Origin: an uncultured Candidatus Saccharibacteria bacterium | Lineage (GTDB): Bacteria; Patescibacteriota; Minisyncoccia; Phycocordibacterales; JACOZG01 | NCBI GenBank assembly: GCA_964399075.1 | Contig: CAYNPK010000001.1 | Coordinates: 160,961-224,960, forward strand | Direction: 5' to 3' | DNA length: 64,000 nucleotides | Shown here: positions 1 through 64,000 of the stretch, piece by piece | Numbering within the stretch: the first letter of the stretch is position 1 | Layout of the letters: each line of letters begins with the position of its first letter | Program-made: the position numbers and the translations under genes | The notes under the pieces: model-generated | Databases searched by the model: none | The model's input: the letters and a program-made list of their open reading frames with translations, nothing else | Told to the model about the DNA's origin: nothing

Positions 1-35
1 GAAAATTTGTTTTTAGCGGGAATCCCGATCAATTA

Positions 36-1469
36 ATGATTTTCTGGAAAAATAAAGATTATGGAGCGGTTGAAGATATTGGCGGAATTTCTGATGAAGA
101 AGGGGGGAATATTTTTCGCTTTGGCCCCATCGATGGACACGGATTTGTTGATAGAAAGAAAATCGAAGGTCTATTTAAACAACTAGAAGGTAAAGTGGCG
201 AGCAAGAAACACGCCGCTGAAAACGCTCAAAAATTAAGCGAAATTCGAGAACAACTGGGAATTCAACAAGAGACTTTGGTTACTCCACAAGTTGTTGAGA
301 CTATTCCGGTTGTGCCAGAACAACAAGAGAATCGAAACGAAAATCAACTAGGGCGAGAAAATATCTTTGACAGAATCAAAGCAAAACAGATTGTAGATGT
401 TGCGAAAGATTGGGTAAAATATGGTGGTAATTTTTACGACCATCTTACAGGCAAAAATGTGAAATTGGAGAAAGGCGTTGATTATAAAGTCAATCCTGAC
501 GGAACACCAGATATGACAAGTTTTCGTGAAGCTCGTCAGAAAAAAATTGATGCCTGGCTTCAAGAGCCTGGTAATCAGGCATGGATTGTTGCCGGATCAA
601 AATTTGAGCAAGATCACAAACAAGAACTTAGGGAAGGACAAGAAATAGTGGCAATACGACAACTAGACGGAACTGTGGTCCAAAAAGAAAGATACACAAC
701 ACCTTATTTTTACGAAAATAATTGGCTTTATTATGAATCGAATTATTTTGATAAACAAAAGGGTGAATTGTGCCAACCCGATCGAGAATCTACAAAATAT
801 CGCATCTATTTTAATCTTGAAGGTGGCGACATTTTACCAACATACCAAGAAATTATCGACCAATTAAACAATGACCCTGACTTACGAAAACTTGGTTTCC
901 AAATTAAGACTGTCGATGTATCAAGAGTAAGCCCACAAGAAATTGGGCAGATAATGAATCAAAAGGACAGGATAATCCTGTATCTTGGCAAAGAAGGGAT
1001 GGGTAAGGCTCTGCCTATTTTACAAAAATACGCCGAACAAAACAAACAAAAATTTAATCGAGAAGGCGTTTTACTTGCTCAGCCTCTTATAGATAGCCAA
1101 GGGCAGGAAATTCCAGGAATCACGATAACATCTGAGACAAGGGGGCGTTCACCCGATCCAGCGCAATTTGCCAGGGAGTACAAGTCATTCAACGATATGC
1201 AAAGCAAAATTATCGAATCTTCTTTCCGCTCACTAATTACGGCACTTAAAAATCCAAAAACACTTGAAGAAATATCGGCCAGATATCCAACAATGAAAGA
1301 TGGTCTATCGAAACTTCCAACCACCGCCTCACAAGAAGATTTTATAAGAGAAATTTTGGCCGACCCGAACGGAGAAGAATTTCTAACGAAAAATTTGCAA
1401 GCAATATACCCTCAATGGGCCAGAGCATTTGGTGTTAAAGAGAGGAATATCGCTTTCAAAGAAGGATAA
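36..1469 (+). CDS. hypothetical protein (477 aa), no recognisable domain
   Basis: Long intact ORF, protein-like composition, no motif I can name. Confidence 0.45.
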   Translation: MIFWKNKDYGAVEDIGGISDEEGGNIFRFGPIDGHGFVDRKKIEGLFKQLEGKVASKKHAAENAQKLSEIREQLGIQQETLVTPQVVETIPVVPEQQENRNENQLGRENIFDRIKAKQIVDVAKDWVKYGGNFYDHLTGKNVKLEKGVDYKVNPDGTPDMTSFREARQKKIDAWLQEPGNQAWIVAGSKFEQDHKQELREGQEIVAIRQLDGTVVQKERYTTPYFYENNWLYYESNYFDKQKGELCQPDRESTKYRIYFNLEGGDILPTYQEIIDQLNNDPDLRKLGFQIKTVDVSRVSPQEIGQIMNQKDRIILYLGKEGMGKALPILQKYAEQNKQKFNREGVLLAQPLIDSQGQEIPGITITSETRGRSPDPAQFAREYKSFNDMQSKIIESSFRSLITALKNPKTLEEISARYPTMKDGLSKLPTTASQEDFIREILADPNGEEFLTKNLQAIYPQWARAFGVKERNIAFKEG

Positions 1470-1481
1470 AGCCGGTAAACG

Positions 1482-2276
1482 CTAACTCCCAAAGGTCATA
1501 AAATTGGAACTTTCATATTTTCTAGTTGCGCGGTTAAATATATTGATTGAAATAATAAACCAAAATATTGCAAGAACGCCAACCAACAAAAGTTTTCCTA
1601 GAGAAATATCCCTAACTATTTCAACTGGTAAAGCCCCAACCAAAAGTGACGGAATGGCGAATGTAAAAATAAATCTCATCACTCCCTGGAAAGCACCGCC
1701 ATGGAATAGCGAGGGAGTTAAAAATAACTCAAAAAGACTTCCTGTTACAGAATTAGCGTCGGTGAAGAAAAAACTCGTTGAATAAATTGCTATTGCTGCC
1801 GACAAAAACACAATCGTGGAAACAAGAATCAGTAATGCTATCAGAAGAATCTGATAAATAGTTGCATGAATAAGAAAAGCATAAATTCCCAAACAGACAA
1901 GTCCAAAAACGATATCGCCAAGAGCCGAAACACCAAACGACGACGTAGCAATTCTGACGAGTAGATTTTTTGGCGAAAGCATAAAGCGATCGAATACCCC
2001 GATTGCAACATGATCGGCAAGTTTTCTGATTCCCGCTCCTACTGAAAATACAATGCCGAAACACAGAGCAACGAAGCCTTGCAAGCCAATAATATCAGCA
2101 ACAGTCCAACCGCCAATAACGCCAACAGATTTCACAAAAAATCCCCACAAAATTAGAAAAGCTGCATTGTTGATACTCATTCCAACAATGTTCATTAGAA
2201 AACTGGTGCGAAGTTCCGCACTACTTTGGATATTCTTTTTTATTGCGTATAAGGCGAAATATAATTCTTTCATCAT
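1482..2276 (-). CDS. ABC-2 family transporter permease
   Basis: Polytopic membrane protein (~6 TM) directly downstream of an ABC ATPase and a paralogous permease on the same strand. Confidence 0.55.
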   Translation of the reverse strand: MMKELYFALYAIKKNIQSSAELRTSFLMNIVGMSINNAAFLILWGFFVKSVGVIGGWTVADIIGLQGFVALCFGIVFSVGAGIRKLADHVAIGVFDRFMLSPKNLLVRIATSSFGVSALGDIVFGLVCLGIYAFLIHATIYQILLIALLILVSTIVFLSAAIAIYSTSFFFTDANSVTGSLFELFLTPSLFHGGAFQGVMRFIFTFAIPSLLVGALPVEIVRDISLGKLLLVGVLAIFWFIISINIFNRATRKYESSNFMTFGS

Positions 2277-2280
2277 AAAA

Positions 2281-3081
2281 TTATCCTCCGTTTACTGAGA
2301 CTTTTTGTTTTGCTTTTTCAAACATAAAATAAACGACCAATCCAAGTAAGACAACCCAAAACAATTGGATACCAACAAGTTGATACCAGTTTGTTTGCCA
2401 AGTTTCGTAAACTGTGTGCGTTATAAACTGCGAAGCACCGAAAGGACTCCACAAAGCAATCTTAAACATAAATGCTGGAAACAGAGCAACAGGGAGATAC
2501 GATCCACCAAGAATCATGATGGCCTTATCGACAATCCAAAAAACTGGATTGATGTCCTCTATCCAAAAAGACAAAAGACCAACAACTGTATATAAAAACA
2601 AGGAAAGAAATATCCCACAAATGAAAGCCAAAATGAATGTTGGGATAAAAAGGCCAATCATCATCGTTGATGGAAAACCAATAATAAAAAACAGCGCGGC
2701 TACAGCCAATAATGTTATGACAGCAAAAGAGTATAGACCAGAACCGATCTGCCACCATATTCGATACGATAGATAAGAAATTGGCTTACTAAACAACACT
2801 TCAACATTTCCAGTTTGAATATCTCTCATGATTTCCCTAGAAATGTCACGCAATCTAAATACCGAAAATGAGAAATAGAAAAAAATACTCCACGCGGCAA
2901 AAAGAAAAGTCGTGTTATTTATGACACCATCATTTAATTGAAAAACATGCCAATATAAAATTAGCAGTATTCCACATCGCGCGATGACACCAACGGTATC
3001 CACAACAAGTCTACCGGGATATTGAATCCGATCCTTAATGAGCGTCTTTAGTATCTTAGTTGCTAGTCGAATCTCTTTCAT
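2281..3081 (-). CDS. ABC-2 family transporter permease
   Basis: Polytopic membrane protein; overlaps the upstream ATPase gene stop, suggesting an operon. Confidence 0.55.
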   Translation of the reverse strand: MKEIRLATKILKTLIKDRIQYPGRLVVDTVGVIARCGILLILYWHVFQLNDGVINNTTFLFAAWSIFFYFSFSVFRLRDISREIMRDIQTGNVEVLFSKPISYLSYRIWWQIGSGLYSFAVITLLAVAALFFIIGFPSTMMIGLFIPTFILAFICGIFLSLFLYTVVGLLSFWIEDINPVFWIVDKAIMILGGSYLPVALFPAFMFKIALWSPFGASQFITHTVYETWQTNWYQLVGIQLFWVVLLGLVVYFMFEKAKQKVSVNGG

Positions 3082-4054
3082 AAATATGCCTAATTACTGC
3101 TTCGAGGCTAGCGTTATACACATCAATGTCTTCGACTTCAAACAGGTCAAGCAATTTTTTTAAAGATTCCTGAACAGTGATTTTGTTAATATCAACAACG
3201 ACAGTAATTTTATTTTTGTCTTGTGAAAAATAACGCATGCCTTCTGGGAGTTCCGGAAAATTATTAAACTTGCTTAGCGCGATAAGATCGATATGTTTTT
3301 CATAAACAAAAGTCTTTGCCAAATCTTGCGTAGGCAAATCTCTTATCACCACCCCGTGATTGATAATTATTGTCCTGTCGCAAAGAGATTCGATGTCGCC
3401 GACATCGTGAGAAGTTAAGAAAATTGTCGTATTTTCTTCCTTGTTTATTTTGAGCAACAAATCGCGAAGCAACTTCTTTGCCACGACATCAAGCCCAATT
3501 GTTGGTTCATCGAGAAGGATAATTTTTGGTTTATGAATTAAAGAAGCAGCAACTTCTGCTCGCATACGTTGACCAAGTGAGAGCTTACGTACCGGCTGAG
3601 TGATAAATGGCCCGAGGTCAAAAAGGCTAACAAGTTCAGTAATTCTCTTCTTGATTTCTTTTTCAGGCAAATCATACATTACACCAAAGAATTCGAGTGA
3701 ATCTGTTATTGGTAAATTTGGCAGAAGTTGCGAACGCTGACCAAAAACTGTGCCAATTTGATAAGCAAGCTTCTTTCTATCTTTTGTTGGATCAAAACCA
3801 AGAATATTTACTTTCCCCGAAGTTGGAAAAAGTATACCAGTGAGCATTTTGATTGTGGTAGATTTACCTGCCCCATTAGGACCAATGAACGCTATGCGTT
3901 CACCATGTTTGACCGAAAAAGAAATATCATTAACCGCTACGATTTCTTTAGTTTCAGGCGAGAGTAAATTTTTCAACCAACTCGAAGACGCGTTTCTTGT
4001 GGGGAAAGAAAACTTCTTTGTTAGGTTTGATACTGTAATAGAAACCGAGGACAT
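3056..4054 (-). CDS. ABC transporter ATP-binding protein
   Basis: Walker A GPNGAGKST, ABC signature LSLGQRMR, Walker B ILLDEPTIGLD. Confidence 0.9.
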   Translation of the reverse strand: MSSVSITVSNLTKKFSFPTRNASSSWLKNLLSPETKEIVAVNDISFSVKHGERIAFIGPNGAGKSTTIKMLTGILFPTSGKVNILGFDPTKDRKKLAYQIGTVFGQRSQLLPNLPITDSLEFFGVMYDLPEKEIKKRITELVSLFDLGPFITQPVRKLSLGQRMRAEVAASLIHKPKIILLDEPTIGLDVVAKKLLRDLLLKINKEENTTIFLTSHDVGDIESLCDRTIIINHGVVIRDLPTQDLAKTFVYEKHIDLIALSKFNNFPELPEGMRYFSQDKNKITVVVDINKITVQESLKKLLDLFEVEDIDVYNASLEAVIRHIYERDSTSN

Positions 4055-4066
4055 GGTCTAGTCTAC

Positions 4067-6775
4067 CTACTTCCGAGAGCCGGAGGGTGAGACTATTTTA
4101 GTTTTGAGAGTTCCGCGGTGCGAACTGCGAAAAGTTTTCTTGATATCTATCGTCAATTGACCATTCTTCATTTCCACACTCAAGACTCCCCCGCTCTCAA
4201 TCCGACGCGCGATGATAAATTCGGCGATGAGATTAAGAATTTTGTTTTGAATTAGACGCTTGAGCGGACGCACGCCGTACTCGGCACTGAAACCTTCCTT
4301 GGCGAGATAGTCAACCACGGCCGGCGAGACTTCCAGCTCAATATTTTTCACCTTCAAGCGCTCACTGACCAGACGAAGTTGGATATCAACAATTTCTCTA
4401 ATCACCACCTGGTCAAGCGGATTGAAAATGATAATATCATCCAGGCGATTAAGAAATTCGGGACGGAAGTGTTGTTTAAGAGTCTCCATAATTCGCGATT
4501 TGGTTTCCTCAAATTGACCGAGAACATTGGGCGTGGAAGCAAAACCAATTCTCTGCCAACGCATCATGTACTCACTCCCAAGATTAGAAGTAAGCATAAT
4601 GATTGTGTTTTTGAAGTTGACAGTGCGACCCTTGGCGTCAGTCAGACGGCCGTTGTCTAGAACTTGCAGGAGAATATTGAAGACTTCCGGATGAGCCTTC
4701 TCAATCTCATCAAACAAGAGCACGGCATAAGGACGATGACGAACCGTCTCCGTTAGAGAACCACCTTCTTCGTAGCCGACATAACCGGGTGGCGAGCCAA
4801 TCATTTTAGAAATAGAATATTTCTCCATGTACTCCGACATATCAATTCGCACCAGAGCCTTCTCGTCATCAAACATAAAGGAGGCTAAACTCTTAGCCAG
4901 TTCCGTCTTGCCCACACCGGTAGGGCCCAAGAGAATAAATGAGCCAATCGGTTTATCAGGGTCGCCCACACCGGCGCGCGAGCGCTTGACCGCTTCAGTG
5001 ATTTTGCGAATCGCCTCGTCTTGACCACGAACGCGTTTACGAATCTCATCCTCAATCCGACCGAGTTTTTCCGATTCGGACTCCAACATCCGTGTGACCG
5101 GCACATGAGTCCAACGCGCCACTACTTTAGCAATATCCTCATCAGTAATCTGCTCCTTAAGCAAACGACGAGAACTTTGCAATTTTTTCAGCTTGCTCTC
5201 GCGAGACTTTAATTGCTTTTCTAATTCCGGAATTTGACCATAGCGAATTTCCGCCGCTCGAGAGAGATCAGCTCGTAATTCTGCCTGCTCGGCCTCAGAA
5301 CGCAGTTGTTCCAAATTTCGCTTCGATTCTTTCAATTCATTGAGAATTTGCTTTTCGTTTTTCCAACGTAATTCCAGTTCACCGACTGACTCGCGCCTGT
5401 CGCTGATTTCTGCTTCAATTTTTTTGATTCTTGCTTTAGCTTTCTTATCATCATTCTCGCTAACCTCTTTCTTAAGCGCCTCCTTTTCCACTTCCAGATG
5501 CATAATAGCCGCATCAGCGTCACCCAAAGTTTGAGGCTTGTTCTCCAGCTGGAGACGCAAGGCCGAAGCTGATTCGTCAATTAAATCAATCGCCTTGTCC
5601 GGCAAGAAGCGATCACTGATATAGCGACTAGAGAGATTGACTGCTGCCACGATCGCCCCATCGGTAATATGAATCCCGTGATGAGATTCGTACTTACTCT
5701 TCAAACCTCGCAAAATAGTGATCGCATCCTCAATGCTCGGCTCCTCCACATAAACCGGTTGGAAACGACGTGTTAGAGCTTGGTCTCGTTCAATGTGTTT
5801 CTGGTATTCTTTAATCGTCGTGGCGCCAATCGCTCGCAACTCACCACGCGCCAGTGGTGGCTTCAACATATTAGCGGCGTCAATAGCCCCTTCAGCAGCG
5901 CCAGCGCCAATAATTGTGTGAATTTCATCAATAAACAAAATAATTTTATTATTCGCCTTCTCAATTTCTTTCAAAACGTTTTTTAAACGTTCTTCAAATT
6001 CACCACGATACTTGGTCCCAGCCACCAATAAACCAATATCAAGCGAGACCAGATCCTTGTCGCGCAAAGAATCCGGAACATCACCCTTGGCAATCTTGAT
6101 TGCCAGACCTTCCGCAATAGCGGTCTTGCCCACACCCGCTTCGCCAATCAAGATTGGATTATTTTTCGTCCGACGAGAGAGAATCTCCATCACTCGTTGA
6201 ATTTCTTCTTCGCGACCGATGACCGGATCCAATTTATCTTCACGAGCCATCGTCGTTAAATTCTTAGTAAATTTTTCCAACATCTTCATTCGACGAGGTT
6301 GTTCCAATTCCGGCCCCCCGGGAGATTGACGCAAGTCCTGGACCACCTTCAAGACGCGATCTTTGGTGACTCTAAAGCGCTGAAGAATTTCATTGCCTTG
6401 GTTGGGCGTTTCTAGGAGAGCCAGGATCAAATGCTCACTGGAGACAAATTCATCGCCTAGATTAGTAGCAATCTTCCCTGCTGTGTCGAAAACTCGTACT
6501 AAATCCGGAGTAAGATAAATTTGGTATGAAGCAGAGACAGTCGCTCCGCCCTCATGACCACTATCGAGACTATCGATAACATAATCAGACAACATCACGG
6601 CATCAACTTCGATTTTATCAAGAATAGACAAGAAGACACTTTCTTCTTGGAGTAAGAGCGCCGCTAATAAGTGGAGTGGATTGACCTGATTTTGGCCACG
6701 CTCAATAGCCAATTCGTGAGTCTTACGAATAACTTCTTTGGCTTTAGCGGTAAAATTTGAAAATGGTGGTGGCAT
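4067..6775 (-). CDS. clpB: ATP-dependent chaperone ClpB
   Basis: Two AAA+ modules ([15 protein letters not shown]; [15 protein letters not shown]) separated by a long coiled-coil M-domain, Clp N-domain, 902 aa. Confidence 0.95.
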
Positions 6776-6784
6776 ATAATTTAT

Positions 6785-7597
6785 TTATTCAATAATGCTA
6801 TTAATTAATTCTCTAATCGACCCGACGGCCAAGGCTAAACCAAGAGTTTGATTAATACCAACAATTTTGCCTTGAGTATTGAGCACTGGTCCGCCTCTAT
6901 TCTGATCAGTGACCGCCGTGGTCTGAACCAAAATAATATCAGACGAAGCCTCAGCCTCAAGCGGTGTAAGCGAGGAGACGACACCACCGGTGGCAGTAAT
7001 TAAATTATCTTCATTAACACCAAAAGCGATAACGGTTTGTCCGGGTAAAATGTCAGTTTCCGCCAAACTAAAACCGGCTAATCCCTCCGGAACTGCTCCC
7101 TCAATCTTAAGTAGAGCAATATCGTGATCAGTGGAAACTTTCATTAATTTGGCCGTTAGTTCATTACCACCAGCGATGACAACTTTGTATTCTTGTCCAA
7201 CTACCAAACGCGGAAGTAATTTAGCAACAGTAACTAAAAATCCAGCTGGCTGAATCAAGACAGCGCTACCTAAAATTTTACCCCTATCATCAGCAATTTG
7301 AGCAACTCCACTACTGGCAGTCTCGATTACTTTAGCAACCAAATCATCTTGATTGACAGTAACCGGAACCGTAATTGGCACCTCCTTAACAATAATCTGC
7401 TCTTGAGGTTCTCCCGGGACTACCTTCTCCACCGTTCGCTCCACCACGCGGTTGATTGTTTGAGTCACACCCGGTGGCGCCTGATCCATTAAGGTTACAG
7501 TCACAATGCCAGTGGCAATTGAGGTCACGAAACTGACCAATAAAGCCAACAAAATCATCTGACTTTTGTTCATATCCTCCATAACCTCAATATACAA
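6785..7597 (-). CDS. membrane-anchored HtrA/DegP-like trypsin-fold protein, apparently catalytically inactive
   Basis: S1C-family pattern (DIALLKI ... GGPVLNTQGKIVGINQT), but the His position reads TVAKLL and the GNSGGP serine reads NRGGP; N-terminal TM helix; no PDZ domain. Confidence 0.65.
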   Translation of the reverse strand: MYIEVMEDMNKSQMILLALLVSFVTSIATGIVTVTLMDQAPPGVTQTINRVVERTVEKVVPGEPQEQIIVKEVPITVPVTVNQDDLVAKVIETASSGVAQIADDRGKILGSAVLIQPAGFLVTVAKLLPRLVVGQEYKVVIAGGNELTAKLMKVSTDHDIALLKIEGAVPEGLAGFSLAETDILPGQTVIAFGVNEDNLITATGGVVSSLTPLEAEASSDIILVQTTAVTDQNRGGPVLNTQGKIVGINQTLGLALAVGSIRELINSIIE

Positions 7598-7623
7598 TAT
7601 TAGTGACTAACAAGCAATACTAA

Positions 7624-8220
7624 TTAAGCCACGATATTTCGCTCTATTTCATCCCAATTAATCACCTTGAAGAAGGCTTCGAGATACTCCGCCCGACGGT
7701 TCTGGTACTTAAGATAATAAGCGTGCTCCCAAACATCAACACCCAAAATGATTTTGGCACCCTGACTGACAGGCGTGTCTTGATTGCCGGTACTTATGAT
7801 CTCAAATTTACCATCTTTCACTGCCAACCAGACCCAACCAGAACCAAAATGGTTTAGGGCACTAGCGATGAATTTAGCTTGGAAGTCTTCCAGACCGCCG
7901 AAATGCTCATCAAGCATAGTAATCGTCTGCTCTCTTGGCTCGGTTTTTTCCCCCGTTAACATTGTCCAAAACAAACTATGGTTGAGGTGACCACCGCCGT
8001 GATTACGCACGGCTAATCTAATATCCTCCGGCACTGTTTCTAATTTACTCATCAATTCTTCAATTTTCAATTGAGCCAGGTCCGGATATTTCTCTAGCGC
8101 GATGTTTAATTTATCAATGTAAGCTTGGTGATGTTTAAGGTGATGAATCCGCATCGTCTCCTCATCAAGGTGCGGTTCCAAGTCACTATATTTGTATGGC
8201 AAATTTGGTAATTGATGCAT
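7624..8220 (-). CDS. Fe/Mn superoxide dismutase
   Basis: HHQAYIDKLN and DVWEHAYYLKYQNRR signature motifs, 198 aa. Confidence 0.9.
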   Translation of the reverse strand: MHQLPNLPYKYSDLEPHLDEETMRIHHLKHHQAYIDKLNIALEKYPDLAQLKIEELMSKLETVPEDIRLAVRNHGGGHLNHSLFWTMLTGEKTEPREQTITMLDEHFGGLEDFQAKFIASALNHFGSGWVWLAVKDGKFEIISTGNQDTPVSQGAKIILGVDVWEHAYYLKYQNRRAEYLEAFFKVINWDEIERNIVA

Positions 8221-8238
8221 GTATATATTTTAGCACAA

Positions 8239-9159
8239 TCAGTCGAGAAATTTAAAAGTGGAAAGAATTTGCTTTATTTCTGAACTCCGAGCACATTGGA
8301 AAACATCAAGTTGAGCGCATTCAGGAAAATAGTTAGTATCAGACAAAAAATAAAATCTATCATTTTTGGCAAAAGCCAAATCTGGATACTTAGCTCTCAC
8401 TGAATCATTTTTAGGATCTTCCCACTCAACCAAAGTCTTAACCGTAATATTCAAACTACATATTGAGAGGGCAGGAACAGGGCGATCAAATTTAAAACAA
8501 ATTGTGTCTCCATCATGATTTACTTGATAGTTCGTCCAAGTTAAGGGAAATTCTAACTCAAACCCATACTCTTCGTTACGATAAGTTTGCCAATCGGCAG
8601 TTTCATCTTTGTCGATAGATTGAAAAGTGGATATTATTTGTTCTCCAATCTTGTACTCATCTGTTGTCCTTTTGATAGATTCGTCTAAAGCAAGATTCCA
8701 CCAAGATTGTTTACTGAGCTGATCGCTTCCGAAATCACCATAAGAAGTGATATTGTGATCAGGACCATCACCACCAGGCCAAAATAAAATACGGTAGGTG
8801 ACTGGCACCCCTTCGTATCCTGGCAAATCTACACGGCTAGGACTTTCGATGTTAATCCTAAGATATTGAATATCATTATCCGTACCACTGTTATCGGCAA
8901 ATTTCCAATCAGTCGGGTATTTTAACTCAAACCCGTACTCCTCGTTGCGATAGGTTTGCCAATCGGCTGGAACCTCATCGGCAGGTCGCGTGGCCAAACT
9001 ACCGGGACCGATGGTGGTAAAAATTTGATAAAAATAATACCCGCCAGCAATGAGTAGTAAGATGACAATAAGCAACACCATCCAAATCAAGGTGTGTTTT
9101 CTTTTCACTGGAGCTTGTTCTTGATTTAAGTTGGTAAATTGATTTTCGTTGTTGTCCAT
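8239..9159 (-). CDS. membrane-anchored hypothetical protein with internal tandem domain duplication
   Basis: N-terminal TM helix; peptide ADWQTYRNEEYGFEL occurs twice, mirrored by a ~47-bp nucleotide repeat near 8555-8600 and 8925-8970. Confidence 0.5.
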   Translation of the reverse strand: MDNNENQFTNLNQEQAPVKRKHTLIWMVLLIVILLLIAGGYYFYQIFTTIGPGSLATRPADEVPADWQTYRNEEYGFELKYPTDWKFADNSGTDNDIQYLRINIESPSRVDLPGYEGVPVTYRILFWPGGDGPDHNITSYGDFGSDQLSKQSWWNLALDESIKRTTDEYKIGEQIISTFQSIDKDETADWQTYRNEEYGFELEFPLTWTNYQVNHDGDTICFKFDRPVPALSICSLNITVKTLVEWEDPKNDSVRAKYPDLAFAKNDRFYFLSDTNYFPECAQLDVFQCARSSEIKQILSTFKFLD

Positions 9160-9169
9160 GATTAATACA

Positions 9170-9487
9170 TTATTTTGTTAAACCTACTTTGCGTTCTACT
9201 CTGGTCAATCTAAGTTTTACCTCGCTCATTTCTTTATCACCCAAAGCCATCACCTGAACTAGAGGCCCAAGCGCGCGCTTGATATCAGTCACATCGTCCT
9301 CAACCCTCTCGAAACGGTCAATGATTAATTTGAATCGTTTATTTGCAGTATCTTCGATCTTAGAAAATTTATCCTGAACATTGTTGAAGCCCTTAGCTGT
9401 GGCTCTGGCTAAAGAATCAATCAAATGCGCCAAATCTTCATTAGACACCTCTTTGTTTTTTACTTTCTTTTTCCCTTTTTCTTTCAT
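9170..9487 (-). CDS. hypothetical small coiled-coil protein
   Basis: 105-aa ORF, lysine-rich N-terminus, heptad-like charged sequence. Confidence 0.35.
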   Translation of the reverse strand: MKEKGKKKVKNKEVSNEDLAHLIDSLARATAKGFNNVQDKFSKIEDTANKRFKLIIDRFERVEDDVTDIKRALGPLVQVMALGDKEMSEVKLRLTRVERKVGLTK

Positions 9488-9494
9488 CCCGCTA

Positions 9495-10658
9495 TTATAC
9501 CCTACTTCTTAATTTTTTTAATATTGGTGGGATAACTTTTAACACATAATCAACATCGCGCGCTGTGACATCTCGGCCAAAAGTAAATCTAACCGACTGT
9601 TCCGCTCTCTCTCGACTTTGACCTAAGGCCATGACAACATGAGACTCGTTATGATCAGTGATAGAGCAAGCCGAGCCGGTGGAACAAGCCACGCCCTTGG
9701 CGTCTAATTCTATTACCAACTGCTCGGCTAAAATTCCATCGAAAGCGACATTAACATTGTTAGGTAAACGTTCAGTGGCGTCACCTTGCAGTGTCGTGCC
9801 GGACAATTTCAACAAGCCCGAAATTAAACGGTCGCGTAAAGGCGTTAGACGCGCCACTTCTCGTTCTCGGTGTTGTCTGGCTAATTCTAGAGCGCCGGCC
9901 AAACCAATAATACCAGCCACGTTCTCGGTGCCGGCGCGCCGACCGCGCTCTTGGCCACCGCCATAAATTAGCGGAACAATTGATACTCCCTCGCGGACAT
10001 ATAGAGCGCCAACCCCCTTAGGTCCGTACATTTTGGCAGCATTGATTGTCATCAGATCAACGCCTAAGCGCGCGACGTTTAGATCCAAAAAGCGCGTGGC
10101 CTGACAAGCGTCGGTGTGGAAATAAGGATAAATAGTTTTGAAATGTTTGCGATGGGAGCGAACAATTTTAGCCACGGCCCGCAATGGTTGGATAGTGCCA
10201 ATTTCATTATTGGCATACATCAGGGAAACCAATTTAGTTTCCGGATTCAACATTGATCGGAAAGCTTCCAGATCAATTAAACCATTGCCAAGCACTGGAA
10301 CGTAAGCAACCGGATTACCTGACGCTCCGCGAGCGCGACAAGGTGACAAGATAGAAGCGTGTTCAATGGTTGAGGTTAAAATTTGTCCGGAACCAATGGA
10401 CAAAGCTAAATTATTAGCTTCGGTGCCACTCCCGGTAAAGATAATTTCTTGAGGCCTAGCGCCAAGAACTTCCGCCACAAGCTGTCGCGCATTATTCAGG
10501 GCTTGACCGGCAGAAACCCCGCCAAAATGCAAACTAGAGGGGTTAGCAAACACTTGATCGAGATAAGGCAACATCGCCCGCTTGACCTTAAGGTCAAGCG
10601 GAGTGGCGGCGGCGGTGTCCCAATAAATGATTGATTTTTTTGCCATTTTGCCCTTCAT
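9495..10658 (-). CDS. cysteine desulfurase (class V aminotransferase, IscS/NifS-like)
   Basis: ANPSSLHFGG, TGSGTEANNLAL and AAKMYGPKGVGALYVR PLP-lysine region; true start may be the internal MAKKS. Confidence 0.85.
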   Translation of the reverse strand: MKGKMAKKSIIYWDTAAATPLDLKVKRAMLPYLDQVFANPSSLHFGGVSAGQALNNARQLVAEVLGARPQEIIFTGSGTEANNLALSIGSGQILTSTIEHASILSPCRARGASGNPVAYVPVLGNGLIDLEAFRSMLNPETKLVSLMYANNEIGTIQPLRAVAKIVRSHRKHFKTIYPYFHTDACQATRFLDLNVARLGVDLMTINAAKMYGPKGVGALYVREGVSIVPLIYGGGQERGRRAGTENVAGIIGLAGALELARQHREREVARLTPLRDRLISGLLKLSGTTLQGDATERLPNNVNVAFDGILAEQLVIELDAKGVACSTGSACSITDHNESHVVMALGQSRERAEQSVRFTFGRDVTARDVDYVLKVIPPILKKLRSRV

Positions 10659-11130
10659 AGGCTATGATAACTTAACTATGGCACTGGATCAAACAACTAT
10701 CGCTTTCGGCTTGATTATTATCGCTCTATTGGTATCACTGATTTGGATTATTCGTTTAGAACTCCGCCTTAATCGTTTCTGGCGTGGTCGAGAAGGCGTC
10801 AATCTAGAATCGATTATTCTGAAGCTTAGACAAGAAGTTGAAACAGTAGATAAGACAAACAAAGAAATTCAAAAATACTTAATCGATATGGAAAGACGTT
10901 TGAAGCAAAGCGTTCAACATGTTAAAACAATTCGCTTCAACCCCTTCCGCGAGCAAGGTCAAGGGAGCAATCAGAGCTTCGCCACCGCGCTACTTGATGA
11001 GCAGGGCAATGGCACGGTTATCTCCACTCTGTACAGTCGCGACAAAGTTTCTGTTTACGCCAAGCCAATTAAAAACTATCATTCAGAATTCGAAATAACC
11101 GAAGAAGAAAAAATAGTTCTGGCTAAATAA
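10627..11130 (+). CDS. membrane-anchored hypothetical protein (DUF4446-like by recollection)
   Basis: N-terminal TM helix plus conserved C-terminal block IRFNPFREQGQGSNQSFATALLDEQGNG; the annotated start overlaps the divergent desulfurase, so the real start is probably MALDQ near 10678. Confidence 0.4.
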   Translation: MIDFFAILPFIGYDNLTMALDQTTIAFGLIIIALLVSLIWIIRLELRLNRFWRGREGVNLESIILKLRQEVETVDKTNKEIQKYLIDMERRLKQSVQHVKTIRFNPFREQGQGSNQSFATALLDEQGNGTVISTLYSRDKVSVYAKPIKNYHSEFEITEEEKIVLAK

Positions 11131-11148
11131 GGCTAAATAATTATCATC

Positions 11149-12669
11149 ATGAAGACAAACACAAAAACCAAAACTAAAACACCAACAAAGTTAAACCGCC
11201 CGCCGGTGGTTGTCATCATGGGACACATCGACCACGGCAAGTCGACTTTGCTTGATTACATTCGTCACACTAATCTAACGGCCAAAGAAGTCGGTGGCAT
11301 CACTCAAGCGGTCGGCGCTTATGAGGCTGGGGGTATCACCTTCATTGACACTCCGGGTCATGAGGCCTTCAGTCAAATGCGAGAATCTGGTGCCTGCTTA
11401 GCTGATATTACCATTTTAATTATTTCAGCCGAGGATGGCGTTAAGCCACAAACGCTTGAGGCCTTGAAAATAATTAAGGCGTTTAACTTACCCTACATTG
11501 TGGTGATTAATAAAATTGATAAACCTAACGCCAACGCGGAACGAGTACGCCAACAGCTGGCAGAACACGATGTCTTAGTCGAGGATTACGGTGGCAAAAT
11601 TCCGGTTCAGGAAGTCTCCGCCCAAACCGGCCAAGGTGTGCCAGAACTCTTGGAAATTCTGCTCCTCATGGCCGAGATGGAAGAACTCTCTGGCGACGCC
11701 AACAAATTAGGAACCGGTTTCGTTCTGGAATCCAGCATCGATAGCAAGATTGGCATTTCCGCAACTTTAATTATTAAAGACGGCAGACTGCGATCTGGTG
11801 ACTTCATTATTATCAACGGCGAGGTTTCTAAAATAAAAATCTTGCGCGACAGCGCTGGAAAAGCCACTAAAGAGTTAGGTCCGTCGCAACCGGCGCTAGT
11901 CACCGGCTTCAGCAATATTCCGCCAGCTGGAATAACTTTCATTGCCTTCTCCAACAAACAAGAGGCCGAAGAATTTGTCTCTAAGTTAAATCACAAAGAG
12001 GTTACGAACGAGTCATCTCCACCCAAACCAGAACCGGTTGCCGGAAAGATAGAGATACCGCTCATTATTAAAGCCGATGTCGCTGGCGCGATTGAAGCGC
12101 TCAAAAAAGAAATTAATAAACTCTCTAACGATGAGCTAACTTGGAAAATTTGCCAATCCGGGTTGGGGCCGATAAGCGAGAACGACGTTAAATTAGCCAG
12201 CGGATCCGAGCAAGCGATTATTCTTGGCTTCAACGTCAAGATTGATAAAACCGTTCAAGACTTAGCTGATCGTTCGGGAATAGTAATAAAAACTTTTGCT
12301 ATTATCTACAAACTATCCGAATGGTTAATCGAGGAAGCGACGCGTCAGACACCGAAGGTAGAAGTAGAACAAATGATCGGCCAGGCGAAAATTTTAAAAG
12401 TCTTTAGTGCCGGACGAGGCAAGTCTTCCGCCTCCAATAAACAAGTGATCGGTGGCTTGGTAACAGAAGGCAGTTTGGTTGTCGGCAAGAATTGCAAAAT
12501 TCTTAGACGGAAAGCCGAGATCGGTCGCGGCAAAATAGTGGAATTGCAACGCCAGAAATTAGCGACGAAAGAAGTGGCCAAAGACAGCCAATTCGGCGCC
12601 TTGGTAGAAACCAAAACAGCAATAGTCCCGGGCGATTATTTAGAGGTCTTTGATCTGGTTAATAAATAA
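11149..12669 (+). CDS. infB: translation initiation factor IF-2 (short form)
   Basis: GTPase G1 GHIDHGKST, DTPGHEAF, NKID; followed by rbfA as in the canonical operon. Confidence 0.9.
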   Translation: MKTNTKTKTKTPTKLNRPPVVVIMGHIDHGKSTLLDYIRHTNLTAKEVGGITQAVGAYEAGGITFIDTPGHEAFSQMRESGACLADITILIISAEDGVKPQTLEALKIIKAFNLPYIVVINKIDKPNANAERVRQQLAEHDVLVEDYGGKIPVQEVSAQTGQGVPELLEILLLMAEMEELSGDANKLGTGFVLESSIDSKIGISATLIIKDGRLRSGDFIIINGEVSKIKILRDSAGKATKELGPSQPALVTGFSNIPPAGITFIAFSNKQEAEEFVSKLNHKEVTNESSPPKPEPVAGKIEIPLIIKADVAGAIEALKKEINKLSNDELTWKICQSGLGPISENDVKLASGSEQAIILGFNVKIDKTVQDLADRSGIVIKTFAIIYKLSEWLIEEATRQTPKVEVEQMIGQAKILKVFSAGRGKSSASNKQVIGGLVTEGSLVVGKNCKILRRKAEIGRGKIVELQRQKLATKEVAKDSQFGALVETKTAIVPGDYLEVFDLVNK

Positions 12670-12689
12670 TAAATAAGTTATGCTCTAAT

Positions 12690-12977
12690 ATGGCGGTCCA
12701 AGTTCATGAAGAAAGATTGATAGCCCTGCTCCAGCGTCTAACGGCCGAGTTTCTTAATCGCGAGAGTGGCAAGCAATCTCTAATCACCGTTACCGACTTC
12801 AATCTCTCAACCGACCACCGTCGCGGGATGATTAAAATTTCCGTCTTGCCGGAGAGCATGGGCGAGAGCGCGCTCCTCTTCGCCAAGCGTCGACGACATA
12901 GTTTGAGAGATTATATCAAGAAGAACGCTCGCCTCGGCCGTATCCCCCATTTAGATTTCGAGTTGATTAAGGCCTAG
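12690..12977 (+). CDS. rbfA: ribosome-binding factor A
   Basis: 95 aa immediately after infB; RbfA-like VTDFNLSTDHRRGMIKISVL pattern. Confidence 0.7.
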   Translation: MAVQVHEERLIALLQRLTAEFLNRESGKQSLITVTDFNLSTDHRRGMIKISVLPESMGESALLFAKRRRHSLRDYIKKNARLGRIPHLDFELIKA

Positions 12978-13045
12978 TAGCCAAGTGGTAAGGCAAGGGT
13001 CTGCAAAACCCTTATACGGCGGTTCGATTCCGCCCTAGGCCTCCA
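12971..13045 (+). tRNA. tRNA-Cys (GCA)
   Basis: Cloverleaf GGCCTAG acceptor, anticodon loop CTGCAAA, TTCGATT T-loop, encoded CCA, U73 discriminator. Confidence 0.85.
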
Positions 13046-13862
13046 GAATTTTATCTTTAGTTTTAGGAAGACGGAACACGAACTCGCTATCCAGATGCCA
13101 CGCGTCGACGGGTTCATCCCAAGAGTTGCCCAGCCACAAACCGACGCCGCTGCGTGCCAGCTCGAAGACGATCGGGCGGCCACCGGAGTCGGTGATTTGC
13201 TTCATGCCCACATTAATCCATTCACCTAAAGGTTGGTTTCGATACTTCAAACGATAATTGGGACCGGTATCGGTCGGACAGAGTTCTAAACCGAGTATTT
13301 GAGCACTCTCATAAATTTCATCGGTCATGGCATTGTATAATCCAAGATCAGCGACAGTCAAACGAATAAGCGTAACTTCCTCCGGATTTTTGCCCGGCAC
13401 GAATTCCCTGTTCTTGAGCATCGATTTGGCGTAGTCGGTAATTTTTATGCCGGCCGTTTCCATTTCAGTTATGAGTTGCTCGGCAGTTTTTCCACCGATC
13501 TCAACCTTTTCTCGGTGAATTTTTCTATCAGGAAATGAGATGTAGATATGTTCGAGATTCTCCGGCAGTTTCTGGAAGATGCCCGGTTCGAGCTGGCCAA
13601 CATAGGCTTTGGTGTTTTCATTGATTTCGCTCGACATATGAGCAATTTCTTCTCTCGTACATTCAAAGATGACAAGCATGTCTTCTTCGATATTTCTCCC
13701 TTGACGAAGTTCGGCGATGCGAGGATCAGAACATTTATCATGATCATCAGGATATCCAAAACCTTCTATTTGTCCGTCTATTTCATACAAAAATACGAGA
13801 TCCTCTCTAGTAAATTCTTCTCCTTGTTCATGTTTTTTATCAAGAGCAGTAAGTTTCTTCAT
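13035..13862 (-). CDS. hypothetical protein (275 aa)
   Basis: Intact ORF; its last codons overlap the 3' end of tRNA-Cys on the opposite strand. Confidence 0.45.
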   Translation of the reverse strand: MKKLTALDKKHEQGEEFTREDLVFLYEIDGQIEGFGYPDDHDKCSDPRIAELRQGRNIEEDMLVIFECTREEIAHMSSEINENTKAYVGQLEPGIFQKLPENLEHIYISFPDRKIHREKVEIGGKTAEQLITEMETAGIKITDYAKSMLKNREFVPGKNPEEVTLIRLTVADLGLYNAMTDEIYESAQILGLELCPTDTGPNYRLKYRNQPLGEWINVGMKQITDSGGRPIVFELARSGVGLWLGNSWDEPVDAWHLDSEFVFRLPKTKDKILEA

Positions 13863-13921
13863 ATCCTCGCTTTTCTTTTTGTACTGCTCACCTTTTTCTC
13901 CAAAATCCTTAAGTTTTTCCT

Positions 13922-14947
13922 CTAATACAGGGGTGATGTATGGATCAAGATTTTGGTCTGGAGCAATACCCCTTGGTCTTCAGCTATTTCATCATCTTGC
14001 ATTCTGATTGCCAGTCGAGGAATAACTGCGTTGCCGTCCTGATCAAGTGAATAATAAACATAAAAATCACCACCTTCTAAATGAGATCTTGCCGTATCAG
14101 GATTGGCAGTACACCATTCCAAAGGATATCCATCCAGAGATTTAACGAGCCGCTCTGGATCAGAATTCTTTTCATACTTAACCCACTCTCCCCTGATCTC
14201 TTTTAGACCCTCTGTGGAATACTCCGGCAACTCAATAAGAAATTGAGCGTATATTTTTGAGAAATTTTCTGATGAAATTAATTTTTTAAATTCAGCGTCA
14301 TCTAATTTGGTGCTTGTGTTTTCTATCTTAATACCATCTCGCCTGAGTTGCTCGGATAAAGCGCTGACGGTCATCGCTAATGCTCTAGCATTAAGTGGTG
14401 GAAATGACGCGACTGTTTCTTTATTTCGTTTTTTAAATATTGCTTTTTCTTTTCCAGACTCATCAACACCCTTCTTTAATCCACCCATTTTAGTGATTGA
14501 AGTAAAGACAAGATATTTAGACCAGGTAGGATAAGTTGCATCATCGCTAGTTAGATACCGCATCCATCTGTCTAATGAGTGTTTTTGATCATTGACTATT
14601 TGTTGTATCTTTTTGTCTTTAAATCCATCGGTTATTTCCACATCTCCGTATCCCATTTCCCTTGCAATTTTTTGCTCTAATAAAAACGCTTGCTCTGGAA
14701 CATCTTCTGGTTTAATAATGAGCGCGTCATAGATCTTGTCTCGAAACATTTCCAGATTGCGTTCGCGTTTTTGTTTGTCAGGATTGAGGAAGATATTCTC
14801 GAGTCTATCCATGTAAGCCTCGATACGCTCGACTGGGTCATTGGGAACCTTCTCATCAGTCCGACGCTCTTCACGTTCCACGGCCCGATTAACCTCTGGC
14901 GAGGTTTGGAGTTCGGGATTTTTAAGATGAAGTGGGTGCTTTTCCAT
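13922..14947 (-). CDS. hypothetical protein (341 aa)
   Basis: Intact ORF, 59 nt upstream of the previous hypothetical gene in a different frame. Confidence 0.45.
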   Translation of the reverse strand: MEKHPLHLKNPELQTSPEVNRAVEREERRTDEKVPNDPVERIEAYMDRLENIFLNPDKQKRERNLEMFRDKIYDALIIKPEDVPEQAFLLEQKIAREMGYGDVEITDGFKDKKIQQIVNDQKHSLDRWMRYLTSDDATYPTWSKYLVFTSITKMGGLKKGVDESGKEKAIFKKRNKETVASFPPLNARALAMTVSALSEQLRRDGIKIENTSTKLDDAEFKKLISSENFSKIYAQFLIELPEYSTEGLKEIRGEWVKYEKNSDPERLVKSLDGYPLEWCTANPDTARSHLEGGDFYVYYSLDQDGNAVIPRLAIRMQDDEIAEDQGVLLQTKILIHTSPLY

Positions 14948-15011
14948 ATCTAGTAATTTTATAATTTTACCAGCTTTTTGCCTAATTTAGAATTTAGAAT
15001 TAAGTCCACTC

Positions 15012-16814
15012 TTAACCTTTACGCCGGGCGCGAGAGCGGTCGATGTCGGTTAGATGTTGTTTGCGAAGACGAACTGATTTTGGAGTAATCTCTAGATACT
15101 CATCGTCAGACATCACCTCTAAGCCCAATTCAATACTAAGGAGTTTGGGCGGAACTAGCTTAATCGCTTCGTCGGCGCTCTTACTCCGCATATTAGTTAA
15201 TTGTTTTCCTCGAGTTGGGTTAACTGTCATTTCATCACCCTTGCTGGTGTTACCAATCACCTGACCCTCATAAACTTCTGTGTTGGGATGGATGTAGAGA
15301 ACGCCACGAGTTTGCAAATTATCCAGAGCGAAGGCTAAAGTTTTCCCCGTGACTTGCGAGATCATACTCCCCACCTCGCGATGCTCTATCTCGCCAACGT
15401 GAGGTCGGAAACCTAGAACTCTGGTGGCTAAAATTCCCTCTCCCTTGGTATCAACCACAAACTGATTCCGATAGCCGAAGAGACCACGAGTTGGTCCCTC
15501 CAACACCAAACGAACTCTGTCGTTAGCAGAATCCAAAGAAACCAGATGGACGCCTCGCAAGCCTAGCGTCTCAATGACCACTCCTTGATAAACGCTTGGC
15601 ACATCAACAGTGACTTCCTCAAATGGCTCTAGTCTAATCCCCTCTTCCTCTTTTTCAATCACTTTCGGTTGAGAGACTTGCACTTCGTAGCCTTCGCGAC
15701 GCATTTGCTCAAGCAAGATCGCCACATGGAGTTCGCCTCGGCCACGGACTTTGAAGCGCTCACCACCACCTTGATCAAATTCCACTCGTAAACCCACATT
15801 AACTTCTAGCTCTTTTTCTAAACGCTCGCGAATTTGTCTACTAGTAACAAACTTCCCCTCTCGTCCGGCAAAAGGCGAATTATTAACTAAAAAAAATAAC
15901 TCGATCGTCGGCTCGTCAACAGCAATTTCTGGCAAGCGCTCGACGGTATCAGTCAGAGCCAGAGTGTCACCGATATAAATATCAGGAATACCGGCCACAA
16001 TCGCAATGTCGCCAGAATGAATCTCGTCAACATCCTCACGAGCCAGGCCATTAAACAAAAATAATTTAGTCACTCGACCCTTAGCGATACCATGGGTGCC
16101 GTGAGCATAGACCACATCGCCAAGACGAAGCACGCCAGCATAGACGCGCACGATACCAAGTCGGCCGAGATAGTTATCATAAGCGAGATTGAAGGGTTGA
16201 GCGCGAAAAGTTTGCTGATCGTAACCAGAAGCAATCGAGACTCGCTCTAAAATTAAATCGAGAAGGGGTGAGAGATCGGTAGATAAATCATCAAGCGAGC
16301 GCTTAGCGATACCGTCTCGTCCGATAGTCAACATGGTTGGAAAATCAAGCTGTTCATTACTAGCTCCAAGACTGACAAATAGATCGAAAACTTGATCATG
16401 AACCCGGTCAATATTGGCGGCGGGTTTATCGATTTTATTAATCACCACAATCGGCCGATGTCCCAATTCTAAAGACTTCTTAAGCACGAAGCGCGTTTGA
16501 GGCATTGGTCCCTCCTGTGCGTCTACCACCAAGAGAACACAATCAATAGAGCGGAGAACGCGCTCGACCTCGCTACCGAAGTCGGCGTGACCAGGCGTAT
16601 CAACAATGTTAATTTTAGTATTTTTGTACACACAAGAAGCATTTTTGGCATAAATAGTGATACCTCGCTCTTGCTCAAGTGAATTAGAATCCATCGATAC
16701 GCCCTCAACAATAGCGCCGGTTTGGCGTAAGAGAGCATCAGTGAGCGTGGTTTTGCCATGATCAACGTGAGCGATAATTGCGATATTTCTAATCTCCATA
16801 TAAAAAGCCCCCAT
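15012..16814 (-). CDS. typA: ribosome-associated GTPase TypA/BipA
   Basis: EF-G-like GTPase AHVDHGKTTL, DTPGHADF, NKIDK; ~600 aa and distinct from lepA elsewhere in the window; real start probably MEIRN at ~16799. Confidence 0.9.
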   Translation of the reverse strand: MGAFYMEIRNIAIIAHVDHGKTTLTDALLRQTGAIVEGVSMDSNSLEQERGITIYAKNASCVYKNTKINIVDTPGHADFGSEVERVLRSIDCVLLVVDAQEGPMPQTRFVLKKSLELGHRPIVVINKIDKPAANIDRVHDQVFDLFVSLGASNEQLDFPTMLTIGRDGIAKRSLDDLSTDLSPLLDLILERVSIASGYDQQTFRAQPFNLAYDNYLGRLGIVRVYAGVLRLGDVVYAHGTHGIAKGRVTKLFLFNGLAREDVDEIHSGDIAIVAGIPDIYIGDTLALTDTVERLPEIAVDEPTIELFFLVNNSPFAGREGKFVTSRQIRERLEKELEVNVGLRVEFDQGGGERFKVRGRGELHVAILLEQMRREGYEVQVSQPKVIEKEEEGIRLEPFEEVTVDVPSVYQGVVIETLGLRGVHLVSLDSANDRVRLVLEGPTRGLFGYRNQFVVDTKGEGILATRVLGFRPHVGEIEHREVGSMISQVTGKTLAFALDNLQTRGVLYIHPNTEVYEGQVIGNTSKGDEMTVNPTRGKQLTNMRSKSADEAIKLVPPKLLSIELGLEVMSDDEYLEITPKSVRLRKQHLTDIDRSRARRKG

Positions 16815-16866
16815 GAGGGCTTATACAGCGTGCCATAGTTTGAGTAAAAAGTCCATATAGAAAATA

Positions 16867-16895
16867 ATTGGCATTTAAGACATCTTTAATTATAA
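16867..16895 (+). promoter_or_regulatory. sigma70-like promoter TTGGCA-N17-TATAAT upstream of tRNA-Leu(TAA) and the FemX-like gene
   Basis: Both hexamers read directly; the -10 lies ~16 nt before the tRNA 5' end. Confidence 0.5.
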
Positions 16896-16910
16896 TGAAA
16901 TCTTGAAGTA

Positions 16911-16995
16911 AGCCCGGGTGGCGGAACTGGTATACGCGCACGACTTAAAATCGTGTCCCTCACGGGATGTGGGTTCGATTCCCACCCCGGGCACA
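16911..16995 (+). tRNA. tRNA-Leu (TAA), long variable arm
   Basis: GCCCGGG acceptor, anticodon loop CTTAAAA, 13-nt variable arm, GGTTCGATTCC T-arm. Confidence 0.85.
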
Positions 16996-17010
16996 AAATC
17001 CAACCACACA

Positions 17011-18051
17011 ATGAAGCAATTCAAGTTCAGAGAAATCGGAGAAGATGAAAATTTTGACCTGAACAATTTTTGTAATAATGTTCCGTTCACGCAAGCGAAT
17101 TTTTATGGTAATTGGCAAAAGAGTCTAGGTAGAAGCGTAAGAAGATTCTTGATAGATAACAACAATAAAACAGTCGCCTATTTCCAATTGATTAAATATC
17201 CGCTTCTACTTAACAAAAGCTACCTGTACATCCCTTATGGCCCGGTAATAAAAAACTTTAAAGAATTGCCAAAAGATTTTTTTGCTAACCTCAAACAGGA
17301 ATTAAAACGAATTGCCAAAGCAGAGAACGCGGTTTTTGTTCGGCTTGATTTTACTCCATCGGTTCCAAACGACACTCTCGCAAAATTTTTTACCAAAGCT
17401 CCGCTCTATACTTACCACTCGGCATATTTCCAACCCCGCGCCGAGTGGTTTCTTGGTTTAGGAAAACCGAAAGAAGAACTATTGATGGATATGCATACGG
17501 ATAATCGCTACTCAATTCGTCTGTCAGAAAAAAAACAAATAACAACAGAAATAATCACCAAAGACTTTGAAAAATATTTTGATGTTTTTTACGAACTAAT
17601 GACAGAAACGGCGAAAAGAAATGGTTTTAGTCTTCATTCAAGAAATTATTATGAGCATATCTTTACTGATTTATCAAAAATAAGTGGCGCTCATTTAGTT
17701 ATTGCAAAATATGGCCAAAAAATTTTGGTTATCAAAATCATAATCGTCTTCGGAATTGTTTCGAATGATGTTTTCACTGGCTCGAGCAGTGAAGAGAGAA
17801 ACCGTCGACCTACTTATCTGACAATCTGGAGGGCTATATCTCACGCTAAGGAGTTAGGGTGCCAATTCTATAATTTCGGTGGGATATCCACTGAAAACAA
17901 AATTTACAAGGGCTGGGACGGCCTGACAGCCTTCAAGAAAAAATTTGGTGGCGAGGAAATAAAACATTCCGATTTTTTTGATCTAGTCACAAGTCCGTTT
18001 TGGTATTGGGTTTATAACTTCAGAAAACGCCTTAAGAAAATTAATTTATAA
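17011..18051 (+). CDS. FemAB-family peptidoglycan bridge-forming aminoacyl-tRNA transferase (FemX-like)
   Basis: YLYIPYGPV, FVRLDFTPSV and C-terminal YNFGGISTEN blocks parallel Weissella FemX; the track ORF start 16918 lies inside the tRNA, so the real start is taken as MKQFKF. Confidence 0.65.
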   Translation: MKQFKFREIGEDENFDLNNFCNNVPFTQANFYGNWQKSLGRSVRRFLIDNNNKTVAYFQLIKYPLLLNKSYLYIPYGPVIKNFKELPKDFFANLKQELKRIAKAENAVFVRLDFTPSVPNDTLAKFFTKAPLYTYHSAYFQPRAEWFLGLGKPKEELLMDMHTDNRYSIRLSEKKQITTEIITKDFEKYFDVFYELMTETAKRNGFSLHSRNYYEHIFTDLSKISGAHLVIAKYGQKILVIKIIIVFGIVSNDVFTGSSSEERNRRPTYLTIWRAISHAKELGCQFYNFGGISTENKIYKGWDGLTAFKKKFGGEEIKHSDFFDLVTSPFWYWVYNFRKRLKKINL

Positions 18052-18053
18052 AA

Positions 18054-19247
18054 TTAGCCGAACATTAACCACTCGGGTTTAAAGATAAGCAACAAGCCGA
18101 TAATGAGCATGAGAATTCCTCCGATCAAGTGTGACCACCGGCTGTATTTAGCGCTGATCCCGGTCATCTGCAAAGTAGTCATGGCCACGAAGAAGATAAA
18201 CAAATCGTCGAGCATGAAGACGAATATGTAGAGCAAGATGTAGAGATAATATTGCCACTTCGCCAAATCACTCAAAGCCAAGACTTGGGTATAAACCGCC
18301 GGTAATCCGGCCGAACAGAGAAGCTCAACCAAATTAACCGCGAAAGCAAGCAAAATGATAGCTCCCAAAGCTAAGAAAAAACTTCTTTGTTGAGTGATGT
18401 CTTTTAATTTTTCGAACACTCTCTGCTTCTTCTCCGAACCAGTCACCTTGCAGGTAGCAGTATGATTAGTAAAATATTCCTTCAAGTTGTAAACGCCACC
18501 AACTAAAGTCACCAGGCCGATAATAATTCTGACCCAAATTACTACGCCAATAAACAAGATTAAATTAAGCCAAGCGGCCATAAAGACAAAATAAACCGAG
18601 GCCGAGGCAACAATAAAGGCGGTGCCCAAGATCCACATCTTCCGCTTATCCTTCATTCCCAGCAGAAGAGAGATCAGAAACAATAGAACCCACATAGCAC
18701 AGGGGTTGAAGCCGTCCAATCCCCCCATGACTATCGTGAGTATCGGCAGAGAAAAATTAAGCGCGTCTATCTCTCCAAGAAAAGGCAGGTCGATTATTTT
18801 TGTATCACTTATCGTCTCTTCTTGCGGATTATTGTCTTGACTAAAGACTTCTACACACTGATTAGTGAGACAATACTCCACCGCCTCTTCTATTTCTCTC
18901 CCAGTTGTCGCGTCGTTATAATAACCAATAAAATATTTTTCCCCCACTACCGTAAAGGGCACTCCTGATACACTAGCGTTTAATTTCTTGGCAACTTCCA
19001 CCATTAAGTCCCTATTGCCAGCGTCACGCCAAATTTCATAATCATAAACTTTAACTTCCGGATATTTCTGCTCCAGTTTCTCCAAAAACGGTTTTTCCCT
19101 AGCGCAATGCGGACAACCATCGCCCCAGAAAAAATAAACGTTCACATCACCAATATCTTGAGCCAGAATATTTTGCGCCGGAACAATTAACAACAGAAAA
19201 ATAAATAGAGAAAATAAGATTTTCTTAAGCATGTTTTTTTTCTCCAT
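18054..19247 (-). CDS. thioredoxin-domain / CcdA(DsbD)-like transmembrane thiol:disulfide interchange fusion protein
   Basis: Signal/TM segment, WGDGCPHC thioredoxin motif, then polytopic domain with conserved TM cysteines (GFNPCAMW ... LCSAGLP). Confidence 0.7.
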   Translation of the reverse strand: MEKKNMLKKILFSLFIFLLLIVPAQNILAQDIGDVNVYFFWGDGCPHCAREKPFLEKLEQKYPEVKVYDYEIWRDAGNRDLMVEVAKKLNASVSGVPFTVVGEKYFIGYYNDATTGREIEEAVEYCLTNQCVEVFSQDNNPQEETISDTKIIDLPFLGEIDALNFSLPILTIVMGGLDGFNPCAMWVLLFLISLLLGMKDKRKMWILGTAFIVASASVYFVFMAAWLNLILFIGVVIWVRIIIGLVTLVGGVYNLKEYFTNHTATCKVTGSEKKQRVFEKLKDITQQRSFFLALGAIILLAFAVNLVELLCSAGLPAVYTQVLALSDLAKWQYYLYILLYIFVFMLDDLFIFFVAMTTLQMTGISAKYSRWSHLIGGILMLIIGLLLIFKPEWLMFG

Positions 19248-19268
19248 TTTAATTTAAAATTTAAAGAA

Positions 19269-19553
19269 TTAATTAATAATTTTAATTGCCTTACCATTAA
19301 TTAAGGCGTCAGCAATCTTTTTGTAGGCAGAATACAAAATCCTTTGATAAGTACTCTGAGAAGTATCCATCTTGTCAGCCGCTTCTCGTTGTTCTAGATC
19401 GTTAATGTGACGCCAACGATAAGCTTCTATCTCTTCGGCAGTAAGTTCCACAATCTCAAGATACCTCATTGGCACACCTTGAGGCTTGAAATAAGTTATG
19501 TGTGGATTAAATTCTATTTTTCGGCAAAGTCTTGGTCTGGGCATAATTTTCAT
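19269..19553 (-). CDS. DUF134/UPF0251-family predicted DNA-binding protein
   Basis: 94 aa; MPRPRLCRKIEF...YFKP N-terminus and sigma-70 region-4-like HTH (DLEQREAADKMDTSQSTYQRIL). Confidence 0.6.
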   Translation of the reverse strand: MKIMPRPRLCRKIEFNPHITYFKPQGVPMRYLEIVELTAEEIEAYRWRHINDLEQREAADKMDTSQSTYQRILYSAYKKIADALINGKAIKIIN

Positions 19554-19628
19554 TTTAATAATAAATTACTTCAGAAGAGAAGGCAAACCGACCTCTTTAC
19601 GAAAAGAGGTCGGTTTCCGGGTTTTATT

Positions 19629-19871
19629 TTACTTTTGCTGGTTCTGTAAAGCCGATTTTTCTTCTTTGATCGCCGCTAATTCTTCTTCGAGCATTTTCTC
19701 TTCGTTCTCTAAAGCGGATAGCTCGTTTTTTGGAGAGATAAATCTCCTGCGACTGAAATCATATCCACCACAGCAACCTCGTCCAGTTCCTGCACCAGCA
19801 CCGCAAGGACCCATTCCTCGTCCAGTTCCTGCACCTTGACCCATAGGGCCAGTTCCATCTAATTTTGGCAT
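19629..19871 (-). CDS. DUF5320-like small protein (Gly-rich, Cys-containing N-terminus and coiled-coil C-terminus)
   Basis: MPKLDGTGPMGQGAGTGRGMGPCGAGAGTGRGCCGG followed by a leucine-zipper-like ENEEKMLEEELAAIKEEK; sits directly upstream of the DUF134 gene. Confidence 0.5.
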   Translation of the reverse strand: MPKLDGTGPMGQGAGTGRGMGPCGAGAGTGRGCCGGYDFSRRRFISPKNELSALENEEKMLEEELAAIKEEKSALQNQQK

Positions 19872-19932
19872 ATTTTTAATATTTTTTATTAGTTTAAATA
19901 GATAGCTCGACCTTTATTTACTATCTATTATG

Positions 19933-19961
19933 AGTATATACCCATAACATTTTACTGTCAA
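19933..19961 (-). promoter_or_regulatory. sigma70 promoter TTGACA-N17-TATACT for the DUF5320/DUF134 transcript
   Basis: Reverse complement of 19933-19961 reads cTTGACAgtaaaatgttatgggtaTATACTcat, ~60 nt upstream of the start codon. Confidence 0.55.
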
Positions 19962-19977
19962 GGAGTTAAGCATTCTT

Positions 19978-20009
19978 AAAAAATACCCCCCGGACTGGTT
20001 TCCGGGGGG
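19978..20009 (-). terminator. rho-independent terminator (CCCCCCGG-loop-CCGGGGGG plus U-tract on the minus strand)
   Basis: Perfect 8-bp GC stem followed on the minus strand by UAUUUUUU. Confidence 0.6.
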
Positions 20010-20171
20010 TTGTGACGACTCTGTTGTTAGCCGTCACAGGGTTCACCGCGATTCGCTTCGGTTACGCTGCCACCAGGCTCCTCAGCACAATCATGGCGGT
20101 TCCTCCTTCGAGTCGCCGTGTTACAATGTGTGGCTCCGCCCAACGCGCGAGCCTCTGCTAGTTATCAGAGC
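20010..20171 (-). ncRNA. candidate structured small RNA / micro-ORF element between two terminators
   Basis: ~55-60% GC and ORF-free; at least six local hairpins; contains GAAGGAGGAA-N5-ATG and a 10-codon ORF (MIVLRSLVAA, ~20062-20094). Confidence 0.25.
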
Positions 20172-20207
20172 AAAATAAAAAAGAACCGCAAGTTTTTCGC
20201 CTGCGGT
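20172..20207 (-). terminator. rho-independent terminator after the radical SAM gene
   Basis: Minus strand ACCGCAGG-cgaaaaac-TTGCGGT hairpin followed by UCUUUUUUAUUUU, directly after the stop codon. Confidence 0.55.
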
Positions 20208-20241
20208 CCCTGATACCTCATACTCTCTTCACCTCTTTCTC

Positions 20242-21810
20242 TCATCTCTTACGATGAGTCTTGACCAAGTCATCCGTCATCTTTTGGAAGTGGAGGAGCT
20301 TAGCCGCTTGGGCAAAAAACTCCGCCAATCCATGCGGATCCCGCCGGAGCACCCACCAAAGCTGATGGGCAAAGAAGATATCCGGCCGGCGGAACAAGTT
20401 CCGCCACAGGAGCCGACCAGCCACGGCCAGATTCCGCCAACTTAGACGACTGGGCCGATGATAAGGACCACGTCTGGAAGCCAGAACCCGACAGCGTTGG
20501 TAGTAATTCCGAGAATGGAAGAGGTGGCGAAGCAATTCCACATAACCATCGATAAGGAATTGCTCCGGCAATTCGGTTTCGAAATTGAAACCGAGATGAT
20601 GGGTGTTGTTACCTCCCGATTCGCCCCGCAAGCGCCCGGCCCTCTTGAGCTCTTGGTAGAGAGGCGTCCCTCGAACGGCCGTCAAAAGTCCCGGCATTGG
20701 CATTACCACACCGGTCGTTAGCAGGAAGGCTGGCAAGACCTCAAAGACATTCGGTTTCTCACCATCGTGACCGATGATGATACCGCCACTAACCTCCAGC
20801 CCTGATTCCTGAATGATGGCGATCTTTTCCGCCAAACTCAAACTGCCTAGATTCTGACCCTTATCCATCGCCTTCAAGACATCTGGATCTGAGGATTCAA
20901 GACCGATAAAGATTTCAGCAAATCCCGCATCAACCATCAAGTCACGGATATCGGCGTGATTAAGCATGCCCAAGTCCGCGCTGGCTTCCGTAAACAGAGA
21001 GAAGGGGTAAGACCGCTCTCTCTGCCAATCGGCCAAGACTGGCAGAAAAACGCGTAGGGCCGACTTATTGCCAATGAAGTTATCATCAACAATGAAGACC
21101 GGACCACGCCAACCAGCTTGATAAAGAGCGTTGAACTCGCGGATCATCTGCTCTGGCGACTTAGCTCGAGTGCGACGACCATAGAGACCGGGAATGTCGC
21201 AGAAGTCGCAAGAGAAGGGACAGCCACGAGAGTATTGGACCGCCATGGAAGCGTAATCGTCCAAGTTGATCAAGTCCCAACGTGGCACCGGAGTCCTGTC
21301 GATCAGAGCCTTACCTTCACGAGTGAGGGAGGCGGGAGACATTCTCTGCACCCAAACACTCTCTTCGTAGATCGCCCGAGGTGTACCAGCGCGCCAGTCT
21401 TCCAGAAAAGGCCAAAGAGTGACTTCGGCTTCGCCAAGAACCAGATAGTCAGCCGGCACATCATCCGGATACAAAGTCGGATGCGGGCCACCACTGACAA
21501 CCTTCTTGCCACGCGAGTGAACTCTCTTGATTACTTCTCTAAGCGACTCACTCTGAACCAACATGGACGAAGTGAGAATCAGATCAGCTTCGTCAATCTG
21601 ATCATCGGTGAGAGATTGAACATTGAGATCAACCAACCCGGTAACCAGAAAATCGTCAGGCAACATGGCGGCCACAGTTAAGAGTCCGGTTGGAGGCATG
21701 GCAGACTTTCTGCCTGAGATTTCCACAGCTTTTTGGAAACCCCAAAAGGAAATCGGGAATTTGGGATAGACCAAGAGAACTTTCGTACGGATGCGTGTAT
21801 GAAGACGCAT
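20242..21810 (-). CDS. B12-binding-domain radical SAM protein with C-terminal DUF4070-like extension
   Basis: N-terminal cobalamin-binding region, radical SAM CPFSCDFC (CxxxCxxC) motif, 522 aa; GC ~52% versus ~40% in flanks. Confidence 0.8.
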   Translation of the reverse strand: MRLHTRIRTKVLLVYPKFPISFWGFQKAVEISGRKSAMPPTGLLTVAAMLPDDFLVTGLVDLNVQSLTDDQIDEADLILTSSMLVQSESLREVIKRVHSRGKKVVSGGPHPTLYPDDVPADYLVLGEAEVTLWPFLEDWRAGTPRAIYEESVWVQRMSPASLTREGKALIDRTPVPRWDLINLDDYASMAVQYSRGCPFSCDFCDIPGLYGRRTRAKSPEQMIREFNALYQAGWRGPVFIVDDNFIGNKSALRVFLPVLADWQRERSYPFSLFTEASADLGMLNHADIRDLMVDAGFAEIFIGLESSDPDVLKAMDKGQNLGSLSLAEKIAIIQESGLEVSGGIIIGHDGEKPNVFEVLPAFLLTTGVVMPMPGLLTAVRGTPLYQELKRAGRLRGESGGNNTHHLGFNFETELPEQFLIDGYVELLRHLFHSRNYYQRCRVLASRRGPYHRPSRLSWRNLAVAGRLLWRNLFRRPDIFFAHQLWWVLRRDPHGLAEFFAQAAKLLHFQKMTDDLVKTHRKR

Positions 21811-21953
21811 AACATAACTCCTATATAAGATGTGTAAGAGAAAGAGGTGACAAAGACCAAACCTTGATAATCATCGCAAGAATCAATTAAATTGTAAAAT
21901 TGCTTAGTAAATGATTTAATTAGAAAAGTTAGGAGAAGATAGAGAAGATTAAA

Positions 21954-22026
21954 CCGCCCATAGCTCAGCTGGTAGAGCAGTTGCCTCTTAAGCAAACGGT
22001 CGGGGGTTCGAACCCCTCTGGGCGGA
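21954..22026 (+). tRNA. tRNA-Lys (CTT)
   Basis: Acceptor CCGCCCA/TGGGCGG, anticodon loop CTCTTAA, TTCGAAC T-loop. Confidence 0.8.
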
Positions 22027-22038
22027 CATGGAGAAATT

Positions 22039-22125
22039 GCCTTGGTGGCGGAATTGGTATACGCGCTAGCCTTAGGAGCTAGTTCCCGCAAGGGATTGAG
22101 AGTTCGAGTCTCTCCCAAGGCACCA
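22039..22125 (+). tRNA. tRNA-Leu (TAG), long variable arm, CCA encoded
   Basis: GCCTTGG acceptor, anticodon loop CTTAGGA, long variable arm, GTTCGAGTC T-arm, terminal CCA. Confidence 0.85.
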
Positions 22126-22260
22126 AAATCAAATCAGCCATTTTGCTTGACTTTTATATCTTTTTGATGTAGTATAGAAAGTGGACAAAAAACAATCTCC
22201 TAGTGTTAGGAGATTGGATAAACAGATCTTTGAAACTCTTGTGAACAAGAAAAAAGGAGA

Positions 22261-23454
22261 ATGATCATGAACGAGCCTGGAAACGAGATGTGGGTCGGAA
22301 TGTTCTGGGGCGCCGTGATCGTCCTACCCATTGCGGGCATAGTAGCGCTCGTCTATTTCTTGGCAATCACTGACACAATCTTCACTTTCGTCAAGGAAGG
22401 AGAGATCAAGGCGGTGATGATTGGAGAATCCTTGGTGAAGTTTCTAGTCAACGTCAGTGGTTATCGGTACTACCACCCTACAGACAGCGACCATCCGGCC
22501 AATGCTGGCAAGAACATCGAAGATGTTGTCGATGACTATGCTCGTCTGTTCCCACAAAGTCCAAAGACTTCAATCAAACTGGTCAGAGAACATGTCATTG
22601 TGAAGTTTGACGAAGAAAAAGACAAATACCGAAACTGGTTCAACCGACTTGGTCTCTACTATATCGGTTGGTTGCCTGGATACTTCAAACTTCTGTGGTA
22701 CAAGTTCTTTTGGCAGAAATGGCAACAAGTAGGACAAGATCAGGGGCTCAATGACCCAACCCCAAACAAAGAGGAGGGTAAGTACTTCGTCAAACCAAGA
22801 CAAGAGACTGTCGGATCCTTGTTCTTCCAGACAGTGTATCCCATCACTGCCACTGACGTGGATCTCAAAGAGAACGTCACGGTCAAGATAATTACTCTGG
22901 TAACCGTGCGAGTGGTCTACCCGATGCGGACACTCTTTCGGATTCTACCCATTGGTAACTGGTTCGGCTTCCTCCACTCATCGGTAATTTCTGCCATCAG
23001 AGATTTTGGTGGCGACCAAACCTTCGAGAAGATAAGAAAGGAGAAGCATGAGGCAACAGAGTCGGCTTTCGAAAAAGCGGTGATGGGTGTCAACCCGCAA
23101 CTACTTGAGCAAATTGGGGTAATCGTCATCGGTGTGGATTTCCAGCGGGTTGAATTTCAAAATCCGGAACTCCACAGACGCTACCAAGAGGCGGGCGTCG
23201 CTGAACAAGTCGGTAAAGCATTACAACGAAAAGCCAAAGGTCAGGCTGCGGGGATTCGAACGATCGCAAAAGCCGAAAAAGAACGGCTGGATCAGACGAT
23301 CCCCTCAGATGGTCCAGCGATTTCTAACATCGTACGTGGGATTGTTCTCGCGACCGAGGCTTTGTCAAACGCCAAGTCCCAGAAAGAAACGCCCGATCAA
23401 AACAAAAAACAAAAAGACAAGAGCAAGAAAGGAGAATCACAAGAGCAAGAGTGA
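22261..23454 (+). CDS. SPFH/band-7-like membrane protein with large insertion
   Basis: N-terminal TM; TVKIITLVTVRVVYP and VIGVDFQRVEFQNPELHRRYQEAGVAEQVGKALQRKAKGQAAG match the SPFH core and HflK/flotillin-like coiled coil; GC-rich; likely start at the third codon (strong AAAGGAGA RBS). Confidence 0.5.
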   Translation: MIMNEPGNEMWVGMFWGAVIVLPIAGIVALVYFLAITDTIFTFVKEGEIKAVMIGESLVKFLVNVSGYRYYHPTDSDHPANAGKNIEDVVDDYARLFPQSPKTSIKLVREHVIVKFDEEKDKYRNWFNRLGLYYIGWLPGYFKLLWYKFFWQKWQQVGQDQGLNDPTPNKEEGKYFVKPRQETVGSLFFQTVYPITATDVDLKENVTVKIITLVTVRVVYPMRTLFRILPIGNWFGFLHSSVISAIRDFGGDQTFEKIRKEKHEATESAFEKAVMGVNPQLLEQIGVIVIGVDFQRVEFQNPELHRRYQEAGVAEQVGKALQRKAKGQAAGIRTIAKAEKERLDQTIPSDGPAISNIVRGIVLATEALSNAKSQKETPDQNKKQKDKSKKGESQEQE

Positions 23455-23462
23455 GACACAAA

Positions 23463-23507
23463 AAAACCGGTAGCGAAGTATTACTTCGTTACCGGTTTTG
23501 TTTTTCT
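23463..23507. terminator. bidirectional rho-independent terminator
   Basis: AAACCGGTAGCGAAGTA-TTACTTCGTTACCGGTT palindrome flanked by A-run upstream and T-run downstream, between convergent genes. Confidence 0.55.
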
Positions 23508-23539
23508 AAAAAGAACAAATCCTTTCTGCCATGTGGCTC

Positions 23540-24283
23540 TTATGGAGACCGACGGTCTTCCACGACAACCAGAATCTCTCCGGAGTAGTGGTGATGGTGG
23601 TGATGTTCCACCACCAAGGGCTTGCGGTCTCGACACTGATCAGGTTGAGGGCGGAACGCGCCAACTTCTCTACCCGACCCAGCCAGCCCAGACTTTTCTG
23701 GGACAGTGTAAGCCGGTGGAGGCGCAGGCGGTCGCGAAACCGTCACCTCCGGCGAAGGAGGGGCCTCTGTCTCCTTCCGTTCTTTCGCTTCTTCAGGCGG
23801 AGGAGCAGAAGGAATCTTCGACACCTTGGGGGTATCATCTACCACTGCCGAAGACAAATCAGAAGCCGGTCGAGACTGGATGGCCTCCAGCACCTCCTGA
23901 TGACGCTCTTCAGTGGTAGCCTCCGAGGCCCTGTAACTGGCCTGCAGATTCCCCACCCCCTTCAAAATGTCTCCATTCTGGGAACATCCCTGAATGTGGT
24001 GAATCACCAAGAACAGAAACAACATTCCGAAGAGAGCAATGGTACCCTTGAGGATACGCTCGAGGCCGGACGGATGATTGCGGATGGCATCGGCGACAGC
24101 GGGGCGAGAGCTATCCGTCTGACCTTGCTGAACAGCGTTGGTCAAGCGGGTCATATTCTCACTTAGGTCGGTGAGTAGCGGGACCACCACACCAGCCACC
24201 GCCCGACCAACACTTTCGGCGGTCAAGGCCGGCTGAGTCGGTGGATCGGGAAGAGTTCGACGGGTGATTACTTTCTTGGCCAT
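23540..24283 (-). CDS. hypothetical single-pass membrane protein with Pro-rich linker and HHHHHH tract
   Basis: Longest ORF in a GC-rich stretch; start placed at the second ATG preceded by GGAAAGGAGG; TM IALFGMLFLFLVI; C-terminal VVEHHHHHHYSGE; competing plus-strand ORFs lack signals. Confidence 0.45.
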   Translation of the reverse strand: MAKKVITRRTLPDPPTQPALTAESVGRAVAGVVVPLLTDLSENMTRLTNAVQQGQTDSSRPAVADAIRNHPSGLERILKGTIALFGMLFLFLVIHHIQGCSQNGDILKGVGNLQASYRASEATTEERHQEVLEAIQSRPASDLSSAVVDDTPKVSKIPSAPPPEEAKERKETEAPPSPEVTVSRPPAPPPAYTVPEKSGLAGSGREVGAFRPQPDQCRDRKPLVVEHHHHHHYSGEILVVVEDRRSP

Positions 24284-24371
24284 GATTGGCCTCCTTTCCG
24301 GCTTTTTAGCCATATGGAATTGGAAACGAACATCATTACACCAAACCTATAGCTAGCACGAGGTCTTTAAG

Positions 24372-24406
24372 ATGTCAAGCCAAAACTCCACACCGCCACT
24401 TGACAT
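24372..24406. promoter_or_regulatory. divergent promoter region with 8-bp inverted repeat ATGTCAAG-N19-CTTGACAT carrying two opposed TTGACA boxes
   Basis: Each repeat arm embeds a consensus -35 hexamer on opposite strands; downstream TATAAT (24427-24432) for the plus gene; possible operator. Confidence 0.35.
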
Positions 24407-24497
24407 TTAATGAATATATGATACCCTATAATAGGAAGAGGTCTTGTGACCTTTTGTAAACAATAATAGGCAGTCCTTTGACATAAGGAGGTAGACG

Positions 24498-25352
24498 ATG
24501 AAACCGGTACACAAACTTGGTCTGATCGTAGCGATCCTGGTAATCGCTGTGACAATTCTGTTGGTAACGTCCGACAATTCTTCTTTCAAGACGGTCGGAT
24601 ACACCCTCCTAACAATCGAGGGTCTCCTGGCATTGATCCTCATTGTCCCTTCCATCTATCGGGCTATTGGCAAGGCGACAGTAGCGAGTGGGGAACGATG
24701 GAAAAACCTGAAAAAGACAGTGAACCCACTCATGATCCTGGTGGCCGGATTGATGATCTTCGCGATCATCCGACGATTGCTGTGGCCCAAATTCTCCTTC
24801 ATGGAATCCTTCGCCCAGGAGAACTGGATGGTGGGCATGATTGTGGCCGGTATTATCTTGGCTGCAATCCTGATCTCTCAACAAGAGAGTGAGGCCAGCA
24901 AGAAGATCGGCAAGGTGCTAGCCTGGTCCCTGGTCATAATCAGCCTGGTGACCATTGGACCAATAGTCGGCAAGCGTCTCGGGATTAACGACTGGCTGGC
25001 CGAACGCCCCCGTCCAGCGACAACACAGGCGCTAGCGGAGGGAAGTCGGATCAGAACGAGTAGTGCTCCAACCTGGACTGAAGACGTCATTGCTCCAGTG
25101 GGAGAATGGTCAAACTGGCACCAGCTCCCATCGGGCGTTGATGGTGTCTACCAGGTTCTAAATCGGGGTAGTGTCATGTTCCAACTTTCCGACAAAACTA
25201 CTTTTTCAGTCAGGCCGAAGGAAATTGTCGATTGGGGCGATACGGATGTGCCTTTGTCTCTGAAAAAGACAAGGTATTGCGTAACGTCGCTGGATGAAAG
25301 GCCAGTGATCGTACGCTTCACCTACCAGAGGAAGTCCGGGGGCATGTGGTAA
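24498..25352 (+). CDS. hypothetical polytopic membrane protein with ~110-aa C-terminal soluble domain
   Basis: AAGGAGG RBS 7 nt before ATG; 4-5 predicted TM helices. Confidence 0.55.
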   Translation: MKPVHKLGLIVAILVIAVTILLVTSDNSSFKTVGYTLLTIEGLLALILIVPSIYRAIGKATVASGERWKNLKKTVNPLMILVAGLMIFAIIRRLLWPKFSFMESFAQENWMVGMIVAGIILAAILISQQESEASKKIGKVLAWSLVIISLVTIGPIVGKRLGINDWLAERPRPATTQALAEGSRIRTSSAPTWTEDVIAPVGEWSNWHQLPSGVDGVYQVLNRGSVMFQLSDKTTFSVRPKEIVDWGDTDVPLSLKKTRYCVTSLDERPVIVRFTYQRKSGGMW

Positions 25353-25380
25353 AAGGAAACGCCACACTCCCCCACAACAC

Positions 25381-25430
25381 AACGAGCGAGAGGATATCAA
25401 TCCTCCCGCTCGTTTTTTTATTTTTCTATT
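25381..25430 (+). terminator. rho-independent terminator
   Basis: AACGAGCGAGAGGA-loop-TCCTCCCGCTCGTT 14-bp stem followed by TTTTTTTATTTTTC. Confidence 0.65.
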
Positions 25431-25440
25431 TTTACTTTAC

Positions 25441-25722
25441 CTACCGACAACCAATCGTCCCGCAAATGAGGTGCATAATTCCGAAAGCGGAAACCATAAT
25501 GAACATTCCCACCACTCCCCAGAGCACATGCTGACGGCCAATGGTTCTGGCGTCCTCGCTAGCATCACCTTTAATAATCTCGTAGACGCCGTAGAGGAAG
25601 AAAAGCAGAGCAATACCAAAGAAGAGCTTAATTAAGGGATTAAAGATGTTGACTGTAATCTTATCAATCAGATCAATCGCGTCAGTAGCCGCTTCAGCCG
25701 TGGAAGTGAAGGAGGTAAACAT
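25441..25722 (-). CDS. TrbC/VirB2-like (T4SS-pilin-like) small two-helix membrane protein, paralog 5
   Basis: Two hydrophobic helices separated by a charged loop (GDASEDARTIGRQ), shared with four upstream paralogs. Confidence 0.55.
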   Translation of the reverse strand: MFTSFTSTAEAATDAIDLIDKITVNIFNPLIKLFFGIALLFFLYGVYEIIKGDASEDARTIGRQHVLWGVVGMFIMVSAFGIMHLICGTIGCR

Positions 25723-25730
25723 TCGTTATT

Positions 25731-26108
25731 TTAACGAACAGTAGGTAAAGGTATCTGAGGTACAGTAATGTTTGTTGATCCAAACCGCGCAGTTCTACCA
25801 AGAACAGAGACCAAGCCAACAATAGAAACCATCACGAAGATACCAATCAAGCCATAAATAATCGCATCCCGACCAGCCTTACGCTTATCCTCATCACCAC
25901 CGGCAGTAATAAACTTAAAAGCGCCATAAATAACATAGAGGATAGCAATAGCGATCAGAAATGGAACAATGTAAGCATTTATGAAATTTACTATCTCAAA
26001 AAGAGACTGACCCAAACCCTTACCTTCAAAACTTGCTTGCGCAGATGCCATAATTGGCAAAACCATTACCGCACCAGCAACTAAAACTAATTTAATTTTT
26101 GTTAACAT
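25731..26108 (-). CDS. TrbC/VirB2-like small membrane protein, paralog 4
   Basis: Signal peptide, YGAFKFITAGGDEDKRKAGRDAIIYGLIGIFVMVS block. Confidence 0.6.
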   Translation of the reverse strand: MLTKIKLVLVAGAVMVLPIMASAQASFEGKGLGQSLFEIVNFINAYIVPFLIAIAILYVIYGAFKFITAGGDEDKRKAGRDAIIYGLIGIFVMVSIVGLVSVLGRTARFGSTNITVPQIPLPTVR

Positions 26109-26135
26109 AAACTTAATAATTAATCTATTAATAAA

Positions 26136-26564
26136 CTAACTACCTCTATTAAACGTGGGAACTGGCGGTGGTGTTGTCTCAAAATCAACAGTCCTAATAA
26201 GGATACCGACAAATCCCCAAACTGAAATCATGACAAAGAGGGCAATAATCCCGTAAACCATCATGTCTCGACCGGCTTGCCGCTCTTTCTCATCATCTCC
26301 CTTCCTGATATATTTTAGCATCCCGGCAAGTAAATACACAATAGCCAGGGCGATGAACAAGTAGACAAGCGGTTGAGCTACTTTATCTAACCCACAATTA
26401 ATAAAGTTGGAGAAATTAGCTCCGCAGTTGGCAGAAGGATTTGTTACCGTTTCAATATCGTCTCCATAAGAACCGCTTTGAGCTAATCCAACCGCAGGTA
26501 AGATTAATAGACTAAGAATCAGAATCGGGAGTAAAAATTTTGAGTACTTAAGAAGACTGTTCAT
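26136..26564 (-). CDS. TrbC/VirB2-like small membrane protein, paralog 3
   Basis: Signal peptide, LKYIRKGDDEKERQAGRDMMVYGIIALFVMIS block. Confidence 0.6.
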   Translation of the reverse strand: MNSLLKYSKFLLPILILSLLILPAVGLAQSGSYGDDIETVTNPSANCGANFSNFINCGLDKVAQPLVYLFIALAIVYLLAGMLKYIRKGDDEKERQAGRDMMVYGIIALFVMISVWGFVGILIRTVDFETTPPPVPTFNRGS

Positions 26565-26587
26565 TGTTGATGTTTATAGAAATAATT

Positions 26588-26917
26588 TTAAGAACCTGAT
26601 AATTGATCAATCGTTCCTTCTATCATCGTCTGGATCACGAAAGCGCCCAAGACAATGGCCGCGCCAACAATAGTCCAAAGGAAGGCTTGCTTGGCCTTGG
26701 TCAAATCCTCCGGCTTGCCTCGCGCCATGACGAAGAGCAAACCAACATAGACAATCATGAGAGCAATAATGGGAAGACCAATATTGACAACAATTTCTAA
26801 GATTTTTGTAATTAATTCCGGAATGGAATTAATGCTACCAAGAGGATTAAAAGAGGGAGTTGAGAAACTGCCAGCCCCATCTTGAGCAAATACTTTAACT
26901 ATTAAAAAATCTAACAT
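26588..26917 (-). CDS. TrbC/VirB2-like small membrane protein, paralog 2
   Basis: Same two-helix + charged-loop architecture (ARGKPEDLTKAKQAFLW). Confidence 0.55.
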   Translation of the reverse strand: MLDFLIVKVFAQDGAGSFSTPSFNPLGSINSIPELITKILEIVVNIGLPIIALMIVYVGLLFVMARGKPEDLTKAKQAFLWTIVGAAIVLGAFVIQTMIEGTIDQLSGS

Positions 26918-26924
26918 AAAATAT

Positions 26925-27344
26925 TTAATAATATTTATAGTATATCATAGACAATGGCGGTAAATAAGTATCATCATCAGTTAGAGACTTCATAATTGTT
27001 TCCACAATCAACCAAGCCGCCAGAGTAACAATTAGACCAATTATGGCCATACTGATCATGTGCTTCGCCTCGGAGCGTTTGCCATCGTTAGTGGCATACA
27101 CCACCATTTGGATGCCAGCGTAAGTGATGGTTAGCACCGCCGCGGCCGTGGCTAAATAAACCAGCCAAAGAAAGATGTTTCTGCCCAATTGTAATAATTG
27201 AGGAAACTTGCAACTATCAAAACCCTCACAAGGCACTAGACTCTCTGGCGGTGGCGAACCTTGAGCATAAATTAGAGGAATGGCGATGAAGATCCACAAC
27301 AGCACACTGCTGGCGATAATTATTAGACGGCGATTTAACTTCAT
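26925..27344 (-). CDS. TrbC/VirB2-like small membrane protein, paralog 1
   Basis: Signal peptide; YATNDGKRSEAKHMISMAIIGLIVTLAAW block. Confidence 0.55.
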   Translation of the reverse strand: MKLNRRLIIIASSVLLWIFIAIPLIYAQGSPPPESLVPCEGFDSCKFPQLLQLGRNIFLWLVYLATAAAVLTITYAGIQMVVYATNDGKRSEAKHMISMAIIGLIVTLAAWLIVETIMKSLTDDDTYLPPLSMIYYKYY

Positions 27345-27362
27345 AAAAATAAAATAGGGTGA

Positions 27363-28685
27363 CTAGATGGGATTAATTAATAATTCTAATTCTCTTTGGG
27401 CCTGATTCAAGGCCTCGACGAGTGGCACTCGGCCGATCTGTGAGCGCTCAAATAAAGTGCGGAAGACAGTGTTGGTTCCTGAAGGATTAGGATCCGGCCA
27501 AGATCGAGCCAGCAAAGCCGATTGGTAGAAGACAGTCTGGATAGGATCAGCTGAAGGCGGTGAACTCAAGAGATCCAAACGAGCTGGCGGTAAGTCTGCT
27601 AAATCAGCCAAGGAGCGATTGAAGGAACTTGAACTTAATGAGGAAGCAGCCCTAGCAGCGCCGGTAATTTTAACCTGATTGCTGACAGTTTTCTTCACCA
27701 AGGCCAGGCCAGTAAAACGGCCCAGAGTTAAACTATTAGACCCGGAGCGTTGAGGGATCAGGGTTACGTCAATATTAAGCTGAGGATTCTGTTCTCTTAA
27801 GCGCGAATATTCGCTAGCGTAACCGAAATACATTGCCAATTGACCACGGAGGAAGGCCTCCCTCGCCTCCGGCTGAGCGCTATTCCACGAGTAGAGAGCG
27901 TTAGCCGGATCGGAGAAACGGCCGAAGAAAGCCAGAGCCTCCGAGGCCGGCAATTGGCTATAACCGAAGCTGTCATTAAGAGTGGCGCGCCAACCTTGCT
28001 CACTTGAGACGACAATCGGATTGCCGGCCTGCAAAATCAACATGGTTAAAATGTCTTTGGCATGAGTGATGTTACTAAATTGACCCATGGCAACGGCAGC
28101 TTGAGAAATATTGTCTCGCAAATCAGCCGAGACCAGCGCCTTAACCGCCACGGGGAAATCATCCCAAGTTTGAGGTGGTCGGATTAGTTTAGCGTTAGTG
28201 ATTAAATTACGATTGTAATAAAGCACTAGAGGGTCTACATAGAGCGGTAAGGCCAGAAAGCCATCTGGTTGTAAAAATAATTCCGCTCCGCGAATAAAAT
28301 TATCCTGAAATTGGCGGAGAGAATAATTGCTGTAAGGAATAGTGAGTAATTTGTCAGCCTGATTGCTTAGAGTAATTTGACTGGCCATTATCAAATCGGG
28401 ACCCTCGCCTCTCGCTAGAGCATCAACTAAGACTGATTCAAAAGTAGCTGGATTCTGATAAGAATAAAGGAGGGTAAAGTCTTCTTCGTGAACTTTATTG
28501 AAGGATTCGACGAAGGCACCCATCTCTGTCTCGGGAATAGTCCCCCAGAGAGTAATCTGTCCAGCCTGACCGCCGGGCTGGGCCCTAAACCCGGGCAAGA
28601 TACCAGCAAAGATTAAAGTGCCAATAATCAAAAAGAAGCCGAAGATGATTAGTAAAATTGTTTGGAAAATATTGGGACTTTTCAT
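27363..28685 (-). CDS. extracellular solute-binding protein (ABC family-1-like), membrane anchored
   Basis: N-terminal TM anchor; ITLWGT and sugar-SBP-like pattern; no permease or ATPase partners adjacent. Confidence 0.55.
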   Translation of the reverse strand: MKSPNIFQTILLIIFGFFLIIGTLIFAGILPGFRAQPGGQAGQITLWGTIPETEMGAFVESFNKVHEEDFTLLYSYQNPATFESVLVDALARGEGPDLIMASQITLSNQADKLLTIPYSNYSLRQFQDNFIRGAELFLQPDGFLALPLYVDPLVLYYNRNLITNAKLIRPPQTWDDFPVAVKALVSADLRDNISQAAVAMGQFSNITHAKDILTMLILQAGNPIVVSSEQGWRATLNDSFGYSQLPASEALAFFGRFSDPANALYSWNSAQPEAREAFLRGQLAMYFGYASEYSRLREQNPQLNIDVTLIPQRSGSNSLTLGRFTGLALVKKTVSNQVKITGAARAASSLSSSSFNRSLADLADLPPARLDLLSSPPSADPIQTVFYQSALLARSWPDPNPSGTNTVFRTLFERSQIGRVPLVEALNQAQRELELLINPI

Positions 28686-28698
28686 TTCATCATTTCAT

Positions 28699-29250
28699 TT
28701 ATTTAACAAATAGCAAACCATAATGATTGGCGCCGGCCGGGAAGTCCCCGGCCGGCTTGAGGCCGGCTTGGGCACAAATCTTGCTTGCCTCCTCTGGCGA
28801 GACCACGCGATCGGCCGAGGGACCAAGCCCGCCGAAAGAGCTAGACCACTCCACAATCGCCAAGTGACCGCCAGCCTTAAGCACTCGTTTGGCTTCTAGA
28901 ATTAAACTATAACGCTGATCTGACTGGAAGAGCGTATTGGCCAACAACACCAGATCAACAATACCGTCAGCTAGTTTAGAACCGCCACGCTTCTCGATAT
29001 CACCCCAGACGACTTCGATATTCCTTACCCCCAGATGTTTAACTTCTTTCTCCAGTCGCTGGAGCAACTCCTTCTGAACATCAACTGCATAAACCTTATT
29101 GAGACCGGGCGCGTTGGAAGTCGGATTAATTTCTGCCAAACGTCGAGCCATTGCCAAAGAATAATGACCACTGCCGGCGCCGAAATCGGCCACGCACATC
29201 CCCTCTCTAAGATTAAGATATGGAATGATCGCTTGCGGATCAGAAAACAT
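28699..29250 (-). CDS. class I SAM-dependent methyltransferase
   Basis: Motif I VADFGAGSGHYSL, post-I DVQ, motif II GGHLAIVEW. Confidence 0.75.
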   Translation of the reverse strand: MFSDPQAIIPYLNLREGMCVADFGAGSGHYSLAMARRLAEINPTSNAPGLNKVYAVDVQKELLQRLEKEVKHLGVRNIEVVWGDIEKRGGSKLADGIVDLVLLANTLFQSDQRYSLILEAKRVLKAGGHLAIVEWSSSFGGLGPSADRVVSPEEASKICAQAGLKPAGDFPAGANHYGLLFVK

Positions 29251-29306
29251 AATGAGTTTATTATATTACTCTTGCTAGATTTCCACAAACAGCGTTTGGG
29301 TACAAC

Positions 29307-31796
29307 TTAAAGAAAAGTCAGACTAGCCAAACTATCACCTGGGCGCAACTTCATAATTCTCACCCCTTGAGTTTGGCGCGCGTGGCTAGGAATCTCATCT
29401 AGCTTAGTCCTAATCACTTGGCCATTCTTAGAAATAGCAATCACTTCAGTCTCGTCGGCATAAATTACTTTGCCGTCAATCAAGCGACCGGTCTTGGAGG
29501 TTAATTTAGCAGTTTTGATCCCGGAACCACCTCGGTTTTGAGTTTTGTATTCTTTCAGTTTAGTGGTTTTGCCATAGCCGTTCTCGGTCATGATTAAATA
29601 AACACCAGATTTATCAACCGGTTTAATAACACTAGCGCCCATGATCTCGTCGCCCTTGCCAAGCTTCATCGCTCGCACTCCACCAGCAGTGCGACCCATC
29701 TCGCGAATATCGCTTTCTTTGAAGCGGATCGCTTGGCCAGCGCGCGTGGCAATAATCACCTCGTCGCTACGCTCTACCACGTGAGTGGAGAGGAGAGAAT
29801 CATTGTCTGATAATTTAATTGCAATGATGCCATTCCGTCGCACATCAGCGAAATTCTTGATTGCCACTTTTTTGGCCACGCCTTGTCTGGTAATCATCAT
29901 CACCGAAGCCACCTTGCCTTTAGTTTCTTTGGGTACAGCTAGAATCGAAGTAACGGTTTCCCCTTCCGCCAAGGGTAAGAAATTCATAATCGATTTACCG
30001 CGAGTCGCCCTCTTACCCTCCGGCAAATCATACATTTTCAGTTGATAAGACTTACCCTTGTTAGAGAAAAAGAGCAGGTCACTGTGAGTACTAGCGGTCA
30101 GAAAAATAGTAACGAAGTCTTCTTCTTTAATATCCAAATCAATCACCCCCACACCGCCCCGGCGTTGAGCACGATACTCAATTGGATCAGTGCGCTTGAT
30201 ATAACCACCGGCTGTCATCACCAAGACGTTCTCTTTGTCCGGCACTAAATCTTCCACATTGATAGCCTTAACACCTTGTTTGATAATATTAGTGCGACGG
30301 GGAACAGCGTATTTAGTCTTAATTTCTTCAAACTCTTGCTTAATGACCGACAAAACTTTTTTATCATCAGCTAAAAGTGTTTTTAATTCCTTGATTAAAT
30401 CTTGCTTTTCTTTCAACTCGTCTAGCACCTTTTTAATTTCCAAGCCGGCTAACTTTTGCAAACGCATTTCTAAGATTGCCGTGGCCTGTTTGTCGCTAAA
30501 CTTAAACTTCGCAATTAAATTTTTGTGAGCAGTCTCTGTATCAGCCGACTGACGAATGGTCTTGATAATCTGATCAATAATGTCAATCGCCTTCTTCAGA
30601 CCCAGTAAAATGTGCTCGCGTTCTTCAGCGCGCGCTAAATCAAATTTCGCCCGTCGGACAACAATTTGTCGGCGATGCTTCAAGAACTCTTCCAGAATCC
30701 CTCTTAGAGAAAGCAACTTCGGCACACCGTCAACCAGCGCCAGCATGTTGTAATGGAAAACAGTTTCTAATTCTGTATTCTTATACAAAGCATTCAAAAT
30801 CTTTTGGGGGAAAGTGCCGTTCTTCAAATCAATAACAATTCGCATGTCTTCCAGACGAGTAGATTCGTCTCTAATGTCTCTGATTCCTTCAATTTTCTTA
30901 TTGCGCACTAGATCGGCAATTTTGACAATCAAATCAGCCTTATTGACTTGATAAGGAATAGAAGTAATCACAATCTGACAAGCGCCACTCTTAGGCTCAA
31001 CAATCTCGGCCTGGCCACGACAGATTACTCCACCACGACCAGTCGCCGCCGCTTGATGAATATCTTTGAGGTTAAAAATTAGACCACCAGTAGGAAAATC
31101 AGGGCCCTGAACTTCCGCTAGCAAATCTTCAGTGCTGATCTCGGGATTATCAACCAACCGAATGAGCGCCGAGACCACTTCACCCAAATTATGAGGTGGC
31201 ACCTTAGTCGCCATACCCACAGCAATACCCATAGTGCCATTGATCAATAAATTAGGAACAACCGCCGGCAAGACTGATGGTTCGCGCAAACGATCATCGT
31301 AATTGGGCACGAAATCGACAGTATCTTTCTCAATATCGCGCAATAATTCTGATGACAGGGGCGACATCTTAGCCTCCGTATAACGCATCGCTGCCGGCGG
31401 ATCGCCGTCGATGGAGCCGAAGTTCCCCTGCCCCAGAACCAGAGGATGAAGCATGCTGAAGTCTTGAGTCAAATGGACCATCGCTCCATAACAAGAAGCA
31501 TCGCCGTGAGGATGATAATTGCCCAAAACTTCACCCACCACTGTGGCCGACTTGCGGAATTTAGCTTGGGCCGTTAGGCCCATCTGTTGCATGGCGTACA
31601 AAATCCGCCTGTGGACCGGCTTAAGTCCGTCACGAACATCAGGCAGAGCGCGCTGAACAATCACCGACATGGCGTAGTCGATATAAGAATCCTTCATCTC
31701 TTTAGAAATATCAACAGAAATTATTCTGTCTGTATCTACTTCAAGATCCCCAGAATCAGCGGGGTTATTTAATTTTGATTTATGATCGTTTGCCAT
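29307..31796 (-). CDS. gyrA: DNA gyrase subunit A
   Basis: [27 protein letters not shown], active-site Tyr region, C-terminal beta-pinwheel repeats, 829 aa. Confidence 0.95.
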
Positions 31797-32029
31797 CCTG
31801 TTTTAATGCGAAAAATTGTTTCGCTAAACACTCCACGCCCCACCCCTTGTTCCTGACCAGCAATAACGGGTTCGGCTGAATTTGAACTATTATGCCACAA
31901 GAAGCGCAAATTGATCAGCCAAAGCCCTGCAATAATCAAAACCACCGCGATTGAGAGTTGCAGAGCCAATCTCTGACGCTCTGCCTCCGACCTCTGTCTC
32001 GCTTTCTCAAAATAGGTTAATACGGACAT
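31769..32029 (-). CDS. hypothetical small membrane protein
   Basis: 86-aa ORF with one TM, directly upstream of and overlapping the gyrA start. Confidence 0.3.
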
Positions 32030-32036
32030 AGAATTT

Positions 32037-32657
32037 CTAGGCTGATGTGATTATGACCACTTCTAATTGCTGACCAAGCAAGTCTTTTTTCTTGAGAGCA
32101 AGGCTTTCTACAGATTTAACCCCCTCCTTACCCATTTCTTTCAGAAAAATCTTAAGAGTGTCTTGAGTATAGTGGACAGGAATAACCATCTTAGGCTCGA
32201 GATCAGAAATTATTTTACTAGCTTGTTTGGCGTTAATTATCTCTTCGCCAGCAATGGGGATAAACAAAACGTCGATCACGCCTAATTCTTCAATCAAAGC
32301 CGGAGACAATTCAGCGCCAGTTCCAGCCAGAATTCCCAAATGAACCAATTTGATACCATCAAGCAATAGGGCATAAGCAACATTAATTTTATTTGCCGGA
32401 CCGGCGGTCAACAAGCCCTTAACGAAAGCGCCCCCAACCTCATACTCTCCGGGTCCATCAATTACAAAAGGAACTCTATCGCCACGAGCGACAAACTCCG
32501 TGCCTGAATAAGCCGAATCCTGGAAACTAACTAAAGCTAAATCGGCGCCAAATTTAACCGGCTGGTGAGTCTTAGTTTTACCAATAGGATTAAAGACAGC
32601 CACTTTGTCCCCTTGTTGGATCTTAATCATCGCCAGACTGTGATAAGTAATTATCAT
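32037..32657 (-). CDS. metallo-beta-lactamase-fold protein
   Basis: MBL-like pattern (LLLDGIKLVHLG, DVLFIPIAG), 206 aa. Confidence 0.5.
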   Translation of the reverse strand: MIITYHSLAMIKIQQGDKVAVFNPIGKTKTHQPVKFGADLALVSFQDSAYSGTEFVARGDRVPFVIDGPGEYEVGGAFVKGLLTAGPANKINVAYALLLDGIKLVHLGILAGTGAELSPALIEELGVIDVLFIPIAGEEIINAKQASKIISDLEPKMVIPVHYTQDTLKIFLKEMGKEGVKSVESLALKKKDLLGQQLEVVIITSA

Positions 32658-32732
32658 ATTGATTGCGTAAGTAACTCTAGTCTAGCAAATTATTAAGTAA
32701 AAATAAAGACGACCCAAGACAATCTTGCGTAC

Positions 32733-32760
32733 TTGCGTAATATAAATAAATCTATATACT
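32733..32760 (+). promoter_or_regulatory. sigma70-like promoter TTGCGT-N16-TATACT for the S1-domain gene
   Basis: Hexamers read directly; the track ORF start (TTG at 32733) coincides with the -35, so the real start is ATG ~32769. Confidence 0.45.
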
Positions 32761-32768
32761 TGACAATT

Positions 32769-33866
32769 ATGCAAACAGTAGAAGCCACCAAAGAAAAACT
32801 AGTCGGCCTAATGGACGAGATTTCCAAACAAGCGCCGGAACGACCACGAGAGAAGGCCTTGGTCAAGGGCACGGTAATCGCTAAGTCGAAAACCAGCGTT
32901 TATGTGGATATCCCCCCCTTTGGCACCGGGATTATTTTCGGCCGAGAATATCTAAACGCGCGCGATATTATTAAAGAAATAAGCGTTAACGATCAAATTA
33001 CCGCCAAAGTAATATTGCCCGAAGGCGAACAAGGCTATATTGAACTCTCTCTCAAAGAAGCCAAGCAAGCGATAGTTTGGGCCGAAGCCAAGAAAGCGAT
33101 CGAGAACAACAGCGTGTTTGAGCTCGTAGTGACTAACGCCAACAAGGGCGGACTAATGGTGGCTTGGCAAGGTATCGACGGCTTCATTCCAGCCTCTCAA
33201 CTCAAACCAGAGCATTATCCTAAAGTTGATGACGGTAATAAAGATAAAATTATGGAAGAGTTAAGACAGCTCGTTGGACAAACGATTACTGCCTACTTGA
33301 TTACCGCTGAACCCAAAGAAGGCAAATTGATCTTTTCCGAAAAAGTTCTAAGCAATAAAAGCCGAAAAGAAATAATTGGGAAGTACAGTTTAGGCGACGT
33401 TGTCGCCGGAGAAGTAACCGGTGTAGTTGATTTCGGAATTTTTGTAAAAATGGAAGAAGGCTTTGAGGGTCTAATTCATATTTCCGAAATGGATTGGTCA
33501 CTGATAGAAAATCCTCGTAACCACTTCCAAGTTGGCGACAAAATCAAAGCGAAAATTATTGAAATTAAAGATGATAAGATCTCTCTATCGATTAAGGCCT
33601 TGAAGAAAAACCCTTGGATAGACGCGGAAACAAAATATAAACTAGGCGATCTCGTCAGTGGCGTAGTAATTAAGCACAACAAACACGGCGCTCTAGTTTC
33701 TATCGAAGAAGGCGTCGCTGGCTTGGTTCACGTTTCAGAATTTGAGAACGAAGATCAACTAAAAAGCCAATTGGAGCTAGGCAAAACTTACCCCTTCACT
33801 ATCAATCTATTTGAACCCAAATCCCAAAAGATGACTTTAAGTTTCGGCGAGAAGACTAAAAAATAA
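32769..33866 (+). CDS. S1 RNA-binding domain protein (ribosomal protein S1-like, 4 S1 repeats)
   Basis: Four S1 repeats (e.g. GTVIAKSKTSVYVDI, GDVVAGEVTGVVDFGIFVKM, GDLVSGVVIKHNKHGALVSI). Confidence 0.8.
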   Translation: MQTVEATKEKLVGLMDEISKQAPERPREKALVKGTVIAKSKTSVYVDIPPFGTGIIFGREYLNARDIIKEISVNDQITAKVILPEGEQGYIELSLKEAKQAIVWAEAKKAIENNSVFELVVTNANKGGLMVAWQGIDGFIPASQLKPEHYPKVDDGNKDKIMEELRQLVGQTITAYLITAEPKEGKLIFSEKVLSNKSRKEIIGKYSLGDVVAGEVTGVVDFGIFVKMEEGFEGLIHISEMDWSLIENPRNHFQVGDKIKAKIIEIKDDKISLSIKALKKNPWIDAETKYKLGDLVSGVVIKHNKHGALVSIEEGVAGLVHVSEFENEDQLKSQLELGKTYPFTINLFEPKSQKMTLSFGEKTKK

Positions 33867-33887
33867 GAAAATAACAAATAACTCGGA

Positions 33888-34478
33888 TTAATTATACTGC
33901 CCCATGGCGATCTCGCGACCCTCGGTGACGAGAACTTCTAACGCTTCAGCTGATTTCTTGATTATCTTCTTGATCTCTTTCTGTTCTGTCTCTTTAAATT
34001 TCCCGAGGATAAAATCCACCACCGCCTTCTCGCCAGTCGGTTTCTTTAATTTACCACTTGGCGTTGTTGGGCAAATGCCAATCTTAACTCTGGTAAACTG
34101 CTCTGTTTTGAGATTTTTAATAATAGACTCCACTCCCCGATGACCACCCGGTCCGCGATTGAAAGTGATTTTAAGCCGACCAAGTGGCAAATCAAGATCG
34201 TCATGAACCACAATTAAACTCTCTGCTTTCTTAACCGAAGTGATAAGTGGCTTAAGACTCTTGCCGGAATTATTCATGAAGCCCTCTGGTAAAATTAGTT
34301 CGACTACTGTTTGGTTGATTTTTTCCTTAGCAATCAGAGCGTTTAATTTTTTATCTAACACCCAATCCCTAACACCCAACCCTTGTCCCAACTTTTCTAA
34401 TATCATCCGTCCAATGTTGTGTCTCGTCCCCTCATAATCCGCTCCGGGGTTACCTAAACCGACAATAATATATTTCAT
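33888..34478 (-). CDS. pth: peptidyl-tRNA hydrolase
   Basis: MKYIIVGLGNPGADYEGTRHNIGRMIL N-terminus; the track ORF has a 38-aa upstream extension that is probably not translated. Confidence 0.85.
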   Translation of the reverse strand: MKYIIVGLGNPGADYEGTRHNIGRMILEKLGQGLGVRDWVLDKKLNALIAKEKINQTVVELILPEGFMNNSGKSLKPLITSVKKAESLIVVHDDLDLPLGRLKITFNRGPGGHRGVESIIKNLKTEQFTRVKIGICPTTPSGKLKKPTGEKAVVDFILGKFKETEQKEIKKIIKKSAEALEVLVTEGREIAMGQYN

Positions 34479-34539
34479 CTTCGAATTATAAATATTTCTG
34501 TTTCTTGCGTCAAAGGAAAAAAGGGGGTAAACTGTTCCC

Positions 34540-35094
34540 ATGTTGAAAAAAATTGGCGGTGGAATTTGGGAATTATTTAAATTTGTCGCCACAGTCCTCT
34601 TGATTGTCGTGCCTATCCGCCTCTATGTTGCTCAACCTTTCATCGTCTCGGGCGCTTCTATGGAACCAACTTTCCACACTAACGAATATTTAATCATTGA
34701 TGAGTTCTCCTATCATTGGCGACCACCAGAGCGAGGCGAAGTAGTAGTATTTAAGTACCCCGAAGATCCCTCAAAATATTTTATCAAACGAGTCATCGGC
34801 TTACCCAATGAAACTGTGGTTATCAAAAATAACGAGGTGTGGATCAAGCAAACAACAGAAGAAGAAAATAAGCTAGAAAAACTAGAAGAACCATATCTCC
34901 AGGGTCCACAATTTTGGGCTGATGCTAGGGCCAGCTTGAGTGATGGAGAATACTTCGTCATGGGCGACAATAGAATGGTAAGCCACGATTCTCGCGCCTG
35001 GGGCGCCTTGCCTGAGAGTTTAATCACCGGGCGCGCCTTCGTTCGACTATTTCCACCAGCTAGAGCAGAAATTTTACCCGGAGCAGTTAAGTAA
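34540..35094 (+). CDS. lepB: signal peptidase I
   Basis: Catalytic SGASMEPT box and GDNRMVSHDSRAWG box, N-terminal TM. Confidence 0.85.
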   Translation: MLKKIGGGIWELFKFVATVLLIVVPIRLYVAQPFIVSGASMEPTFHTNEYLIIDEFSYHWRPPERGEVVVFKYPEDPSKYFIKRVIGLPNETVVIKNNEVWIKQTTEEENKLEKLEEPYLQGPQFWADARASLSDGEYFVMGDNRMVSHDSRAWGALPESLITGRAFVRLFPPARAEILPGAVK

Positions 35095-35115
35095 AATAAA
35101 AAAGTAAGAAAAAAT

Positions 35116-36423
35116 ATGACTAACAAGAAACGAGAAGCCGGCGACGAATTACGAGTACCAAGGGGGATGCGTGATATTATTGGCGAAGATTATTATGCCC
35201 AACAAGGCTTCAGTGAAAAAGCGGCCGAAATTGCCATGTATTACGGCTTCACCCCCATTGAAACGCCGGTCTTGGAATTCGAAAGTCTTTTTACTTCCGG
35301 AGTCGGAGTTGGCACGGATATTGTTGATAAAGAAATGTATACGCTGAAAACTCGCGGTGGTGATCATCTCGCCCTCCGCAGTGAGGGCACGGCTCCAATT
35401 ATGCGCGCCTACTTTGAGAATGGCCTCCAATCCCAACCTCAACCAGTGATGTTGTATTACCACGGACCTTTCTTCCGTCACGATCGACCACAACGAGGAC
35501 GCTATCGCCAATTTTATCAATTTGGTTTGGAAATTATCGGTACCACCAAGAGCATCGCCGACGCCATGATTATCCGTTTGACTACTCTAATCGTGGCAGA
35601 AGCTGGTTTGCGTTCCACTAAAGTAATCGTCAACAGTCTTGGCGACAAAGAATGTCGTTCAATTTATCGTCGAGAGCTGGTTAATTATTATCGTAAACAC
35701 GCGCGCTATTTGTGTCCCGATTGTCGAGAGAGGTTAAAAACTAATCCCCTACGCCTCTTGGATTGTAAGAATATAAAATGCCAAGAACTTAAACTTGGCG
35801 CCCCAACTTCTATCTCTTATTTATGCAATAGTTGCAAAACTCACTTCAAAGAAACCCTGGAATATCTAGAAACAATGGGGATTGATTATGAAATCAGTCA
35901 CACTCTAGTGCGAGGTCTAGATTATTACACTCGAACGATTTTTGAAATTGTTGACCCGGCCGTCACCACAGACGGTGTTGTTGCTGAACCGTTATCAATC
36001 GGTGGCGGTGGACGTTATGATTATTTAGCCAAAGCGCTCGGAGCTAAAAAGGAGGTACCGGGCGTCGGTAGCGCCATTGGCATTGATCGAGTCATGCTCG
36101 CGCCAGGTTACATCAAACAAAATCCGAGAATTATTAAGAAACCGAAGATATTCTTCATTCAATTATCCTTCGAGGCGAAAATGAAAAGTCTCCAGGTGAT
36201 AGAAATTTTGCGGAAAGCTAAAGTTCCTCTCACTCAATCGCTGTCTAAAGACTCTCTGATGGTCCAATTAGCGATTGCGGAGAAACTTGAAGTGCCTTAC
36301 ACGATTATTTTGGGTCAAAAAGAAGCGATCGATAATACAGTCATTGTCCGAAATATGTCTAACCGCTCTCAAGAAATAGTTCCCATAGAAAAACTAAGCG
36401 AGTATTTGAAAAAATTAAAATAG
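35116..36423 (+). CDS. hisS: histidyl-tRNA synthetase
   Basis: PRGMRDIIGEDY N-terminal motif, class II motifs, GGGRYD, C-terminal anticodon-binding domain. Confidence 0.9.
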   Translation: MTNKKREAGDELRVPRGMRDIIGEDYYAQQGFSEKAAEIAMYYGFTPIETPVLEFESLFTSGVGVGTDIVDKEMYTLKTRGGDHLALRSEGTAPIMRAYFENGLQSQPQPVMLYYHGPFFRHDRPQRGRYRQFYQFGLEIIGTTKSIADAMIIRLTTLIVAEAGLRSTKVIVNSLGDKECRSIYRRELVNYYRKHARYLCPDCRERLKTNPLRLLDCKNIKCQELKLGAPTSISYLCNSCKTHFKETLEYLETMGIDYEISHTLVRGLDYYTRTIFEIVDPAVTTDGVVAEPLSIGGGGRYDYLAKALGAKKEVPGVGSAIGIDRVMLAPGYIKQNPRIIKKPKIFFIQLSFEAKMKSLQVIEILRKAKVPLTQSLSKDSLMVQLAIAEKLEVPYTIILGQKEAIDNTVIVRNMSNRSQEIVPIEKLSEYLKKLK

Positions 36424-36470
36424 CATGACTTGGATGACAACGAGTTAGCGTAAATTATTATTCGCCAACT

Positions 36471-37481
36471 ATGAACAAAGAAAAACCGCCAGTAGTAGCA
36501 TATTTAGCGATCTTGGGAAGATTTACTTTACTTCCAGGAATTCAACAGATCAAAATTGGGGAATTCGGTATTGATTGCTTAATACGATATTCCTTTGCAG
36601 AACATATCATAGATGAAAAGAAAAATATAAAAGTTCCTACTGAAGACTGTACGATCTTTTCAATTGAACATAAAAATTACAAAAGAGAGGATTTGAACAA
36701 GTCACAAAAAGTCGATGAAGTCCTTGAAAAATCACTCATAGCAATTAGCGAACTGTCACTTTGGTCAAAATCGAAAGAACAAGTCGGTAAAATTTCTAGT
36801 TATATAAGACAAGTAGGTAGATCAGACGTTAAATATTTTTTTGTTGAGATATCAGATGACTCATTAATTGAGTGGAAAAATGGATCCTATTGGCAAAGTC
36901 TTAAGGGGTTCCAAATTTTAAGCGGTTTTCTAAGTAACATGGTTGTAACAAATGGACCATCGCAAAATCCAACACCATCAGCCACGAGAAGAATCCTTAG
37001 CTGTTTAGACTTAATTAATCTTGGTTTTTATTCAGATGCCTTCATTACTGCTTTTGCATTATTAGATGATTTAACACAAGAAGTCTTGAAGGCAGGTTTT
37101 GAAAAAAAGAAATTATCGTTAAAAGAACAAAAAAATATTCTTAGGGGTATTACAGAAGATAGGTTAGCAAACTTCTTAACCAGTATATTAAAATTATGCG
37201 ATTGGGTGAGTCTTGAAAAAGAAAACGAAAAACTATTTAAAAAGCTGAAAAAGATTAATACAAAAAGAAATGACATAATGCATGGCTCAGTAAGATTAAC
37301 TAGAAATACTGCAATTGAATACATTGATATAATATTAGAAATCCTCTCTTTTTTAAGGCAAAATCCATTTGATTACACAATTGAAGAATTCCCAACTTTG
37401 AAACTCATTGAACCAGAGTATCTGAAACTATCAAATCTCGAAAAAGGCGAATCACCCGCAAACATGACCGATTATACTTAG
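36471..37481 (+). CDS. hypothetical protein with C-terminal HEPN-like Rx4HG motif
   Basis: AT-rich (~30% GC) orphan gene; KRNDIMHGS near the C-terminus fits the HEPN Rx4-6H signature; rest unassigned. Confidence 0.35.
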   Translation: MNKEKPPVVAYLAILGRFTLLPGIQQIKIGEFGIDCLIRYSFAEHIIDEKKNIKVPTEDCTIFSIEHKNYKREDLNKSQKVDEVLEKSLIAISELSLWSKSKEQVGKISSYIRQVGRSDVKYFFVEISDDSLIEWKNGSYWQSLKGFQILSGFLSNMVVTNGPSQNPTPSATRRILSCLDLINLGFYSDAFITAFALLDDLTQEVLKAGFEKKKLSLKEQKNILRGITEDRLANFLTSILKLCDWVSLEKENEKLFKKLKKINTKRNDIMHGSVRLTRNTAIEYIDIILEILSFLRQNPFDYTIEEFPTLKLIEPEYLKLSNLEKGESPANMTDYT

Positions 37482-37738
37482 ACGTTATGTGAAATTATTT
37501 TTTATTTTATGGGAATACAGTTTAGTAAAGAAAATCAATATGGCGCGTTAGTTGGACTTATAGTATTCATTATTTTCCTACTAATTTTACTTTTTTAACC
37601 ATTTTTATCGTCATTATTTGAATTAAAAAATTATGTTGCTTAACAGCCGATACGCAACATTTATTAAATGATCGCATGATCGGCAAATGTTATACATAAT
37701 CACGAACTTCAACCTTAAATATAAGAAATACTTAGGGC

Positions 37739-37766
37739 TTGACAAAAATTTACTAGGTGATATAAT
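37739..37766 (+). promoter_or_regulatory. consensus sigma70 promoter TTGACA-N16-TATAAT for the cold-shock gene
   Basis: Perfect hexamers, ~65-nt 5'UTR then AAAGGAGAAAAAG-ATG. Confidence 0.6.
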
Positions 37767-37834
37767 GGTAAAAGGTTCGTTCATTGTGGAATGGACGAAA
37801 AAAAGTGGGCCACTTCTCGCGAAAGGAGAAAAAG

Positions 37835-38233
37835 ATGGCCAAGAAGATGGGAATTGAGACCGGAACCGTGAAATCATTCTCTCCGCAGACCGGCTACGGC
37901 TTCTTCACTTCAGACGGCGATGGCGATGATGTCTACTTCCGCATCGGAATGATGCGCGAGGTCATGCAAGGGCACCGGGATAACCCCTACTTCGCGGGCA
38001 GAGACCGCGGAGGGGAAGTGTTGATTGGGATGCCGGTGCTCTTCCTCCGGGAGACGGAAGCTGGAGGGCGGACCTGGGCCAGGCTCTGGGGCGTTCGCCC
38101 CTTCTGGCATCAGGAACGGCGCCAGATCATCCCGATCGCTGACGCGGTCAAGATGATCGAGATGAGGGGGCGCTTGCCGGTGCAGAAGAAGGCGAAGGGA
38201 GAGGGAAGGAAGAGAAAGAAGGCCAGCGCCTGA
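37835..38233 (+). CDS. cold-shock-domain protein with ~70-aa Arg/Gly-rich C-terminal extension
   Basis: GTVKSFSPQTGYGFFTSDGDGDDVYFRIG resembles the CspA RNP1 region; ~60% GC versus ~38% flanks; start taken at MAKKMG after a strong RBS. Confidence 0.6.
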   Translation: MAKKMGIETGTVKSFSPQTGYGFFTSDGDGDDVYFRIGMMREVMQGHRDNPYFAGRDRGGEVLIGMPVLFLRETEAGGRTWARLWGVRPFWHQERRQIIPIADAVKMIEMRGRLPVQKKAKGEGRKRKKASA

Positions 38234-38276
38234 CACCCCCCTCGTCCCTCGCCCCTCCCCTGATCCGGCACAACCC

Positions 38277-38322
38277 CACCCAGCTAAGACTTGATAATCT
38301 TAGTTGGGTGGTTTTTTATTTG
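38277..38322 (+). terminator. rho-independent terminator
   Basis: 12-bp stem CACCCAGCTAAG/CTTAGTTGGGTG followed by GTTTTTTATTTG. Confidence 0.65.
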
Positions 38323-38356
38323 CCTAAAACGAGAGACTATGTTAACCTAACTTATT

Positions 38357-38614
38357 ATGATTATGGTGGAAGTTAAACGAGACGAGACAGAATCCAGTAG
38401 TGGCGCCCTGCGTCGATTTTCTAAGCGAGTCCAAATCGCCGGCTTCTTGCGACGAGTCAAAGGCTTGCGCTTCCGCCAACGCTCACTCTCTGATTACAAA
38501 AAACAGCGATCAGCCCTGGTCCGCCTAGAACGCCAAGCAAAATACGAACGACTAAAAAAATTAGGGAAATTACCAACTCCCACCTTCAGCAGACGTGCTC
38601 CCAAGAGAAGTTAG
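38357..38614 (+). CDS. rpsU: 30S ribosomal protein S21
   Basis: VEVKRDE...ALRRFSKRVQIAGFLRRVKGLRFRQR matches the S21 pattern; basic C-terminus. Confidence 0.7.
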   Translation: MIMVEVKRDETESSSGALRRFSKRVQIAGFLRRVKGLRFRQRSLSDYKKQRSALVRLERQAKYERLKKLGKLPTPTFSRRAPKRS

Positions 38615-39029
38615 TAACAAAATTTCTAAAAAAGTTCTAGGCTCAAAGTATGATTTGAGTCTGGCTTATATTGACGACGAAACTTCTTGTACTCTCAATC
38701 AACGGTACCGGAACAAAAATTCGCCAACTAATATTTTGAGTTTCCCTCTAAGCGACCACGAGGGAGAAATCGTGATCAACCTCTCACAAATTAAACGCGA
38801 AGCCCTAATTTTGAAAAAATCAGAGGTAGAACATACCCTATATATCTTTATCCACGGATTACTGCATTTGAAAGGTTTCGCACATGGTAGTAGAATGGAG
38901 GCTGAAGAACACAAATTACTAAAACATTTTTTACCCCATGTCACGAACCATCATCGCCGGATTGGATATCGGAACCACCAACATTCATCTGGTGGTATGC
39001 GACATCGGGAAAGAAAGTCGAGCGCCTAG
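38595..39029 (+). CDS. ybeY: rRNA maturation endoribonuclease YbeY
   Basis: HGLLHLKGFAHGSRMEAEE metal-binding motif and NILSFPL motif; C-terminal ~30 aa run into ftsA. Confidence 0.8.
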   Translation: MLPREVSNKISKKVLGSKYDLSLAYIDDETSCTLNQRYRNKNSPTNILSFPLSDHEGEIVINLSQIKREALILKKSEVEHTLYIFIHGLLHLKGFAHGSRMEAEEHKLLKHFLPHVTNHHRRIGYRNHQHSSGGMRHRERKSSA

Positions 39030-40098
39030 ACTTCTGGCTCAAGTTAAACACGAGTCAGCTGGACTCCGAAGAGGTTACATTATCAACTTTAACGAAGTAC
39101 TAATTAGTATTCGCAAAGCGGTTGCGGAAGCAGAACGAGTAGCAAAAATTAAATTGAATGGCGTCTTTCTCGGAATTGGTGGAATCACTCTAGAATCCAA
39201 AACGACCGAAGGCAGTGTGGCGGTCTCAAATGTCGACCTAGGCGTCACCGAAACTGACATCAAGCGCGTCAGCGAGGCTAGTGAGCGGAGTTTGGGAGAA
39301 TTTCCTAATCGACGAATTATCCACACTCTACCTCTATTCTACAAACTTGACGGCAAAAAAGTTCTTGGCCGACCCGAAGGTCTACAGGGAACAAAATTTG
39401 AAGTTAAAACTTTATTTATCCATTGCTTAAATCAACACCTGCAAGACTTAATTAAGGTGACCGAAGCGGCCGGACTAATTGTGGATGACATTGTGGCCTC
39501 GCCCATTGCCGCCGCCATCACCGCCCTCTCGCCCAGCCAGAAAACCGCCGGCTGTGTTCTGGCTAATATTGGCGCCCAAACCACCTCTATTGTCGTCTTC
39601 GAAGACAGTATTCCGACCGCACTACAAGTCTTCCCTATCGGTTCTAACGACATCACTCACGATATTGCGCTTGGTTTGCAAATTTCCCTGGAAGAAGCTG
39701 AGAAAATGAAAATCGAACGCAATTATCCGGCAACGGTTCAGCGCAAGTTAGATGAAATAACCGAAGCCAGAATGATTGATATTTTAGAACTAATCGAAGG
39801 ACATCTAAAAAAGTTGGGGCGGAACGGTCTTCTGCCAGCCGGTATCATTATTGGTGGCGGTGGTTCTAATGTTTCCAGTATGGAAAAATTAGCAAAAAAA
39901 ATTCTTAATTTACCAGTTAAAATTTTTGACCCCCTCACTGACGGCCCGGCAAAAAATCAATTAAAAAATAACACCTGGATGACCGCTTACGGTTTGTGTT
40001 TGTATGGATTAAGATCAGATACAAGTACGCCCCTATCAGACAAGTTCCGCCAATTTACTCACCGAATTCGACGTTGGATAAACGAATTTTGGCCGTAA
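38938..40098 (+). CDS. ftsA: cell division protein FtsA
   Basis: Actin-fold N-terminus IIAGLDIGTTNIHLVV, directly upstream of ftsZ. Confidence 0.8.
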   Translation: MSRTIIAGLDIGTTNIHLVVCDIGKESRAPRLLAQVKHESAGLRRGYIINFNEVLISIRKAVAEAERVAKIKLNGVFLGIGGITLESKTTEGSVAVSNVDLGVTETDIKRVSEASERSLGEFPNRRIIHTLPLFYKLDGKKVLGRPEGLQGTKFEVKTLFIHCLNQHLQDLIKVTEAAGLIVDDIVASPIAAAITALSPSQKTAGCVLANIGAQTTSIVVFEDSIPTALQVFPIGSNDITHDIALGLQISLEEAEKMKIERNYPATVQRKLDEITEARMIDILELIEGHLKKLGRNGLLPAGIIIGGGGSNVSSMEKLAKKILNLPVKIFDPLTDGPAKNQLKNNTWMTAYGLCLYGLRSDTSTPLSDKFRQFTHRIRRWINEFWP

Positions 40099-40183
40099 AA
40101 ATCATAGTTGCATTTTCTGAAATACCTGTTAACCTTTAAGTTGCCACCGAAGTTTAAATTTATTAAAAAATTAAAGTAAATCT

Positions 40184-41335
40184 ATGCCCAAGCTTGACCC
40201 AGAAATAGAAGCCTTTGCCAGAATCAAAGTGGTTGGTGTTGGTGGATCCGGCACCAATGCGATTAACCACATGATGCGTTGCAACGTTAAAGGAGTGGAG
40301 TTTATTGCCGTCAATACTGACGCTCAAGACCTCCACCATTCTCTAGCCAAGAAGAAGGTTCATATTGGTAAGAACTTAACCAGAGGTTTGGGCACAGGAA
40401 TGAATCCGGAATTGGGATCAAAAGCGGCTGACGAAAGTATCGAAGAAATTCAAGACGTTCTTAAGGGAGCAGATATGGTCTTCCTTGCTTGTGGCACTGG
40501 CGGTGGCACTGGTTCTGGCGCCACCCCGAGAATTGCCAAGGTGGCAAAAGACCAAGGAGTCTTAACAGTGGCCGTTGTGACTAAACCTTTTTTCTTCGAA
40601 GGCAATCAGAGAATGCAAATCTCCGAAAGAGCGATTGAAGAAATCCGAAAAGAAGTAGACGCTCTAATTGTTATCCCTAACGACAGACTGTTAAGTCTGA
40701 TTGATAAAAATACCACTTTTAATACTGCTTTTGCGATGTGCGATGAGATCCTTAGACAAGCGGTAGAAGGAATTTCTGACTTAATCACAATGGAGGGCAT
40801 CATTAACGTTGACTTCGCCGACATCCGCGCTGTCATGACTAATGCCGGACCAGCCCTATTAGGAATCGGCCGGAGCGCTGGTGATAATCGCGCTGTGGAA
40901 GCGGCCAAGGCAGCGATCAACTCGCCGTTGTTAGACATTTCTATTGATGGCGCCAAGGGAGTCCTCTTTGCCATTGCTGGTGATCAAAACATGACCATGT
41001 TCGAAATCCAAGAAGCCGCTAAAGCGGTCATCGAATCAATTGATCCAAGTGCTAAAGTTATCTTCGGCGCCTTCAAGGACGAAAAATTAAATAAAAACGA
41101 AATCAAAGTAACAGTGATTGCCTCCGGTTTCCCAGAAAATGTCAAACGAAAGCCGGTACCAAGCTTAAATCAAAACAAAGAAGAAGATGGGAAAATTATC
41201 AGCGATAACCTAACCAGCAACCCACCAGAAATTAAAACTACCAAAAAGGGAGAGGCAACGCCATTAGCAGAAGAAAATAACGAAGACGATTGGTCCTCTA
41301 TCCCCGCCTTCCTTCGTCGTCCGCGACAAAAATAG
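40184..41335 (+). CDS. ftsZ: cell division GTPase FtsZ
   Basis: GVGGSGTNAINHM and tubulin signature GTGGGTGSGA. Confidence 0.95.
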   Translation: MPKLDPEIEAFARIKVVGVGGSGTNAINHMMRCNVKGVEFIAVNTDAQDLHHSLAKKKVHIGKNLTRGLGTGMNPELGSKAADESIEEIQDVLKGADMVFLACGTGGGTGSGATPRIAKVAKDQGVLTVAVVTKPFFFEGNQRMQISERAIEEIRKEVDALIVIPNDRLLSLIDKNTTFNTAFAMCDEILRQAVEGISDLITMEGIINVDFADIRAVMTNAGPALLGIGRSAGDNRAVEAAKAAINSPLLDISIDGAKGVLFAIAGDQNMTMFEIQEAAKAVIESIDPSAKVIFGAFKDEKLNKNEIKVTVIASGFPENVKRKPVPSLNQNKEEDGKIISDNLTSNPPEIKTTKKGEATPLAEENNEDDWSSIPAFLRRPRQK

Positions 41336-42256
41336 ATGCCATACGAACTCGCGATCATCGGTGGCGGTCCAGCCGGAGTGGCAGCGGGAGTTTATGCTGC
41401 TCGCAAAAATATCAGAACAATCTTGCTGACTGTTGATTTTGGCGGTCAATCAATGGTTTCTGACGATATCCAAAATTGGATTGGCACCAAATCTATTTCT
41501 GGCGCTGACTTGGCGAAACAATTACGAGAACACCTCTATCATTACGAAGGGCCAAACTTTACCATTCAAACTGGAAAAAAAGTAACAAACATAACGACCA
41601 AAAATAAATTATTCACTCTGACAGACGAAGGGGGCCAACAGCACGAAGCTAAGACAGTACTAGTAACCAGTGGCGCCACCAGGCGCAAATTAGATATCCC
41701 GGGCGCGAAAGAATTTGAACAACGCGGTGTCACTTACTGCGCCACCTGCGACGGACCGATGTTCGCTGGTAAGGATGTGGCGGTAATTGGTGGTGGTAAT
41801 GCCGCTTTTGAAACCGCAATTCAACTATTGGCTTATTGCAAAACTGTTACTCTAATCCACCATCGCAATGACTTCCGCGCTGACGCGATTACGGTCAATA
41901 AAGTGAAAAAACAACCGAACTTCCAGCTAATTACCAACGCGGAAACTCAAGAATTTAGAGGTGATAAATTTATCAAAACTCTAGTCTATCGCGACATCAC
42001 TACAGACGAGATTAAACAATTAGAGATCCAGGGTGTCTTCGTCGAAATTGGCTTGGTGCCATCAACTGATTTGGTAAAAAATCTAATCAAGCTTAATCCT
42101 CACGGACAGATTGTCACTGATCCAAGAAATGGACGCACTTCCCTAGCGGGCGTGTGGGCGGCTGGTGATTGTACTGATGGCTTATATCATCAAAATAATA
42201 TTGCCACCGGAGACGCAATTAAAGCTCTGGAAGATATTTATTATTATCTCCACTAA
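41336..42256 (+). CDS. trxB: thioredoxin-disulfide reductase
   Basis: FAD GGGPAG, redox CATCDG, NADPH GGGNAAFE motifs. Confidence 0.9.
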   Translation: MPYELAIIGGGPAGVAAGVYAARKNIRTILLTVDFGGQSMVSDDIQNWIGTKSISGADLAKQLREHLYHYEGPNFTIQTGKKVTNITTKNKLFTLTDEGGQQHEAKTVLVTSGATRRKLDIPGAKEFEQRGVTYCATCDGPMFAGKDVAVIGGGNAAFETAIQLLAYCKTVTLIHHRNDFRADAITVNKVKKQPNFQLITNAETQEFRGDKFIKTLVYRDITTDEIKQLEIQGVFVEIGLVPSTDLVKNLIKLNPHGQIVTDPRNGRTSLAGVWAAGDCTDGLYHQNNIATGDAIKALEDIYYYLH

Positions 42257-42264
42257 AAATTCTA

Positions 42265-43563
42265 ATGAATTTTAAAGTTATTGGCGGTAAAAGTTTATCA
42301 GGAAGCATCACCACGCGCACGGCTAAGAATTCAGCCGTGGCTCTGCTCTGCGCCTCACTGTTAAACAAAGGGAAAACCACTCTCAAAAATATGCCGAAAA
42401 TTGAGGAGGTAAATAGACTAAACGAAGTCTTAAACAGTCTAGACGTTAAAACAATTTGGGAAAAAGATGATCTGACAATTATTCCTCCTACTAAACTTAA
42501 AATCAATAATTTAAATCAAGAAGCCGCGATTAAAACCAGAAGCGTCTTGATGATGCTGGGAGCTCTAGTCCACCACGCGCCAAACTTCAAATTACCTCAT
42601 TCTGGTGGTTGTAAACTCGGCACTAGAACTGTCCGCCCTCACTTATTTGCTCTAGAACAACTAGGGGTCTCAATAATTTCTCTTCACGACAACTATGAGG
42701 TTAAAGCAAAAAAATTGCGCCCAAACGAAATCGTCTTGTACGAAACCGGCGATACGGTGACGGAAAATGTGATTATCGCCGCCTCTTTGATTAAAGGCAA
42801 AACAATCATTAAATACGCTTCGGCTAATTACATGGTGCAAGATCTTTGTCATTATTTGAAATTATTAGGCGTCCAGATAGAAGGGATAGGCACCAGCACT
42901 CTGGTTATCCACGGACAACCAGGAATTAATCAAGATGTGGTCTTCCAAATGAGCGAGGACCCAATCGAGAGCATGCTCTTCATTGCTATTGCCGCTACCA
43001 CTAATTCCAGCATCACCATTCGTCGATGCCCGATTGATTTTCTAGAATTAGAATTGCTCAAACTTAAGAAAATGGGCTGGCGTTACCAAGTGTTAAAAAA
43101 ATACAAGAGCGAGAATAACTTTACCAATCTAGTAGACATCCTCACCAAACCAAGCAAACTTAAAGCACTGGAGGAAAAAATTCACCCCCTACCCTATCCC
43201 GGCATCAACATTGATAATCTGCCATTCTTTGTACCCATTGCCACGCAAGCGAGAGGAACAACCCTAATCCACGACTGGGTTTATGAAAATCGCGCGATTT
43301 ATTATCTGGAAATGGCCAAACTTGGCGCTAACATTATTTTAGCCGATCCGCATCGAGTAATTATTGAGGGGCCAACAGCTTTGCGTGCCACCGAAGTTAT
43401 TTGCCCACCGGCCTTGCGTCCGGCTGCTATTATTCTAATTGGCATGCTAGCGGCCAAAGACACTTCGCTATTGCGAAATGTTTACTCCATTAATCGTGGT
43501 TACGAAGATTTAGCCCAACGCCTAAACAAGCTCGGAGCACAAATTGAGGCTTTTGAAGATTAA
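42265..43563 (+). CDS. murA: UDP-N-acetylglucosamine 1-carboxyvinyltransferase
   Basis: EPT-fold, active-site loop HSGGCKLGTRTVRPH with catalytic Cys. Confidence 0.9.
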   Translation: MNFKVIGGKSLSGSITTRTAKNSAVALLCASLLNKGKTTLKNMPKIEEVNRLNEVLNSLDVKTIWEKDDLTIIPPTKLKINNLNQEAAIKTRSVLMMLGALVHHAPNFKLPHSGGCKLGTRTVRPHLFALEQLGVSIISLHDNYEVKAKKLRPNEIVLYETGDTVTENVIIAASLIKGKTIIKYASANYMVQDLCHYLKLLGVQIEGIGTSTLVIHGQPGINQDVVFQMSEDPIESMLFIAIAATTNSSITIRRCPIDFLELELLKLKKMGWRYQVLKKYKSENNFTNLVDILTKPSKLKALEEKIHPLPYPGINIDNLPFFVPIATQARGTTLIHDWVYENRAIYYLEMAKLGANIILADPHRVIIEGPTALRATEVICPPALRPAAIILIGMLAAKDTSLLRNVYSINRGYEDLAQRLNKLGAQIEAFED

Positions 43564-43567
43564 AAAA

Positions 43568-43639
43568 TGACCCTACCGGGAATCGAACCCGGATTACCGG
43601 CTTGAAAAGCCGATGTCCTAACCGTTAGACGATAGGGCC
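43568..43639 (-). tRNA. tRNA-Glu (TTC)
   Basis: Minus-strand GGCCCTA acceptor, anticodon loop TTTTCAA, GGGTTCGATTCCCGG T-arm. Confidence 0.8.
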
Positions 43640-43717
43640 AAAATACTCTAGGACTGCTTTAGTTTATAGCTTCTAGACCATTTTGGCAAATCAACGCAAA
43701 AATGCTAGCATATTTCT

Positions 43718-43807
43718 GGAGGGTTGGCAGAGTGGTCTAACGCGCCGCACTCGAAATGCGGTTGGGGAGCAATCCCCTCACAGGTTCAAATCCTGTACCC
43801 TCCGCCA
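43718..43807 (+). tRNA. tRNA-Ser (CGA), long variable arm, CCA encoded
   Basis: GGAGGGT acceptor, anticodon loop CTCGAAA, ~20-nt variable arm, terminal GCCA. Confidence 0.85.
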
Positions 43808-43811
43808 ATTT

Positions 43812-44630
43812 TTATAATGGACTTCTAATATTCTTCAACTTGGGATTTGTCACTTGTGTATAAATTTGAGTTGTACGAATGTTTGAGTGTCCAAGTAATT
43901 CTTGCACATAACGAACGTCAGTTCCGTTTTCCAATAAATGTGTCGCAAACGAATGCCTAAGTGAATGAAAAGTTGCAGGTTTACTGATCTTTGCTTTGGC
44001 TAAACTTTTTCTAAATACTTTTTGCAAAGATGTTGTTGTCAATTTCCCACCACGATTTGAGCCAAAGAGAAACTCATTCGTATTTTTACCAGCCACAACG
44101 TTTCGCAAAGCATCTTGCAACTTTTCAGGCAAGACGCTAATTCTGTCTTTTTTACCTTTTGCCCCTTTGATATGTACCACGAGCTCATCGATATCCAAAT
44201 CAGCAACCTTGAGATCGACAACTTCGCTCACGCGCAAACCACAAGCATAACCAAGTGAAATCATCAGTCGATATTTTGTATTATCCGTTGTTTCAATAAT
44301 TTTCTCAATTTCCGCATGGGATAACACTATCGGTAACTTCTTACTCCTTTTAGCAAACTTCAAATCGATTTTTTGAGGATCTTTCAAAACTTCTGCATAC
44401 AAAAACTTAATTGCATTTAGGGCGAGGTTGATTGTTTGTGGAGACTGATTGCGTCTGTGTTTATCAAGCAAAAAATCCTCAAGCGCTTTTTGCTTATTTG
44501 TGATTCCCCTTTCTTTCGAAAAATTGATATACTCTTTTATGTAGAGCAAATAGGCTTTACATGTTTTAGGCGAATAGTTACGTAAACGCAACGCACGATC
44601 AGTTTTATCTAAAACATTTTCCATATTCAA
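43812..44630 (-). CDS. tyrosine site-specific recombinase (phage-integrase / Xer-like)
   Basis: Catalytic box HSLRHSFATHLLENGTDVRYVQELLGHSNIRTTQIYTQV; its stop is 5 nt from the tRNA-Ser 3' end. Confidence 0.85.
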   Translation of the reverse strand: MNMENVLDKTDRALRLRNYSPKTCKAYLLYIKEYINFSKERGITNKQKALEDFLLDKHRRNQSPQTINLALNAIKFLYAEVLKDPQKIDLKFAKRSKKLPIVLSHAEIEKIIETTDNTKYRLMISLGYACGLRVSEVVDLKVADLDIDELVVHIKGAKGKKDRISVLPEKLQDALRNVVAGKNTNEFLFGSNRGGKLTTTSLQKVFRKSLAKAKISKPATFHSLRHSFATHLLENGTDVRYVQELLGHSNIRTTQIYTQVTNPKLKNIRSPL

Positions 44631-44700
44631 AGAATAGCGAAAGTTTGTATAATATACAAGAATTTGTTACAATACGAATGGAAAAGTTAGATAATAACCA

Positions 44701-44727
44701 GTTAGCCGACATATTTTGACGGCAATT
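44701..44727. repeat. left copy of 27-bp inverted repeat bracketing the racemase gene
   Basis: GTTAGCCGACATATTTTGACGGCAATT; reverse complement of 45480-45506 matches at 25 of 27 positions. Confidence 0.7.
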
Positions 44728-44770
44728 TAAAACCAAAGATTTAAAAACTTTTATTTTAAAACAATAAATT

Positions 44771-45460
44771 ATGAAAACAGTAGGAATAATTGGAGGTCTC
44801 GGACCTGAAACAACATCGGAATTTTACCTCGATATAATTTTTTCGTGTCAAAAAAAAGACAGAAGTAGCAGGCCATCTATCATAATCGCCAGCGTTCCTT
44901 TGCCTTATGCAATCGAAGATGAAGCTATATCAAAAAATATTGGGATTGAAAGAATAGCACCTTTCTTAGTTGCAGAGGCAAAGAGACTAGAAAAAGCTGG
45001 CGCTGATTTCTTAGTCATGCCATGCAATTCTCTTCATGTTTTTATCAAAGAAATCAGGAACGCTGTCGATATCCCTGTTTTAAGCATTATTGAAGAAACG
45101 GTAAAATTCCTCAAGACAAATAATTTGAATAAGGTTGGCATAGTATCAACTTCTGCGACGATTCAGAATAAATTATATGAAACTGCATTTGAAAAAAACG
45201 GGATTATTTATGTAACGCCAGATGCTTTCCAACAGGCAAAAATGGGGAAATTTATTCTGAATCTTGTTACTGGTCAACAAAAAAATCGTGACAGAGAAGA
45301 CCTTATTCAAATTATTAATGACTTCGAGAAAAAAGATGTAGATTGTGTTGCACTTGCTTGCACCGACCTCCAATTATTAATTCCTAAACATCCACGATTA
45401 AAAATATTCGACACAATGAAGATACTTGCGGATGCGACTGTTGAGGAGATATTGAAATAA
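44771..45460 (+). CDS. aspartate/glutamate racemase family protein
   Basis: MKTVGIIGGLGPETT N-terminus and two-Cys racemase fold (PCNSLH, ACTDLQ), 229 aa. Confidence 0.8.
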   Translation: MKTVGIIGGLGPETTSEFYLDIIFSCQKKDRSSRPSIIIASVPLPYAIEDEAISKNIGIERIAPFLVAEAKRLEKAGADFLVMPCNSLHVFIKEIRNAVDIPVLSIIEETVKFLKTNNLNKVGIVSTSATIQNKLYETAFEKNGIIYVTPDAFQQAKMGKFILNLVTGQQKNRDREDLIQIINDFEKKDVDCVALACTDLQLLIPKHPRLKIFDTMKILADATVEEILK

Positions 45461-45479
45461 AAGTTTTTAAAATATTGAA

Positions 45480-45506
45480 AATTGCCGTCAAAATACGACG
45501 GCTAAC
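45480..45506. repeat. right copy of 27-bp inverted repeat bracketing the racemase gene
   Basis: AATTGCCGTCAAAATACGACGGCTAAC; contains an internal perfect hairpin GCCGTC-N7-GACGGC. Confidence 0.7.
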
Positions 45507-45612
45507 AGCGTGTATGCGGTTCCGCTTCGCTCCGCCCATATCGCTATCGCGACATCGCATACACGCGTACGTTGTCCGCAATTCCGCTCCGCTCCATTGC
45601 GGATGTCGCACC
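45507..45612. repeat. GC-rich repeat-dense element (nested inverted repeats and direct repeats)
   Basis: GCGTGTATGCG...CGCATACACGC (11-bp IR), CCGCAAT...ATTGCGG, CCGCCCAT...ATGGGCGG, and direct repeats TTCCGCTTCGCTCCGCC / TTCCGCTCCGCTCCATT. Confidence 0.5.
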
Positions 45613-45640
45613 TTGCAAATGGGCGGGAATGTGATATAAT
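45613..45640 (+). promoter_or_regulatory. sigma70 promoter TTGCAA-N16-TATAAT
   Basis: Hexamers read directly, ~70 nt upstream of the 167-aa gene. Confidence 0.55.
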
Positions 45641-45712
45641 GCACTTTTTCGCCACTATCAAGCACGATCGTGGTGGATAAAATAAAAAATTTTATTCTTT
45701 AATTTATACACT

Positions 45713-46216
45713 ATGGAAAACTTTGAGAACAAAGAAAATTTCGCCACTAATACTTTACAGAAACAGCTTATCGATGCAGGTATTGACACTTCTATGTGGG
45801 GCACTGGTCAAGCCAAAACATTAGCGAATCTCCAGAAAGAGATTGAGAGTGGCGAAACTGTTTTAATTACCGGCGAGACTGGTGAATTGTTGAGGAGAGT
45901 TATTGTTGGAGGTGCTGATATCTATTATCAATCGCCAAATGGTAAAAAATATCGCCTGAGAGAAGACCGACAGGTTTTTAAAGATGGACGAGAACGACGC
46001 AGAGATTTAGAGCAAGCTGTTTCTGAAAAAATGAAGCCGGACGAAGACCCCAAAGACGCCATGATCCGTGGGATACAAGAAGAGTTAGGTCTCGGTGACG
46101 AAATTAATTTAACCGAAATGGGAACAGACACACAGCGAGTTACTTCCCCAAGTTATCCTGGATTAGAGTCTGAATATATTCGTCACAAATTCCAAGCAAC
46201 ACTCGTAGATAAATAA
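45713..46216 (+). CDS. NUDIX-like hydrolase (diverged Nudix box)
   Basis: SEKMKPDEDPKDAMIRGIQEELGL parallels the Nudix box GxxxxxExxxxxxxREuxEExGu, with the first Glu of REx2EE replaced by Gly. Confidence 0.4.
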   Translation: MENFENKENFATNTLQKQLIDAGIDTSMWGTGQAKTLANLQKEIESGETVLITGETGELLRRVIVGGADIYYQSPNGKKYRLREDRQVFKDGRERRRDLEQAVSEKMKPDEDPKDAMIRGIQEELGLGDEINLTEMGTDTQRVTSPSYPGLESEYIRHKFQATLVDK

Positions 46217-46574
46217 TTTAATCCTAAAGGATATGTAGAGGAACAATCTAATAAAAGTACATATTTTGTCTGGGAGGAAATAGAATAAATTATGGGAATA
46301 AAATTTACAAATTAACTTAGAGGCAATAGGTTAATTTTTCCCAAATTAAAATCAGAATATAAAAAAGTAGGTTGAAATAAAAAAAGGAGAGCTTCTCGTA
46401 GCTCTCCCTAGGATCAGATTTTGGGGACGATAATGCAGATGCACGGCCCATAGGCCCTAGCCCATCCAATCCTTAGATATATTTAAGCAAATAACTAATC
46501 AGATTGCAAGAGGTTTTTGTCACCTTGTTTTTTCGGCTTGAAATGATAAAATCGAGAGATAACTTTTGGTTTTA

Positions 46575-46647
46575 GGGCGGTTAGCTCAGTTGGTAGAGCG
46601 TTTCTTTGACGTAGAAAAGGTCACAGGTTCGAATCCTGTACCGCCCA
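46575..46647 (+). tRNA. tRNA-Val (GAC)
   Basis: GGGCGGT acceptor, anticodon loop TTGACGT, GGTTCGAATCC T-arm. Confidence 0.85.
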
Positions 46648-46652
46648 CTCGG

Positions 46653-47819
46653 ATGAAAATTCTAGCAATCGAGACTAGTTGTGACGAAACCGCCGTAAGC
46701 GTGATCAACGCTCAAGGTGGCTTAAATAGGCCCAAATTTGAGATTCTTGCCCACTTGGTGGCCTCTCAAGCGGACTTACACGCCCCCTACGGTGGCGTAG
46801 TCCCCTCTCTAGCGAAACGAGAACACGGAAGAAATTTAATCCCCTTATTGATAGCGGCTCTTAAGCAAGCAAAATTAACCAACCCAGGATCTCGTCAGCG
46901 TGATAATCTAACTATCGGCCTAGCCGAACAAGTCCGTCAAATTTTCGATCATGAGTCTGAACTATTAGAAAGGTTTTTGACGGTGATTCCTGGAATCAAA
47001 GCGCCAGCGATTGACCTGCTGGCGGTAACTCAAGGGCCGGGACTGGAACCAGCCTTGTGGACCGGCATCAACTTTGCTCGCGCCCTCTCTCTGGTTTGGA
47101 ATATTCCTCTCTTACCAATTAATCATCTGGAGGGGCACGCCTTAGCGGTTCTAAATAATAATCACAAAATAAATTTTCCGGCGTTAGTTTTATTAATTTC
47201 CGGCGGTCACACTCAACTTGTTTTGATGAAAGATTGGCTTAGGTATCAAACCATCGGCGAAACTAGAGATGATGCTGCCGGTGAAGCCTTCGACAAAGTG
47301 GCAAGAATTCTCGACCTCCCCTACCCCGGCGGACCACAAATTGCCCGCCTCGCTTCCTTGGGTACACCCAAGGAAGCTTATCGTCTACCGCGACCGATGA
47401 TTAACACTAACGATTTTGATTTTTCTTTCTCCGGTCTTAAGACAGCAGCGCTTTATTTAGTAAAAAAAATCCAACCTCTGACGCAAATTACTAAAACCGA
47501 AATTGCTTACGAATTCCAACAAGCGGTGATTGATGTTCTAATTCACAAAACTCTCCAAGCGGTGAAGCGCTACCAACCTAAGACCTTAATTGTTGGTGGT
47601 GGGGTGGCTAACAATGTTGAACTAGGCAAACAGTTGGAACGCAAATTGACTCAAGAATATCCGAAGACTACCCTACTCCTGCCAACGCCAGACTTAAGCA
47701 CTGATAACGCCACGATGATCGCCATCGCTGCTTATTGTCGCTCTCTCAAATATCCAAAAACTAAAACGCAAAAAAAGTCGCCAACCATAGTGGCACGAGG
47801 CACCCTACCCCTTAAATAA
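46653..47819 (+). CDS. tsaD: tRNA N6-adenosine threonylcarbamoyltransferase TsaD (Kae1/Gcp family)
   Basis: ILAIETSCDETAVS, HLEGHALA, SGGHTQL, GGVANNVEL motifs; the track ORF start lies inside tRNA-Val, so the real start is MKIL. Confidence 0.85.
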   Translation: MKILAIETSCDETAVSVINAQGGLNRPKFEILAHLVASQADLHAPYGGVVPSLAKREHGRNLIPLLIAALKQAKLTNPGSRQRDNLTIGLAEQVRQIFDHESELLERFLTVIPGIKAPAIDLLAVTQGPGLEPALWTGINFARALSLVWNIPLLPINHLEGHALAVLNNNHKINFPALVLLISGGHTQLVLMKDWLRYQTIGETRDDAAGEAFDKVARILDLPYPGGPQIARLASLGTPKEAYRLPRPMINTNDFDFSFSGLKTAALYLVKKIQPLTQITKTEIAYEFQQAVIDVLIHKTLQAVKRYQPKTLIVGGGVANNVELGKQLERKLTQEYPKTTLLLPTPDLSTDNATMIAIAAYCRSLKYPKTKTQKKSPTIVARGTLPLK

Positions 47820-47852
47820 TAAGTCTGTTAAAATTAGAGTTAGAAATAAAAT

Positions 47853-48569
47853 ATGACTTTAATAGTTTTCGCTCTGCTTATTGGTTTAATTCCGGCAATA
47901 TTTTGGCTGTGGTTTTGGTTGAAGGAAGATAGGTCTAATCCGGAACCCAAATGGCTAATTATTAGAGTATTCGCGCTAGGTGGCTTAATGATTATTCCAG
48001 CTTTTCTATTACAGAAAGAGATGCACCCTGGAGTAAATATTGAGCTGGCAGAAAATCTAGTTTGGCTAATCGTGATTTGGTCAGTAATTGAAGAGGTTCT
48101 TAAATTTCTTGCCGCCTACTTTGGCGGTTTACGAAGTCGCCACTTCGACGAGCCGATTGATGCAATGATTTATTTAATTACAGCGGCTCTGGGCTTTGTG
48201 GCGATAGAAAACACCCTCTACGCTCTCGGAGCGCTCCAGTCTGACGGCATCACCAGCCTCTCTTTCGTCTTAATGGGAAACCTGCGCTTTATCGGCGCTA
48301 CCGTTGTGCACGTGGTTGCCTCCGCTCTAGTTGGTGGAATGATCGGTCTCGCCTTCTATGGCTCCACCTGGAAGAAGCTAATTTACATCGTGGTTGGCCT
48401 CGGTGGCGCGACGGCATTGCATAGCTTTTTCAATTACACTATAATTAAAGGAGTTGAGTCTGATTTATTTAAAATCTTTCTGCTATTCTGGTTTTTGGCG
48501 CTAATGATCATTCTTTTTTTCGAGAAGATTAAACAAAATATTATTCAATTTAAAATAGATAAGCAATAA
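47853..48569 (+). CDS. prsW: PrsW-family intramembrane protease
   Basis: Polytopic; conserved EEVLKF and FVAIEN motifs. Confidence 0.65.
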   Translation: MTLIVFALLIGLIPAIFWLWFWLKEDRSNPEPKWLIIRVFALGGLMIIPAFLLQKEMHPGVNIELAENLVWLIVIWSVIEEVLKFLAAYFGGLRSRHFDEPIDAMIYLITAALGFVAIENTLYALGALQSDGITSLSFVLMGNLRFIGATVVHVVASALVGGMIGLAFYGSTWKKLIYIVVGLGGATALHSFFNYTIIKGVESDLFKIFLLFWFLALMIILFFEKIKQNIIQFKIDKQ

Positions 48570-48579
48570 TTAAATTATC

Positions 48580-49053
48580 ATGATGCAAAAAAAACGATCA
48601 TTCTTCGAACGCCTAACCGGCAGTGTTTCAGTCAATGAGGATGAAGATTTACTAGAGGAGAAACTAACCGAAAAAGATAAAGACAGGGATAGAGATAATG
48701 ATTGGATTGGCGAGAGTTCCGAAGAGGGCGAACTAACTGTGGATGTCTATCAAACTCCGTCCGAGATTGTGATTAAAACAATGGTAGCCGGTGTTAAACC
48801 CGAAGATCTAAATGTCGCCATCACTCGCGACATGGTGACAATCAAAGGCCGTCGAGAAGAAACTCGCGAGATTCCCAACGATCAATATTTCCAAAGGGAA
48901 CTTTATTGGGGATCATTCTCTCGCGCTATTTTGCTACCAGCCGAAATTGAGGTGGAAGAAGCCGAAGCCATTGAGAAACACGGCTTGTTAACAATCCGCC
49001 TGCTTAAGATAGATAAGGACAAGAGTCAGACTCTCAAAATCAAATCGCTTTAA
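48580..49053 (+). CDS. Hsp20/alpha-crystallin small heat-shock protein
   Basis: Alpha-crystallin domain (VDVYQTPSEIVIKTMVAGVKPEDLNV...GLLTIRL). Confidence 0.85.
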   Translation: MMQKKRSFFERLTGSVSVNEDEDLLEEKLTEKDKDRDRDNDWIGESSEEGELTVDVYQTPSEIVIKTMVAGVKPEDLNVAITRDMVTIKGRREETREIPNDQYFQRELYWGSFSRAILLPAEIEVEEAEAIEKHGLLTIRLLKIDKDKSQTLKIKSL

Positions 49054-49090
49054 ATCTATCTTAATCCTAATCTAATTTCTAATTAATGGG

Positions 49091-49163
49091 TGTCGAGAGC
49101 CGGGCTCGAACCGGCGACCCTTCCCTCTTCAGGGGAATGCTCTACCAACTGAGCTATCTCGAC
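49091..49163 (-). tRNA. tRNA-Phe (GAA)
   Basis: Minus-strand GTCGAGA acceptor, anticodon loop CTGAAGA, GGTTCGAGCCC T-arm. Confidence 0.85.
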
Positions 49164-49189
49164 TTAATCATTATTCTAGAGAAAAAACC

Positions 49190-49429
49190 TTAAAAAGTAA
49201 ACCCACTAATGAGACCCTTAGATTCTTCAAGATTTTGGGTAAATTGCCCAATTAAGGGCTGGAGATAGTAATAAGCCCCAAGAGCGGCAGCGATAATCAC
49301 TATCCAACGCGCCAGAAACCAGGCGCGATGCAGGCGTTGATAACTAAGCAACTTGCGGAGTAGCCGATTATTTTCTTCCACCCGCTCGGCGATTTTGCGA
49401 ACTAAATTATTGTGTTCTTGTTCAAACAT
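49190..49429 (-). CDS. hypothetical small membrane protein
   Basis: 79-aa ORF with one TM helix. Confidence 0.3.
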   Translation of the reverse strand: MFEQEHNNLVRKIAERVEENNRLLRKLLSYQRLHRAWFLARWIVIIAAALGAYYYLQPLIGQFTQNLEESKGLISGFTF

Positions 49430-49521
49430 AATCTATCTAATGCTGCTGGGCTGAATCGAACAGCCATTTAGGGCTTAGGAGTCCCTCGTTCTATCCATTG
49501 AACTACAGCAGCCGAAGCTCT

Positions 49522-49773
49522 CTAGAGACCCAAGAGACTGGACAGCGAGGCCTTGTCGAAGCCAACAACAATTTCCTCATCGTCTTCTTCGTTCTTAACC
49601 ACAATCACCGGCACGCCCATCTGGCCAGACTTCTCAACCATTTCTTCCCGCCTGGTCGCATCCAGCCCCACGTTATATTCCGTGTACTTGATATTATTCT
49701 GTCCAAAAAAATCCTTCGCCATGTGACAATAATGACAAGAAGGGGTGGTATAAATTTCAACTTTTTTCGCCAT
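49522..49773 (-). CDS. glutaredoxin-family protein
   Basis: KVEIYTTPSCHYC CxxC motif, 83 aa, GVPVIVV pattern. Confidence 0.75.
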   Translation of the reverse strand: MAKKVEIYTTPSCHYCHMAKDFFGQNNIKYTEYNVGLDATRREEMVEKSGQMGVPVIVVKNEEDDEEIVVGFDKASLSSLLGL

Positions 49774-49788
49774 AATAGAACTATTGTA

Positions 49789-50067
49789 TCAGAGCCAAGC
49801 CAGTCGAGCAAGGTTGTCATTTTTAGCAATTTTATTAACTTTTTGGTGACCGCACAACTCACAGCGATGAACGAGGCTAATCCCACCGTCTCTGATTTCA
49901 TAACCGACCGGTGGCATCAAGCCACCACAAGTTGCCGCCCTATCGCCGGGATTAATATCTACGTGTTTGCTCCACAAACATTCTGGACAATGGTTGGTGT
50001 AGCCACTGCCCTCAACCTCCAGACCACAGTGATCACAAACAAAATCTTCTACTGTTTTAATAAACAT
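49789..50067 (-). CDS. RNHCP-domain zinc-ribbon protein
   Basis: FVCDHCG...YTNHCPECLW...CELCGH cysteine clusters with the eponymous NHCP motif. Confidence 0.55.
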   Translation of the reverse strand: MFIKTVEDFVCDHCGLEVEGSGYTNHCPECLWSKHVDINPGDRAATCGGLMPPVGYEIRDGGISLVHRCELCGHQKVNKIAKNDNLARLAWL

Positions 50068-50091
50068 CGTAATGTAAGTAATGACAGAGAA

Positions 50092-50652
50092 TCAAAGTCC
50101 TTGATTCTTTGAACTTTTAGCGCGGTGGATGAGTTCATCACGAAGTTGTTCGGCAACTTCACGAGAGAGTCCGGGTAATCTACCCTCGGCAGCTAACCCC
50201 AGCGCACCATGACGAGAATATTGCGCGCTAGCGCCGGCGGTTTGTACATGTAGATCAGAGAGGCCAAGAATCCGCGCCACCACTCCTCGATAGATATCTA
50301 CATTTTGGATTCTATCGTAAGGAATGGTTACATACTTTTTCCAAATTATTCCGAGCTCTTTCCTAAAGCCATCTTCTGTTAATTCATAACGGTAAAAATG
50401 ATAAGTTAACTTTGCGTATATAAACCCAATAATTAGGAAAACTGGAACAATAATCCATAACCAATCTAGGGACCCGAGAGAAAGAGAAAATTCACCATCT
50501 ACTTGGCTATTTTCACTAAGAAGACTGAAAATAATGACCGATAACCATGTACTCAAAAACACTAAAGCAATAAACCACCTCAAAAGAAAACTTATAAAAA
50601 ATAACCAAACGGCTTTTTGATCAAGTTGTTGTCTCATAAATTTAGATGACAA
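50092..50652 (-). CDS. membrane protein with bacterial PH domain (bPH_2/YdbT-like)
   Basis: Two TM helices then YRYELTEDGFRKELGIIWKKYVTIPYDRIQNVDIYRGVVARILGL. Confidence 0.6.
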   Translation of the reverse strand: MSSKFMRQQLDQKAVWLFFISFLLRWFIALVFLSTWLSVIIFSLLSENSQVDGEFSLSLGSLDWLWIIVPVFLIIGFIYAKLTYHFYRYELTEDGFRKELGIIWKKYVTIPYDRIQNVDIYRGVVARILGLSDLHVQTAGASAQYSRHGALGLAAEGRLPGLSREVAEQLRDELIHRAKSSKNQGL

Positions 50653-50928
50653 TAATAATTATTTAATCGAAAGATTGACCAGTTTAACTATAGCACACGA
50701 CATCTAAATAGAAAATTCTACTAAAACTCTATTTCTTCACTAAAATGTACAATTGTTTTACGAAATTAGAACCTGTTTTACCGACAATCTCGAATGATCT
50801 GTCACCCACCGAGCACGTGATAATAATATGCAATACTCTGACATACGCATTCGCGTCCGTGGTGACTCCAGATGTCGCCCACAAAGGACAAGGGAGGGGT
50901 TGTCGAAGGAGAGACTCCCTCCTGAAAA

Positions 50929-52248
50929 TTACGGTTCCAGTCTCTTTACTCCGCGATATAGATAGGTTACTTCACGCACATTGGTAACTCCCAAAAGCTT
51001 CATAAGCATGCGCGTTGGCCCTGGAGCGAAACCGCCATGCGGTGGACAGCCGTATTTGAAGAAGTTAAGATATGAATTAAAGCTAGACACATCAAGCCCT
51101 TGTTCTTGTATTTGTTTGGTCAGTTGTTCCATTCGATGCTCTCTCTGAGCACCACTGGTAATTTCCAAACCATTCCAAAGCAGGTCAAAACTCTTTGTAA
51201 TTGTCGGGTCATCTTCTTTACGCATACTGTAAAAAGCTCTCGCCTTAGTGGGAAATTCATGAATAAATACAAATTCAGAACCTGTTTCTTTTAGAATATG
51301 CTCACAGATAGCTCGTTCTTCTTCCGGACTCATATCACCATCTCGTTCATCAGATATGCCCATACGACCAGTTATTTCTTTCGCTTCAGCAACGGTTAAT
51401 CTAGGAAATGGGCTGGTGGGAATCTGAATTTTTCTGTGATACATCTTTTCGATTTCATCTCCATACTTTTCTTCCACCGCTTTTAGCATTGCCACAATCA
51501 TCTTTTCTTCTTCACCCATAAGATCGTGGTGCGAAGAAATGTATGACATTTCTATATCGTACATCGTAAACTCCGTATCGTGTCGTGAAGTAAAAGATGG
51601 GTTAGCCCGAAAGACAGGGCCGACTTCAAACACCTTTTCAAAACCGGACGCCATCGCCATTTGTTTATACAGCTGTGGACTCTGAGCGAGACGTGCTTCT
51701 CTGTCGAAATATTTCACTGCAAATAATTCTGCACCAGACTCAGTGGCAGTCGCTGTTAATTTTGGAGAATGTATCTCAATATAATCGTTCTCTATACAAT
51801 ATGAACGAAAAGATTGTTCCATCGTTGTCCATACTTTGAAAATTAAAGCTTTTTCTGGTTTACGTAAATCAAGCCATCTCCAATCAAGACGAATTGACTG
51901 ATCCGTTTCTTCTTGTTGTCCCTTTTCAACTATCGGTATTGGGAGATCAGGATCTGCGAGAGAAAGGATGATAATATTTTTTGCTTCAATTTCAAAACCC
52001 GACGATGCTTGTTTCTCCACTTTTGCTAACCCTCTGATTTCAATGACTGATTCGTGTGTCAATGTTTTAGAAATAGCAAACACATCTGGCTGATGTTTCG
52101 TTATGACAACTTGTACTATTCCGGTAATATCGCGTACTAAAATGAATTTAATATTCCCTTGATCGCGAATTATCTGCGCAAAACCAACAATAGTAATTAC
52201 TTCGCCAATATGTTTTTGAATATCGCGGATGTGTATTCTTGTTTTCAT
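50929..52248 (-). CDS. aspS: aspartyl-tRNA synthetase, archaeal/eukaryotic-type class IIb (native low-GC copy)
   Basis: N-terminal OB fold, motif 2 region FRANPSFTSRHDTEF, motif 3 GCPPHGGFAPGPTRMLM; preceded by a T-box leader. Confidence 0.8.
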   Translation of the reverse strand: MKTRIHIRDIQKHIGEVITIVGFAQIIRDQGNIKFILVRDITGIVQVVITKHQPDVFAISKTLTHESVIEIRGLAKVEKQASSGFEIEAKNIIILSLADPDLPIPIVEKGQQEETDQSIRLDWRWLDLRKPEKALIFKVWTTMEQSFRSYCIENDYIEIHSPKLTATATESGAELFAVKYFDREARLAQSPQLYKQMAMASGFEKVFEVGPVFRANPSFTSRHDTEFTMYDIEMSYISSHHDLMGEEEKMIVAMLKAVEEKYGDEIEKMYHRKIQIPTSPFPRLTVAEAKEITGRMGISDERDGDMSPEEERAICEHILKETGSEFVFIHEFPTKARAFYSMRKEDDPTITKSFDLLWNGLEITSGAQREHRMEQLTKQIQEQGLDVSSFNSYLNFFKYGCPPHGGFAPGPTRMLMKLLGVTNVREVTYLYRGVKRLEP

Positions 52249-52254
52249 AATATA

Positions 52255-52480
52255 AAAATTGCCCTTACAAAATAATAAATCAAGGTTGACGATTTTGTAA
52301 GGGCGATCTACGATCGCGGTACCACCTTACTTCATTGGATTTTTATCCAATCTCTTACCAACTTCCAGTGGTTTGAAGCTGTGACGGGCTTATCCCGGAA
52401 GATTCTACTCTCTCAAAAGTGAGATTTCTTTCCTCGGCTCGACCGTGTCAACGGTTTCATTGCCTTTAATTAAATAATAG
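52255..52480 (-). promoter_or_regulatory. T-box riboswitch leader upstream of aspS
   Basis: Minus strand carries AAGGTGGTACCGCG (T-box sequence) followed by a 12-bp terminator stem GCCCTTACAAAAT/ATTTTGTAAGGGC plus AAUUUUUAU, ending ~12 nt before the aspS ATG; GAGAGAG and a candidate GAU specifier upstream. Confidence 0.7.
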
Positions 52481-52607
52481 CAAAATCGTTAATATAACGC
52501 AAATCCTATACACACAAAGATGATTATGCTATAGTACTTCTGGAACTTCAAGATAGTCTTGAGGTATGTTCTTTTAAAATCCGATCCTGAAAGGAGGAAC
52601 AGCACGT

Positions 52608-52886
52608 ATGCGCACAGCAGAAGAAGTCATGATGCGCTGCAAGCTCATCCTCGATCAGTCGGACATCGTCCTTCTGGTCGATAAGAGTAGCAGCCCAACG
52701 GCGGCCTATGACATGGTTATAAACACAACTCACGACGACGAGACCGCGAAGGCGGCTCGCTGGCTCGGTGTATTGAAAAGGGATTACCCCGATCGGTACA
52801 CTGAAATCACCCACAGCACTCTCAGCCACGTTCAGAGGAACACGGCGAAGAAAGGAGAACGGAATGAAAACGACGTATGCAGTTGA
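52608..52886 (+). CDS. hypothetical small protein (92 aa), first gene of the GC-rich island operon
   Basis: Strong AAAGGAGG RBS; overlaps the start of the AsnRS-like gene; ~55% GC. Confidence 0.45.
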   Translation: MRTAEEVMMRCKLILDQSDIVLLVDKSSSPTAAYDMVINTTHDDETAKAARWLGVLKRDYPDRYTEITHSTLSHVQRNTAKKGERNENDVCS

Positions 52887-54186
52887 CCTACTCCACAGCC
52901 CTTCGGATGGAACGACGGTTGTGCTCTACGGCTGGGTGAAAGCCCGCCGTCGGCATAATCACGTCGTTTTTCTGGACATCACGGACTCCACCGGTTCGAT
53001 GCAGTGCGTGGTCGAAGTTGGCAACAAATCAGCTTTTGAACTCGCGCGGCGCATGAGCCAAGAGACGGCAGTTAAGATCACTGGTGTCATTGCAGATACT
53101 TGCAGAGCGAACCCATCGCGAGAAATCCGCGTTCACAACATCGAGATCGTCGGAGTGAGTACGATTAATGTCTCTCCGTATCCGCGGGGAAACATCGACA
53201 TCCAAGACCCAAGGTTGCAGGAGCAACTTTTGGACAAACGGCATTTTTATCTCCGCAACGAGAAACTTGCCGCCATCCTGAAGTTTCGTCACATCCTCAC
53301 GAGGATCGTGCATCAATGGTTCCATAAGAATGGGTTCATTGAGATCCACGCTCCGGTGCTGACACCGACGCCGCTATACGACGATCGTACTGCTATGGCA
53401 ATCAAGGTACACGAGCAAGATGTATACCTAACACAGTGCGTTGGGTTCTATCTCGAACAAGCAGTTCATGCTCTCGAGAAGATCTACAACATCGGTCCCA
53501 GCTTCCGCGCCGAAGAGAGCCGCTCCAAGAGACATCTCATGGAGTACTGGCACATCAAGGCAGAGTTGGCGTTCGTGGACTTTGAGGACATGGCTTTAGT
53601 AGTCGAGCGGTTCATCCATGATGTGAGCGAGCAGTGTATCCGCGAGGGTTGCGAGCTTGCGAATATCATCGGCACCGAGGTGTGCAGTGACGGCCTTAAA
53701 ACTCCGTTTCCGCGCATTGACTACGCCGAGGCGGTGGAGTGGCTCAGGACGCAGGGTTCCGATATCGAGTTTGGCAAAAGCATGGGTTCCGACGAGGAAA
53801 CTATGCTCTGCCAGCGGTTCGGCGACACTCCGTTTTGGATTGTCGGCATTCCACGATCCATCGAACCCTTTCCTTATGTGGTTGACGCAGCCGATACTCG
53901 TCGAACGAAGACGGCTGATTTGATCGCAAGTCGAGGGTTTGGTGAGCTTCTCGGTATTGCCGAGAAGATCCATTCTCTGTCAATGCTCGATGAACGACTG
54001 GCAGAGAAAGGTAAAGCCGGTGACTCCCGCTACGAATGGTTGCGGGACCTTCGTCAATATGGCTGTGTACCGCACGGAGGCTTTGGCATGGGTCTTGAAC
54101 GGTTGATCCGTTGGCTCTTGCAGATCCCTCATGTGCGAGACACCATTCCTTTCCACCGAGCGTTCGATAGAAGGATTGATCCATGA
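52864..54186 (+). CDS. asparaginyl-tRNA synthetase-like class IIb aaRS (island copy)
   Basis: N-terminal OB fold, motif 2 GPSFRAEESRSKRHLMEYWHIKAELAF (AsnRS-like EFW/EAE pattern), motif 3 GGFGMGLERL. Confidence 0.75.
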   Translation: MKTTYAVDLLHSPSDGTTVVLYGWVKARRRHNHVVFLDITDSTGSMQCVVEVGNKSAFELARRMSQETAVKITGVIADTCRANPSREIRVHNIEIVGVSTINVSPYPRGNIDIQDPRLQEQLLDKRHFYLRNEKLAAILKFRHILTRIVHQWFHKNGFIEIHAPVLTPTPLYDDRTAMAIKVHEQDVYLTQCVGFYLEQAVHALEKIYNIGPSFRAEESRSKRHLMEYWHIKAELAFVDFEDMALVVERFIHDVSEQCIREGCELANIIGTEVCSDGLKTPFPRIDYAEAVEWLRTQGSDIEFGKSMGSDEETMLCQRFGDTPFWIVGIPRSIEPFPYVVDAADTRRTKTADLIASRGFGELLGIAEKIHSLSMLDERLAEKGKAGDSRYEWLRDLRQYGCVPHGGFGMGLERLIRWLLQIPHVRDTIPFHRAFDRRIDP

Positions 54187-54238
54187 ATACCCCATATATC
54201 AAGCCAATCACGGCAAGGCACACTGAAAGGAGCCCATT

Positions 54239-55546
54239 ATGCAAAGGACACTGATCAAGCAGATCGGATCCGAGGTCGGCAAGACCGTTCGGATCTGCGG
54301 ATGGGTGGAAGTGCTCCGCGATCAAAAGCGGATGCAATTCCTCATCATCCGCGATCACACCGGTAGCACGCAAGTGCTTCACGAGAAGTCGGCAAACGCC
54401 GAACTGACGGTAGCTATCGCCGACCTCACGCCTGAAAGTGCAGTGGAAATCATCGGCAAGGTTATTGCCAATCCGGTGGTCAAGCTGGGCGGGCTGGAAG
54501 TAGTGGTCGAGTCGGTAAACATCGTCAGCAAAGCAGAAGCACTTCTGCCGTTTGGCGAGAACCCGACTATCGAAACCCGGCTGGACTGGAGATTTCTGGA
54601 TCTGCGTACCCCGCAGAACCTGCTCGTCTTCAAGATCCAGACGGCGGCCGAGCACGCCATGCGTTCGTTCTGGGCATCGGAGGGGTTCATTGAAATGCAC
54701 TCCCCGAAGTTCATGGGTAGCGCAAGCGAGTCCGGTGCGGAGCTCTTCGAGGTAAAGTACTTCGATCGCAAGGCGTATCTCGCTCAATCGCCACAGTTCT
54801 ACAAACAGATGGCGATGACGGCGGGGTTCGACCGTGTGTTCGAGATTGGGCCGGTCTTTCGGGCCAACCCGTCTTTTACTTCGCGGCACGACACGGAGTT
54901 CACCAGCGTGGACGTCGAAATCTCGTGGATTGACTCCCACGAGGACGTTATGCAACTTGAGGAACGTTGGCTTCGCCACGTGCTTCAAGCGGTGAAAGCC
55001 GAGTATGGCGAGGAGATCAAGGCGACGTTCGGCACGGAGATCGCGATTCCCGAGCTTCCGTTTCCGCGCGTGACTATGGAAGAGGCGTACAATATCCTCG
55101 ACCAAATGGGTCACCGCATTGAGCGGGGCGAGAAAGGCGACCTCGATCCGGAGGGCGAGAGGCTCTTGTGTCGGCACTTCCATGAAAAGACCGGCCACGA
55201 GTTCGTCTTCGTCACCGAGTACCCCGCTGTGGTCCGGGCGTTCTACCACATGCGTCCCGAAGGCAAACCCCGTCTTACCAAGAGCTTCGACCTTCTCTGG
55301 AAGGGACTTGAGGTGACGACGGGGGCGCAAAGGGAGCATCGCTACGAAATCCTGATGGAACAAGCTAAGGAGAAGGGGCTCTCACTTGAACCCATTCAGT
55401 ACTATCTGAACTTCTTCCGCTATGGCTGTCCACCTCACGGCGGTTATGGCTTCGGCCTCACCCGCATGCTCATGGTGATGCTGGGTGCAAAAAACGTGCG
55501 CGAGGTGACATACCTCTACCGAGGCGTCAACCGACTCACTCCGTAG
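54239..55546 (+). CDS. archaeal-type aspartyl-tRNA synthetase paralog (island copy)
   Basis: Same length and ~60% identity with the native aspS at 50929-52248, including the FRANPSFTSRHDTEF block, but ~57% GC. Confidence 0.8.
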   Translation: MQRTLIKQIGSEVGKTVRICGWVEVLRDQKRMQFLIIRDHTGSTQVLHEKSANAELTVAIADLTPESAVEIIGKVIANPVVKLGGLEVVVESVNIVSKAEALLPFGENPTIETRLDWRFLDLRTPQNLLVFKIQTAAEHAMRSFWASEGFIEMHSPKFMGSASESGAELFEVKYFDRKAYLAQSPQFYKQMAMTAGFDRVFEIGPVFRANPSFTSRHDTEFTSVDVEISWIDSHEDVMQLEERWLRHVLQAVKAEYGEEIKATFGTEIAIPELPFPRVTMEEAYNILDQMGHRIERGEKGDLDPEGERLLCRHFHEKTGHEFVFVTEYPAVVRAFYHMRPEGKPRLTKSFDLLWKGLEVTTGAQREHRYEILMEQAKEKGLSLEPIQYYLNFFRYGCPPHGGYGFGLTRMLMVMLGAKNVREVTYLYRGVNRLTP

Positions 55547-55570
55547 CAAGAAGGATCGGCAACTAACAAA

Positions 55571-55620
55571 CCCGGGAGGTTACGAGCATTTTGCTACGAG
55601 CTTCCCGGGTTTCTTTTTTC
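55571..55620 (+). terminator. rho-independent terminator
   Basis: CCCGGGAGG...CTTCCCGGG stem followed by TTTCTTTTTTC. Confidence 0.55.
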
Positions 55621-55647
55621 TCAACCAAACCGAAACGGAGGTAACAA

Positions 55648-56679
55648 GTGAATAGAAAGATAGACCGAGAAGCGTACCTTGCGTACGCACGAGCACTTAG
55701 CGAAAAGGAACATGGCTTAATCCGGGAGTTTCAAGGATGGCTACCGAATACAATAATCGACTGCCACGCGCACTGTAATCTGCCGGAACATGCTCATTCA
55801 ATTGATGATCGCACGTACAATCACATGCTCTCGACTTTCCCGAGCTTCAGCTTGGCAGAGTCAAAGGAATGGCACGCTTTGTTTCATCCGAACAAGACGA
55901 TACGTTCGTTGCGGTTCCCCAAGACGTTCCGAGGAATCAACCATCGAGCGGCAAATCTATACTTACTGGGACAAAGCGATGCAGATGATCGAGTTGCGCT
56001 CTACGGACTTCCCGATGATCCGGAATACACAATCGGAATGCTGGCTCATCCACGGGTATCGACGCTCAAGATGTACTACTCATACCTTGAGCCGTCGGCA
56101 ATGGAGATTTACCAGTACTTCCCGAAGGTGATTCTGGATGAAGCACAAAGGAGAGACATACCGATCATCCTGCATCCACCGAGACGAATAACGATGTGTC
56201 TTGATCAGATACTCACGTTGGCAAAAGACTTCCCCCGTTTGCGGATCTGTCTTGCCCATTTGAGCCTAACCAAGAGTGTCGTGTCTGGACTTGAGGAGGC
56301 GTTTACGGAAATTGCTCGGCTAACACGAGTACACTTCGACACGGCACTGGTGCCATCAGCAGAAGTGGTCACGATGGCCTTGCAAATTGTTGGGTCGGAT
56401 AGGATCATGTACGGCTCCGACGAGCCGCTCAACTTGATCCGCTCAACACCATATGTACACCCGGACAAGGGTGAGCGTTTAGCAACGGAGTATCCGTACC
56501 ATTGGGTTGATATGTCGGATTACCAAGCATACAAACACTTGGCAACCGGCATCACTCACGCTCATTGGCAGGCACTTCAAGCTGTGAAAACAGCCGTGTC
56601 CGCTCTTCCCGAACGGGAACAGGATATGGTGAAGCAAAAGCTCTTTCACGACAATGCAAAACTGTTCCATGGCTTCTGA
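55648..56679 (+). CDS. amidohydrolase-2 family (TIM-barrel metal-dependent hydrolase)
   Basis: IIDCHAHC N-terminal metal motif, MYGSDEP, C-terminal LFHDNAKLF, 343 aa. Confidence 0.65.
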   Translation: MNRKIDREAYLAYARALSEKEHGLIREFQGWLPNTIIDCHAHCNLPEHAHSIDDRTYNHMLSTFPSFSLAESKEWHALFHPNKTIRSLRFPKTFRGINHRAANLYLLGQSDADDRVALYGLPDDPEYTIGMLAHPRVSTLKMYYSYLEPSAMEIYQYFPKVILDEAQRRDIPIILHPPRRITMCLDQILTLAKDFPRLRICLAHLSLTKSVVSGLEEAFTEIARLTRVHFDTALVPSAEVVTMALQIVGSDRIMYGSDEPLNLIRSTPYVHPDKGERLATEYPYHWVDMSDYQAYKHLATGITHAHWQALQAVKTAVSALPEREQDMVKQKLFHDNAKLFHGF

Positions 56680-56702
56680 ACAAGAGCCACAGGAACATCA
56701 AA

Positions 56703-56743
56703 AGGCCTAATTGCGTTTTGGCAATTAGGCCTTTCTTTTTTAT
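56703..56743. terminator. rho-independent terminator closing the GC-rich island
   Basis: AGGCCTAATTGC-gttttg-GCAATTAGGCCT perfect 12-bp stem followed by TTCTTTTTTAT. Confidence 0.55.
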
Positions 56744-56798
56744 CGATTTGGTAATTTATTATTCGCGGATTTTTTTGGCGAGTTCAGCTGATTTTTAA

Positions 56799-57032
56799 TT
56801 ATCCTCTTGTTTGTGGTCGTGAAAAAATATACCCCCCATACTTTTCAAAGTGTTTTTCAAACTGCAATATCTGCGGTTCCCAATTGGACACTTTCATTCC
56901 ATGTATTGGTAATAATTTAACATAAGCGTGATTAATCCCAAAACCTTCGCAAATCATTCCGATCCTGCCAATATCTTGTAATTTAGAATCAAGTAATTTC
57001 CCCACATGCTTGATAAACTCAACAAGGTCCAT
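56799..57032 (-). pseudogene. possible HIT-like gene remnant (C-terminal half only)
   Basis: GFGINHAYVKLLPIHG resembles a degenerate HIT histidine-triad region; the N-terminal half is absent where tRNA-Gly lies; the track ORF start is inside the tRNA. Confidence 0.25.
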
Positions 57033-57056
57033 CAAAATATCTTCTTTCAAAATTGA

Positions 57057-57127
57057 TGCGGGATGCGGGAATCGAACCCGCGTTTTATGCTTGGGAAGCA
57101 TACATTCTACCACTGAATTAATCCCGC
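57057..57127 (-). tRNA. tRNA-Gly (CCC)
   Basis: Minus-strand GCGGGAT acceptor, anticodon loop TTCCCAA, GGGTTCGATTCCCGC T-arm. Confidence 0.85.
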
Positions 57128-57507
57128 TTTAATTTGAAAATCTCTAAAATTTTCTGCCACCAATTGTCATCAACAACCTCATCGGTAGAAATACTTACCA
57201 AGTCTGGAACAACAACAGTAATCACTTTTTCCCCTTCTTTAACAACGGAAAAATTATGCCGGATTGAAGCCTCAATCCCTCGATCAGTTCCTAATTTATC
57301 AAGCTCCGCCTGCAACACCTGTCGACGTTCTTCCAGATTAGCCACTCGACCCAAGAGAGCGCTCCTATCCCTTGCCACCAAATGATAACGCGCCCAACTG
57401 CCAAAGACCGAACGAGCCAGTAGAATAATCAGTAAAATAATCACCACGCTCCAAAAACCGTAGAAAAATTTACCCCTAAATTTAGGCCGATCTTGAAACT
57501 CTTTCAT
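57118..57507 (-). CDS. septum formation initiator (FtsB/DivIC-like)
   Basis: N-terminal TM then coiled coil (ALLGRVANLEERRQVLQAELDKL), 129 aa. Confidence 0.55.
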   Translation of the reverse strand: MKEFQDRPKFRGKFFYGFWSVVIILLIILLARSVFGSWARYHLVARDRSALLGRVANLEERRQVLQAELDKLGTDRGIEASIRHNFSVVKEGEKVITVVVPDLVSISTDEVVDDNWWQKILEIFKLKRD

Positions 57508-57626
57508 CGATAATATAGTATAACACCATGATCTTCAATAAACGACATCAGAAAAAAATTCGGATAATCTGGATGATTGGCAGTATTCTGGTCATTGCTG
57601 GAATGGTCTTGCTGTACATCCCAGCC

Positions 57627-59426
57627 CTATTCGCCAGTTGAACTAATCATCTTTAAGAACACTTCCGGCGGAATATTCACCCGTCCTCTTGATTGCATCT
57701 TCTTTTTACCTTTCTTCTGTTTTTCTCTCAACTTCATCTTCCGAGTAATATCTCCACCGTAGAGATAATCCGTAACGTCTTTGCGCAAAGCGCTTAAAGT
57801 GCGCGAGGCAAGAATTCTTCCCAGGGCGCGAGCTTGAATTTTCACAATAATCAATTGACGAGGCAATAAATCTTTTAACTTTTCTGCTACGGCCTGAGCT
57901 TCTATCTCCACCTTTTTCCTAGCGACCATCCTGGTGAAAGCTGGCACCATTTCATCATTAACCAAGATATCTAACCTAACCACATCAGCTGGACGAAGTT
58001 CTCCAACTACATAAGAAAAAGAGGCGAAGCCGGAGGAAACACTTTTCAATTCATCAAAAAAATTACGCATCAGTTCCCGCAAGGGCAACTCAATCCGCAT
58101 TACAGTGCGATTGCGACCAAAATTATCTGTCGCTAGCAAAATTACCTCATGATCATTAAAGAGTTTAATCACTGATCCAAGATAATCCGGCGGGGTAATC
58201 ACTTGCGCCGAAACCCAAGGCTCGAGAACTTTAAGATGCTTCAGATCTTCAGGAAAAAGCGATGGCGAATAAACAAAACGCTCTTCTCCAGTGCGCTCGT
58301 CTTGGATCTGATAACCAATCGTTGGCGTAGCGGTAATTAAACGAACTTGATGCTCTCGCCTCAACCGTTCGGTAACAATTTCCAAGTGTAACAGTCCAAG
58401 AAAACCAGCCCGAAAACCGCGCCCCAAAATAATCGACGACTCTTCTTCGAAATAAAGCGAAGCGTCAGAAAGTCGCAAGCGTCCCAGAGCTTGTTTCAAA
58501 AGATTAAAATCTTTCTGATTTTCGGGATAGAGTGACGCCCAGACTACCGGTCGAGGCTCAGTGTAGCCGGGGAATAAAGGCAGGGGGCGATTTAACTTAA
58601 TAATCGTATCCCCCACTTTCGCCTGACCAGGATTCTTAATACCAGTGACAACATAGCCAATCTCACCAGCTCTCAATTGCTCCACAGAAACTTTTTCCGG
58701 ACGGAAAAGGCCAACTGAAGAGGCGATGAATTTCTCGCCCGTGGCCCCAAAGACTAGATTATCGCCCTTCTTAATCGAACCGTCAGCTACTCTAATATAA
58801 ACAATTAGTCCCTGATGATTAGAATATTCAAAGTCAAACACCAAAGCCCGCAAACCAGCGGTCTCGGGAAACTTTTCTTCCGGCGGTGGAACTCGCTCGA
58901 CAATTGCTTGTAACAATTCCGAGACACCAGCGCCAGTCTTACCAGAAACTGCCAAAATATCATCGCCATTGCAATTTAATAATTCAACTAATTCAGCCCT
59001 AGTCTCTTCCACTCTAGCTTGAGGTAAGTCAATTTTATTTAAAACCGGAATAACAGTTCGCCCCAAGTCTTGAGCTAGTGCTAAGACTGTCAAAGTCTGC
59101 GCCTGAACACCTTGAGCGGCATCAACCAACAGGATCACCCCCTCAACCGCCTCAAGAGCTCGAGAAACTTCGTAAGCAAAATCAACATGCCCCGGTGTAT
59201 CGATTAAATTTAAAATATACTCTTGACCAGCCTGCAAATAGCGCATTTTAATAGGTTGCATTTTAATCGTAATACCCCGTTCTCGTTCTAAATCCATCAT
59301 ATCTAGCACTTGATTCTTCATCTTCCGACGCTCAATAGTAGCCGTTTCTTCCAACAAACGATCGGCCAAGGTGCTTTTACCATGGTCAATGTGGGCAATA
59401 ATAGAAAAATTACGAATATTTTGCAT
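57627..59426 (-). CDS. lepA: elongation factor 4 (LepA)
   Basis: NFSIIAHIDHGKSTLADRLL, DTPGHVDF, LNKIDLP; LepA-specific C-terminal domain; 599 aa. Confidence 0.95.
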   Translation of the reverse strand: MQNIRNFSIIAHIDHGKSTLADRLLEETATIERRKMKNQVLDMMDLERERGITIKMQPIKMRYLQAGQEYILNLIDTPGHVDFAYEVSRALEAVEGVILLVDAAQGVQAQTLTVLALAQDLGRTVIPVLNKIDLPQARVEETRAELVELLNCNGDDILAVSGKTGAGVSELLQAIVERVPPPEEKFPETAGLRALVFDFEYSNHQGLIVYIRVADGSIKKGDNLVFGATGEKFIASSVGLFRPEKVSVEQLRAGEIGYVVTGIKNPGQAKVGDTIIKLNRPLPLFPGYTEPRPVVWASLYPENQKDFNLLKQALGRLRLSDASLYFEEESSIILGRGFRAGFLGLLHLEIVTERLRREHQVRLITATPTIGYQIQDERTGEERFVYSPSLFPEDLKHLKVLEPWVSAQVITPPDYLGSVIKLFNDHEVILLATDNFGRNRTVMRIELPLRELMRNFFDELKSVSSGFASFSYVVGELRPADVVRLDILVNDEMVPAFTRMVARKKVEIEAQAVAEKLKDLLPRQLIIVKIQARALGRILASRTLSALRKDVTDYLYGGDITRKMKLREKQKKGKKKMQSRGRVNIPPEVFLKMISSTGE

Positions 59427-59437
59427 GCCTTACCATC

Positions 59438-61114
59438 CTACAACCCTTCTTGCTCGGGAGCAATCACCCGAACTCGCCAGAATTTACGCTTAAGCGACGA
59501 CCCGATTTCAGCCAATTCTTGATTATTAAAATATTTTAGCGTCAAAAATAAAACACTTAAACCAAGCGCACCGGCAATCAAGCCCTGGAGAAAAATTCCC
59601 AAGAAAGTATTCTGATCAAACCAAACCACCAACCAGGTTAAAGTTTGATAACTAACAATCCCAGCCACCAGAGAGCTAATGATTGATTGGGAAACCGAAC
59701 GACTTACCTCTGGGCCAAAGTGTCCGAAGTCACGCTGGAAAAATCGCCACAATAAAATCGCGTTAAAAGTAACCCCGAGAGAGAAACTCAAAGGCAACAT
59801 GAGAATGGCCGTGCCGGACAGATTTTCCACTCTTAATAAGCGTTCGATTAATTCTCGCCAAAATAAATTATGCTTAAATAAGAAAAGGAGAAACAGCGCC
59901 AAAACAGCAATCAAGATGGCTGATAAAATATTAATGACCAGTGGCGCGCGAGTCCGACCACAAGCGTAATAACCGCGAGCTAATAACAAAATAATACTTT
60001 GACCAACCAGCGCGAGAGCAAACAAGGCAAGAGCGGCGGCGGTCAGTCTAGTGTTTGACCAACCAAAATTACCAGCGCCCAAAATTACTCGAACAATTTG
60101 GGCTCGCAAAACAATCAATAGCGCCGTAGCCGGGATGGCCCAAAAAATAATATGACGCAAAGCCACGGTGATTTGGACTAAAAAGCGATCAACTTCGCCT
60201 CGAGAAAATAATTGAGCCAAGGTGGGAAAAGCAGCGACAGAATAACTCACCCCAATTACGGCTAGAGGAACAGAGTGCAAGTTCATTGATAAATTAAAAA
60301 TCGCCACCGATCCGGCGCCCAAGAATGAAGCGAAAGCAATCAGAAGCAATAAAGAGAGCTGGTTGGCGCTCAAAGCGAGCGTTCGTGGTAGAGAAATAAC
60401 CACAACTCGTCGTAGCTCTGACCAAGCGGGACGAAAATTTAAGTAAGGAGTTAAGCCACTTTTTATAATTGTCGGCAATTGGATGGCTAAATGGAGGCTA
60501 GCGCCCAGAATTACCCCCCAGGCCAAGCCCGGCAAACCAAGCCGTGGATAGAACCACAAAATACCGACAATAATGCCAATATTGTAAAGCAAGGGGCTTA
60601 GAGCATAGATAAAAAACTTACGCAGAGACTGGGTTACCGCTCCCAATAAATTAGATAGCCCCAACAAAAATGGCGACAATAGCATAATCCTAGTTAAAGT
60701 CGTGAGATCGGCTTGCTGACTAGCGCTAAAGCCGGGCGCAACAACTTTGGTCAAAAATGGAGCAAAAATAAGAAGTAAAAAACTAACCACAATCATCACA
60801 ACAATGAAAGCGGTGAAAACTTGACTAAGAAATTGTCGCGCTTGGGGACGATCTTTTTCTAAAAAATTCAAAAGAAGAGGGATAAGCACGGTCACCGAAA
60901 CAAAAGAAGCAATAGAAACATAAACCAAATCAGGTAAACGAAAAGCGGCATAATAAACGTCCAACTCCTGACCGGCACCAAATTTGGAAGCCAACAAACG
61001 ATCACGAATCAAAGCCAAGAATTGCGAAGCAAGCGAAGAAAGGCCGAGTAAAAGCGCTGCTTGATGAAGGCCGTTTAATTCTCGACCTAACCAATTTAAG
61101 ATTCGCTCAACCAT
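59438..61114 (-). CDS. murJ: lipid II flippase MurJ (MviN family)
   Basis: 14-TM MOP-superfamily protein with MurJ-like N-terminus (LLASKFGAGQELDVYYAAFRLPDL). Confidence 0.85.
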   Translation of the reverse strand: MVERILNWLGRELNGLHQAALLLGLSSLASQFLALIRDRLLASKFGAGQELDVYYAAFRLPDLVYVSIASFVSVTVLIPLLLNFLEKDRPQARQFLSQVFTAFIVVMIVVSFLLLIFAPFLTKVVAPGFSASQQADLTTLTRIMLLSPFLLGLSNLLGAVTQSLRKFFIYALSPLLYNIGIIVGILWFYPRLGLPGLAWGVILGASLHLAIQLPTIIKSGLTPYLNFRPAWSELRRVVVISLPRTLALSANQLSLLLLIAFASFLGAGSVAIFNLSMNLHSVPLAVIGVSYSVAAFPTLAQLFSRGEVDRFLVQITVALRHIIFWAIPATALLIVLRAQIVRVILGAGNFGWSNTRLTAAALALFALALVGQSIILLLARGYYACGRTRAPLVINILSAILIAVLALFLLFLFKHNLFWRELIERLLRVENLSGTAILMLPLSFSLGVTFNAILLWRFFQRDFGHFGPEVSRSVSQSIISSLVAGIVSYQTLTWLVVWFDQNTFLGIFLQGLIAGALGLSVLFLTLKYFNNQELAEIGSSLKRKFWRVRVIAPEQEGL

Positions 61115-61202
61115 TTGCTAGCATAGTAACGAAAATATTGAGGTTCTGCAACAAAAAATCAAAAATCCCCCACCATTTAGGTGAGAGATTTCTGATTTTA
61201 AT

Positions 61203-61651
61203 GACTCCGCGCCGATAAGCCGAATTCTGTTCCGTCTTCCGTAGGATGACGAATGATGATTATTTATCTAGCCCCTCAATTACTATCGGGGTCAAGCGGC
61301 ACTTCCTTAGGAAAACTTGCGTCCTCCCAAAGACACGGCCTTGCAACAGGTAGGGTTTGCCGAGTAGATCGCCTCGCGACGATTCTTCTATTGTGGCTTC
61401 CCACTTAAGAGAAACCTCGATAGACTTTTCACCTTTCTCCATCAATTAAATAAATTAACTGATGGATAGTATTGTCTCTGTGGCACTTTCCCTCCGACCA
61501 TGTCACCATGGTCGGGGTGGGGATTACCCACTACCATCTTCCCTGCCCTGATCTGAAACAGTCAGAACAAGGGTTGTTCGGACTTTCCTCTATTATCACT
61601 CCGTCGTCAATGACGACGGAGTGATAATAGCAATCATCTGGCGCGAAGCCT
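61203..61651 (-). ncRNA. rnpB: RNase P RNA (bacterial type A-like)
   Basis: Minus strand carries GAGGAAAGUCCGAAC (P4 5' strand), AUCAGGGCAGGGAAG...GGUAAUCCCCACC (P10-P12 region), ACAGAAUUCGGCUUAUCGG (P4 3' strand), and an 11-bp P1 pairing of the 5' and 3' ends; 18-bp P3 hairpin; overlaps the spurious ORF 61260-61445. Confidence 0.75.
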
Positions 61652-61657
61652 TATTGA

Positions 61658-61689
61658 TTATACCATAATCTGCTAGAAAAACAATCAAA
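61658..61689 (-). promoter_or_regulatory. candidate extended -10 promoter (TGgTATAAT) for rnpB
   Basis: Minus strand TTGATT-N20-TGGTATAAT, ending 7 nt before the inferred RNase P RNA 5' end. Confidence 0.35.
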
Positions 61690-61692
61690 AAA

Positions 61693-63993
61693 TTAATTCT
61701 GAACCCCGTTATCGGTTGCTGGAGTTACATCAATCTCACAGACACCAGAGACGCAGGCTAATTCTTTAGAACCGGTAGTGCGATCATCGTGCTCATAAAG
61801 AACGATTTTAGAAAAATCAATTTCTGGAAAATTCTGAACTAATTCACGATAACGCGCTTCGTCAATTTCCTCATAAGGCGCTAAGCGATAGACGTGATCA
61901 TTCCGAGGCAAGAAAGAGAGGCCGCCAACCAGATCCCAATTTTCATAAACCCAATTAGCCACTTGCAACCACTCATCATTGCCAATAGACACTGTTGTGG
62001 ATGGATTATGCTCGGTGTAACTTTCCTTCAACATCTTCCAATGTTCCAATTGCTGAAGAGCGGTTAAATCATTCTTAAAGATTGATCCCTTGGGAGCCTT
62101 AACGGGAAATTCTAAAACGAAGGTAGTAGCCGTATCCAAAGTTTGACCAACTTCGGGATGATGAGGCACTCCCATATCCCGCAACATTAAGAAAAGTGGA
62201 TTGTGATTTTCAATTCTCACTCGGCGAATATAGTAAGGCGCGTGACGTGGATGCATCCCTGAAGAAGAATCAAACAGTTGCGAACCATTGCCGGAAGGCT
62301 TAACACAAGTAATACAAGTGGAAGGATTAATACCAAACCGCGAGGCGTACTGACGATTAGTTTCTATGGCGACCTCCTTCATTTTGCGCAAAGTGTGAGC
62401 GTTACGCACCGCCGGACAATCAAATTGACCGGTAATTGATACGCCTAAGAGCGCTTCCTCCTCGCAATTCTTCTTCCATTCTCGAGATAAATATGGGAAT
62501 TTGGTTAGAGTTGCTTGATAAGTACCCAAGATCGCCGCAATTCTAACTTTTTTCAAAAGTGTTTCTTCAGTATCTTCTGATCGGGCAACCACTTCAGACA
62601 AATTACAAAATTGTTTTGACTTTAGAATAATTTCGCCACAAGGATTAGTCCCGCAAGTATCAACATCAGCTTTGAAGATCGGCCAACGACGAGCCGGTAA
62701 TTGTCGTTGTAAACCACCACGATTAAAGATACCCCGCTCACCGGAACCGGACTTAACCAAACTAACCCACTCATCCAAAAATTGCTCCAGAGTTGGCTTC
62801 TGATTATAAACAGCCGAATTGTTAGCCATACTCCGTTGAGGATTAGTCAAATAAAATTGACCGTTTTTCGCATCACGCATTTCTGGATCATCTAAGTCAG
62901 ACAGGGAGATAAGGGCGCTCCTCCGCACTCCGCCAGAAACCACTACCTCGCCGGTTTTACAAACAATATCATGAGCATCAACCGTTGTGAGACGACGACC
63001 CTGTCGCTTCAACATTTTCTCTTTTGTAAAATCAAGCAAGGCTCTTAAGGGAGCCGGCCCGGAAGCTCTACCACCCATGGTGGCTAAGCGACTACCTTGA
63101 GCTCTAATTTGAGAATAGTCAAAAATAACGTCATTGCCTTCGGACCAAGTCTTCAAACCAAAGACGAAGGCGTCCGCCCAACCCTCCTTACTATCGGCAA
63201 TAACATACTGAAAAGGTTTAGCCTCAACTTGTTTCTGAATCACCGGTAAACGCTCGATAGTTTGATGCTCAACAGAAAATCCAACCCCAGTACCACACAT
63301 GAGAATATACATTATTTCCGCAAAGTCTGACCAACGACTAGGCGCCACAAAAGAACAATTGTAAGCACAGACATTAGTTGTCCTAGCCGCCTTACCAGCT
63401 GACCACAACAGACGCATGGAACCAAGAGTCGACATCTCCATCATGTAATCTCGAATTTCTGTGTATTCCGCTTCTTTTAACTTATTACCTAAATTCTCAC
63501 GCATAAAGTCAATGTAACGATCAATAGTTTCCACCCAAGTCTCACGACGATGTTTCTCTGGTATCCACTTAGAATAGGTGGAGTAGTATACAAATTCAGA
63601 CAACTGACTCCGGAAGTGCTTTTTACTTTCTTTAGCTAATTCTTTTACTTCACGAGGCACCTCACCTTTTTGCTGACGCAATTCTGCTCGACGTTGGCGG
63701 TATAAGATATAAGACTTTGATGCCTTCACAAAGCCCTGGATAATCAATTGAGCCTCAACTAAATCTTGAACCCCCTCAACAGTGGGAATAAATTTACCAA
63801 CCGAGTGTTTAGTTGCCTTAAGTAAGTCTTTTACCACCAAATCAGCCACTTTATTAGCGTCTTTCTCTGTTCCATTCCCACTGGCGCGCATAGCTTTCCA
63901 AGTGGCATTTTCTATTCGACCTCGATCAAAGGCAACAACGACCCCATCGCGTTTTCTAATTTTTTTCAAAGTGGGAACCGTTCGCTTGACCAA
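61693..63993 (-). CDS. nrdJ: class II (adenosylcobalamin-dependent) ribonucleotide reductase with N-terminal ATP-cone
   Basis: ATP-cone KRDGVVVAFDRGRI, thiyl-radical loop TNPCGEI, C-terminal Cys pair ACVSGVCE; no glycyl-radical motif; N-terminus lies at the window edge. Confidence 0.7.
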   Translation of the reverse strand: MVKRTVPTLKKIRKRDGVVVAFDRGRIENATWKAMRASGNGTEKDANKVADLVVKDLLKATKHSVGKFIPTVEGVQDLVEAQLIIQGFVKASKSYILYRQRRAELRQQKGEVPREVKELAKESKKHFRSQLSEFVYYSTYSKWIPEKHRRETWVETIDRYIDFMRENLGNKLKEAEYTEIRDYMMEMSTLGSMRLLWSAGKAARTTNVCAYNCSFVAPSRWSDFAEIMYILMCGTGVGFSVEHQTIERLPVIQKQVEAKPFQYVIADSKEGWADAFVFGLKTWSEGNDVIFDYSQIRAQGSRLATMGGRASGPAPLRALLDFTKEKMLKRQGRRLTTVDAHDIVCKTGEVVVSGGVRRSALISLSDLDDPEMRDAKNGQFYLTNPQRSMANNSAVYNQKPTLEQFLDEWVSLVKSGSGERGIFNRGGLQRQLPARRWPIFKADVDTCGTNPCGEIILKSKQFCNLSEVVARSEDTEETLLKKVRIAAILGTYQATLTKFPYLSREWKKNCEEEALLGVSITGQFDCPAVRNAHTLRKMKEVAIETNRQYASRFGINPSTCITCVKPSGNGSQLFDSSSGMHPRHAPYYIRRVRIENHNPLFLMLRDMGVPHHPEVGQTLDTATTFVLEFPVKAPKGSIFKNDLTALQQLEHWKMLKESYTEHNPSTTVSIGNDEWLQVANWVYENWDLVGGLSFLPRNDHVYRLAPYEEIDEARYRELVQNFPEIDFSKIVLYEHDDRTTGSKELACVSGVCEIDVTPATDNGVQN

Positions 63994-64000
63994 TTTTGGA

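Follow-up and report, generated by a model that had tools for sequence, protein, structure and literature searches.

A stretch of the 64,000-nucleotide window of DNA analysed here, part of a CPR (Patescibacteria-like) chromosome, differs in composition from its surroundings. This raised the question of whether positions 19978–25430 represent one block of foreign DNA that had integrated at a pair of tRNA genes, as the first-pass annotation suggested. The stretch has a GC content of 50.5%, compared with 43.2% elsewhere in the window, the former being the highest value among 586 windows of the same length (mean 44.1%, sd 2.5). Its description as about 5.4 kb of GC-rich DNA was accurate, although the measured value is at the low end of the 50–55% that had been estimated. 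The GC contents of the individual genes were 52.6% for the radical SAM gene, 48.2% for the SPFH gene, 57.4% for a gene encoding a His6 tract and 52.0% for a membrane protein gene (TM284), relative to a window gene mean of 43.8% (sd 5.2). The tetranucleotide profile was a moderate outlier (z 1.1–1.95, correlation with the window 0.32–0.55), and the region at 52.5–56.5 kb was a much stronger one (z 3–3.6). Together, the two profiles indicated that the compositional anomaly is real, and the terminators, both tRNAs and all four genes that had been annotated were present. Based on the analyses below, however, the stretch is probably a mosaic rather than one acquired island, with a lineage-specific left segment, a tRNA pair and a right-hand module that appears to have been inherited vertically.

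The left segment (about 19962–21950) would comprise a lineage-specific, self-contained radical SAM gene that has a promoter, ribosome-binding site and terminator to itself, followed by a spacer and a second terminator. Similarity at the DNA level to 26 other DUF5320 loci sets in precisely at the −35 hexamer (19961), with nothing conserved upstream of the hexamer, and the boundary previously placed near 19978 is therefore real. The segment is closed by an intrinsic terminator on the minus strand, T2 (19985–20010; 10 pairs, 8 of them G-C, and a T-run), and the conserved DUF5320 promoter starts 24 nt beyond it. Another minus-strand intrinsic terminator, T1 (20181–20211; 12 pairs, 6 of them G-C, and a T-run), was missing from the first-pass annotation and lies 30 nt past the radical SAM stop codon. 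The two terminators enclose a GC-rich (~58%) non-coding spacer of 170 nt (20011–20180, minus strand), in which AGGAGG precedes an open frame of 10 codons. The spacer had no Rfam match, no remnant of the C-terminal extension of long-form radical SAM homologues and no counterpart in the fetched loci, plasmids or phages, and the folding of its core without the terminators was not significant (z −1.4). As a separate observation, a palindromic, conserved promoter was found upstream of DUF5320, together with a leader hairpin that shows covariation.

The radical SAM gene (20242–21810, minus strand) is solitary and encodes a cobalamin-dependent (class B) enzyme of 522 residues. Its B12-binding, Radical_SAM and DUF4070 domains all scored above the Pfam cut-offs, in agreement with the earlier description of a cobalamin-binding radical SAM enzyme with a DUF4070-type tail, and its CxxxCxxC motif (C197/C201/C204) was invariant in alignment A1. 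Reading of the sequence revealed a promoter-like site at 21870–21898 on the minus strand (TTTACA, 17 nt, GATGAT, with TG), and AGGAG is located 8 nt ahead of the ATG. The enzyme is predicted to work with SAM, a [4Fe-4S] cluster and cobalamin, and its predicted chemistry is most likely the methylation of an unactivated carbon. The same three-domain architecture is found in HpnP and many uncharacterised HpnP-like clades (PMC10697835). The window enzyme resembles these proteins in its architecture and cysteine motif, but it is far below every NCBIfam cut-off, with no characterised equivalog (best 71 bits versus a cut-off of 360), and it is a short form that lacks the ~80-residue C-terminal helical tail that 95 of the 120 closest homologues carry. 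Hopanoid synthesis is not known from CPR bacteria, and the substrate of this enzyme must therefore differ from that of HpnP.

At least 4,512 homologues of the radical SAM protein were identified, the best of which was 58% identical, and they too are solitary and in unrelated neighbourhoods. The suggestion that the gene co-occurs with DUF134/DUF5320 failed in both directions, as neither was beside the gene in any of 80 radical SAM loci and the gene was not in any of 80 DUF5320/DUF134/thioredoxin-membrane loci. It is conceivable, though in our estimation unlikely, that this junction carried the gene ancestrally and that the sampled relatives have since lost it, such that nothing in the region was acquired. 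Consistent with such a history, a neighbour-joining tree pointed to no donor and placed it on a long unresolved branch within a clade in which CPR and DPANN sequences abound; there are homologues in other Patescibacteria (P0046, L003, L018, L039 and L046); and in L089, L003 and L087 the gene is likewise 5–8 points GC-richer than its flanks. However, the gene was absent from the tRNA site of the related loci L083 and L085, from the 7.7 kb upstream of the L086 SPFH gene and from upstream of DUF5320 in 22 of 22 loci containing DUF5320. In addition, the sequence from the gene to the conserved DUF5320 promoter had no counterpart anywhere, and the wholly different neighbourhoods of the homologues fit a moving gene. 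The suggestion that these genes might be lacking at this locus elsewhere was borne out for the radical SAM gene, which was missing from the site in every relative examined, but not for the SPFH/membrane pair, which is kept. The relatives are so distant that a gain in the window lineage, the presumed direction of the change, is indistinguishable from a loss in the others. Identities to these relatives were 74% for GyrA (in L085), 51–54% for IF2, 62% for FemAB and about 30% for SPFH; no closer genome was found, and every window protein that was looked up belonged to a 90%-identity cluster with just one or two members.

The lineage-specific segment sits between two members of a four-tRNA array (Cys, Leu-UAA, Lys-CUU, Leu-UAG), which would be ancestral and opened by rearrangements. 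The tRNA-Lys(CUU) (21954–22027, plus strand) and tRNA-Leu(UAG) (22039–22125, plus strand) genes are the third and fourth members, and would represent the intact end of the array. Their order and anticodons are the same in L083 and L085, with 81% identity for tRNA-Lys(CUU). In L085, the order is IF2, RbfA, the four contiguous tRNAs, a 227-residue orphan, SPFH, a polytopic membrane gene, pilin-like genes, a solute-binding protein, a methyltransferase and GyrA. In L083, it is IF2, RbfA, tRNA-Cys, tRNA-Leu(taa), a Mur ligase, FemAB, tRNA-Lys(ctt), tRNA-Leu(tag), SPFH, a 170-residue Pro-rich gene on the opposite strand, a polytopic membrane gene, five pilin-like genes and a solute-binding protein. 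The array is accordingly split once in L083 and twice in the window, and the gap between tRNA-Leu(taa) and tRNA-Lys is 38 bp in L085, 2,417 bp in L083 and 4,959 bp in the window. The idea of a tRNA integration hotspot was therefore partly upheld: these split counts mark the cluster as a hotspot of rearrangement, but an integrase and an att-like repeat were absent. Known tRNA-associated genomic islands share with the window an atypical composition beside tRNA genes and, as seen among the relatives, variable gene content at the array. They differ from it in that the window has no integrase or direct repeat of a tRNA 3' end, its variable material between tRNAs includes housekeeping genes (BipA, FemAB and a Mur ligase), and most of the proposed island is kept in its relatives.

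The right-hand part (22126–25430) would be a vertically inherited, fast-evolving envelope module in which an SPFH scaffold is followed by a polytopic membrane protein. The SPFH (stomatin/HflK-like) gene, on the plus strand, has a likely start codon at 22267 and ends at 23454; the resulting 395-residue form is the one that the protein collection lists (from NCBI and Logan sources), and a promoter-like site was read from the sequence at 22147–22175 on the plus strand (TTGACT, 17 nt, TAGTAT). The protein has an N-terminal transmembrane helix, SPFH domains, long coiled-coil helices and a charged tail. The Pfam Band_7 match of the single sequence was sub-threshold (20.9 versus 23.6 bits). The SPFH fold that had been proposed was nonetheless confirmed by a profile of 40 family members, which matched PH stomatin (8.6e-13) and HflK (3.9e-7), and by an AlphaFold model (pLDDT 81.6, pTM 0.71) whose top Foldseek matches were HflK (2.5e-8), stomatin, prohibitin, QmcA and flotillin. 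A supposed insertion of ~130 residues proved instead to be an N-terminal subdomain conserved in the family, with nearly invariant residues (G55, G131, P139 and W151) and a low-confidence loop of ~55 residues (residues ~70–125).

Downstream, TM284 (24498–25352, plus strand) encodes a 284-residue polytopic membrane protein. Where 4–5 transmembrane segments and a soluble C-terminal domain had been assigned earlier, its low-confidence model had 5 helices and a C-terminal beta domain of ~90 residues. An intrinsic terminator, read from the sequence, lies 3' of the gene (25381–25420, plus strand; 15-nt arms with one mismatch, 14/15 pairs, and a T-run). Wedged antisense between SPFH and TM284 is the His6 orphan gene (23540–24283, minus strand), with which the SPFH gene shares a bidirectional terminator (23460–23502; 21-nt arms, 90% complementary) that was also missing from the first-pass annotation. 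The orphan likely starts at the ATG at 24283, 7 nt after a Shine-Dalgarno sequence (AAGGAGG), and the protein collection lists this 247-residue form (from NCBI and Logan sources), where it makes up a singleton cluster. As described previously, the product is Pro-rich with one predicted transmembrane segment; however, HHHHHH is 15 residues before the C-terminus rather than at the end. The gene had no Pfam or NCBIfam match, and the L083 and L085 genes in the corresponding slot were not significantly similar to it. The slot it occupies, between SPFH and the membrane partner, is variable and is absent in L085, L086 and L171.

A comparison with related genomes had been proposed to determine if the locus is empty elsewhere, and it revealed that the right-hand 3.3 kb is conserved there in four CPR loci (L083, L085, L086 and L171). 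All four share the order SPFH-like gene, polytopic membrane gene, 5–6 pilin-like genes and solute-binding protein, which in two loci continues with a methyltransferase, and in L085 also with GyrA; L086 and L171 contain the shared genes from SPFH to the solute-binding protein. The same two tRNAs precede SPFH in two of these loci, immediately so in L083 and with one orphan gene in between in L085. Judged from sequence and position, SPFH is a conserved positional orthologue in these genomes that evolves very fast. TM284 appears to be the positional orthologue of the gene after SPFH in every related locus, with a weak homology (15–23% identity, with no tblastn match) that is based on its position, its architecture and a short shared motif (APVGxWS).

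A rather improbable alternative is that the right half is ancestral in place but that homologous recombination with a divergent relative of higher GC replaced its sequence. The low identities of SPFH (29–35%) and TM284 relative to the flanking GyrA, FemAB and IF2 would be expected from such an event, and the overall GC of the relatives (.49–.53) resembles that of the two window genes. Against it, the adjoining first pilin-like gene (25441–25722) has a GC3 of 0.553 and shares 45–57% identity with its orthologues, which means that identity does not change sharply at the boundary, and no donor was found, the best SPFH match among 1.84 billion representative proteins being 35% identical. Moreover, the orthologues are GC-raised in two of the three measured relatives. 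In L083, SPFH, the Pro-rich gene and the membrane gene had GC contents of.545,.579 and.554 versus.489 for the whole locus, and in L086, the SPFH and membrane orthologues were at.531 and.527 versus.501. In L085, the membrane gene was raised (.577 versus.527) but SPFH was not (.528). The raised GC therefore seems to be intrinsic to the SPFH and membrane genes rather than to mark a recent transfer.

These data also make it very improbable that the whole 5.4 kb is one island integrated at tRNA-Lys/tRNA-Leu, as its GC peak, moderately atypical tetranucleotide profile, internal tRNA genes, strong terminal terminators and, in a word-index search, lack of close homologues for SPFH and TM284 are outweighed by the SPFH/membrane pair lying in the same place in four related loci, by the GC-raised orthologues, by tRNAs that are mid-stretch rather than at an edge, and by the absence of any integrase, att-like repeat, phage, plasmid or defence signal.

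Returning to the mosaic, its right-hand module can be compared to SPFH-NfeD systems (E. coli qmcA-ybbJ, HflK/C, and the archaeal stomatin PH1511 with its NfeD partner). The likeness extends to the predicted fold and architecture of SPFH, to its family profile matches and to a same-strand order, seen in qmcA-ybbJ as in L085, L086 and L171, in which SPFH is followed by a small polytopic membrane protein that ends in a beta domain. By contrast, the window SPFH sequence alone is below the Band_7 cut-off and carries an extra family-specific subdomain with a disordered loop, the window pair is split by an antisense orphan, and TM284 has no detectable homology to NfeD (no Pfam match; hhalign versus YbbJ, 0.7% probability). 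The constant neighbour also differs, as the pair in the relatives always adjoins an array of 5–6 VirB2/TrbC-like pilin genes rather than FtsH or a ClpP-type protease. By analogy with HflK/C, QmcA and stomatin, SPFH may form a membrane-anchored oligomeric cage that organises or shields the membrane partner encoded beside it. On the mosaic reading, the region is mostly ordinary, with one lineage-specific radical SAM gene beside a conserved membrane-scaffold pair.

The window is a chromosomal segment of a small-genome bacterium of the CPR (candidate phyla radiation, Patescibacteria) type, and it carries genes for IF-2, BipA, ClpB, GyrA, FemAB and RNase P RNA as well as five tandem T4SS_pilin-like genes. 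The proteins that were looked up fell into 90%-identity clusters with one or two members, indicating that a close relative is absent from the databases. Windowed profiling bore out the compositional anomaly that the first-pass annotation had claimed for 19978-25430. The region has a GC content of 50.5% versus 43.2% for the rest of the window, the highest value among 586 equally long windows (mean 44.1%, sd 2.5), and its tetranucleotide profile deviated moderately (z 1.1-1.95; its correlation with the window was 0.32-0.55). GC contents of the individual genes were 52.6% for the radical SAM gene, 48.2% for the SPFH-like gene, 57.4% for the His-tract gene and 52.0% for the gene of a 284-aa membrane protein, against a mean of 43.8% (sd 5.2) for the 66 open reading frames of the window. 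The strongest compositional outlier of the window lay elsewhere, at 52500-56700 (GC 0.50-0.56, tetranucleotide z 3-3.6, correlation near 0), which encodes an amidohydrolase and a tandem pair of class II (Asp/Asn/Lys-type) aminoacyl-tRNA synthetase paralogues.

The strong terminators expected at both ends of the region were present: the left one occupies 20010-19985 (minus strand), and the right one, read directly off the sequence, 25381-25420 (plus strand). Additional terminators were located at 20211-20181 (minus strand, directly after the stop codon of the radical SAM gene) and at 23460-23502 (bidirectional). The genes for tRNA-Lys(ctt) and tRNA-Leu(tag) were confirmed within the region, and the gene calls held, with B12-binding, Radical_SAM and DUF4070 domains scoring above the Pfam cut-offs and the SPFH protein recognized through its family profile and fold. 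The parts of the region are of known kinds: a scaffold protein of the SPFH type, an enzyme of the class B radical SAM group, and an orphan gene.

Relatives of the SPFH protein found with HMMER were traced to the loci that encode them, and these revealed a gene order shared with the window in four loci from other contigs (L083, L085, L086 and L171). In L083 the genes for IF-2, RbfA, tRNA-Cys, tRNA-Leu(taa), a Mur ligase, FemAB, tRNA-Lys(ctt) and tRNA-Leu(tag) precede the SPFH gene, which is followed by an opposite-strand gene for a 170-aa Pro-rich single-pass protein, a polytopic membrane gene, five pilin-like genes and a solute-binding protein gene. The order in L085 is IF-2, RbfA, four contiguous tRNAs, a 227-aa orphan, SPFH and the membrane gene, then pilin-like genes, a solute-binding protein, a methyltransferase and GyrA (74% identical). 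L086 and L171 have the SPFH gene, the membrane gene, five to six pilin-like genes and the solute-binding protein gene, and a fifth locus (L172) has an SPFH gene near RbfA. From tRNA-Lys on, through the methyltransferase and GyrA, the order in the window is the one common to these relatives. The first-pass annotation had named the presence of these genes at this place in related lineages as evidence against its island reading, and such presence is what was found for 22126-25430: this right half of the region is conserved, not acquired.

Of the three relatives measured, two likewise had GC-rich orthologues of the right-half genes, with values of.545,.579 and.554 in L083 (.489 for the whole locus) and of.531 and.527 in L086 (.501). 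In L085 the membrane gene was raised (.577 versus.527 for the locus) and the SPFH gene was not (.528). Because the orthologues were raised in two of three relatives, we read the high GC content as a property of the right-half genes themselves. The SPFH and membrane genes are also the fastest-evolving of the block, at about 30% and 15-23% identity to their orthologues, respectively, compared with 74% for GyrA, 62% for FemAB and 51-54% for IF-2.

The tRNA genes of the region belong to an ancestral array of four. The genes for tRNA-Cys, tRNA-Leu(UAA), tRNA-Lys(CUU) and tRNA-Leu(UAG) are contiguous within 414 bp in L085, and the four tRNAs of the window are 75-99% identical to their counterparts in L083 and L085. 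A single split, by the Mur ligase and FemAB genes, separates the array in L083. In the window (12971-22125) it is split twice, first by two open reading frames and BipA, and then by FemAB, the thioredoxin-membrane gene, DUF134, DUF5320 and the radical SAM gene. An array that is intact in one relative, split once in another and split twice in the window indicates a rearrangement hotspot even for housekeeping genes.

Just outside the left edge of the region, upstream of the DUF5320 gene, we identified a promoter and leader element (19961-19888, minus strand). The promoter (TTGACA-17 nt-TATACT) lies within the 20-bp near-palindrome TTATGGGTATATACTCATAA, which occurs once in the window, and it is followed by a leader hairpin whose GGTCG loop is conserved. 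The element retains 76-92% DNA identity upstream of DUF5320 across about 26 highly divergent CPR loci. The stems of the hairpin covary, with both-sided changes in five of seven pairs in an alignment that was fitted to the model and so leans towards the structure; in the same structure-leaning alignment the covariation score was 0.358 versus 0.221 in shuffles (0 of 500 reached 0.358), and slid controls scored at most 0.154. A same-strand cluster that recurs in CPR metagenome contigs joins DUF5320 and DUF134 with a polytopic membrane protein of thioredoxin fold; in the window it lies at 18054-19871 (minus strand). Among 80 comparison loci (L091-L170), many of them short, DUF134 was present upstream in 37 and DUF5320 in 22. 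The same type of promoter and palindrome was also seen before further genes (L141:1052-1161, L141:2924-3033 and L107:2986-3095), which hints at a small regulon, and a product encoded behind such a promoter in L141/L107, starting MIEIIQNDNPVLRK, reads like a peptide deformylase. Autoregulation by DUF134, a helix-turn-helix protein, would be a plausible reading, and the element is a candidate DUF134 operator and leader. Nothing relevant was found in the literature on the function of DUF134 or DUF5320; the conserved promoter and covarying hairpin provide a testable regulatory hypothesis for these two families of unknown function.

Conservation with the 26 DUF5320 loci begins exactly at the -35 hexamer (19961) and nothing is shared upstream of it, so that a lineage-specific piece can be delimited from about 19962 to the tRNA-Lys gene. 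This left segment carries the radical SAM gene (20242-21810, minus strand). The gene was missing from the tRNA site of both L083 and L085 and from the 7.7 kb upstream of SPFH in L086, and its homologues stand alone in unrelated neighbourhoods. Co-occurrence with the neighbouring DUF134/DUF5320 pair, raised by the first-pass annotation, was contradicted in both directions: this radical SAM gene was found in none of 80 loci of the DUF5320/DUF134/thioredoxin-membrane cluster, and DUF134 or DUF5320 in none of 80 radical SAM loci. As for how the segment arrived, no repeats, integrase, or phage or plasmid similarity were seen. As the relatives are distant, gain here is inseparable from loss elsewhere.

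The product of the radical SAM gene is, on its motif and domain content, a predicted class B (cobalamin-dependent) enzyme. The CxxxCxxC motif (C197/C201/C204) is invariant in the family alignment, PF04055 scored 53 bits (cut-off 29.5), and the N-terminal B12-binding domain PF02310 (residues 35-132) scored 48.7 bits (cut-off 32.1); relatives in the PDB include OxsB, CysS and TokK. The protein resembles HpnP and HpnP-like clades in its three-domain layout, and the combination of B12-binding, radical SAM and DUF4070 domains has been reported for HpnP and for many uncharacterised HpnP-like clades (PMC10697835). Membership of a characterised subfamily (HpnP/HpnR, BchE, the MCR Gln methylase and others) found no support, all 22 NCBIfam matches being far below the curated cut-offs. 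The homologues number at least 4,512, with the best one at 58% identity. Of the top 120, 95 carry a C-terminal tail of about 80 aa that is missing from the window protein. The named close relatives belong to DPANN archaea (Nanoarchaeota, Pacearchaeota) and Patescibacteria, and in a neighbour-joining tree the window protein formed a long branch of unsettled placement within a mixed DPANN/Patescibacteria clade.

A perfect 14-nt inverted repeat (TCACCTCTTTCTCT / AGAGAAAGAGGTGA) flanks the radical SAM open reading frame, with one arm at the stop codon (20229-20242) and the other 27 nt upstream of the start (21837-21850). Its arms resemble anti-Shine-Dalgarno and Shine-Dalgarno sequences, and chance alone would give about 0.13 such pairs per 8.5 kb. 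A regulatory 5' UTR of the gene was considered and rejected, as folding was not significant (z -0.9). Between the two minus-strand terminators downstream of the gene lies a GC-rich spacer of 170 nt (20011-20180), which resembled none of the fetched loci, plasmids or phages. Rfam gave nothing at the gathering threshold for 19978-20241, the best match at a permissive E-value being sau-63 (27 bits versus 100), which spans a terminator. A structured RNA in the spacer was discarded because the folding z of -4.2 comes from the two terminators (core z: minus strand -1.4, plus strand -1.9). The idea that the spacer is what remains of a C-terminal extension of the radical SAM protein was discarded too, since a profile of 95 long-form tails matched the true end of the open reading frame only. 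Within 20011-20241 (minus strand) there are two tiny open frames, each with a Shine-Dalgarno site that is close to perfect, one of 18 aa (MRYQGPQAKNLRFFFILL) overlapping the terminator at 20181-20211 and one of 10 aa (MIVLRSLVAA) inside the GC-rich spacer.

The interpretation of the whole region as a single tRNA-integrated island was only partly supported. The deviant composition of such an island was found, and GC is raised in the L083 and L086 orthologues too. Absence from the site in relatives applied to the radical SAM segment only, and failed for the SPFH and membrane genes, which are present in L083, L085, L086 and L171. Searches of Pfam, NCBIfam and PHROGs identified no integrase or recombinase domain in the four genes or the flanking genes, and a repeat search over 19000-27500 gave no tRNA-derived direct repeat (att). 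There was no PADLOC signal and no PHROG signal beyond generic sigma-factor-like matches for DUF134; viral relatives were not found for the SPFH or His-tract proteins and amounted to just two distant matches for the radical SAM protein.

The SPFH gene (22267-23454, plus strand) has its likely start at 22267 and encodes 395 aa. A word-index search with this protein returned no relative; a full HMMER scan returned 279, the best 35% identical. The single sequence matched Band_7 at E 4e-4 with 20.9 bits, below the 23.6 cut-off, while 11 of 40 family members matched it at up to 1.4e-9, and a profile of these 40 members matched Pyrococcus (PH) stomatin (8.6e-13) as well as HflK, QmcA, stomatin and prohibitin. 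An AlphaFold monomer model built with the 40-member alignment (pLDDT 81.6, pTM 0.71) has an N-terminal transmembrane helix (8-36), beta-rich SPFH domains, a low-confidence loop at about 70-125, long C-terminal helices (302-346 and 352-373) and a charged tail. Foldseek matched this model to HflK (2.5e-8), stomatin, prohibitin, QmcA-YbbJ, flotillin and major vault protein, with a probability of 1.0 for HflK, stomatin, prohibitin, QmcA and flotillin. The sequence match, together with the alpha/beta fold, N-terminal membrane anchor and C-terminal coiled coil predicted by the model, confirmed the assignment of the protein to the SPFH / Band 7 superfamily. The first-pass annotation had also described an insertion of about 130 aa, which did not stand, as this part is a subdomain conserved in the family.

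The gene after SPFH (24498-25352, plus strand) encodes a 284-aa protein that combines several transmembrane helices with a small beta domain at the C-terminus. Both its architecture and its place in the gene order are like those of NfeD, the partner of SPFH proteins (E. coli qmcA-ybbJ). NfeD identity was rejected after Pfam, a PDB profile search, hhalign and Foldseek were all negative or uninformative: Pfam matched none of five positional orthologues to NfeD (E up to 5), nothing pertinent came out of the PDB profile search, and hhalign of the family alignment against E. coli YbbJ gave a probability of 0.7%. With regard to an OB-fold beta barrel behind the helices, a single-sequence model had five C-terminal strands (pLDDT 62) and no Foldseek match below E 0.1. 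Since NfeD homology was not demonstrable, we do not class the partner as NfeD, and a mechanism in which an SPFH cage would act with a membrane partner is something we only infer.

Between these two genes, the His-tract gene (23540-24283, minus strand) most likely starts at 24283, preceded by AAGGAGG at a distance of 7 nt; the product recorded in the protein collection (NCBI and Logan sources) is the 247-aa form. No relatives were detectable, and homology to the genes compared from L083 and L085 was rejected as not significant (E at least 0.33). The slot is filled by an unrelated gene in L083 and missing in L085, L086 and L171. The 227-aa orphan gene of L085 (4518-5201, minus strand), between the tRNA array and SPFH, is 63% GC versus 52.7% for the locus, and is a second lineage-specific gene of high GC content lodged in this part of the chromosome.

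Beyond the membrane gene, five tandem small T4SS_pilin (VirB2/TrbC-like) genes occupy 25441-27344 (minus strand), and each related locus has an array of five to six pilin-like genes beside its SPFH pair. The neighbouring genes that were scanned included no further type IV secretion gene. On a reading that we consider rather unlikely, taken as a whole, the SPFH protein, its fast-evolving polytopic partner and the pilin-like array of this CPR clade would make up one dedicated surface or attachment apparatus, in which an SPFH cage would organise the insertion or turnover of pilin-like proteins. Diversifying selection driven by contact with a host would then account for the high divergence, the raised GC and the variable orphan slot; separately, the solitary B12 radical SAM gene would come from a CPR/DPANN exchange pool, and its substrate would be a lipid or some other molecule scavenged from the host.

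A GC-rich patch with tRNA genes resembles a textbook island, yet this one is mostly conserved core chromosome, and the corrective value of the finding is that composition alone misleads in such small, heterogeneous genomes. The literature searched held nothing relevant on SPFH proteins in Patescibacteria, and we did not find the SPFH/membrane/pilin-like order described there. One of two modest leads, beside the DUF5320 promoter and leader hairpin, is a conserved CPR gene order consisting of an SPFH scaffold, a polytopic membrane protein and a pilin-like array.

Follow-up and report, generated by a model that had tools for sequence, protein, structure and literature searches.

The original prediction placed five consecutive minus-strand paralogs, encoding proteins of 93-142 aa, at positions 25441-27344 of the window (the whole 64-kb stretch of DNA that was analyzed), and open reading frames occur at exactly these coordinates. 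The array lies beside genes for a solute-binding protein (SBP) and a methyltransferase and beside a predicted RNA hairpin:

25381..25414, no strand assigned: hairpin, likely a (bidirectional) terminator; RNA fold of -28.3 kcal/mol, z = -7.9
25441..25722, minus strand: pilin-like gene 5 (class 5), 93 aa; PF18895 25.3 bits, under the 26.6-bit cut-off
25731..26108, minus strand: pilin-like gene 4 (class 4), 125 aa; PF18895 37.2 bits
26136..26564, minus strand: pilin-like gene 3 (class 3), 142 aa; PF18895 37.7 bits
26588..26917, minus strand: pilin-like gene 2 (class 2), 109 aa; PF18895 42.0 bits
26925..27344, minus strand: pilin-like gene 1 (class 1), 139 aa; PF18895 44.8 bits
27363..28685, minus strand: membrane-anchored, MBP-like SBP, 440 aa; PF13416, PF01547
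28699..29250, minus strand: class I SAM-dependent methyltransferase, 183 aa; Methyltransf_31/11/25

The pilin genes are separated by 7-27 nt, the SBP gene lies 18 nt upstream of pilin 1, and the methyltransferase gene lies 13 nt upstream of the SBP gene. As judged from the sequence, the methyltransferase, the SBP and pilins 1 to 5 constitute one compact chromosomal transcription unit in which the pilins are distal. The hairpin, whose z-score was computed against shuffled sequences, sits between the last pilin gene and a convergent gene (24498-25352), and likely marks the end of the operon as a bidirectional terminator. A scan for consensus promoters and terminators gave matches at shuffle expectation and did not list this hairpin. 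The convergent gene, which encodes a protein with five transmembrane (TM) segments, was considered as a sixth pilin and rejected, as it matches neither PF18895 nor the HMM built from the array.

The 64-kb window is core chromosome with housekeeping genes as neighbors, and an origin of the array in a mobile element or island was dismissed on the basis of these neighbors, conserved synteny and ordinary GC content. The loci closest to the window come from Ca. Paceibacterota, Sungiibacteriota and Parcubacteria MAGs, homologues of the SBP carry the names Vogelbacteria, Wolfebacteria or Paceibacterota, and GyrA is 69% identical to that of a Paceibacterota MAG. Going by these nearest relatives, the window appears to derive from the genome of a Paceibacteria/Parcubacteria-type Patescibacterium.

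All five proteins contain two long hydrophobic helices, and the charged loops expected between them (GGDEDKRKAGRD, GDDEKERQAGRD) are present. An N-terminal signal or TM segment had been anticipated in each protein, but this is true only in part. Canonical signal peptides with an AxA/AQ-type site, assigned from hydrophobic segments and sequence, are found in the 139-, 142- and 125-aa pilins and not in those of 109 and 93 aa. Pilin 1 begins with a signal peptide (LIYAQG, followed by SP), continues with a conserved Cys motif (LVPC..C) and then has the two-helix hairpin. In pilin 2 the signal peptide is reduced to a stub, MLDFLIVKVFAQDG. Pilin 3 combines a signal peptide (VGLAQS, followed by GS) with the loop KGDDEKERQAGRD and a spacer that contains Cys, while pilin 4 carries a signal peptide (IMASAQA, followed by SF) and the loop AGGDEDKRKAGRD. 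Pilin 5 lacks a signal peptide and has a C-terminus, ICGTIGCR, that contains Cys. The same pattern of stub or missing signal peptide recurs in the orthologs of the 109- and 93-aa pilins. An AlphaFold model of pilin 4 consists of a signal helix and a helical hairpin (helices at residues 3-26, 32-68 and 73-111), with a pLDDT of ~90 in the hairpin core. As helix-loop-helix proteins, all five would be expected to insert in the cytoplasmic membrane; three would use a cleavable Sec signal peptide for this, and the other two apparently do so without a signal peptide.

Family membership was examined with the whole-protein gathering cut-offs of Pfam, which are 26.6 bits for PF18895 (T4SS_pilin) and 27.9 bits for PF04956 (TrbC). 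Four of the five genes reach the PF18895 cut-off and the 93-aa gene falls narrowly below it, but is joined to the family by its positional orthologs and by family profiles. The PF18895 E-values for the five proteins range from 1e-11 to 2e-5, and the match is therefore not due to chance. No member of the array attains the TrbC cut-off. The 109-aa pilin 2 is the most TrbC-like (24.9 bits, E = 2e-5), a further two reach 13.7 and 12.7 bits, and no match at E ≤ 1 was obtained for the rest. Nevertheless, many homologues carry precomputed PF04956 matches, and we therefore regard the relationship to TrbC as kinship at the superfamily level rather than family membership. A family profile built from 33 sequences retrieved 102 proteins, nearly all with PF18895 and many also with PF04956; in Vogelbacteria and Paceibacterota, these homologues bear the NCBI name 'TrbC/VirB2 family protein'. 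When a 93-sequence profile was compared with the PDB, the best natural match was VirB2 of the A. tumefaciens T-pilus (8cue), aligned end to end at E = 0.007, followed by weaker matches to another VirB2 structure (E = 0.063) and to pKM101 TraM (E = 0.46). The PF18895 result, the names of the homologues and the VirB2 match together bear out the reading of these genes as TrbC/VirB2-like and T4SS-pilin-like. On sequence grounds we take the five genes to belong to the VirB2/TrbC pilin superfamily (PF18895) and to have diverged from one another long ago.

It could be argued instead that these are generic small hydrophobic proteins with two TM segments, holin-like or of a DUF type, whose PF18895 scores arise from compositional bias. 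The proteins are indeed short and hydrophobic, with many weak matches to unrelated membrane families; fold searches with the monomer gave non-discriminating matches, and the overall top PDB match of the 93-sequence profile is a designed TM protein. However, beyond PF18895 the next families appear only at E ≥ 1e-2, except for the related TrbC and DUF6112, and the VirB2 match is consistent and of full length. None of the five has a PHROG match at E ≤ 0.01, and the neighbors are housekeeping genes, so phage holins were rejected. The conserved core-chromosome setting and the size of the family, which comprises 64,425 cluster representatives at E ≤ 1e-10, also speak against compositional bias, and we judge this explanation to be very improbable. 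A single-sequence search of 5.8 billion proteins with the 139-aa pilin returned the query alone, because a protein of this length is too short for a database of that size.

Classical pilins such as VirB2 (A. tumefaciens, 8cue/8fai), TrbC (RP4), TraM (pKM101) and TraA (F) share with the window proteins a pair of hydrophobic helices around a short charged loop, and with three of the five a signal peptide as well, and for VirB2 the likeness includes the full-length alignment. The differences are that the loop of the window family is ~7 residues longer than that of VirB2 and mixes acidic and basic residues, that there are five paralogs rather than one, two of them without signal peptides, that no virB genes are adjacent, that the host is a monoderm and that all five fall under the TrbC cut-off. 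A VirB2-like pilin also occurs in the archaeal Ced DNA import system, where CedA1 belongs to a non-conjugative, chromosomal, T4SS-related machine that operates without an outer membrane. Ced loci encode the VirB4-like CedB and the polytopic CedA beside the pilin. Type IV pilins of the T4P/competence kind were rejected, as the class III motif (G-F/M-x-x-x-E, processed after the G) is absent from all five proteins. A back-translated GFTLIE pattern has its sole match in the window inside HisRS, which is at chance level.

The best NCBIfam match of all five pilins is NF045849, 'Mbov_0395 family pilin-like conjugal transfer protein', with E-values from 6.5e-8 to 6e-3. Members of this family are VirB2-like two-helix proteins of Mycoplasma, which are wall-less monoderms. 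Membership was rejected, since the five proteins score 16.3-32.2 bits against a cut-off of 40 bits. Moreover, the Mycoplasma proteins are ICE-borne and single-copy, whereas the window array is part of the chromosomal core. A weak match to NF045849 (E = 0.01) was also seen for the convergent gene 24498-25352.

The order methyltransferase-SBP-pilins is present in 10 out of 10 related loci (the window, L004, L005, L006 and L031-L036), usually adjoining gyrA. In L035, three genes are inserted between gyrA and the methyltransferase gene, and the order of the cassette is kept. In an eleventh locus, L037, the three gene types are still clustered, but their order is rearranged and they lie beside SMC rather than gyrA. 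We take the cassette to belong to the vertically inherited core of Paceibacteria/Parcubacteria. Within the arrays, which contain three to seven genes among relatives, individual positions can be followed from genome to genome. Pilin 1 has its best match in the first array gene of all seven other arrays compared, pilin 2 is 54% identical to its positional ortholog in L004 (11757-12119), pilin 3 has its best matches in the third-position genes of L004 and L032-L035, and pilin 5 shares 51% identity with the final gene of the L004 array and has the last gene as its best match in L004 and L032-L035. Features of the classes are likewise kept across genomes, as is evident for the Cys loop of class 1 and the missing signal peptide of class 5, and a Cys-containing class 5 C-terminus is common to the window, L004 and L032.

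These data bear on the earlier suggestion that the diversity of the paralogs reflects surface variation, a possibility also raised in PMC12102498. According to this explanation, the genes would encode interchangeable major pilins that diversified for different host strains or for evasion. Global identity among the five window pilins is indeed low, at 17-28%, with the best local pair of the array (the 142- and 125-aa pilins) identical at 44 of 115 residues, and array size varies among relatives. Anaplasma phagocytophilum and Bartonella offer an analogy, as their tandem, divergent virB2 copies have been read as antigenic or host-range variation (cited in PMC12102498), and they too are host-dependent bacteria. 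However, each window pilin is nearer to the same-position genes of L004 and L032-L035 than to any of its paralogs in the same genome, with the exception of pilin 3, which in some genomes matches its paralog pilin 4 equally well. Furthermore, the SBP (44%) and the methyltransferase (52%) have ortholog identities within the range found for the pilins (38-54%), and the pilin genes are therefore not hypervariable. Taken with the conserved class-specific features, the gene order and ortholog-level conservation favor fixed, distinct roles, unlike the interpretation given to the Anaplasma and Bartonella arrays. Variation at the surface, as originally proposed, thus strikes us as quite improbable. Because gene order is fixed and orthology is one-to-one, the array would more plausibly provide five non-interchangeable roles than a variation cassette, for example one major subunit and several minor or adaptor subunits.

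The original prediction regarded a lone membrane-anchored SBP as the only neighbor of the array. The anchored SBP is present, but it is a conserved and sometimes fused partner rather than an incidental neighbor. Its assignment to family 1 rests on PF13416 (54.6 bits) and PF01547 (48.9 bits), an AlphaFold model with a pLDDT of 95, Foldseek matches to MBP-type and other sugar SBPs (E ~1e-21) and a profile match to 4r9f (E = 1.7e-21). Like typical sugar binders, the protein has kept invariant aromatic residues. It has the same fold as MalE-like SBPs such as the mannooligosaccharide-binding 4r9f/4r9g and the trehalose/maltose-binding 1eu8, and differs from them in its membrane anchor, an N-terminal TM helix that is not cleaved (residues 3-34), in having no permease or ATPase nearby and in its genetic coupling to a VirB2-like pilin. 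No ABC permease (BPD_transp_1) or ATPase partner is present in the window, whose only ABC genes (1482-4054) are of the ABC-2 type, and none was found within 10 kb on either side in the eight related loci with Pfam annotation, a set that excludes L004-L006. In each of the 11 related loci examined, PF18895 genes follow the SBP gene, whereas no pilin neighbors were found for relatives of the SBP outside Parcubacteria. In two independent homologues, P0005 (JGI) and P0010 (Logan, on a contig present in three samples), the SBP and pilin 1 are covalently fused, with the pilin-1 domain at the C-terminus (BLASTP 1e-16 and 5e-15, respectively). More generally, relatives of pilin 1 often bear additional extracellular domains, the SBP among them. 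Given its Cys loop and these frequent extensions, pilin 1 is the probable adaptor through which the SBP domain, of a sugar-binding type, would be coupled to the assembly. Mounted on pilin 1, the SBP might, for example, be an adhesin for host glycans or a ligand sensor.

Arrays of this kind are known from CPR-like genomes, as the original prediction had it, and matching examples in Patescibacteria have been described (PMC12102498, PMC10633639). In 383 Patescibacteria assemblies, 441 VirB2 arrays of 2-11 genes with a mean identity of 25% were reported (PMC12102498). The array definition used in that study is at least two pilin-HMM-positive genes of low identity in tandem or one gene apart, and the window array, with five consecutive pilin genes at 17-28% identity, conforms to it. 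The published arrays, including SEML1_0006-0019 of Ca. Southlakia epibionticum ML1 and the 'Sec secreted array' of TM7x, resemble the window array in consisting of small tandem PF18895/PF04956-type genes in a monoderm with a reduced genome, in combining divergent sequence (~25% identity) with uniform structure, and in being chromosomal rather than carried by mobile elements. The five window genes differ in being fixed positional orthologs across Paceibacteria. Moreover, the pilin series of S. epibionticum is essential and lies inside a T4SS cluster (PMC10633639, PMC12857230), whereas the window array lies outside such a cluster and ends a methyltransferase-SBP-pilin operon.

The absence of VirB4, VirB6 and a coupling protein nearby, noted originally, extends to the entire 64-kb window, in which no T4SS component was detected at the sensitivity of Pfam. 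Likewise, there are no T4SS genes within 10 kb on either side in any of the 11 loci. These observations could indicate a membrane complex independent of any T4SS, in which the pilin-derived proteins oligomerize as the TM partner of the orphan SBP and form a novel uptake channel or a platform for ligand sensing or adhesion. Such a complex would fit an SBP that has no ABC permease or ATPase beside it in the window and the annotated loci, that is always followed by pilin genes and that is fused to a pilin in two cases. The five proteins together would supply ~10 TM helices, and two of them lack a signal peptide, like ordinary membrane subunits. On the other hand, SBP-dependent transport through VirB2-like proteins is without precedent and the cassette encodes no energizing ATPase, the homologous arrays of Saccharibacteria are part of the T4SS cluster and co-essential with it, and separation from virB4 is in any case common: patescibacterial pilin genes are near virB4 in only 1,135 of 1,948 assemblies, such that ~40% lie apart (PMC12102498). 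We therefore consider a wholly T4SS-independent complex unlikely.

The reading that we favor, and hold to be reasonably probable as a whole, is that these pilin-superfamily members form the tail of a methyltransferase-SBP-pilin operon and contribute subunits to a surface filament or conduit that is associated with a T4SS and has the SBP as its partner. The analogy is with the Saccharibacterium S. epibionticum, whose pilin series is essential: the pilins would be structural components of the MPF-FATA-like type IV secretion apparatus of Patescibacteria. Genes for the rest of this apparatus would lie elsewhere in the genome, for Paceibacteria usually in the vicinity of dnaA. VirB4 of the patescibacterial clade occurs in 2,407 of ~3,026 assemblies, and its usual position in Paceibacteria is close to dnaA/dnaN. 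The sequence data themselves show the family membership, the architecture, the compact operon, its conserved linkage, the fusions and the positional orthology, and what we infer beyond them is T4SS assembly, filament formation, a role for the SBP and any role for the methyltransferase; most likely, the pilins would build a surface filament or conduit at the site where the host cell is contacted. A more specific and more tentative proposal, which we regard as possible although somewhat doubtful, is that the pilins of Paceibacteria are more than detached T4SS parts and belong to a dedicated, vertically conserved module of methyltransferase, anchored SBP and five pilin classes, in which the ligand-binding SBP domain is mounted, either non-covalently or as a fusion, on a specialized class-1 pilin of a heteromeric filament or membrane assembly and captures host glycans or nutrients, perhaps independently of a T4SS. 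If true, ultra-small episymbionts would have a means, so far undescribed, to recognize or capture glycans or nutrients at the host surface.

Although VirB2-like pilin arrays have already been described, the operon linkage to an SBP and the SBP-pilin fusions are apparently unreported. Neither PMC12102498 nor PMC10633639 mentions solute-binding or substrate-binding proteins, and a literature search for Parcubacteria pilins linked to solute-binding proteins found nothing, although its incomplete coverage means that novelty is not proven. A large part of uncultivated bacterial diversity belongs to the Patescibacteria, and little is known of how these bacteria attach to hosts or feed on them. Their essential T4SS is set apart from other monoderm systems by a single feature, the VirB2-like pilins. 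The locus does not define a new kind of element, but it offers testable leads for Paceibacteria, the largest class, namely five conserved and seemingly non-interchangeable pilin classes, the linkage and fusion of an orphan SBP and the accompanying small methyltransferase. If the SBP is the component of a pilin assembly that recognizes the host or captures ligands, it would provide a handle on host specificity. The methyltransferase gene is directly upstream of the SBP gene in 10 loci, and in the rearranged L037 a methyltransferase within the SBP-pilin cluster is 33% identical to that of the window (E = 2e-28).

The five array genes lie at exactly the coordinates of the original prediction, all on the minus strand, with gaps of just 7-27 nt between consecutive genes:

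Pilin genes in transcription order, with scores against PF18895 (T4SS_pilin)
26925-27344, minus strand: pilin 1, 139 aa, 44.8 bits
26588-26917, minus strand: pilin 2, 109 aa, 42.0 bits
26136-26564, minus strand: pilin 3, 142 aa, 37.7 bits
25731-26108, minus strand: pilin 4, 125 aa, 37.2 bits
25441-25722, minus strand: pilin 5, 93 aa, 25.3 bits

In a five-way alignment the proteins are 17-28% identical to the reference sequence, and the expected paralogous architecture is evident as a common core of amphipathic lead-in, hydrophobic helix, charged loop (AGGDEDKRKAGRD, KGDDEKERQAGRD, GDASEDARTIGRQ, ARGKPEDLTKAKQ or ATNDGKRSEAKH) and second hydrophobic helix. This two-helix architecture and the compactness of the operon are directly supported. 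An N-terminal signal segment had been proposed for every protein, and this holds for the 139-, 142- and 125-aa pilins, which carry canonical signal peptides (..LIYAQG/SP, ..VGLAQS/GS and ..IMASAQA/SF), but not for the 109-aa pilin, which has a stub, or the 93-aa pilin, which has none. Because orthologs repeat this pattern, it is a class property and not a start-codon artefact.

Family membership is likewise directly supported. Pfam scoring is independent of the five-way alignment, and the HMM check foreseen earlier succeeded in part: four of the five pilins pass the PF18895 cut-off of 26.6 bits, with the 93-aa pilin falling below it, and no window pilin reaches the cut-off of PF04956 (TrbC; 27.9 bits, best score 24.9) or of NF045849, the Mbov_0395 pilin-like conjugal transfer protein (40 bits, best score 32.2). 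A profile of 33 sequences from the window and related arrays retrieves 102 proteins, nearly all with precomputed PF18895 matches and many with PF04956 as well; where named by NCBI, these are called 'TrbC/VirB2 family protein'. The family must be very large, since a 93-sequence profile matches 119,584 of 1.84 billion cluster representatives at E <= 1e-3 and 64,425 at E <= 1e-10. The best natural PDB match by profile is VirB2, the A. tumefaciens T-pilus subunit (8cue/8fai; E = 0.007), in an alignment that begins where the signal peptide ends and takes in both helices; a second VirB2 structure (E = 0.063) and pKM101 TraM (E = 0.46) rank next. These Pfam, profile and PDB matches indicate that the window pilins are, by sequence criteria, PF18895 members and superfamily-level relatives of VirB2/TrbC, in agreement with the T4SS-pilin-like identity first assigned to them. 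That the genes instead encode non-homologous hydrophobic proteins is hardly credible, given PF18895 scores far beyond chance and an alignment with VirB2 that spans both helices. Type IV pilins (motif absent from the window pilins) and phage holins (no PHROG holin match) were also considered and rejected.

Comparable arrays have been described. Quinonero-Coronel et al. (PMC12102498) ran PF18895, PF04956 and CONJScan pilin profiles on 3,035 Patescibacteria genomes and reported VirB2-like pilins in 1,948 VirB4-positive assemblies, near virB4 in just 1,135. By Tn-seq, Wang et al. (PMC10633639) found that the 'series of predicted pilin subunits' that Southlakia epibionticum encodes within its T4SS cluster is essential. 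Assemblies with a VirB4 of the patescibacterial clade number 2,407, and virB4 in Paceibacteria usually lies near dnaA/dnaN. Given the published arrays and the frequent separation of pilins from virB4, the window array is a further instance of a described patescibacterial kind, as the original comparison with CPR-like genomes implied, and its machinery-free surroundings are within described variation. The absence of VirB4, VirB6 and coupling protein noted at the outset is borne out: no VirB4 (CagE_TrbE_VirB/AAA_10), VirB6 (TrbL), VirD4 or relaxase family occurs among window ORFs of at least about 200 aa, or among unannotated window ORFs rescanned at E <= 0.1. A search of every window frame with an HMM built on the five array genes yields no further pilin copy.

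The window belongs to the ordinary chromosome of a bacterium with a reduced genome and encodes GyrA, ribosomal protein S1, IF-2, BipA, LepA, ClpB, FtsA/FtsZ, MurJ, FemAB, HisRS, AspRS/AsnRS-type synthetases, Pth, ten tRNAs and RNase P RNA, and GC near the array (0.43-0.49) is unremarkable. Identical proteins in identical gene order occur in Logan assemblies of SRR11845627-29. The nearest loci belong to a Ca. Paceibacterota MAG (solute-binding protein 44% and GyrA 69% identical), a Ca. Sungiibacteriota MAG and Parcubacteria GW2011_GWA2_38_13b, and homologues of the solute-binding protein are labeled Vogelbacteria, Wolfebacteria and Paceibacterota. We infer that the host belongs to the class Paceibacteria (Parcubacteria) of the phylum Patescibacteria.

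Two co-directional genes precede the array, with gyrA 56 nt beyond them, and a hairpin closes it:

28699-29250, minus strand: class I SAM methyltransferase, 183 aa, 13 nt from the next gene
27363-28685, minus strand: solute-binding protein (SBP), 440 aa, directly upstream of the array (18-nt gap)
25381-25414: strong hairpin (-28.3 kcal/mol, z = -7.9), facing a convergent gene for a 5-TM protein

That convergent gene (24498-25352, plus strand) encodes 284 aa with five predicted TM helices, a soluble C-terminal domain and no Pfam family; its weak NF045849 match (E = 0.01) probably reflects hydrophobic bias. Its place in L004 and L032-L036, related loci in other genomes, is taken by a minus-strand gene without annotation, coding for 204-285 aa, and the L004 counterpart aligns over just 58 residues. 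A neighboring 257-aa Pro-rich ORF (23540-24313, minus strand), with a six-histidine run and no family match, is of uncertain reality as called: long opposite-strand ORFs overlap it, and its L004 counterpart has 111 aa and 24% identity.

The order methyltransferase-SBP-pilins is kept in every related locus retrieved except L037 (described below), which makes nine loci besides the window:

Array genes following the SBP gene in related loci
L004: five pilin genes
L005: three genes, one of three fused pilin repeats and one with an extra C-terminal domain
L006: six pilin genes
L031: an SBP-pilin fusion and at least one more pilin gene (contig end reached)
L032: four pilin genes
L033: six array ORFs, four with a PF18895 match
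L034: five pilin genes
L035: five pilin genes
L036: five pilin genes

Most of these loci have the whole gyrA neighborhood in common, so synteny by itself says little about function. In L035, however, three genes separate gyrA from the methyltransferase, and the module is nonetheless contiguous. In a further locus, L037 (5213-11651), the module adjoins SMC instead of gyrA and is rearranged (SBP, pilin, HTH_25-domain gene, methyltransferase, two small genes, then six pilins), yet it remains clustered; the SBP (30% identity, E = 4e-42) and methyltransferase (33%, E = 2e-28) belong to identical families. The linkage, directly supported, is occasionally covalent: in two independent homologues, P0005 (two JGI member sequences) and P0010 (a Logan contig found in three samples), one polypeptide comprises the SBP and, after it, a class-1 pilin from its mature 'LVPC' motif onward. 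SBP relatives outside Parcubacteria, including those of Levybacteria and Woesebacteria, have no pilin-like neighbor.

The SBP belongs to solute-binding protein family 1, is anchored by an uncleaved N-terminal TM segment, has invariant aromatic residues and is confidently predicted to fold as an MBP-type sugar binder (pLDDT 95); no cognate permease or ATPase is encoded in the window or annotated related loci. Neither PMC12102498 nor PMC10633639 mentions a solute- or substrate-binding protein in connection with such arrays, and a search of the literature aimed at this link turned up nothing. Within the literature that could be searched, the module, the SBP-pilin fusions and the positional orthology of five pilin classes are undescribed.

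This orthology, which directly supports fixed paralog classes, bears on the suggestion that paralog diversity reflects surface variation. Smith-Waterman alignment to L004 gives every window pilin its top score with the gene at its own position (148, 236, 187, 180 and 230), compared with 41-178 for paralogs of the same genome. The pattern reaches L032-L035 and defines five classes: class 1 always pairs with the first array gene, class 2 with the second (L032 has classes 1 and 2 fused in one protein), classes 3 and 4 with the middle genes and class 5 with the last. Identities between window and L004 orthologs (38.5%, 54.3%, 42.0%, 39.4% and 50.6% for pilins 1 to 5) are ordinary beside those of GyrA (69%), S1 (68%), methyltransferase (52%), SBP (44%) and downstream membrane and SPFH proteins (25-38%). 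The paralogs are thus older than the lineage split and evolve at ordinary rates, which argues against a fast-varying surface cassette and, as judged from sequence, for five distinct roles. We therefore regard a variation cassette as improbable.

Class 1 has a conserved Cys loop, which in the window reads LVPCEGFDSC. Class-1 proteins of relatives frequently carry added extracellular domains (386 aa in L034, 192 aa in L035, a C-terminal domain in L005 and the SBP itself in P0005 and P0010), a pattern that fits an adaptor or minor subunit. Many proteins among the library hits P0225-P0373 are tandem fused pilin-like repeats, as many as 17 stretches being matched in one protein of 1,775 aa; examples are L005 12240-13097 (three repeats) and L032 11332-12138 (pilin 1 plus pilin 2). 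Such concatenation of VirB2-like hairpins does not fit easily with a role as simple pilus subunits. A T4SS-independent membrane complex of SBP and pilins, although the less likely account, has some plausibility. The reading we favor, with reasonable but limited confidence, is a T4SS-assembled structure. The pilins would insert into the membrane, the three with signal peptides being cleaved by signal peptidase and the other two probably inserting as uncleaved hairpins; YidC can insert small two-helix proteins in this way. A patescibacterial VirB4/VirB6-type machine encoded elsewhere would then extract and assemble them into a filament or conduit where the cell meets its host, to which the SBP domain would be joined via the class-1 pilin.

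Several other features deserve mention. Three class IIb aminoacyl-tRNA synthetase genes are grouped at 50929-55546, where GC rises to 0.48-0.55 (about 0.44 elsewhere): non-discriminating AspRS paralogs at 50929-52248 (minus) and 54239-55546 (plus), with NF003483 scores of 496 and 492 bits (cut-off 353), flank an AsnRS-like gene (52864-54186) whose 325 bits are below the AsnRS cut-off of 414. A B12-binding radical SAM protein with DUF4070 (20242-21810, minus strand), unexpected for a reduced genome, is encoded where GC is raised (0.51) and adjoins tRNA-Lys and tRNA-Leu. The FemAB-family ORF (16912-18051, listed GTG 16918) overlaps a same-strand tRNA-Leu (16912-16994), so its true start must be further downstream. 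The RNase P RNA match (61200-61649, minus strand) covers 450 nt for a model of 367 positions, which points to sizeable insertions compared with the type A consensus of bacteria. A 336-aa protein (36471-37481) in the lowest-GC stretch (0.357 at 36-38 kb), with a sub-threshold HEPN RiboL-PSP match (23.3 versus 28.4 bits), could be the product of a small, acquired defence or toxin gene. An XerA/integron-integrase-like tyrosine recombinase (43567-44630; 216 bits, cut-off 220), with tRNA-Glu and tRNA-Ser on either side, may be a chromosome-dimer resolvase or a tRNA-site integrase. In L005, the Sungiibacteriota gyrA (5579-9355) encodes 1,258 aa compared with 829 aa in the window, and the insertion in its conserved N-terminal region is consistent with an intein.

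Follow-up and report, generated by a model that had tools for sequence, protein, structure and literature searches.

What is the markedly AT-rich gene that sits among translation and division genes of a Paceibacterota (Patescibacteria) genome, and is it part of a defence or toxin system? The question arises from a window of 64,000 nucleotides, that is, the whole stretch of DNA that was analysed, and it is of more than local relevance. Few effectors are as common in bacterial immunity and toxin systems as HEPN RNases, and most of their families are uncharacterised. The original prediction described an orphan gene with a C-terminal HEPN-like signature, followed by a hydrophobic micro-ORF resembling type I toxin peptides, and proposed a possible defence or toxin-antitoxin locus. 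Both reading frames are present exactly where they had been placed, according to the ORF list and the raw sequence (Table 1).

The gene had been predicted to stand alone between hisS and a cold-shock islet, and to have about 30% GC, below the local average. Both statements agree with our data. It is flanked upstream by hisS (35116-36423) and downstream by a cold-shock-domain-like gene (37835-38233; likely start 37835, with AAAGGAG before the start), after which come rpsU, ybeY, ftsA and ftsZ. Its GC content is 31.9%, compared with 43.8% for the window (sd 4.6% across segments of the same size); less than 1% of 1011-nt segments are equally GC-poor, and the GC minimum of the entire 64 kb falls within this gene. 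The low-GC block in which it lies starts right after the hisS stop codon and ends at about 37735. A weak promoter-like match precedes the gene, and sigma-70-like sites are no more numerous in the region than in shuffles; if used, this promoter would give a HEPN mRNA with almost no leader.

Table 1. Features of the low-GC locus, in window coordinates
Feature	Position	Strand	Description and basis
Two-domain protein, 336 aa (N-terminal alpha+beta domain, then predicted HEPN domain)	36471-37481	+	ATG start; ORF list and raw sequence; 29 homologues; AlphaFold2 model
N-terminal domain, residues 1-155	36471-36935	+	Six strands, long helix, hairpin, helix (predicted)
C-terminal all-helical HEPN domain (predicted), residues about 165-300	36963-37370	+	Helical insert 217-251
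Predicted catalytic motif R266-N267-D-I-M-H271	37266-37283	+	Rx4H with polar N after R; alignments of close and distant relatives, AlphaFold2 model
Low-GC block	36424-37735	.	31.1% GC; holds the HEPN gene and the AT-rich spacer including the micro-ORF; composition and synteny
Weak sigma-70-like promoter match	36434-36461	+	ATGACA-16-TATTAT, 10/12; consensus scan only; ends 9 nt before the ATG
29-codon micro-ORF, MGIQFSKENQYGALVGLIVFIIFLLILLF	37509-37598	+	ATG start; polar head, 17-18-residue hydrophobic tail; in frame with the HEPN gene

The position of the gene was compared with that in relatives reached via a HisS protein search and contig look-ups, in which the best named HisS matches belong to Candidatus Vogelbacteria / Paceibacterota (64-76% identity). 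Three related contigs have a gene order in common: S1, pth, lepB, hisS, a slot, rpsU, (ybeY), ftsA, ftsZ, trxB and aroA. The slot is empty in one of them (L017), and is filled with an unrelated 148-aa gene in the second (L016) and an unrelated 363-aa gene in the third (L018). Since the slot of the relatives is either empty or occupied by unrelated genes, the HEPN gene is an insertion; together with the cold-shock-domain-like gene after it, it is lineage-specific cargo of a variable slot of this genome, and the hisS-rpsU junction is thereby marked as variable in the lineage. The cold-shock-domain-like gene was also considered as a partner of the HEPN gene and was rejected; no homologue has such a neighbour.

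Contrary to the original prediction, the gene is no orphan. Among 5.8 billion proteins searched, 29 homologues were found at E<=1e-34, which are 33-59% identical to its product over nearly the full length; all of them are unnamed or 'hypothetical', and none carries a precomputed Pfam domain. A profile built from these homologues retrieved 169 representatives at E<=1e-3 among 1.84 billion 50%-identity clusters; about 40 of them are close, and the others, proteins of about 300-350 aa, make up a wider set. This is a genuine family, though a rare one. When one genome was taken per species (185,579 species), relatives were encoded at only seven loci, in Massilia, Luteimonas, Methylophilus, MAGs of Phycisphaeraceae, Aegiribacteria and Myxococcaceae, and an unclassified MAG; apart from the last, these loci span Betaproteobacteria, Gammaproteobacteria, Planctomycetota, Myxococcota and Aegiribacteria. 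No phage record encodes a relative of the protein. At all nine homologue loci examined for composition, the GC of the gene is lower than that of its surroundings (e.g., 0.44 vs 0.64 and 0.43 vs 0.59). The low GC, the insertion in the slot and the patchy spread of homologues with a GC below that of their hosts mark the gene as laterally acquired.

These observations bear on the possibility that the gene serves its Patescibacteria host as a housekeeping RNA-processing enzyme, or as a HEPN protein that binds without catalysis. Such a role would suit a gene lying between hisS and rpsU/ybeY/ftsA/ftsZ, and some HEPN proteins are indeed processing enzymes or binding domains (PMC3710099). It is made extremely unlikely, however, by the absence of the gene from the three closest syntenic relatives, by a composition that is atypical for the genome, by the occurrence in so few species genomes (7/185,579) of unrelated phyla, and by the strict invariance of three motif residues (R, N and H), which is described in the following paragraph.

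The original prediction of a C-terminal HEPN Rx4-6H signature has stood up well. The peptide quoted there, KKINTKRNDIMHGSVRLTRN, corresponds to residues 259-278, and the signature within it is an invariant RNxxxH at the canonical helix position. Two alignments were used, one of the 29 close homologues (A1) and one with 75 distant relatives (A3; 76 sequences in all, about 20% identity). A1 has 25 invariant positions, R266, N267 and H271 among them; in A3, no column other than R266 and H271 is invariant, and at least 90% of the sequences retain N267. An AlphaFold2 model made on the family alignment (pLDDT 88.9, pTM 0.85) places an N-terminal alpha+beta domain before a C-terminal helical domain (residues 170-296), and the latter has the form expected of the HEPN superfamily, whose all-alpha, up-and-down bundle has four core helices and often an insert between helices 2 and 3. 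In the model, helix 253-271 ends with the six residues of the motif, R266 to H271, and a loop then leads to the final helix 278-296. Helix 187-212 carries an acidic pair, D199-D200, and Q203, all invariant in A1, with D199 and Q203 kept in at least 90% of A3. In the HEPN superfamily, an RNxxxH-type motif lies at the end of the helix preceding the last helix, the residue after R being a polar N, D or H, and a conserved acidic residue lies near the motif in helix 2, often as Ex3[KR] (PMC3710099). The position of the motif and the polar N267 agree with this description; the acidic residues of helix 187-212 are compatible with it, and the exact Ex3[KR] spacing is absent around D199-D200.

Curated models gave weaker signals. 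Sub-threshold Pfam matches to HEPN_RiboL-PSP (6.6e-5), HEPN_MAE_28990 (1.9e-4) and HEPN_Apea cover residues of about 180-300; the scores are 23.3 bits against a cut-off of 28.4 for PF18735 and 22.1 bits against a cut-off of 26.8 for PF18737. PADLOC returned weak, partial and likewise sub-threshold matches to the HEPN halves of Csx1/Csm6 models (E about 4e-4), NCBIfam nothing useful, and PHROGs a single weak match of unknown function. Pfam, NCBIfam and PADLOC contain no model whose threshold is exceeded by a member of the core or the wider family. The A3 profile found nothing among PDB sequences, and phmmer against PDB gave only noise (PTPN22, E 0.15). Structure prediction and the Foldseek check proposed at the outset pointed in the predicted direction, Foldseek much more weakly: a HEPN-like helical domain was modelled, and the two Foldseek matches of highest probability in PDB (0.89) are both HEPN proteins, without a significant E-value. 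HEPN families are mutually undetectable by sequence, and for this reason the failed test against curated models weighs little compared with fold and motif. The HEPN assignment of the C-terminal half is well supported by the modelled fold together with the motif in the sequences. The strictly invariant R, N and H point to catalysis, and we consider it very probable that this is a HEPN-fold protein with a functional RNase site.

The N-terminal domain is likewise conserved in the wider family. Its conserved residues are D59, E94, W98, K100, R113, G116, D119, K121 and W135. At least 90% of the A3 sequences retain N93, R113 and G116, and D119 is the A3 consensus residue, giving an R113-x2-G116-x2-D119 element. 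When A1 and A3 were compared by hhalign, the consensus lines agreed along the N-terminal domain too, in a comparison that is biased since both alignments start with the protein of the window. The two-domain architecture appears to be fixed across the family, as judged from the sequences, because the profile matches that cover the N-terminal domain only are short proteins resembling fragments. The fold of this domain is not assignable to a known family; a PD-(D/E)xK nuclease site and an RnlA-type domain were both considered and rejected.

The neighbours of the homologues vary by locus (for example, hrcA and AHSA1, ligA and uppS, or a secretin and ASCH), and no gene recurs as a neighbour across the homologue loci examined. 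Some of these loci are mobile. Two homologues (L003 and L004) lie in an island with a resolvase and an integrase, and another (L012) has a Rep_trans gene (27.0 bits, below the 29.6-bit Pfam cut-off) and a resolvase downstream. In Methylophilus and Aegiribacteria, the homologue is the first ORF beside a divergent integron integrase (TIGR02249, 462 and 402 bits, respectively; cut-off 265), and its start codon is preceded, at 23-24 nt, by the canonical core site GTTAGGC. In Luteimonas, GTTAGGC is found 9 nt before the true start codon of the homologue, and an attC-like imperfect hairpin, GCCTAAC...CTTAGGC, follows its stop codon (z -3.8). These three homologues are integron gene cassettes: each is a single ORF with core GTTRRRY sites, and intI lies beside those of Methylophilus and Aegiribacteria. 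The cassettes carry the HEPN gene alone. The copy in the window has no GTTRRRY site upstream and no integrase nearby.

Links with defence were also sought, the mobile and defence contexts being judged by eye at about 15 loci, without statistics. A distant relative (P0080) adjoins a full-length Shedu SduA gene, and this one case is the sole link with a defence system; most close homologues lie among housekeeping genes and not in recognisable defence islands, so that the search for homologues in such islands had a mixed outcome. No match to a known defence-system model passed in PADLOC or PHROGs. Another distant relative, on a Burkholderia gladioli plasmid, has a 4-nt overlap with an upstream ParA-like AAA_31 gene; no ParA gene lies beside the window gene or its close homologues. 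Taking the indirect evidence of the lateral acquisition, the integron cassettes and the relative beside Shedu together, the defence or toxin locus of the original prediction is plausible.

The mobility of the gene as a single-ORF cassette implies that the protein must carry its own control, which leads to the reading that we slightly favour: a self-contained, trigger-activated HEPN endoribonuclease of abortive-infection or toxin type, moving as a single gene, as suggested by analogy with known HEPN systems. Its main rival draws on the same cassettes. The protein could be a stress or dormancy RNase that slows translation under stress, or a selfish 'addiction' gene that stabilises the mobile cassette carrying it, with no role against phages; the evidence of fold and motif applies equally to this explanation, and a hypothesis of this kind has been raised for the integron HEPN family of PDB 3jrt (PMC3710099). 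We nevertheless regard it as unlikely. A stand-alone toxin without an antidote cannot be a classical addiction module, and HEPN-only integron cassettes have been found experimentally to act against phages (bioRxiv 10.1101/2024.07.02.601686).

The remaining element of the locus is the micro-ORF. Its length is ordinary: when the spacer is dinucleotide-shuffled, 27-45% of the shuffles contain an ATG ORF that reaches or exceeds 29 codons. The 17-18-residue hydrophobic run is a rarity, found in 0.02-0.04% of shuffles. Across the non-gene frames of the entire 64 kb there are just two comparable hydrophobic loci, the micro-ORF being one of them; the other, near 11189, is antisense to a gene start and presumably noise. 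With two such loci in the window, one of them presumably noise, a sequence like the micro-ORF is to be expected by chance about once per 64 kb. Type I toxin peptides such as Fst, TisB and Ibs are similar to the micro-ORF product in size (29 aa) and in having one hydrophobic segment of transmembrane length; the micro-ORF differs from them in lacking conservation and any family match.

A toxin-antitoxin locus could be built around this element in two ways: the 29-aa peptide would be a type I membrane toxin under the control of an antisense RNA, or the HEPN protein would be the toxin, and a product of the spacer or micro-ORF would neutralise it. In its favour, the micro-ORF shares the low-GC block with the HEPN gene, its hydrophobic run is rare for non-coding frames, and the minus strand has a weak promoter-like match (9/12) inside the 3' end of the micro-ORF. 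The missing Shine-Dalgarno motif before the micro-ORF is uninformative, because only 7/47 genes of the window have a Shine-Dalgarno-like motif. Conservation, however, speaks against such a locus. Nine homologous genes, inspected over 450 nt on either side, are flanked by no small hydrophobic ORF, and they also have no conserved neighbour; the orthologous slot in the three relatives holds other sequence; and the peptide has no tblastn match in plasmids. The integron cassettes contain the HEPN gene and nothing else, and an equally hydrophobic ORF has arisen, presumably by chance, near 11189. The spacer has no Rfam match, and its predicted RNA fold does not stand out from shuffles (z -1.2). No predicted terminator separates the HEPN gene from the micro-ORF. 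The type I toxin-like interpretation of the micro-ORF, for which conservation had been named as the check, is therefore unsupported, and we rate a toxin-antitoxin locus as highly unlikely. Most likely, the micro-ORF is not part of the HEPN system, and the chance that its peptide is made at all appears to be low.

With the micro-ORF set aside, the trigger-activated nuclease can be considered in terms of mechanism. Proteins that keep the Rx4H motif are metal-independent endoribonucleases, and the motifs of two protomers build the active site (PMC3710099; PMC13043305). By analogy with established HEPN biochemistry, the protein would be a metal-independent endoribonuclease that acts as a homo-oligomer, in which two Rx4H motifs form one composite site, and its cleavage products would have 2',3'-cyclic phosphate ends. 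As the gene is a single ORF with no antitoxin gene or recurrent partner, the nuclease must be harmless until activated. It would probably be kept silent within the protein itself, with the fixed N-terminal domain as the likely control element and a candidate for both auto-inhibition and the recognition of a trigger or substrate. A cue such as a phage component might switch the nuclease on, and the activated enzyme would then cut tRNA, rRNA or mRNA and arrest the cell, following the abortive-infection logic of HepS.

It is also possible, though on balance doubtful, that the protein is the first example of a new family of solo HEPN nucleases that sense a trigger and act by abortive infection, in which the N-terminal domain would be a new sensor or RNA-recognition module, and which was spread by integrons and reached a reduced-genome Patescibacteria symbiont. 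A still bolder variant takes up the micro-ORF again. The TAG stop codon of the HEPN gene is followed by nine sense codons and then by the micro-ORF in the same frame (a 1-in-3 coincidence by chance), and read-through of the TAG might join the two into a membrane-anchored form of the nuclease in this genome; in the alignment, such a hydrophobic tail is absent from all 29 homologues of the HEPN protein.

A rare family with an apparently fixed two-domain architecture that moves as a single-ORF cassette is a compact candidate for a new trigger-sensing domain, and a candidate immune or toxin gene is added to those of Patescibacteria, though in principle such a gene is not surprising. If the stand-alone abortive-infection reading is true, it would be one of few recognisable immune genes in a Patescibacteria symbiont. 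If the protein proves to be just another HEPN toxin, the gain would be modest.

Compared with known systems, the 336-aa protein is a HEPN superfamily member in its modelled fold and its sequence motif, and fits no described family; the two-domain family is itself undescribed and has no Pfam, NCBIfam or PADLOC model. The best profile matches are HEPN_RiboL-PSP (PF18735) and the HEPN_MAE_28990/MAE_18760-like family (PF18737), which cover residues 191-301 including the motif, at scores below the gathering cut-offs and with only 4/76 and 1/76 relatives matched, respectively. Members of the MAE_18760 group form an operon with a ParA/Soj ATPase (PMC3710099), a pairing that recalls the relative on the Burkholderia gladioli plasmid and is absent at the window gene and its close homologues. 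The HepT/MNT type VII toxins (SO_3166, PDB 5yep; 7ae2; 8xdj) are single-domain proteins of about 130 aa that always occur with a nucleotidyltransferase antitoxin gene, whereas no such gene lies beside the window gene or any homologue examined. RnlA/LsoA is also among the closest known systems. The logic of the favoured reading is closest to that of HepS, a solo HEPN anticodon nuclease of abortive infection, which a phage tail-tip protein opens into its active form (PMC13043305). HepS from the Salmonella Gifsy-1 prophage (PDB 9oik) is a protein of 218 aa that lacks the 155-residue N-terminal alpha+beta domain of the window protein, and the two have no detectable sequence similarity. In genetic organisation, the three integron-borne homologues resemble Esos, a HEPN-only anti-phage integron cassette (bioRxiv 10.1101/2024.07.02.601686), as well as the Taranis/AbiJ-like cassettes and the 'integron cassette HEPN' family (PDB 3jrt), all of which are, like them, HEPN integron cassettes with a single ORF.

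The junction between hisS and rpsU is a variable slot within the Paceibacterota lineage to which the window belongs. In three related contigs (L016, L017 and L018), all genes flanking the slot are syntenic with those of the window, and the slot itself is empty (L017) or holds an unrelated gene, of high GC and 148 aa in L016 and of 363 aa in L018. In the window it carries a 1.9-kb islet of two genes, both ends of which are flanked by an 18-nt direct repeat, with copies (GTTAGCGTAAATTATTAT and GTTAACCTAACTTATTAT) matching at 15 of 18 positions. The right copy lies in the same place as an element 5′ of rpsU in the relatives (GCTAGTCTA / GTTAGCCTAAAG); the repeat could be an insertion-derived duplication of a target or promoter segment, or else due to chance.

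Coordinates of the features (window positions unless a locus is named)
Feature	Locus	Position	Strand	Remark
CSD-like gene region	window	37739-38311		132 aa; likely start 37835, stop 38233
CSD-like gene promoter	window	37739-37766		perfect TTGACA-16-TGnTATAAT
CSD-like gene terminator	window	38276-38311		14 bp
Direct repeat	window	36444-36461; 38341-38358		GTTAGCGTAAATTATTAT; GTTAACCTAACTTATTAT
hisS-rpsU slot	window	36424-38356		
hisS-rpsU slot	L016	6312-6932		
hisS-rpsU slot	L017	6312-6410		
hisS-rpsU slot	L018	6287-7415		
Integron cassette homologue	L011	5900-7085		Luteimonas
Integron cassette homologue	L013	4115-6705		Methylophilus aquaticus
Integron cassette homologue	L014	4543-6632		Aegiribacteria MAG
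Distant family member	L022	4442-6399		Burkholderia gladioli plasmid NZ_CP031451.1
Distant family member	L023	3140-5963		
tRNA gene	window	43568-43639	-	Rfam tRNA, 65.5 bits
tRNA gene	window	43718-43804	+	Rfam tRNA, 54 bits

The second gene of the islet, which resembles cold-shock-domain (CSD) genes, has a GC content of 60.7% (vs 43.8% for the window) and a good ribosome site (AAAGGAG). Cold-shock domain models match only the first ~30 residues of its product (E ~1e-3), with faint matches to PADLOC CSD_V and the retron Se72 effector; no phage match was found, and no HEPN homologue has a counterpart of this gene beside it.

The genome is compositionally patchy outside the studied region too. Several patches of the window exceed 55% GC; compositional outliers lie at 20250-20400, 23500-23900, 44350-45560 and 53450-55200, the largest high-GC patch (54200-55200) reaching 58% over 1 kb. 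Besides the HEPN-gene region, a second stretch falls below 35% GC (1011-nt windows starting at 44350-44550). Shine-Dalgarno-like motifs occur within 20 nt of the start in 7 of 47 long ORFs only, AT-rich sequence preceding most starts, and the two tRNA genes are divergently oriented.

The micro-ORF is in frame with the HEPN gene: from 37479 to 37598, the TAG of the latter is followed by nine sense codons (TLCEIIFYF) and then MGIQ. Read-through of this TAG, if it occurs, would append a hydrophobic helix to the C-terminus of the HEPN protein; all HEPN homologues lack a tail of this type. As an empirical case of a hydrophobic ORF arising by chance, we used a second highly hydrophobic small ORF (31 aa, MCPMMTTTGGRFNFVGVLVLVFVFVFMMIII; ~11100-11190, minus strand), antisense to the start of a 506-aa gene (11149-12669).

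Three homologues of the HEPN gene are carried as gene cassettes of integrons, namely those of Luteimonas, Methylophilus aquaticus and an Aegiribacteria MAG. They are marked variously by an adjoining intI (L013, L014), the core site GTTAGGC and, in L011, a hairpin resembling attC; the Methylophilus copy is cut off at residue ~232 by an IS110-family element. More distant relatives have a partner gene or a defence gene beside them: the plasmid-borne Burkholderia gladioli member, flanked by H-NS genes, shares 4 nt with the gene of a ParA-like AAA_31 ATPase, and the L023 member follows a full-length Shedu SduA gene at a distance of 217 nt.
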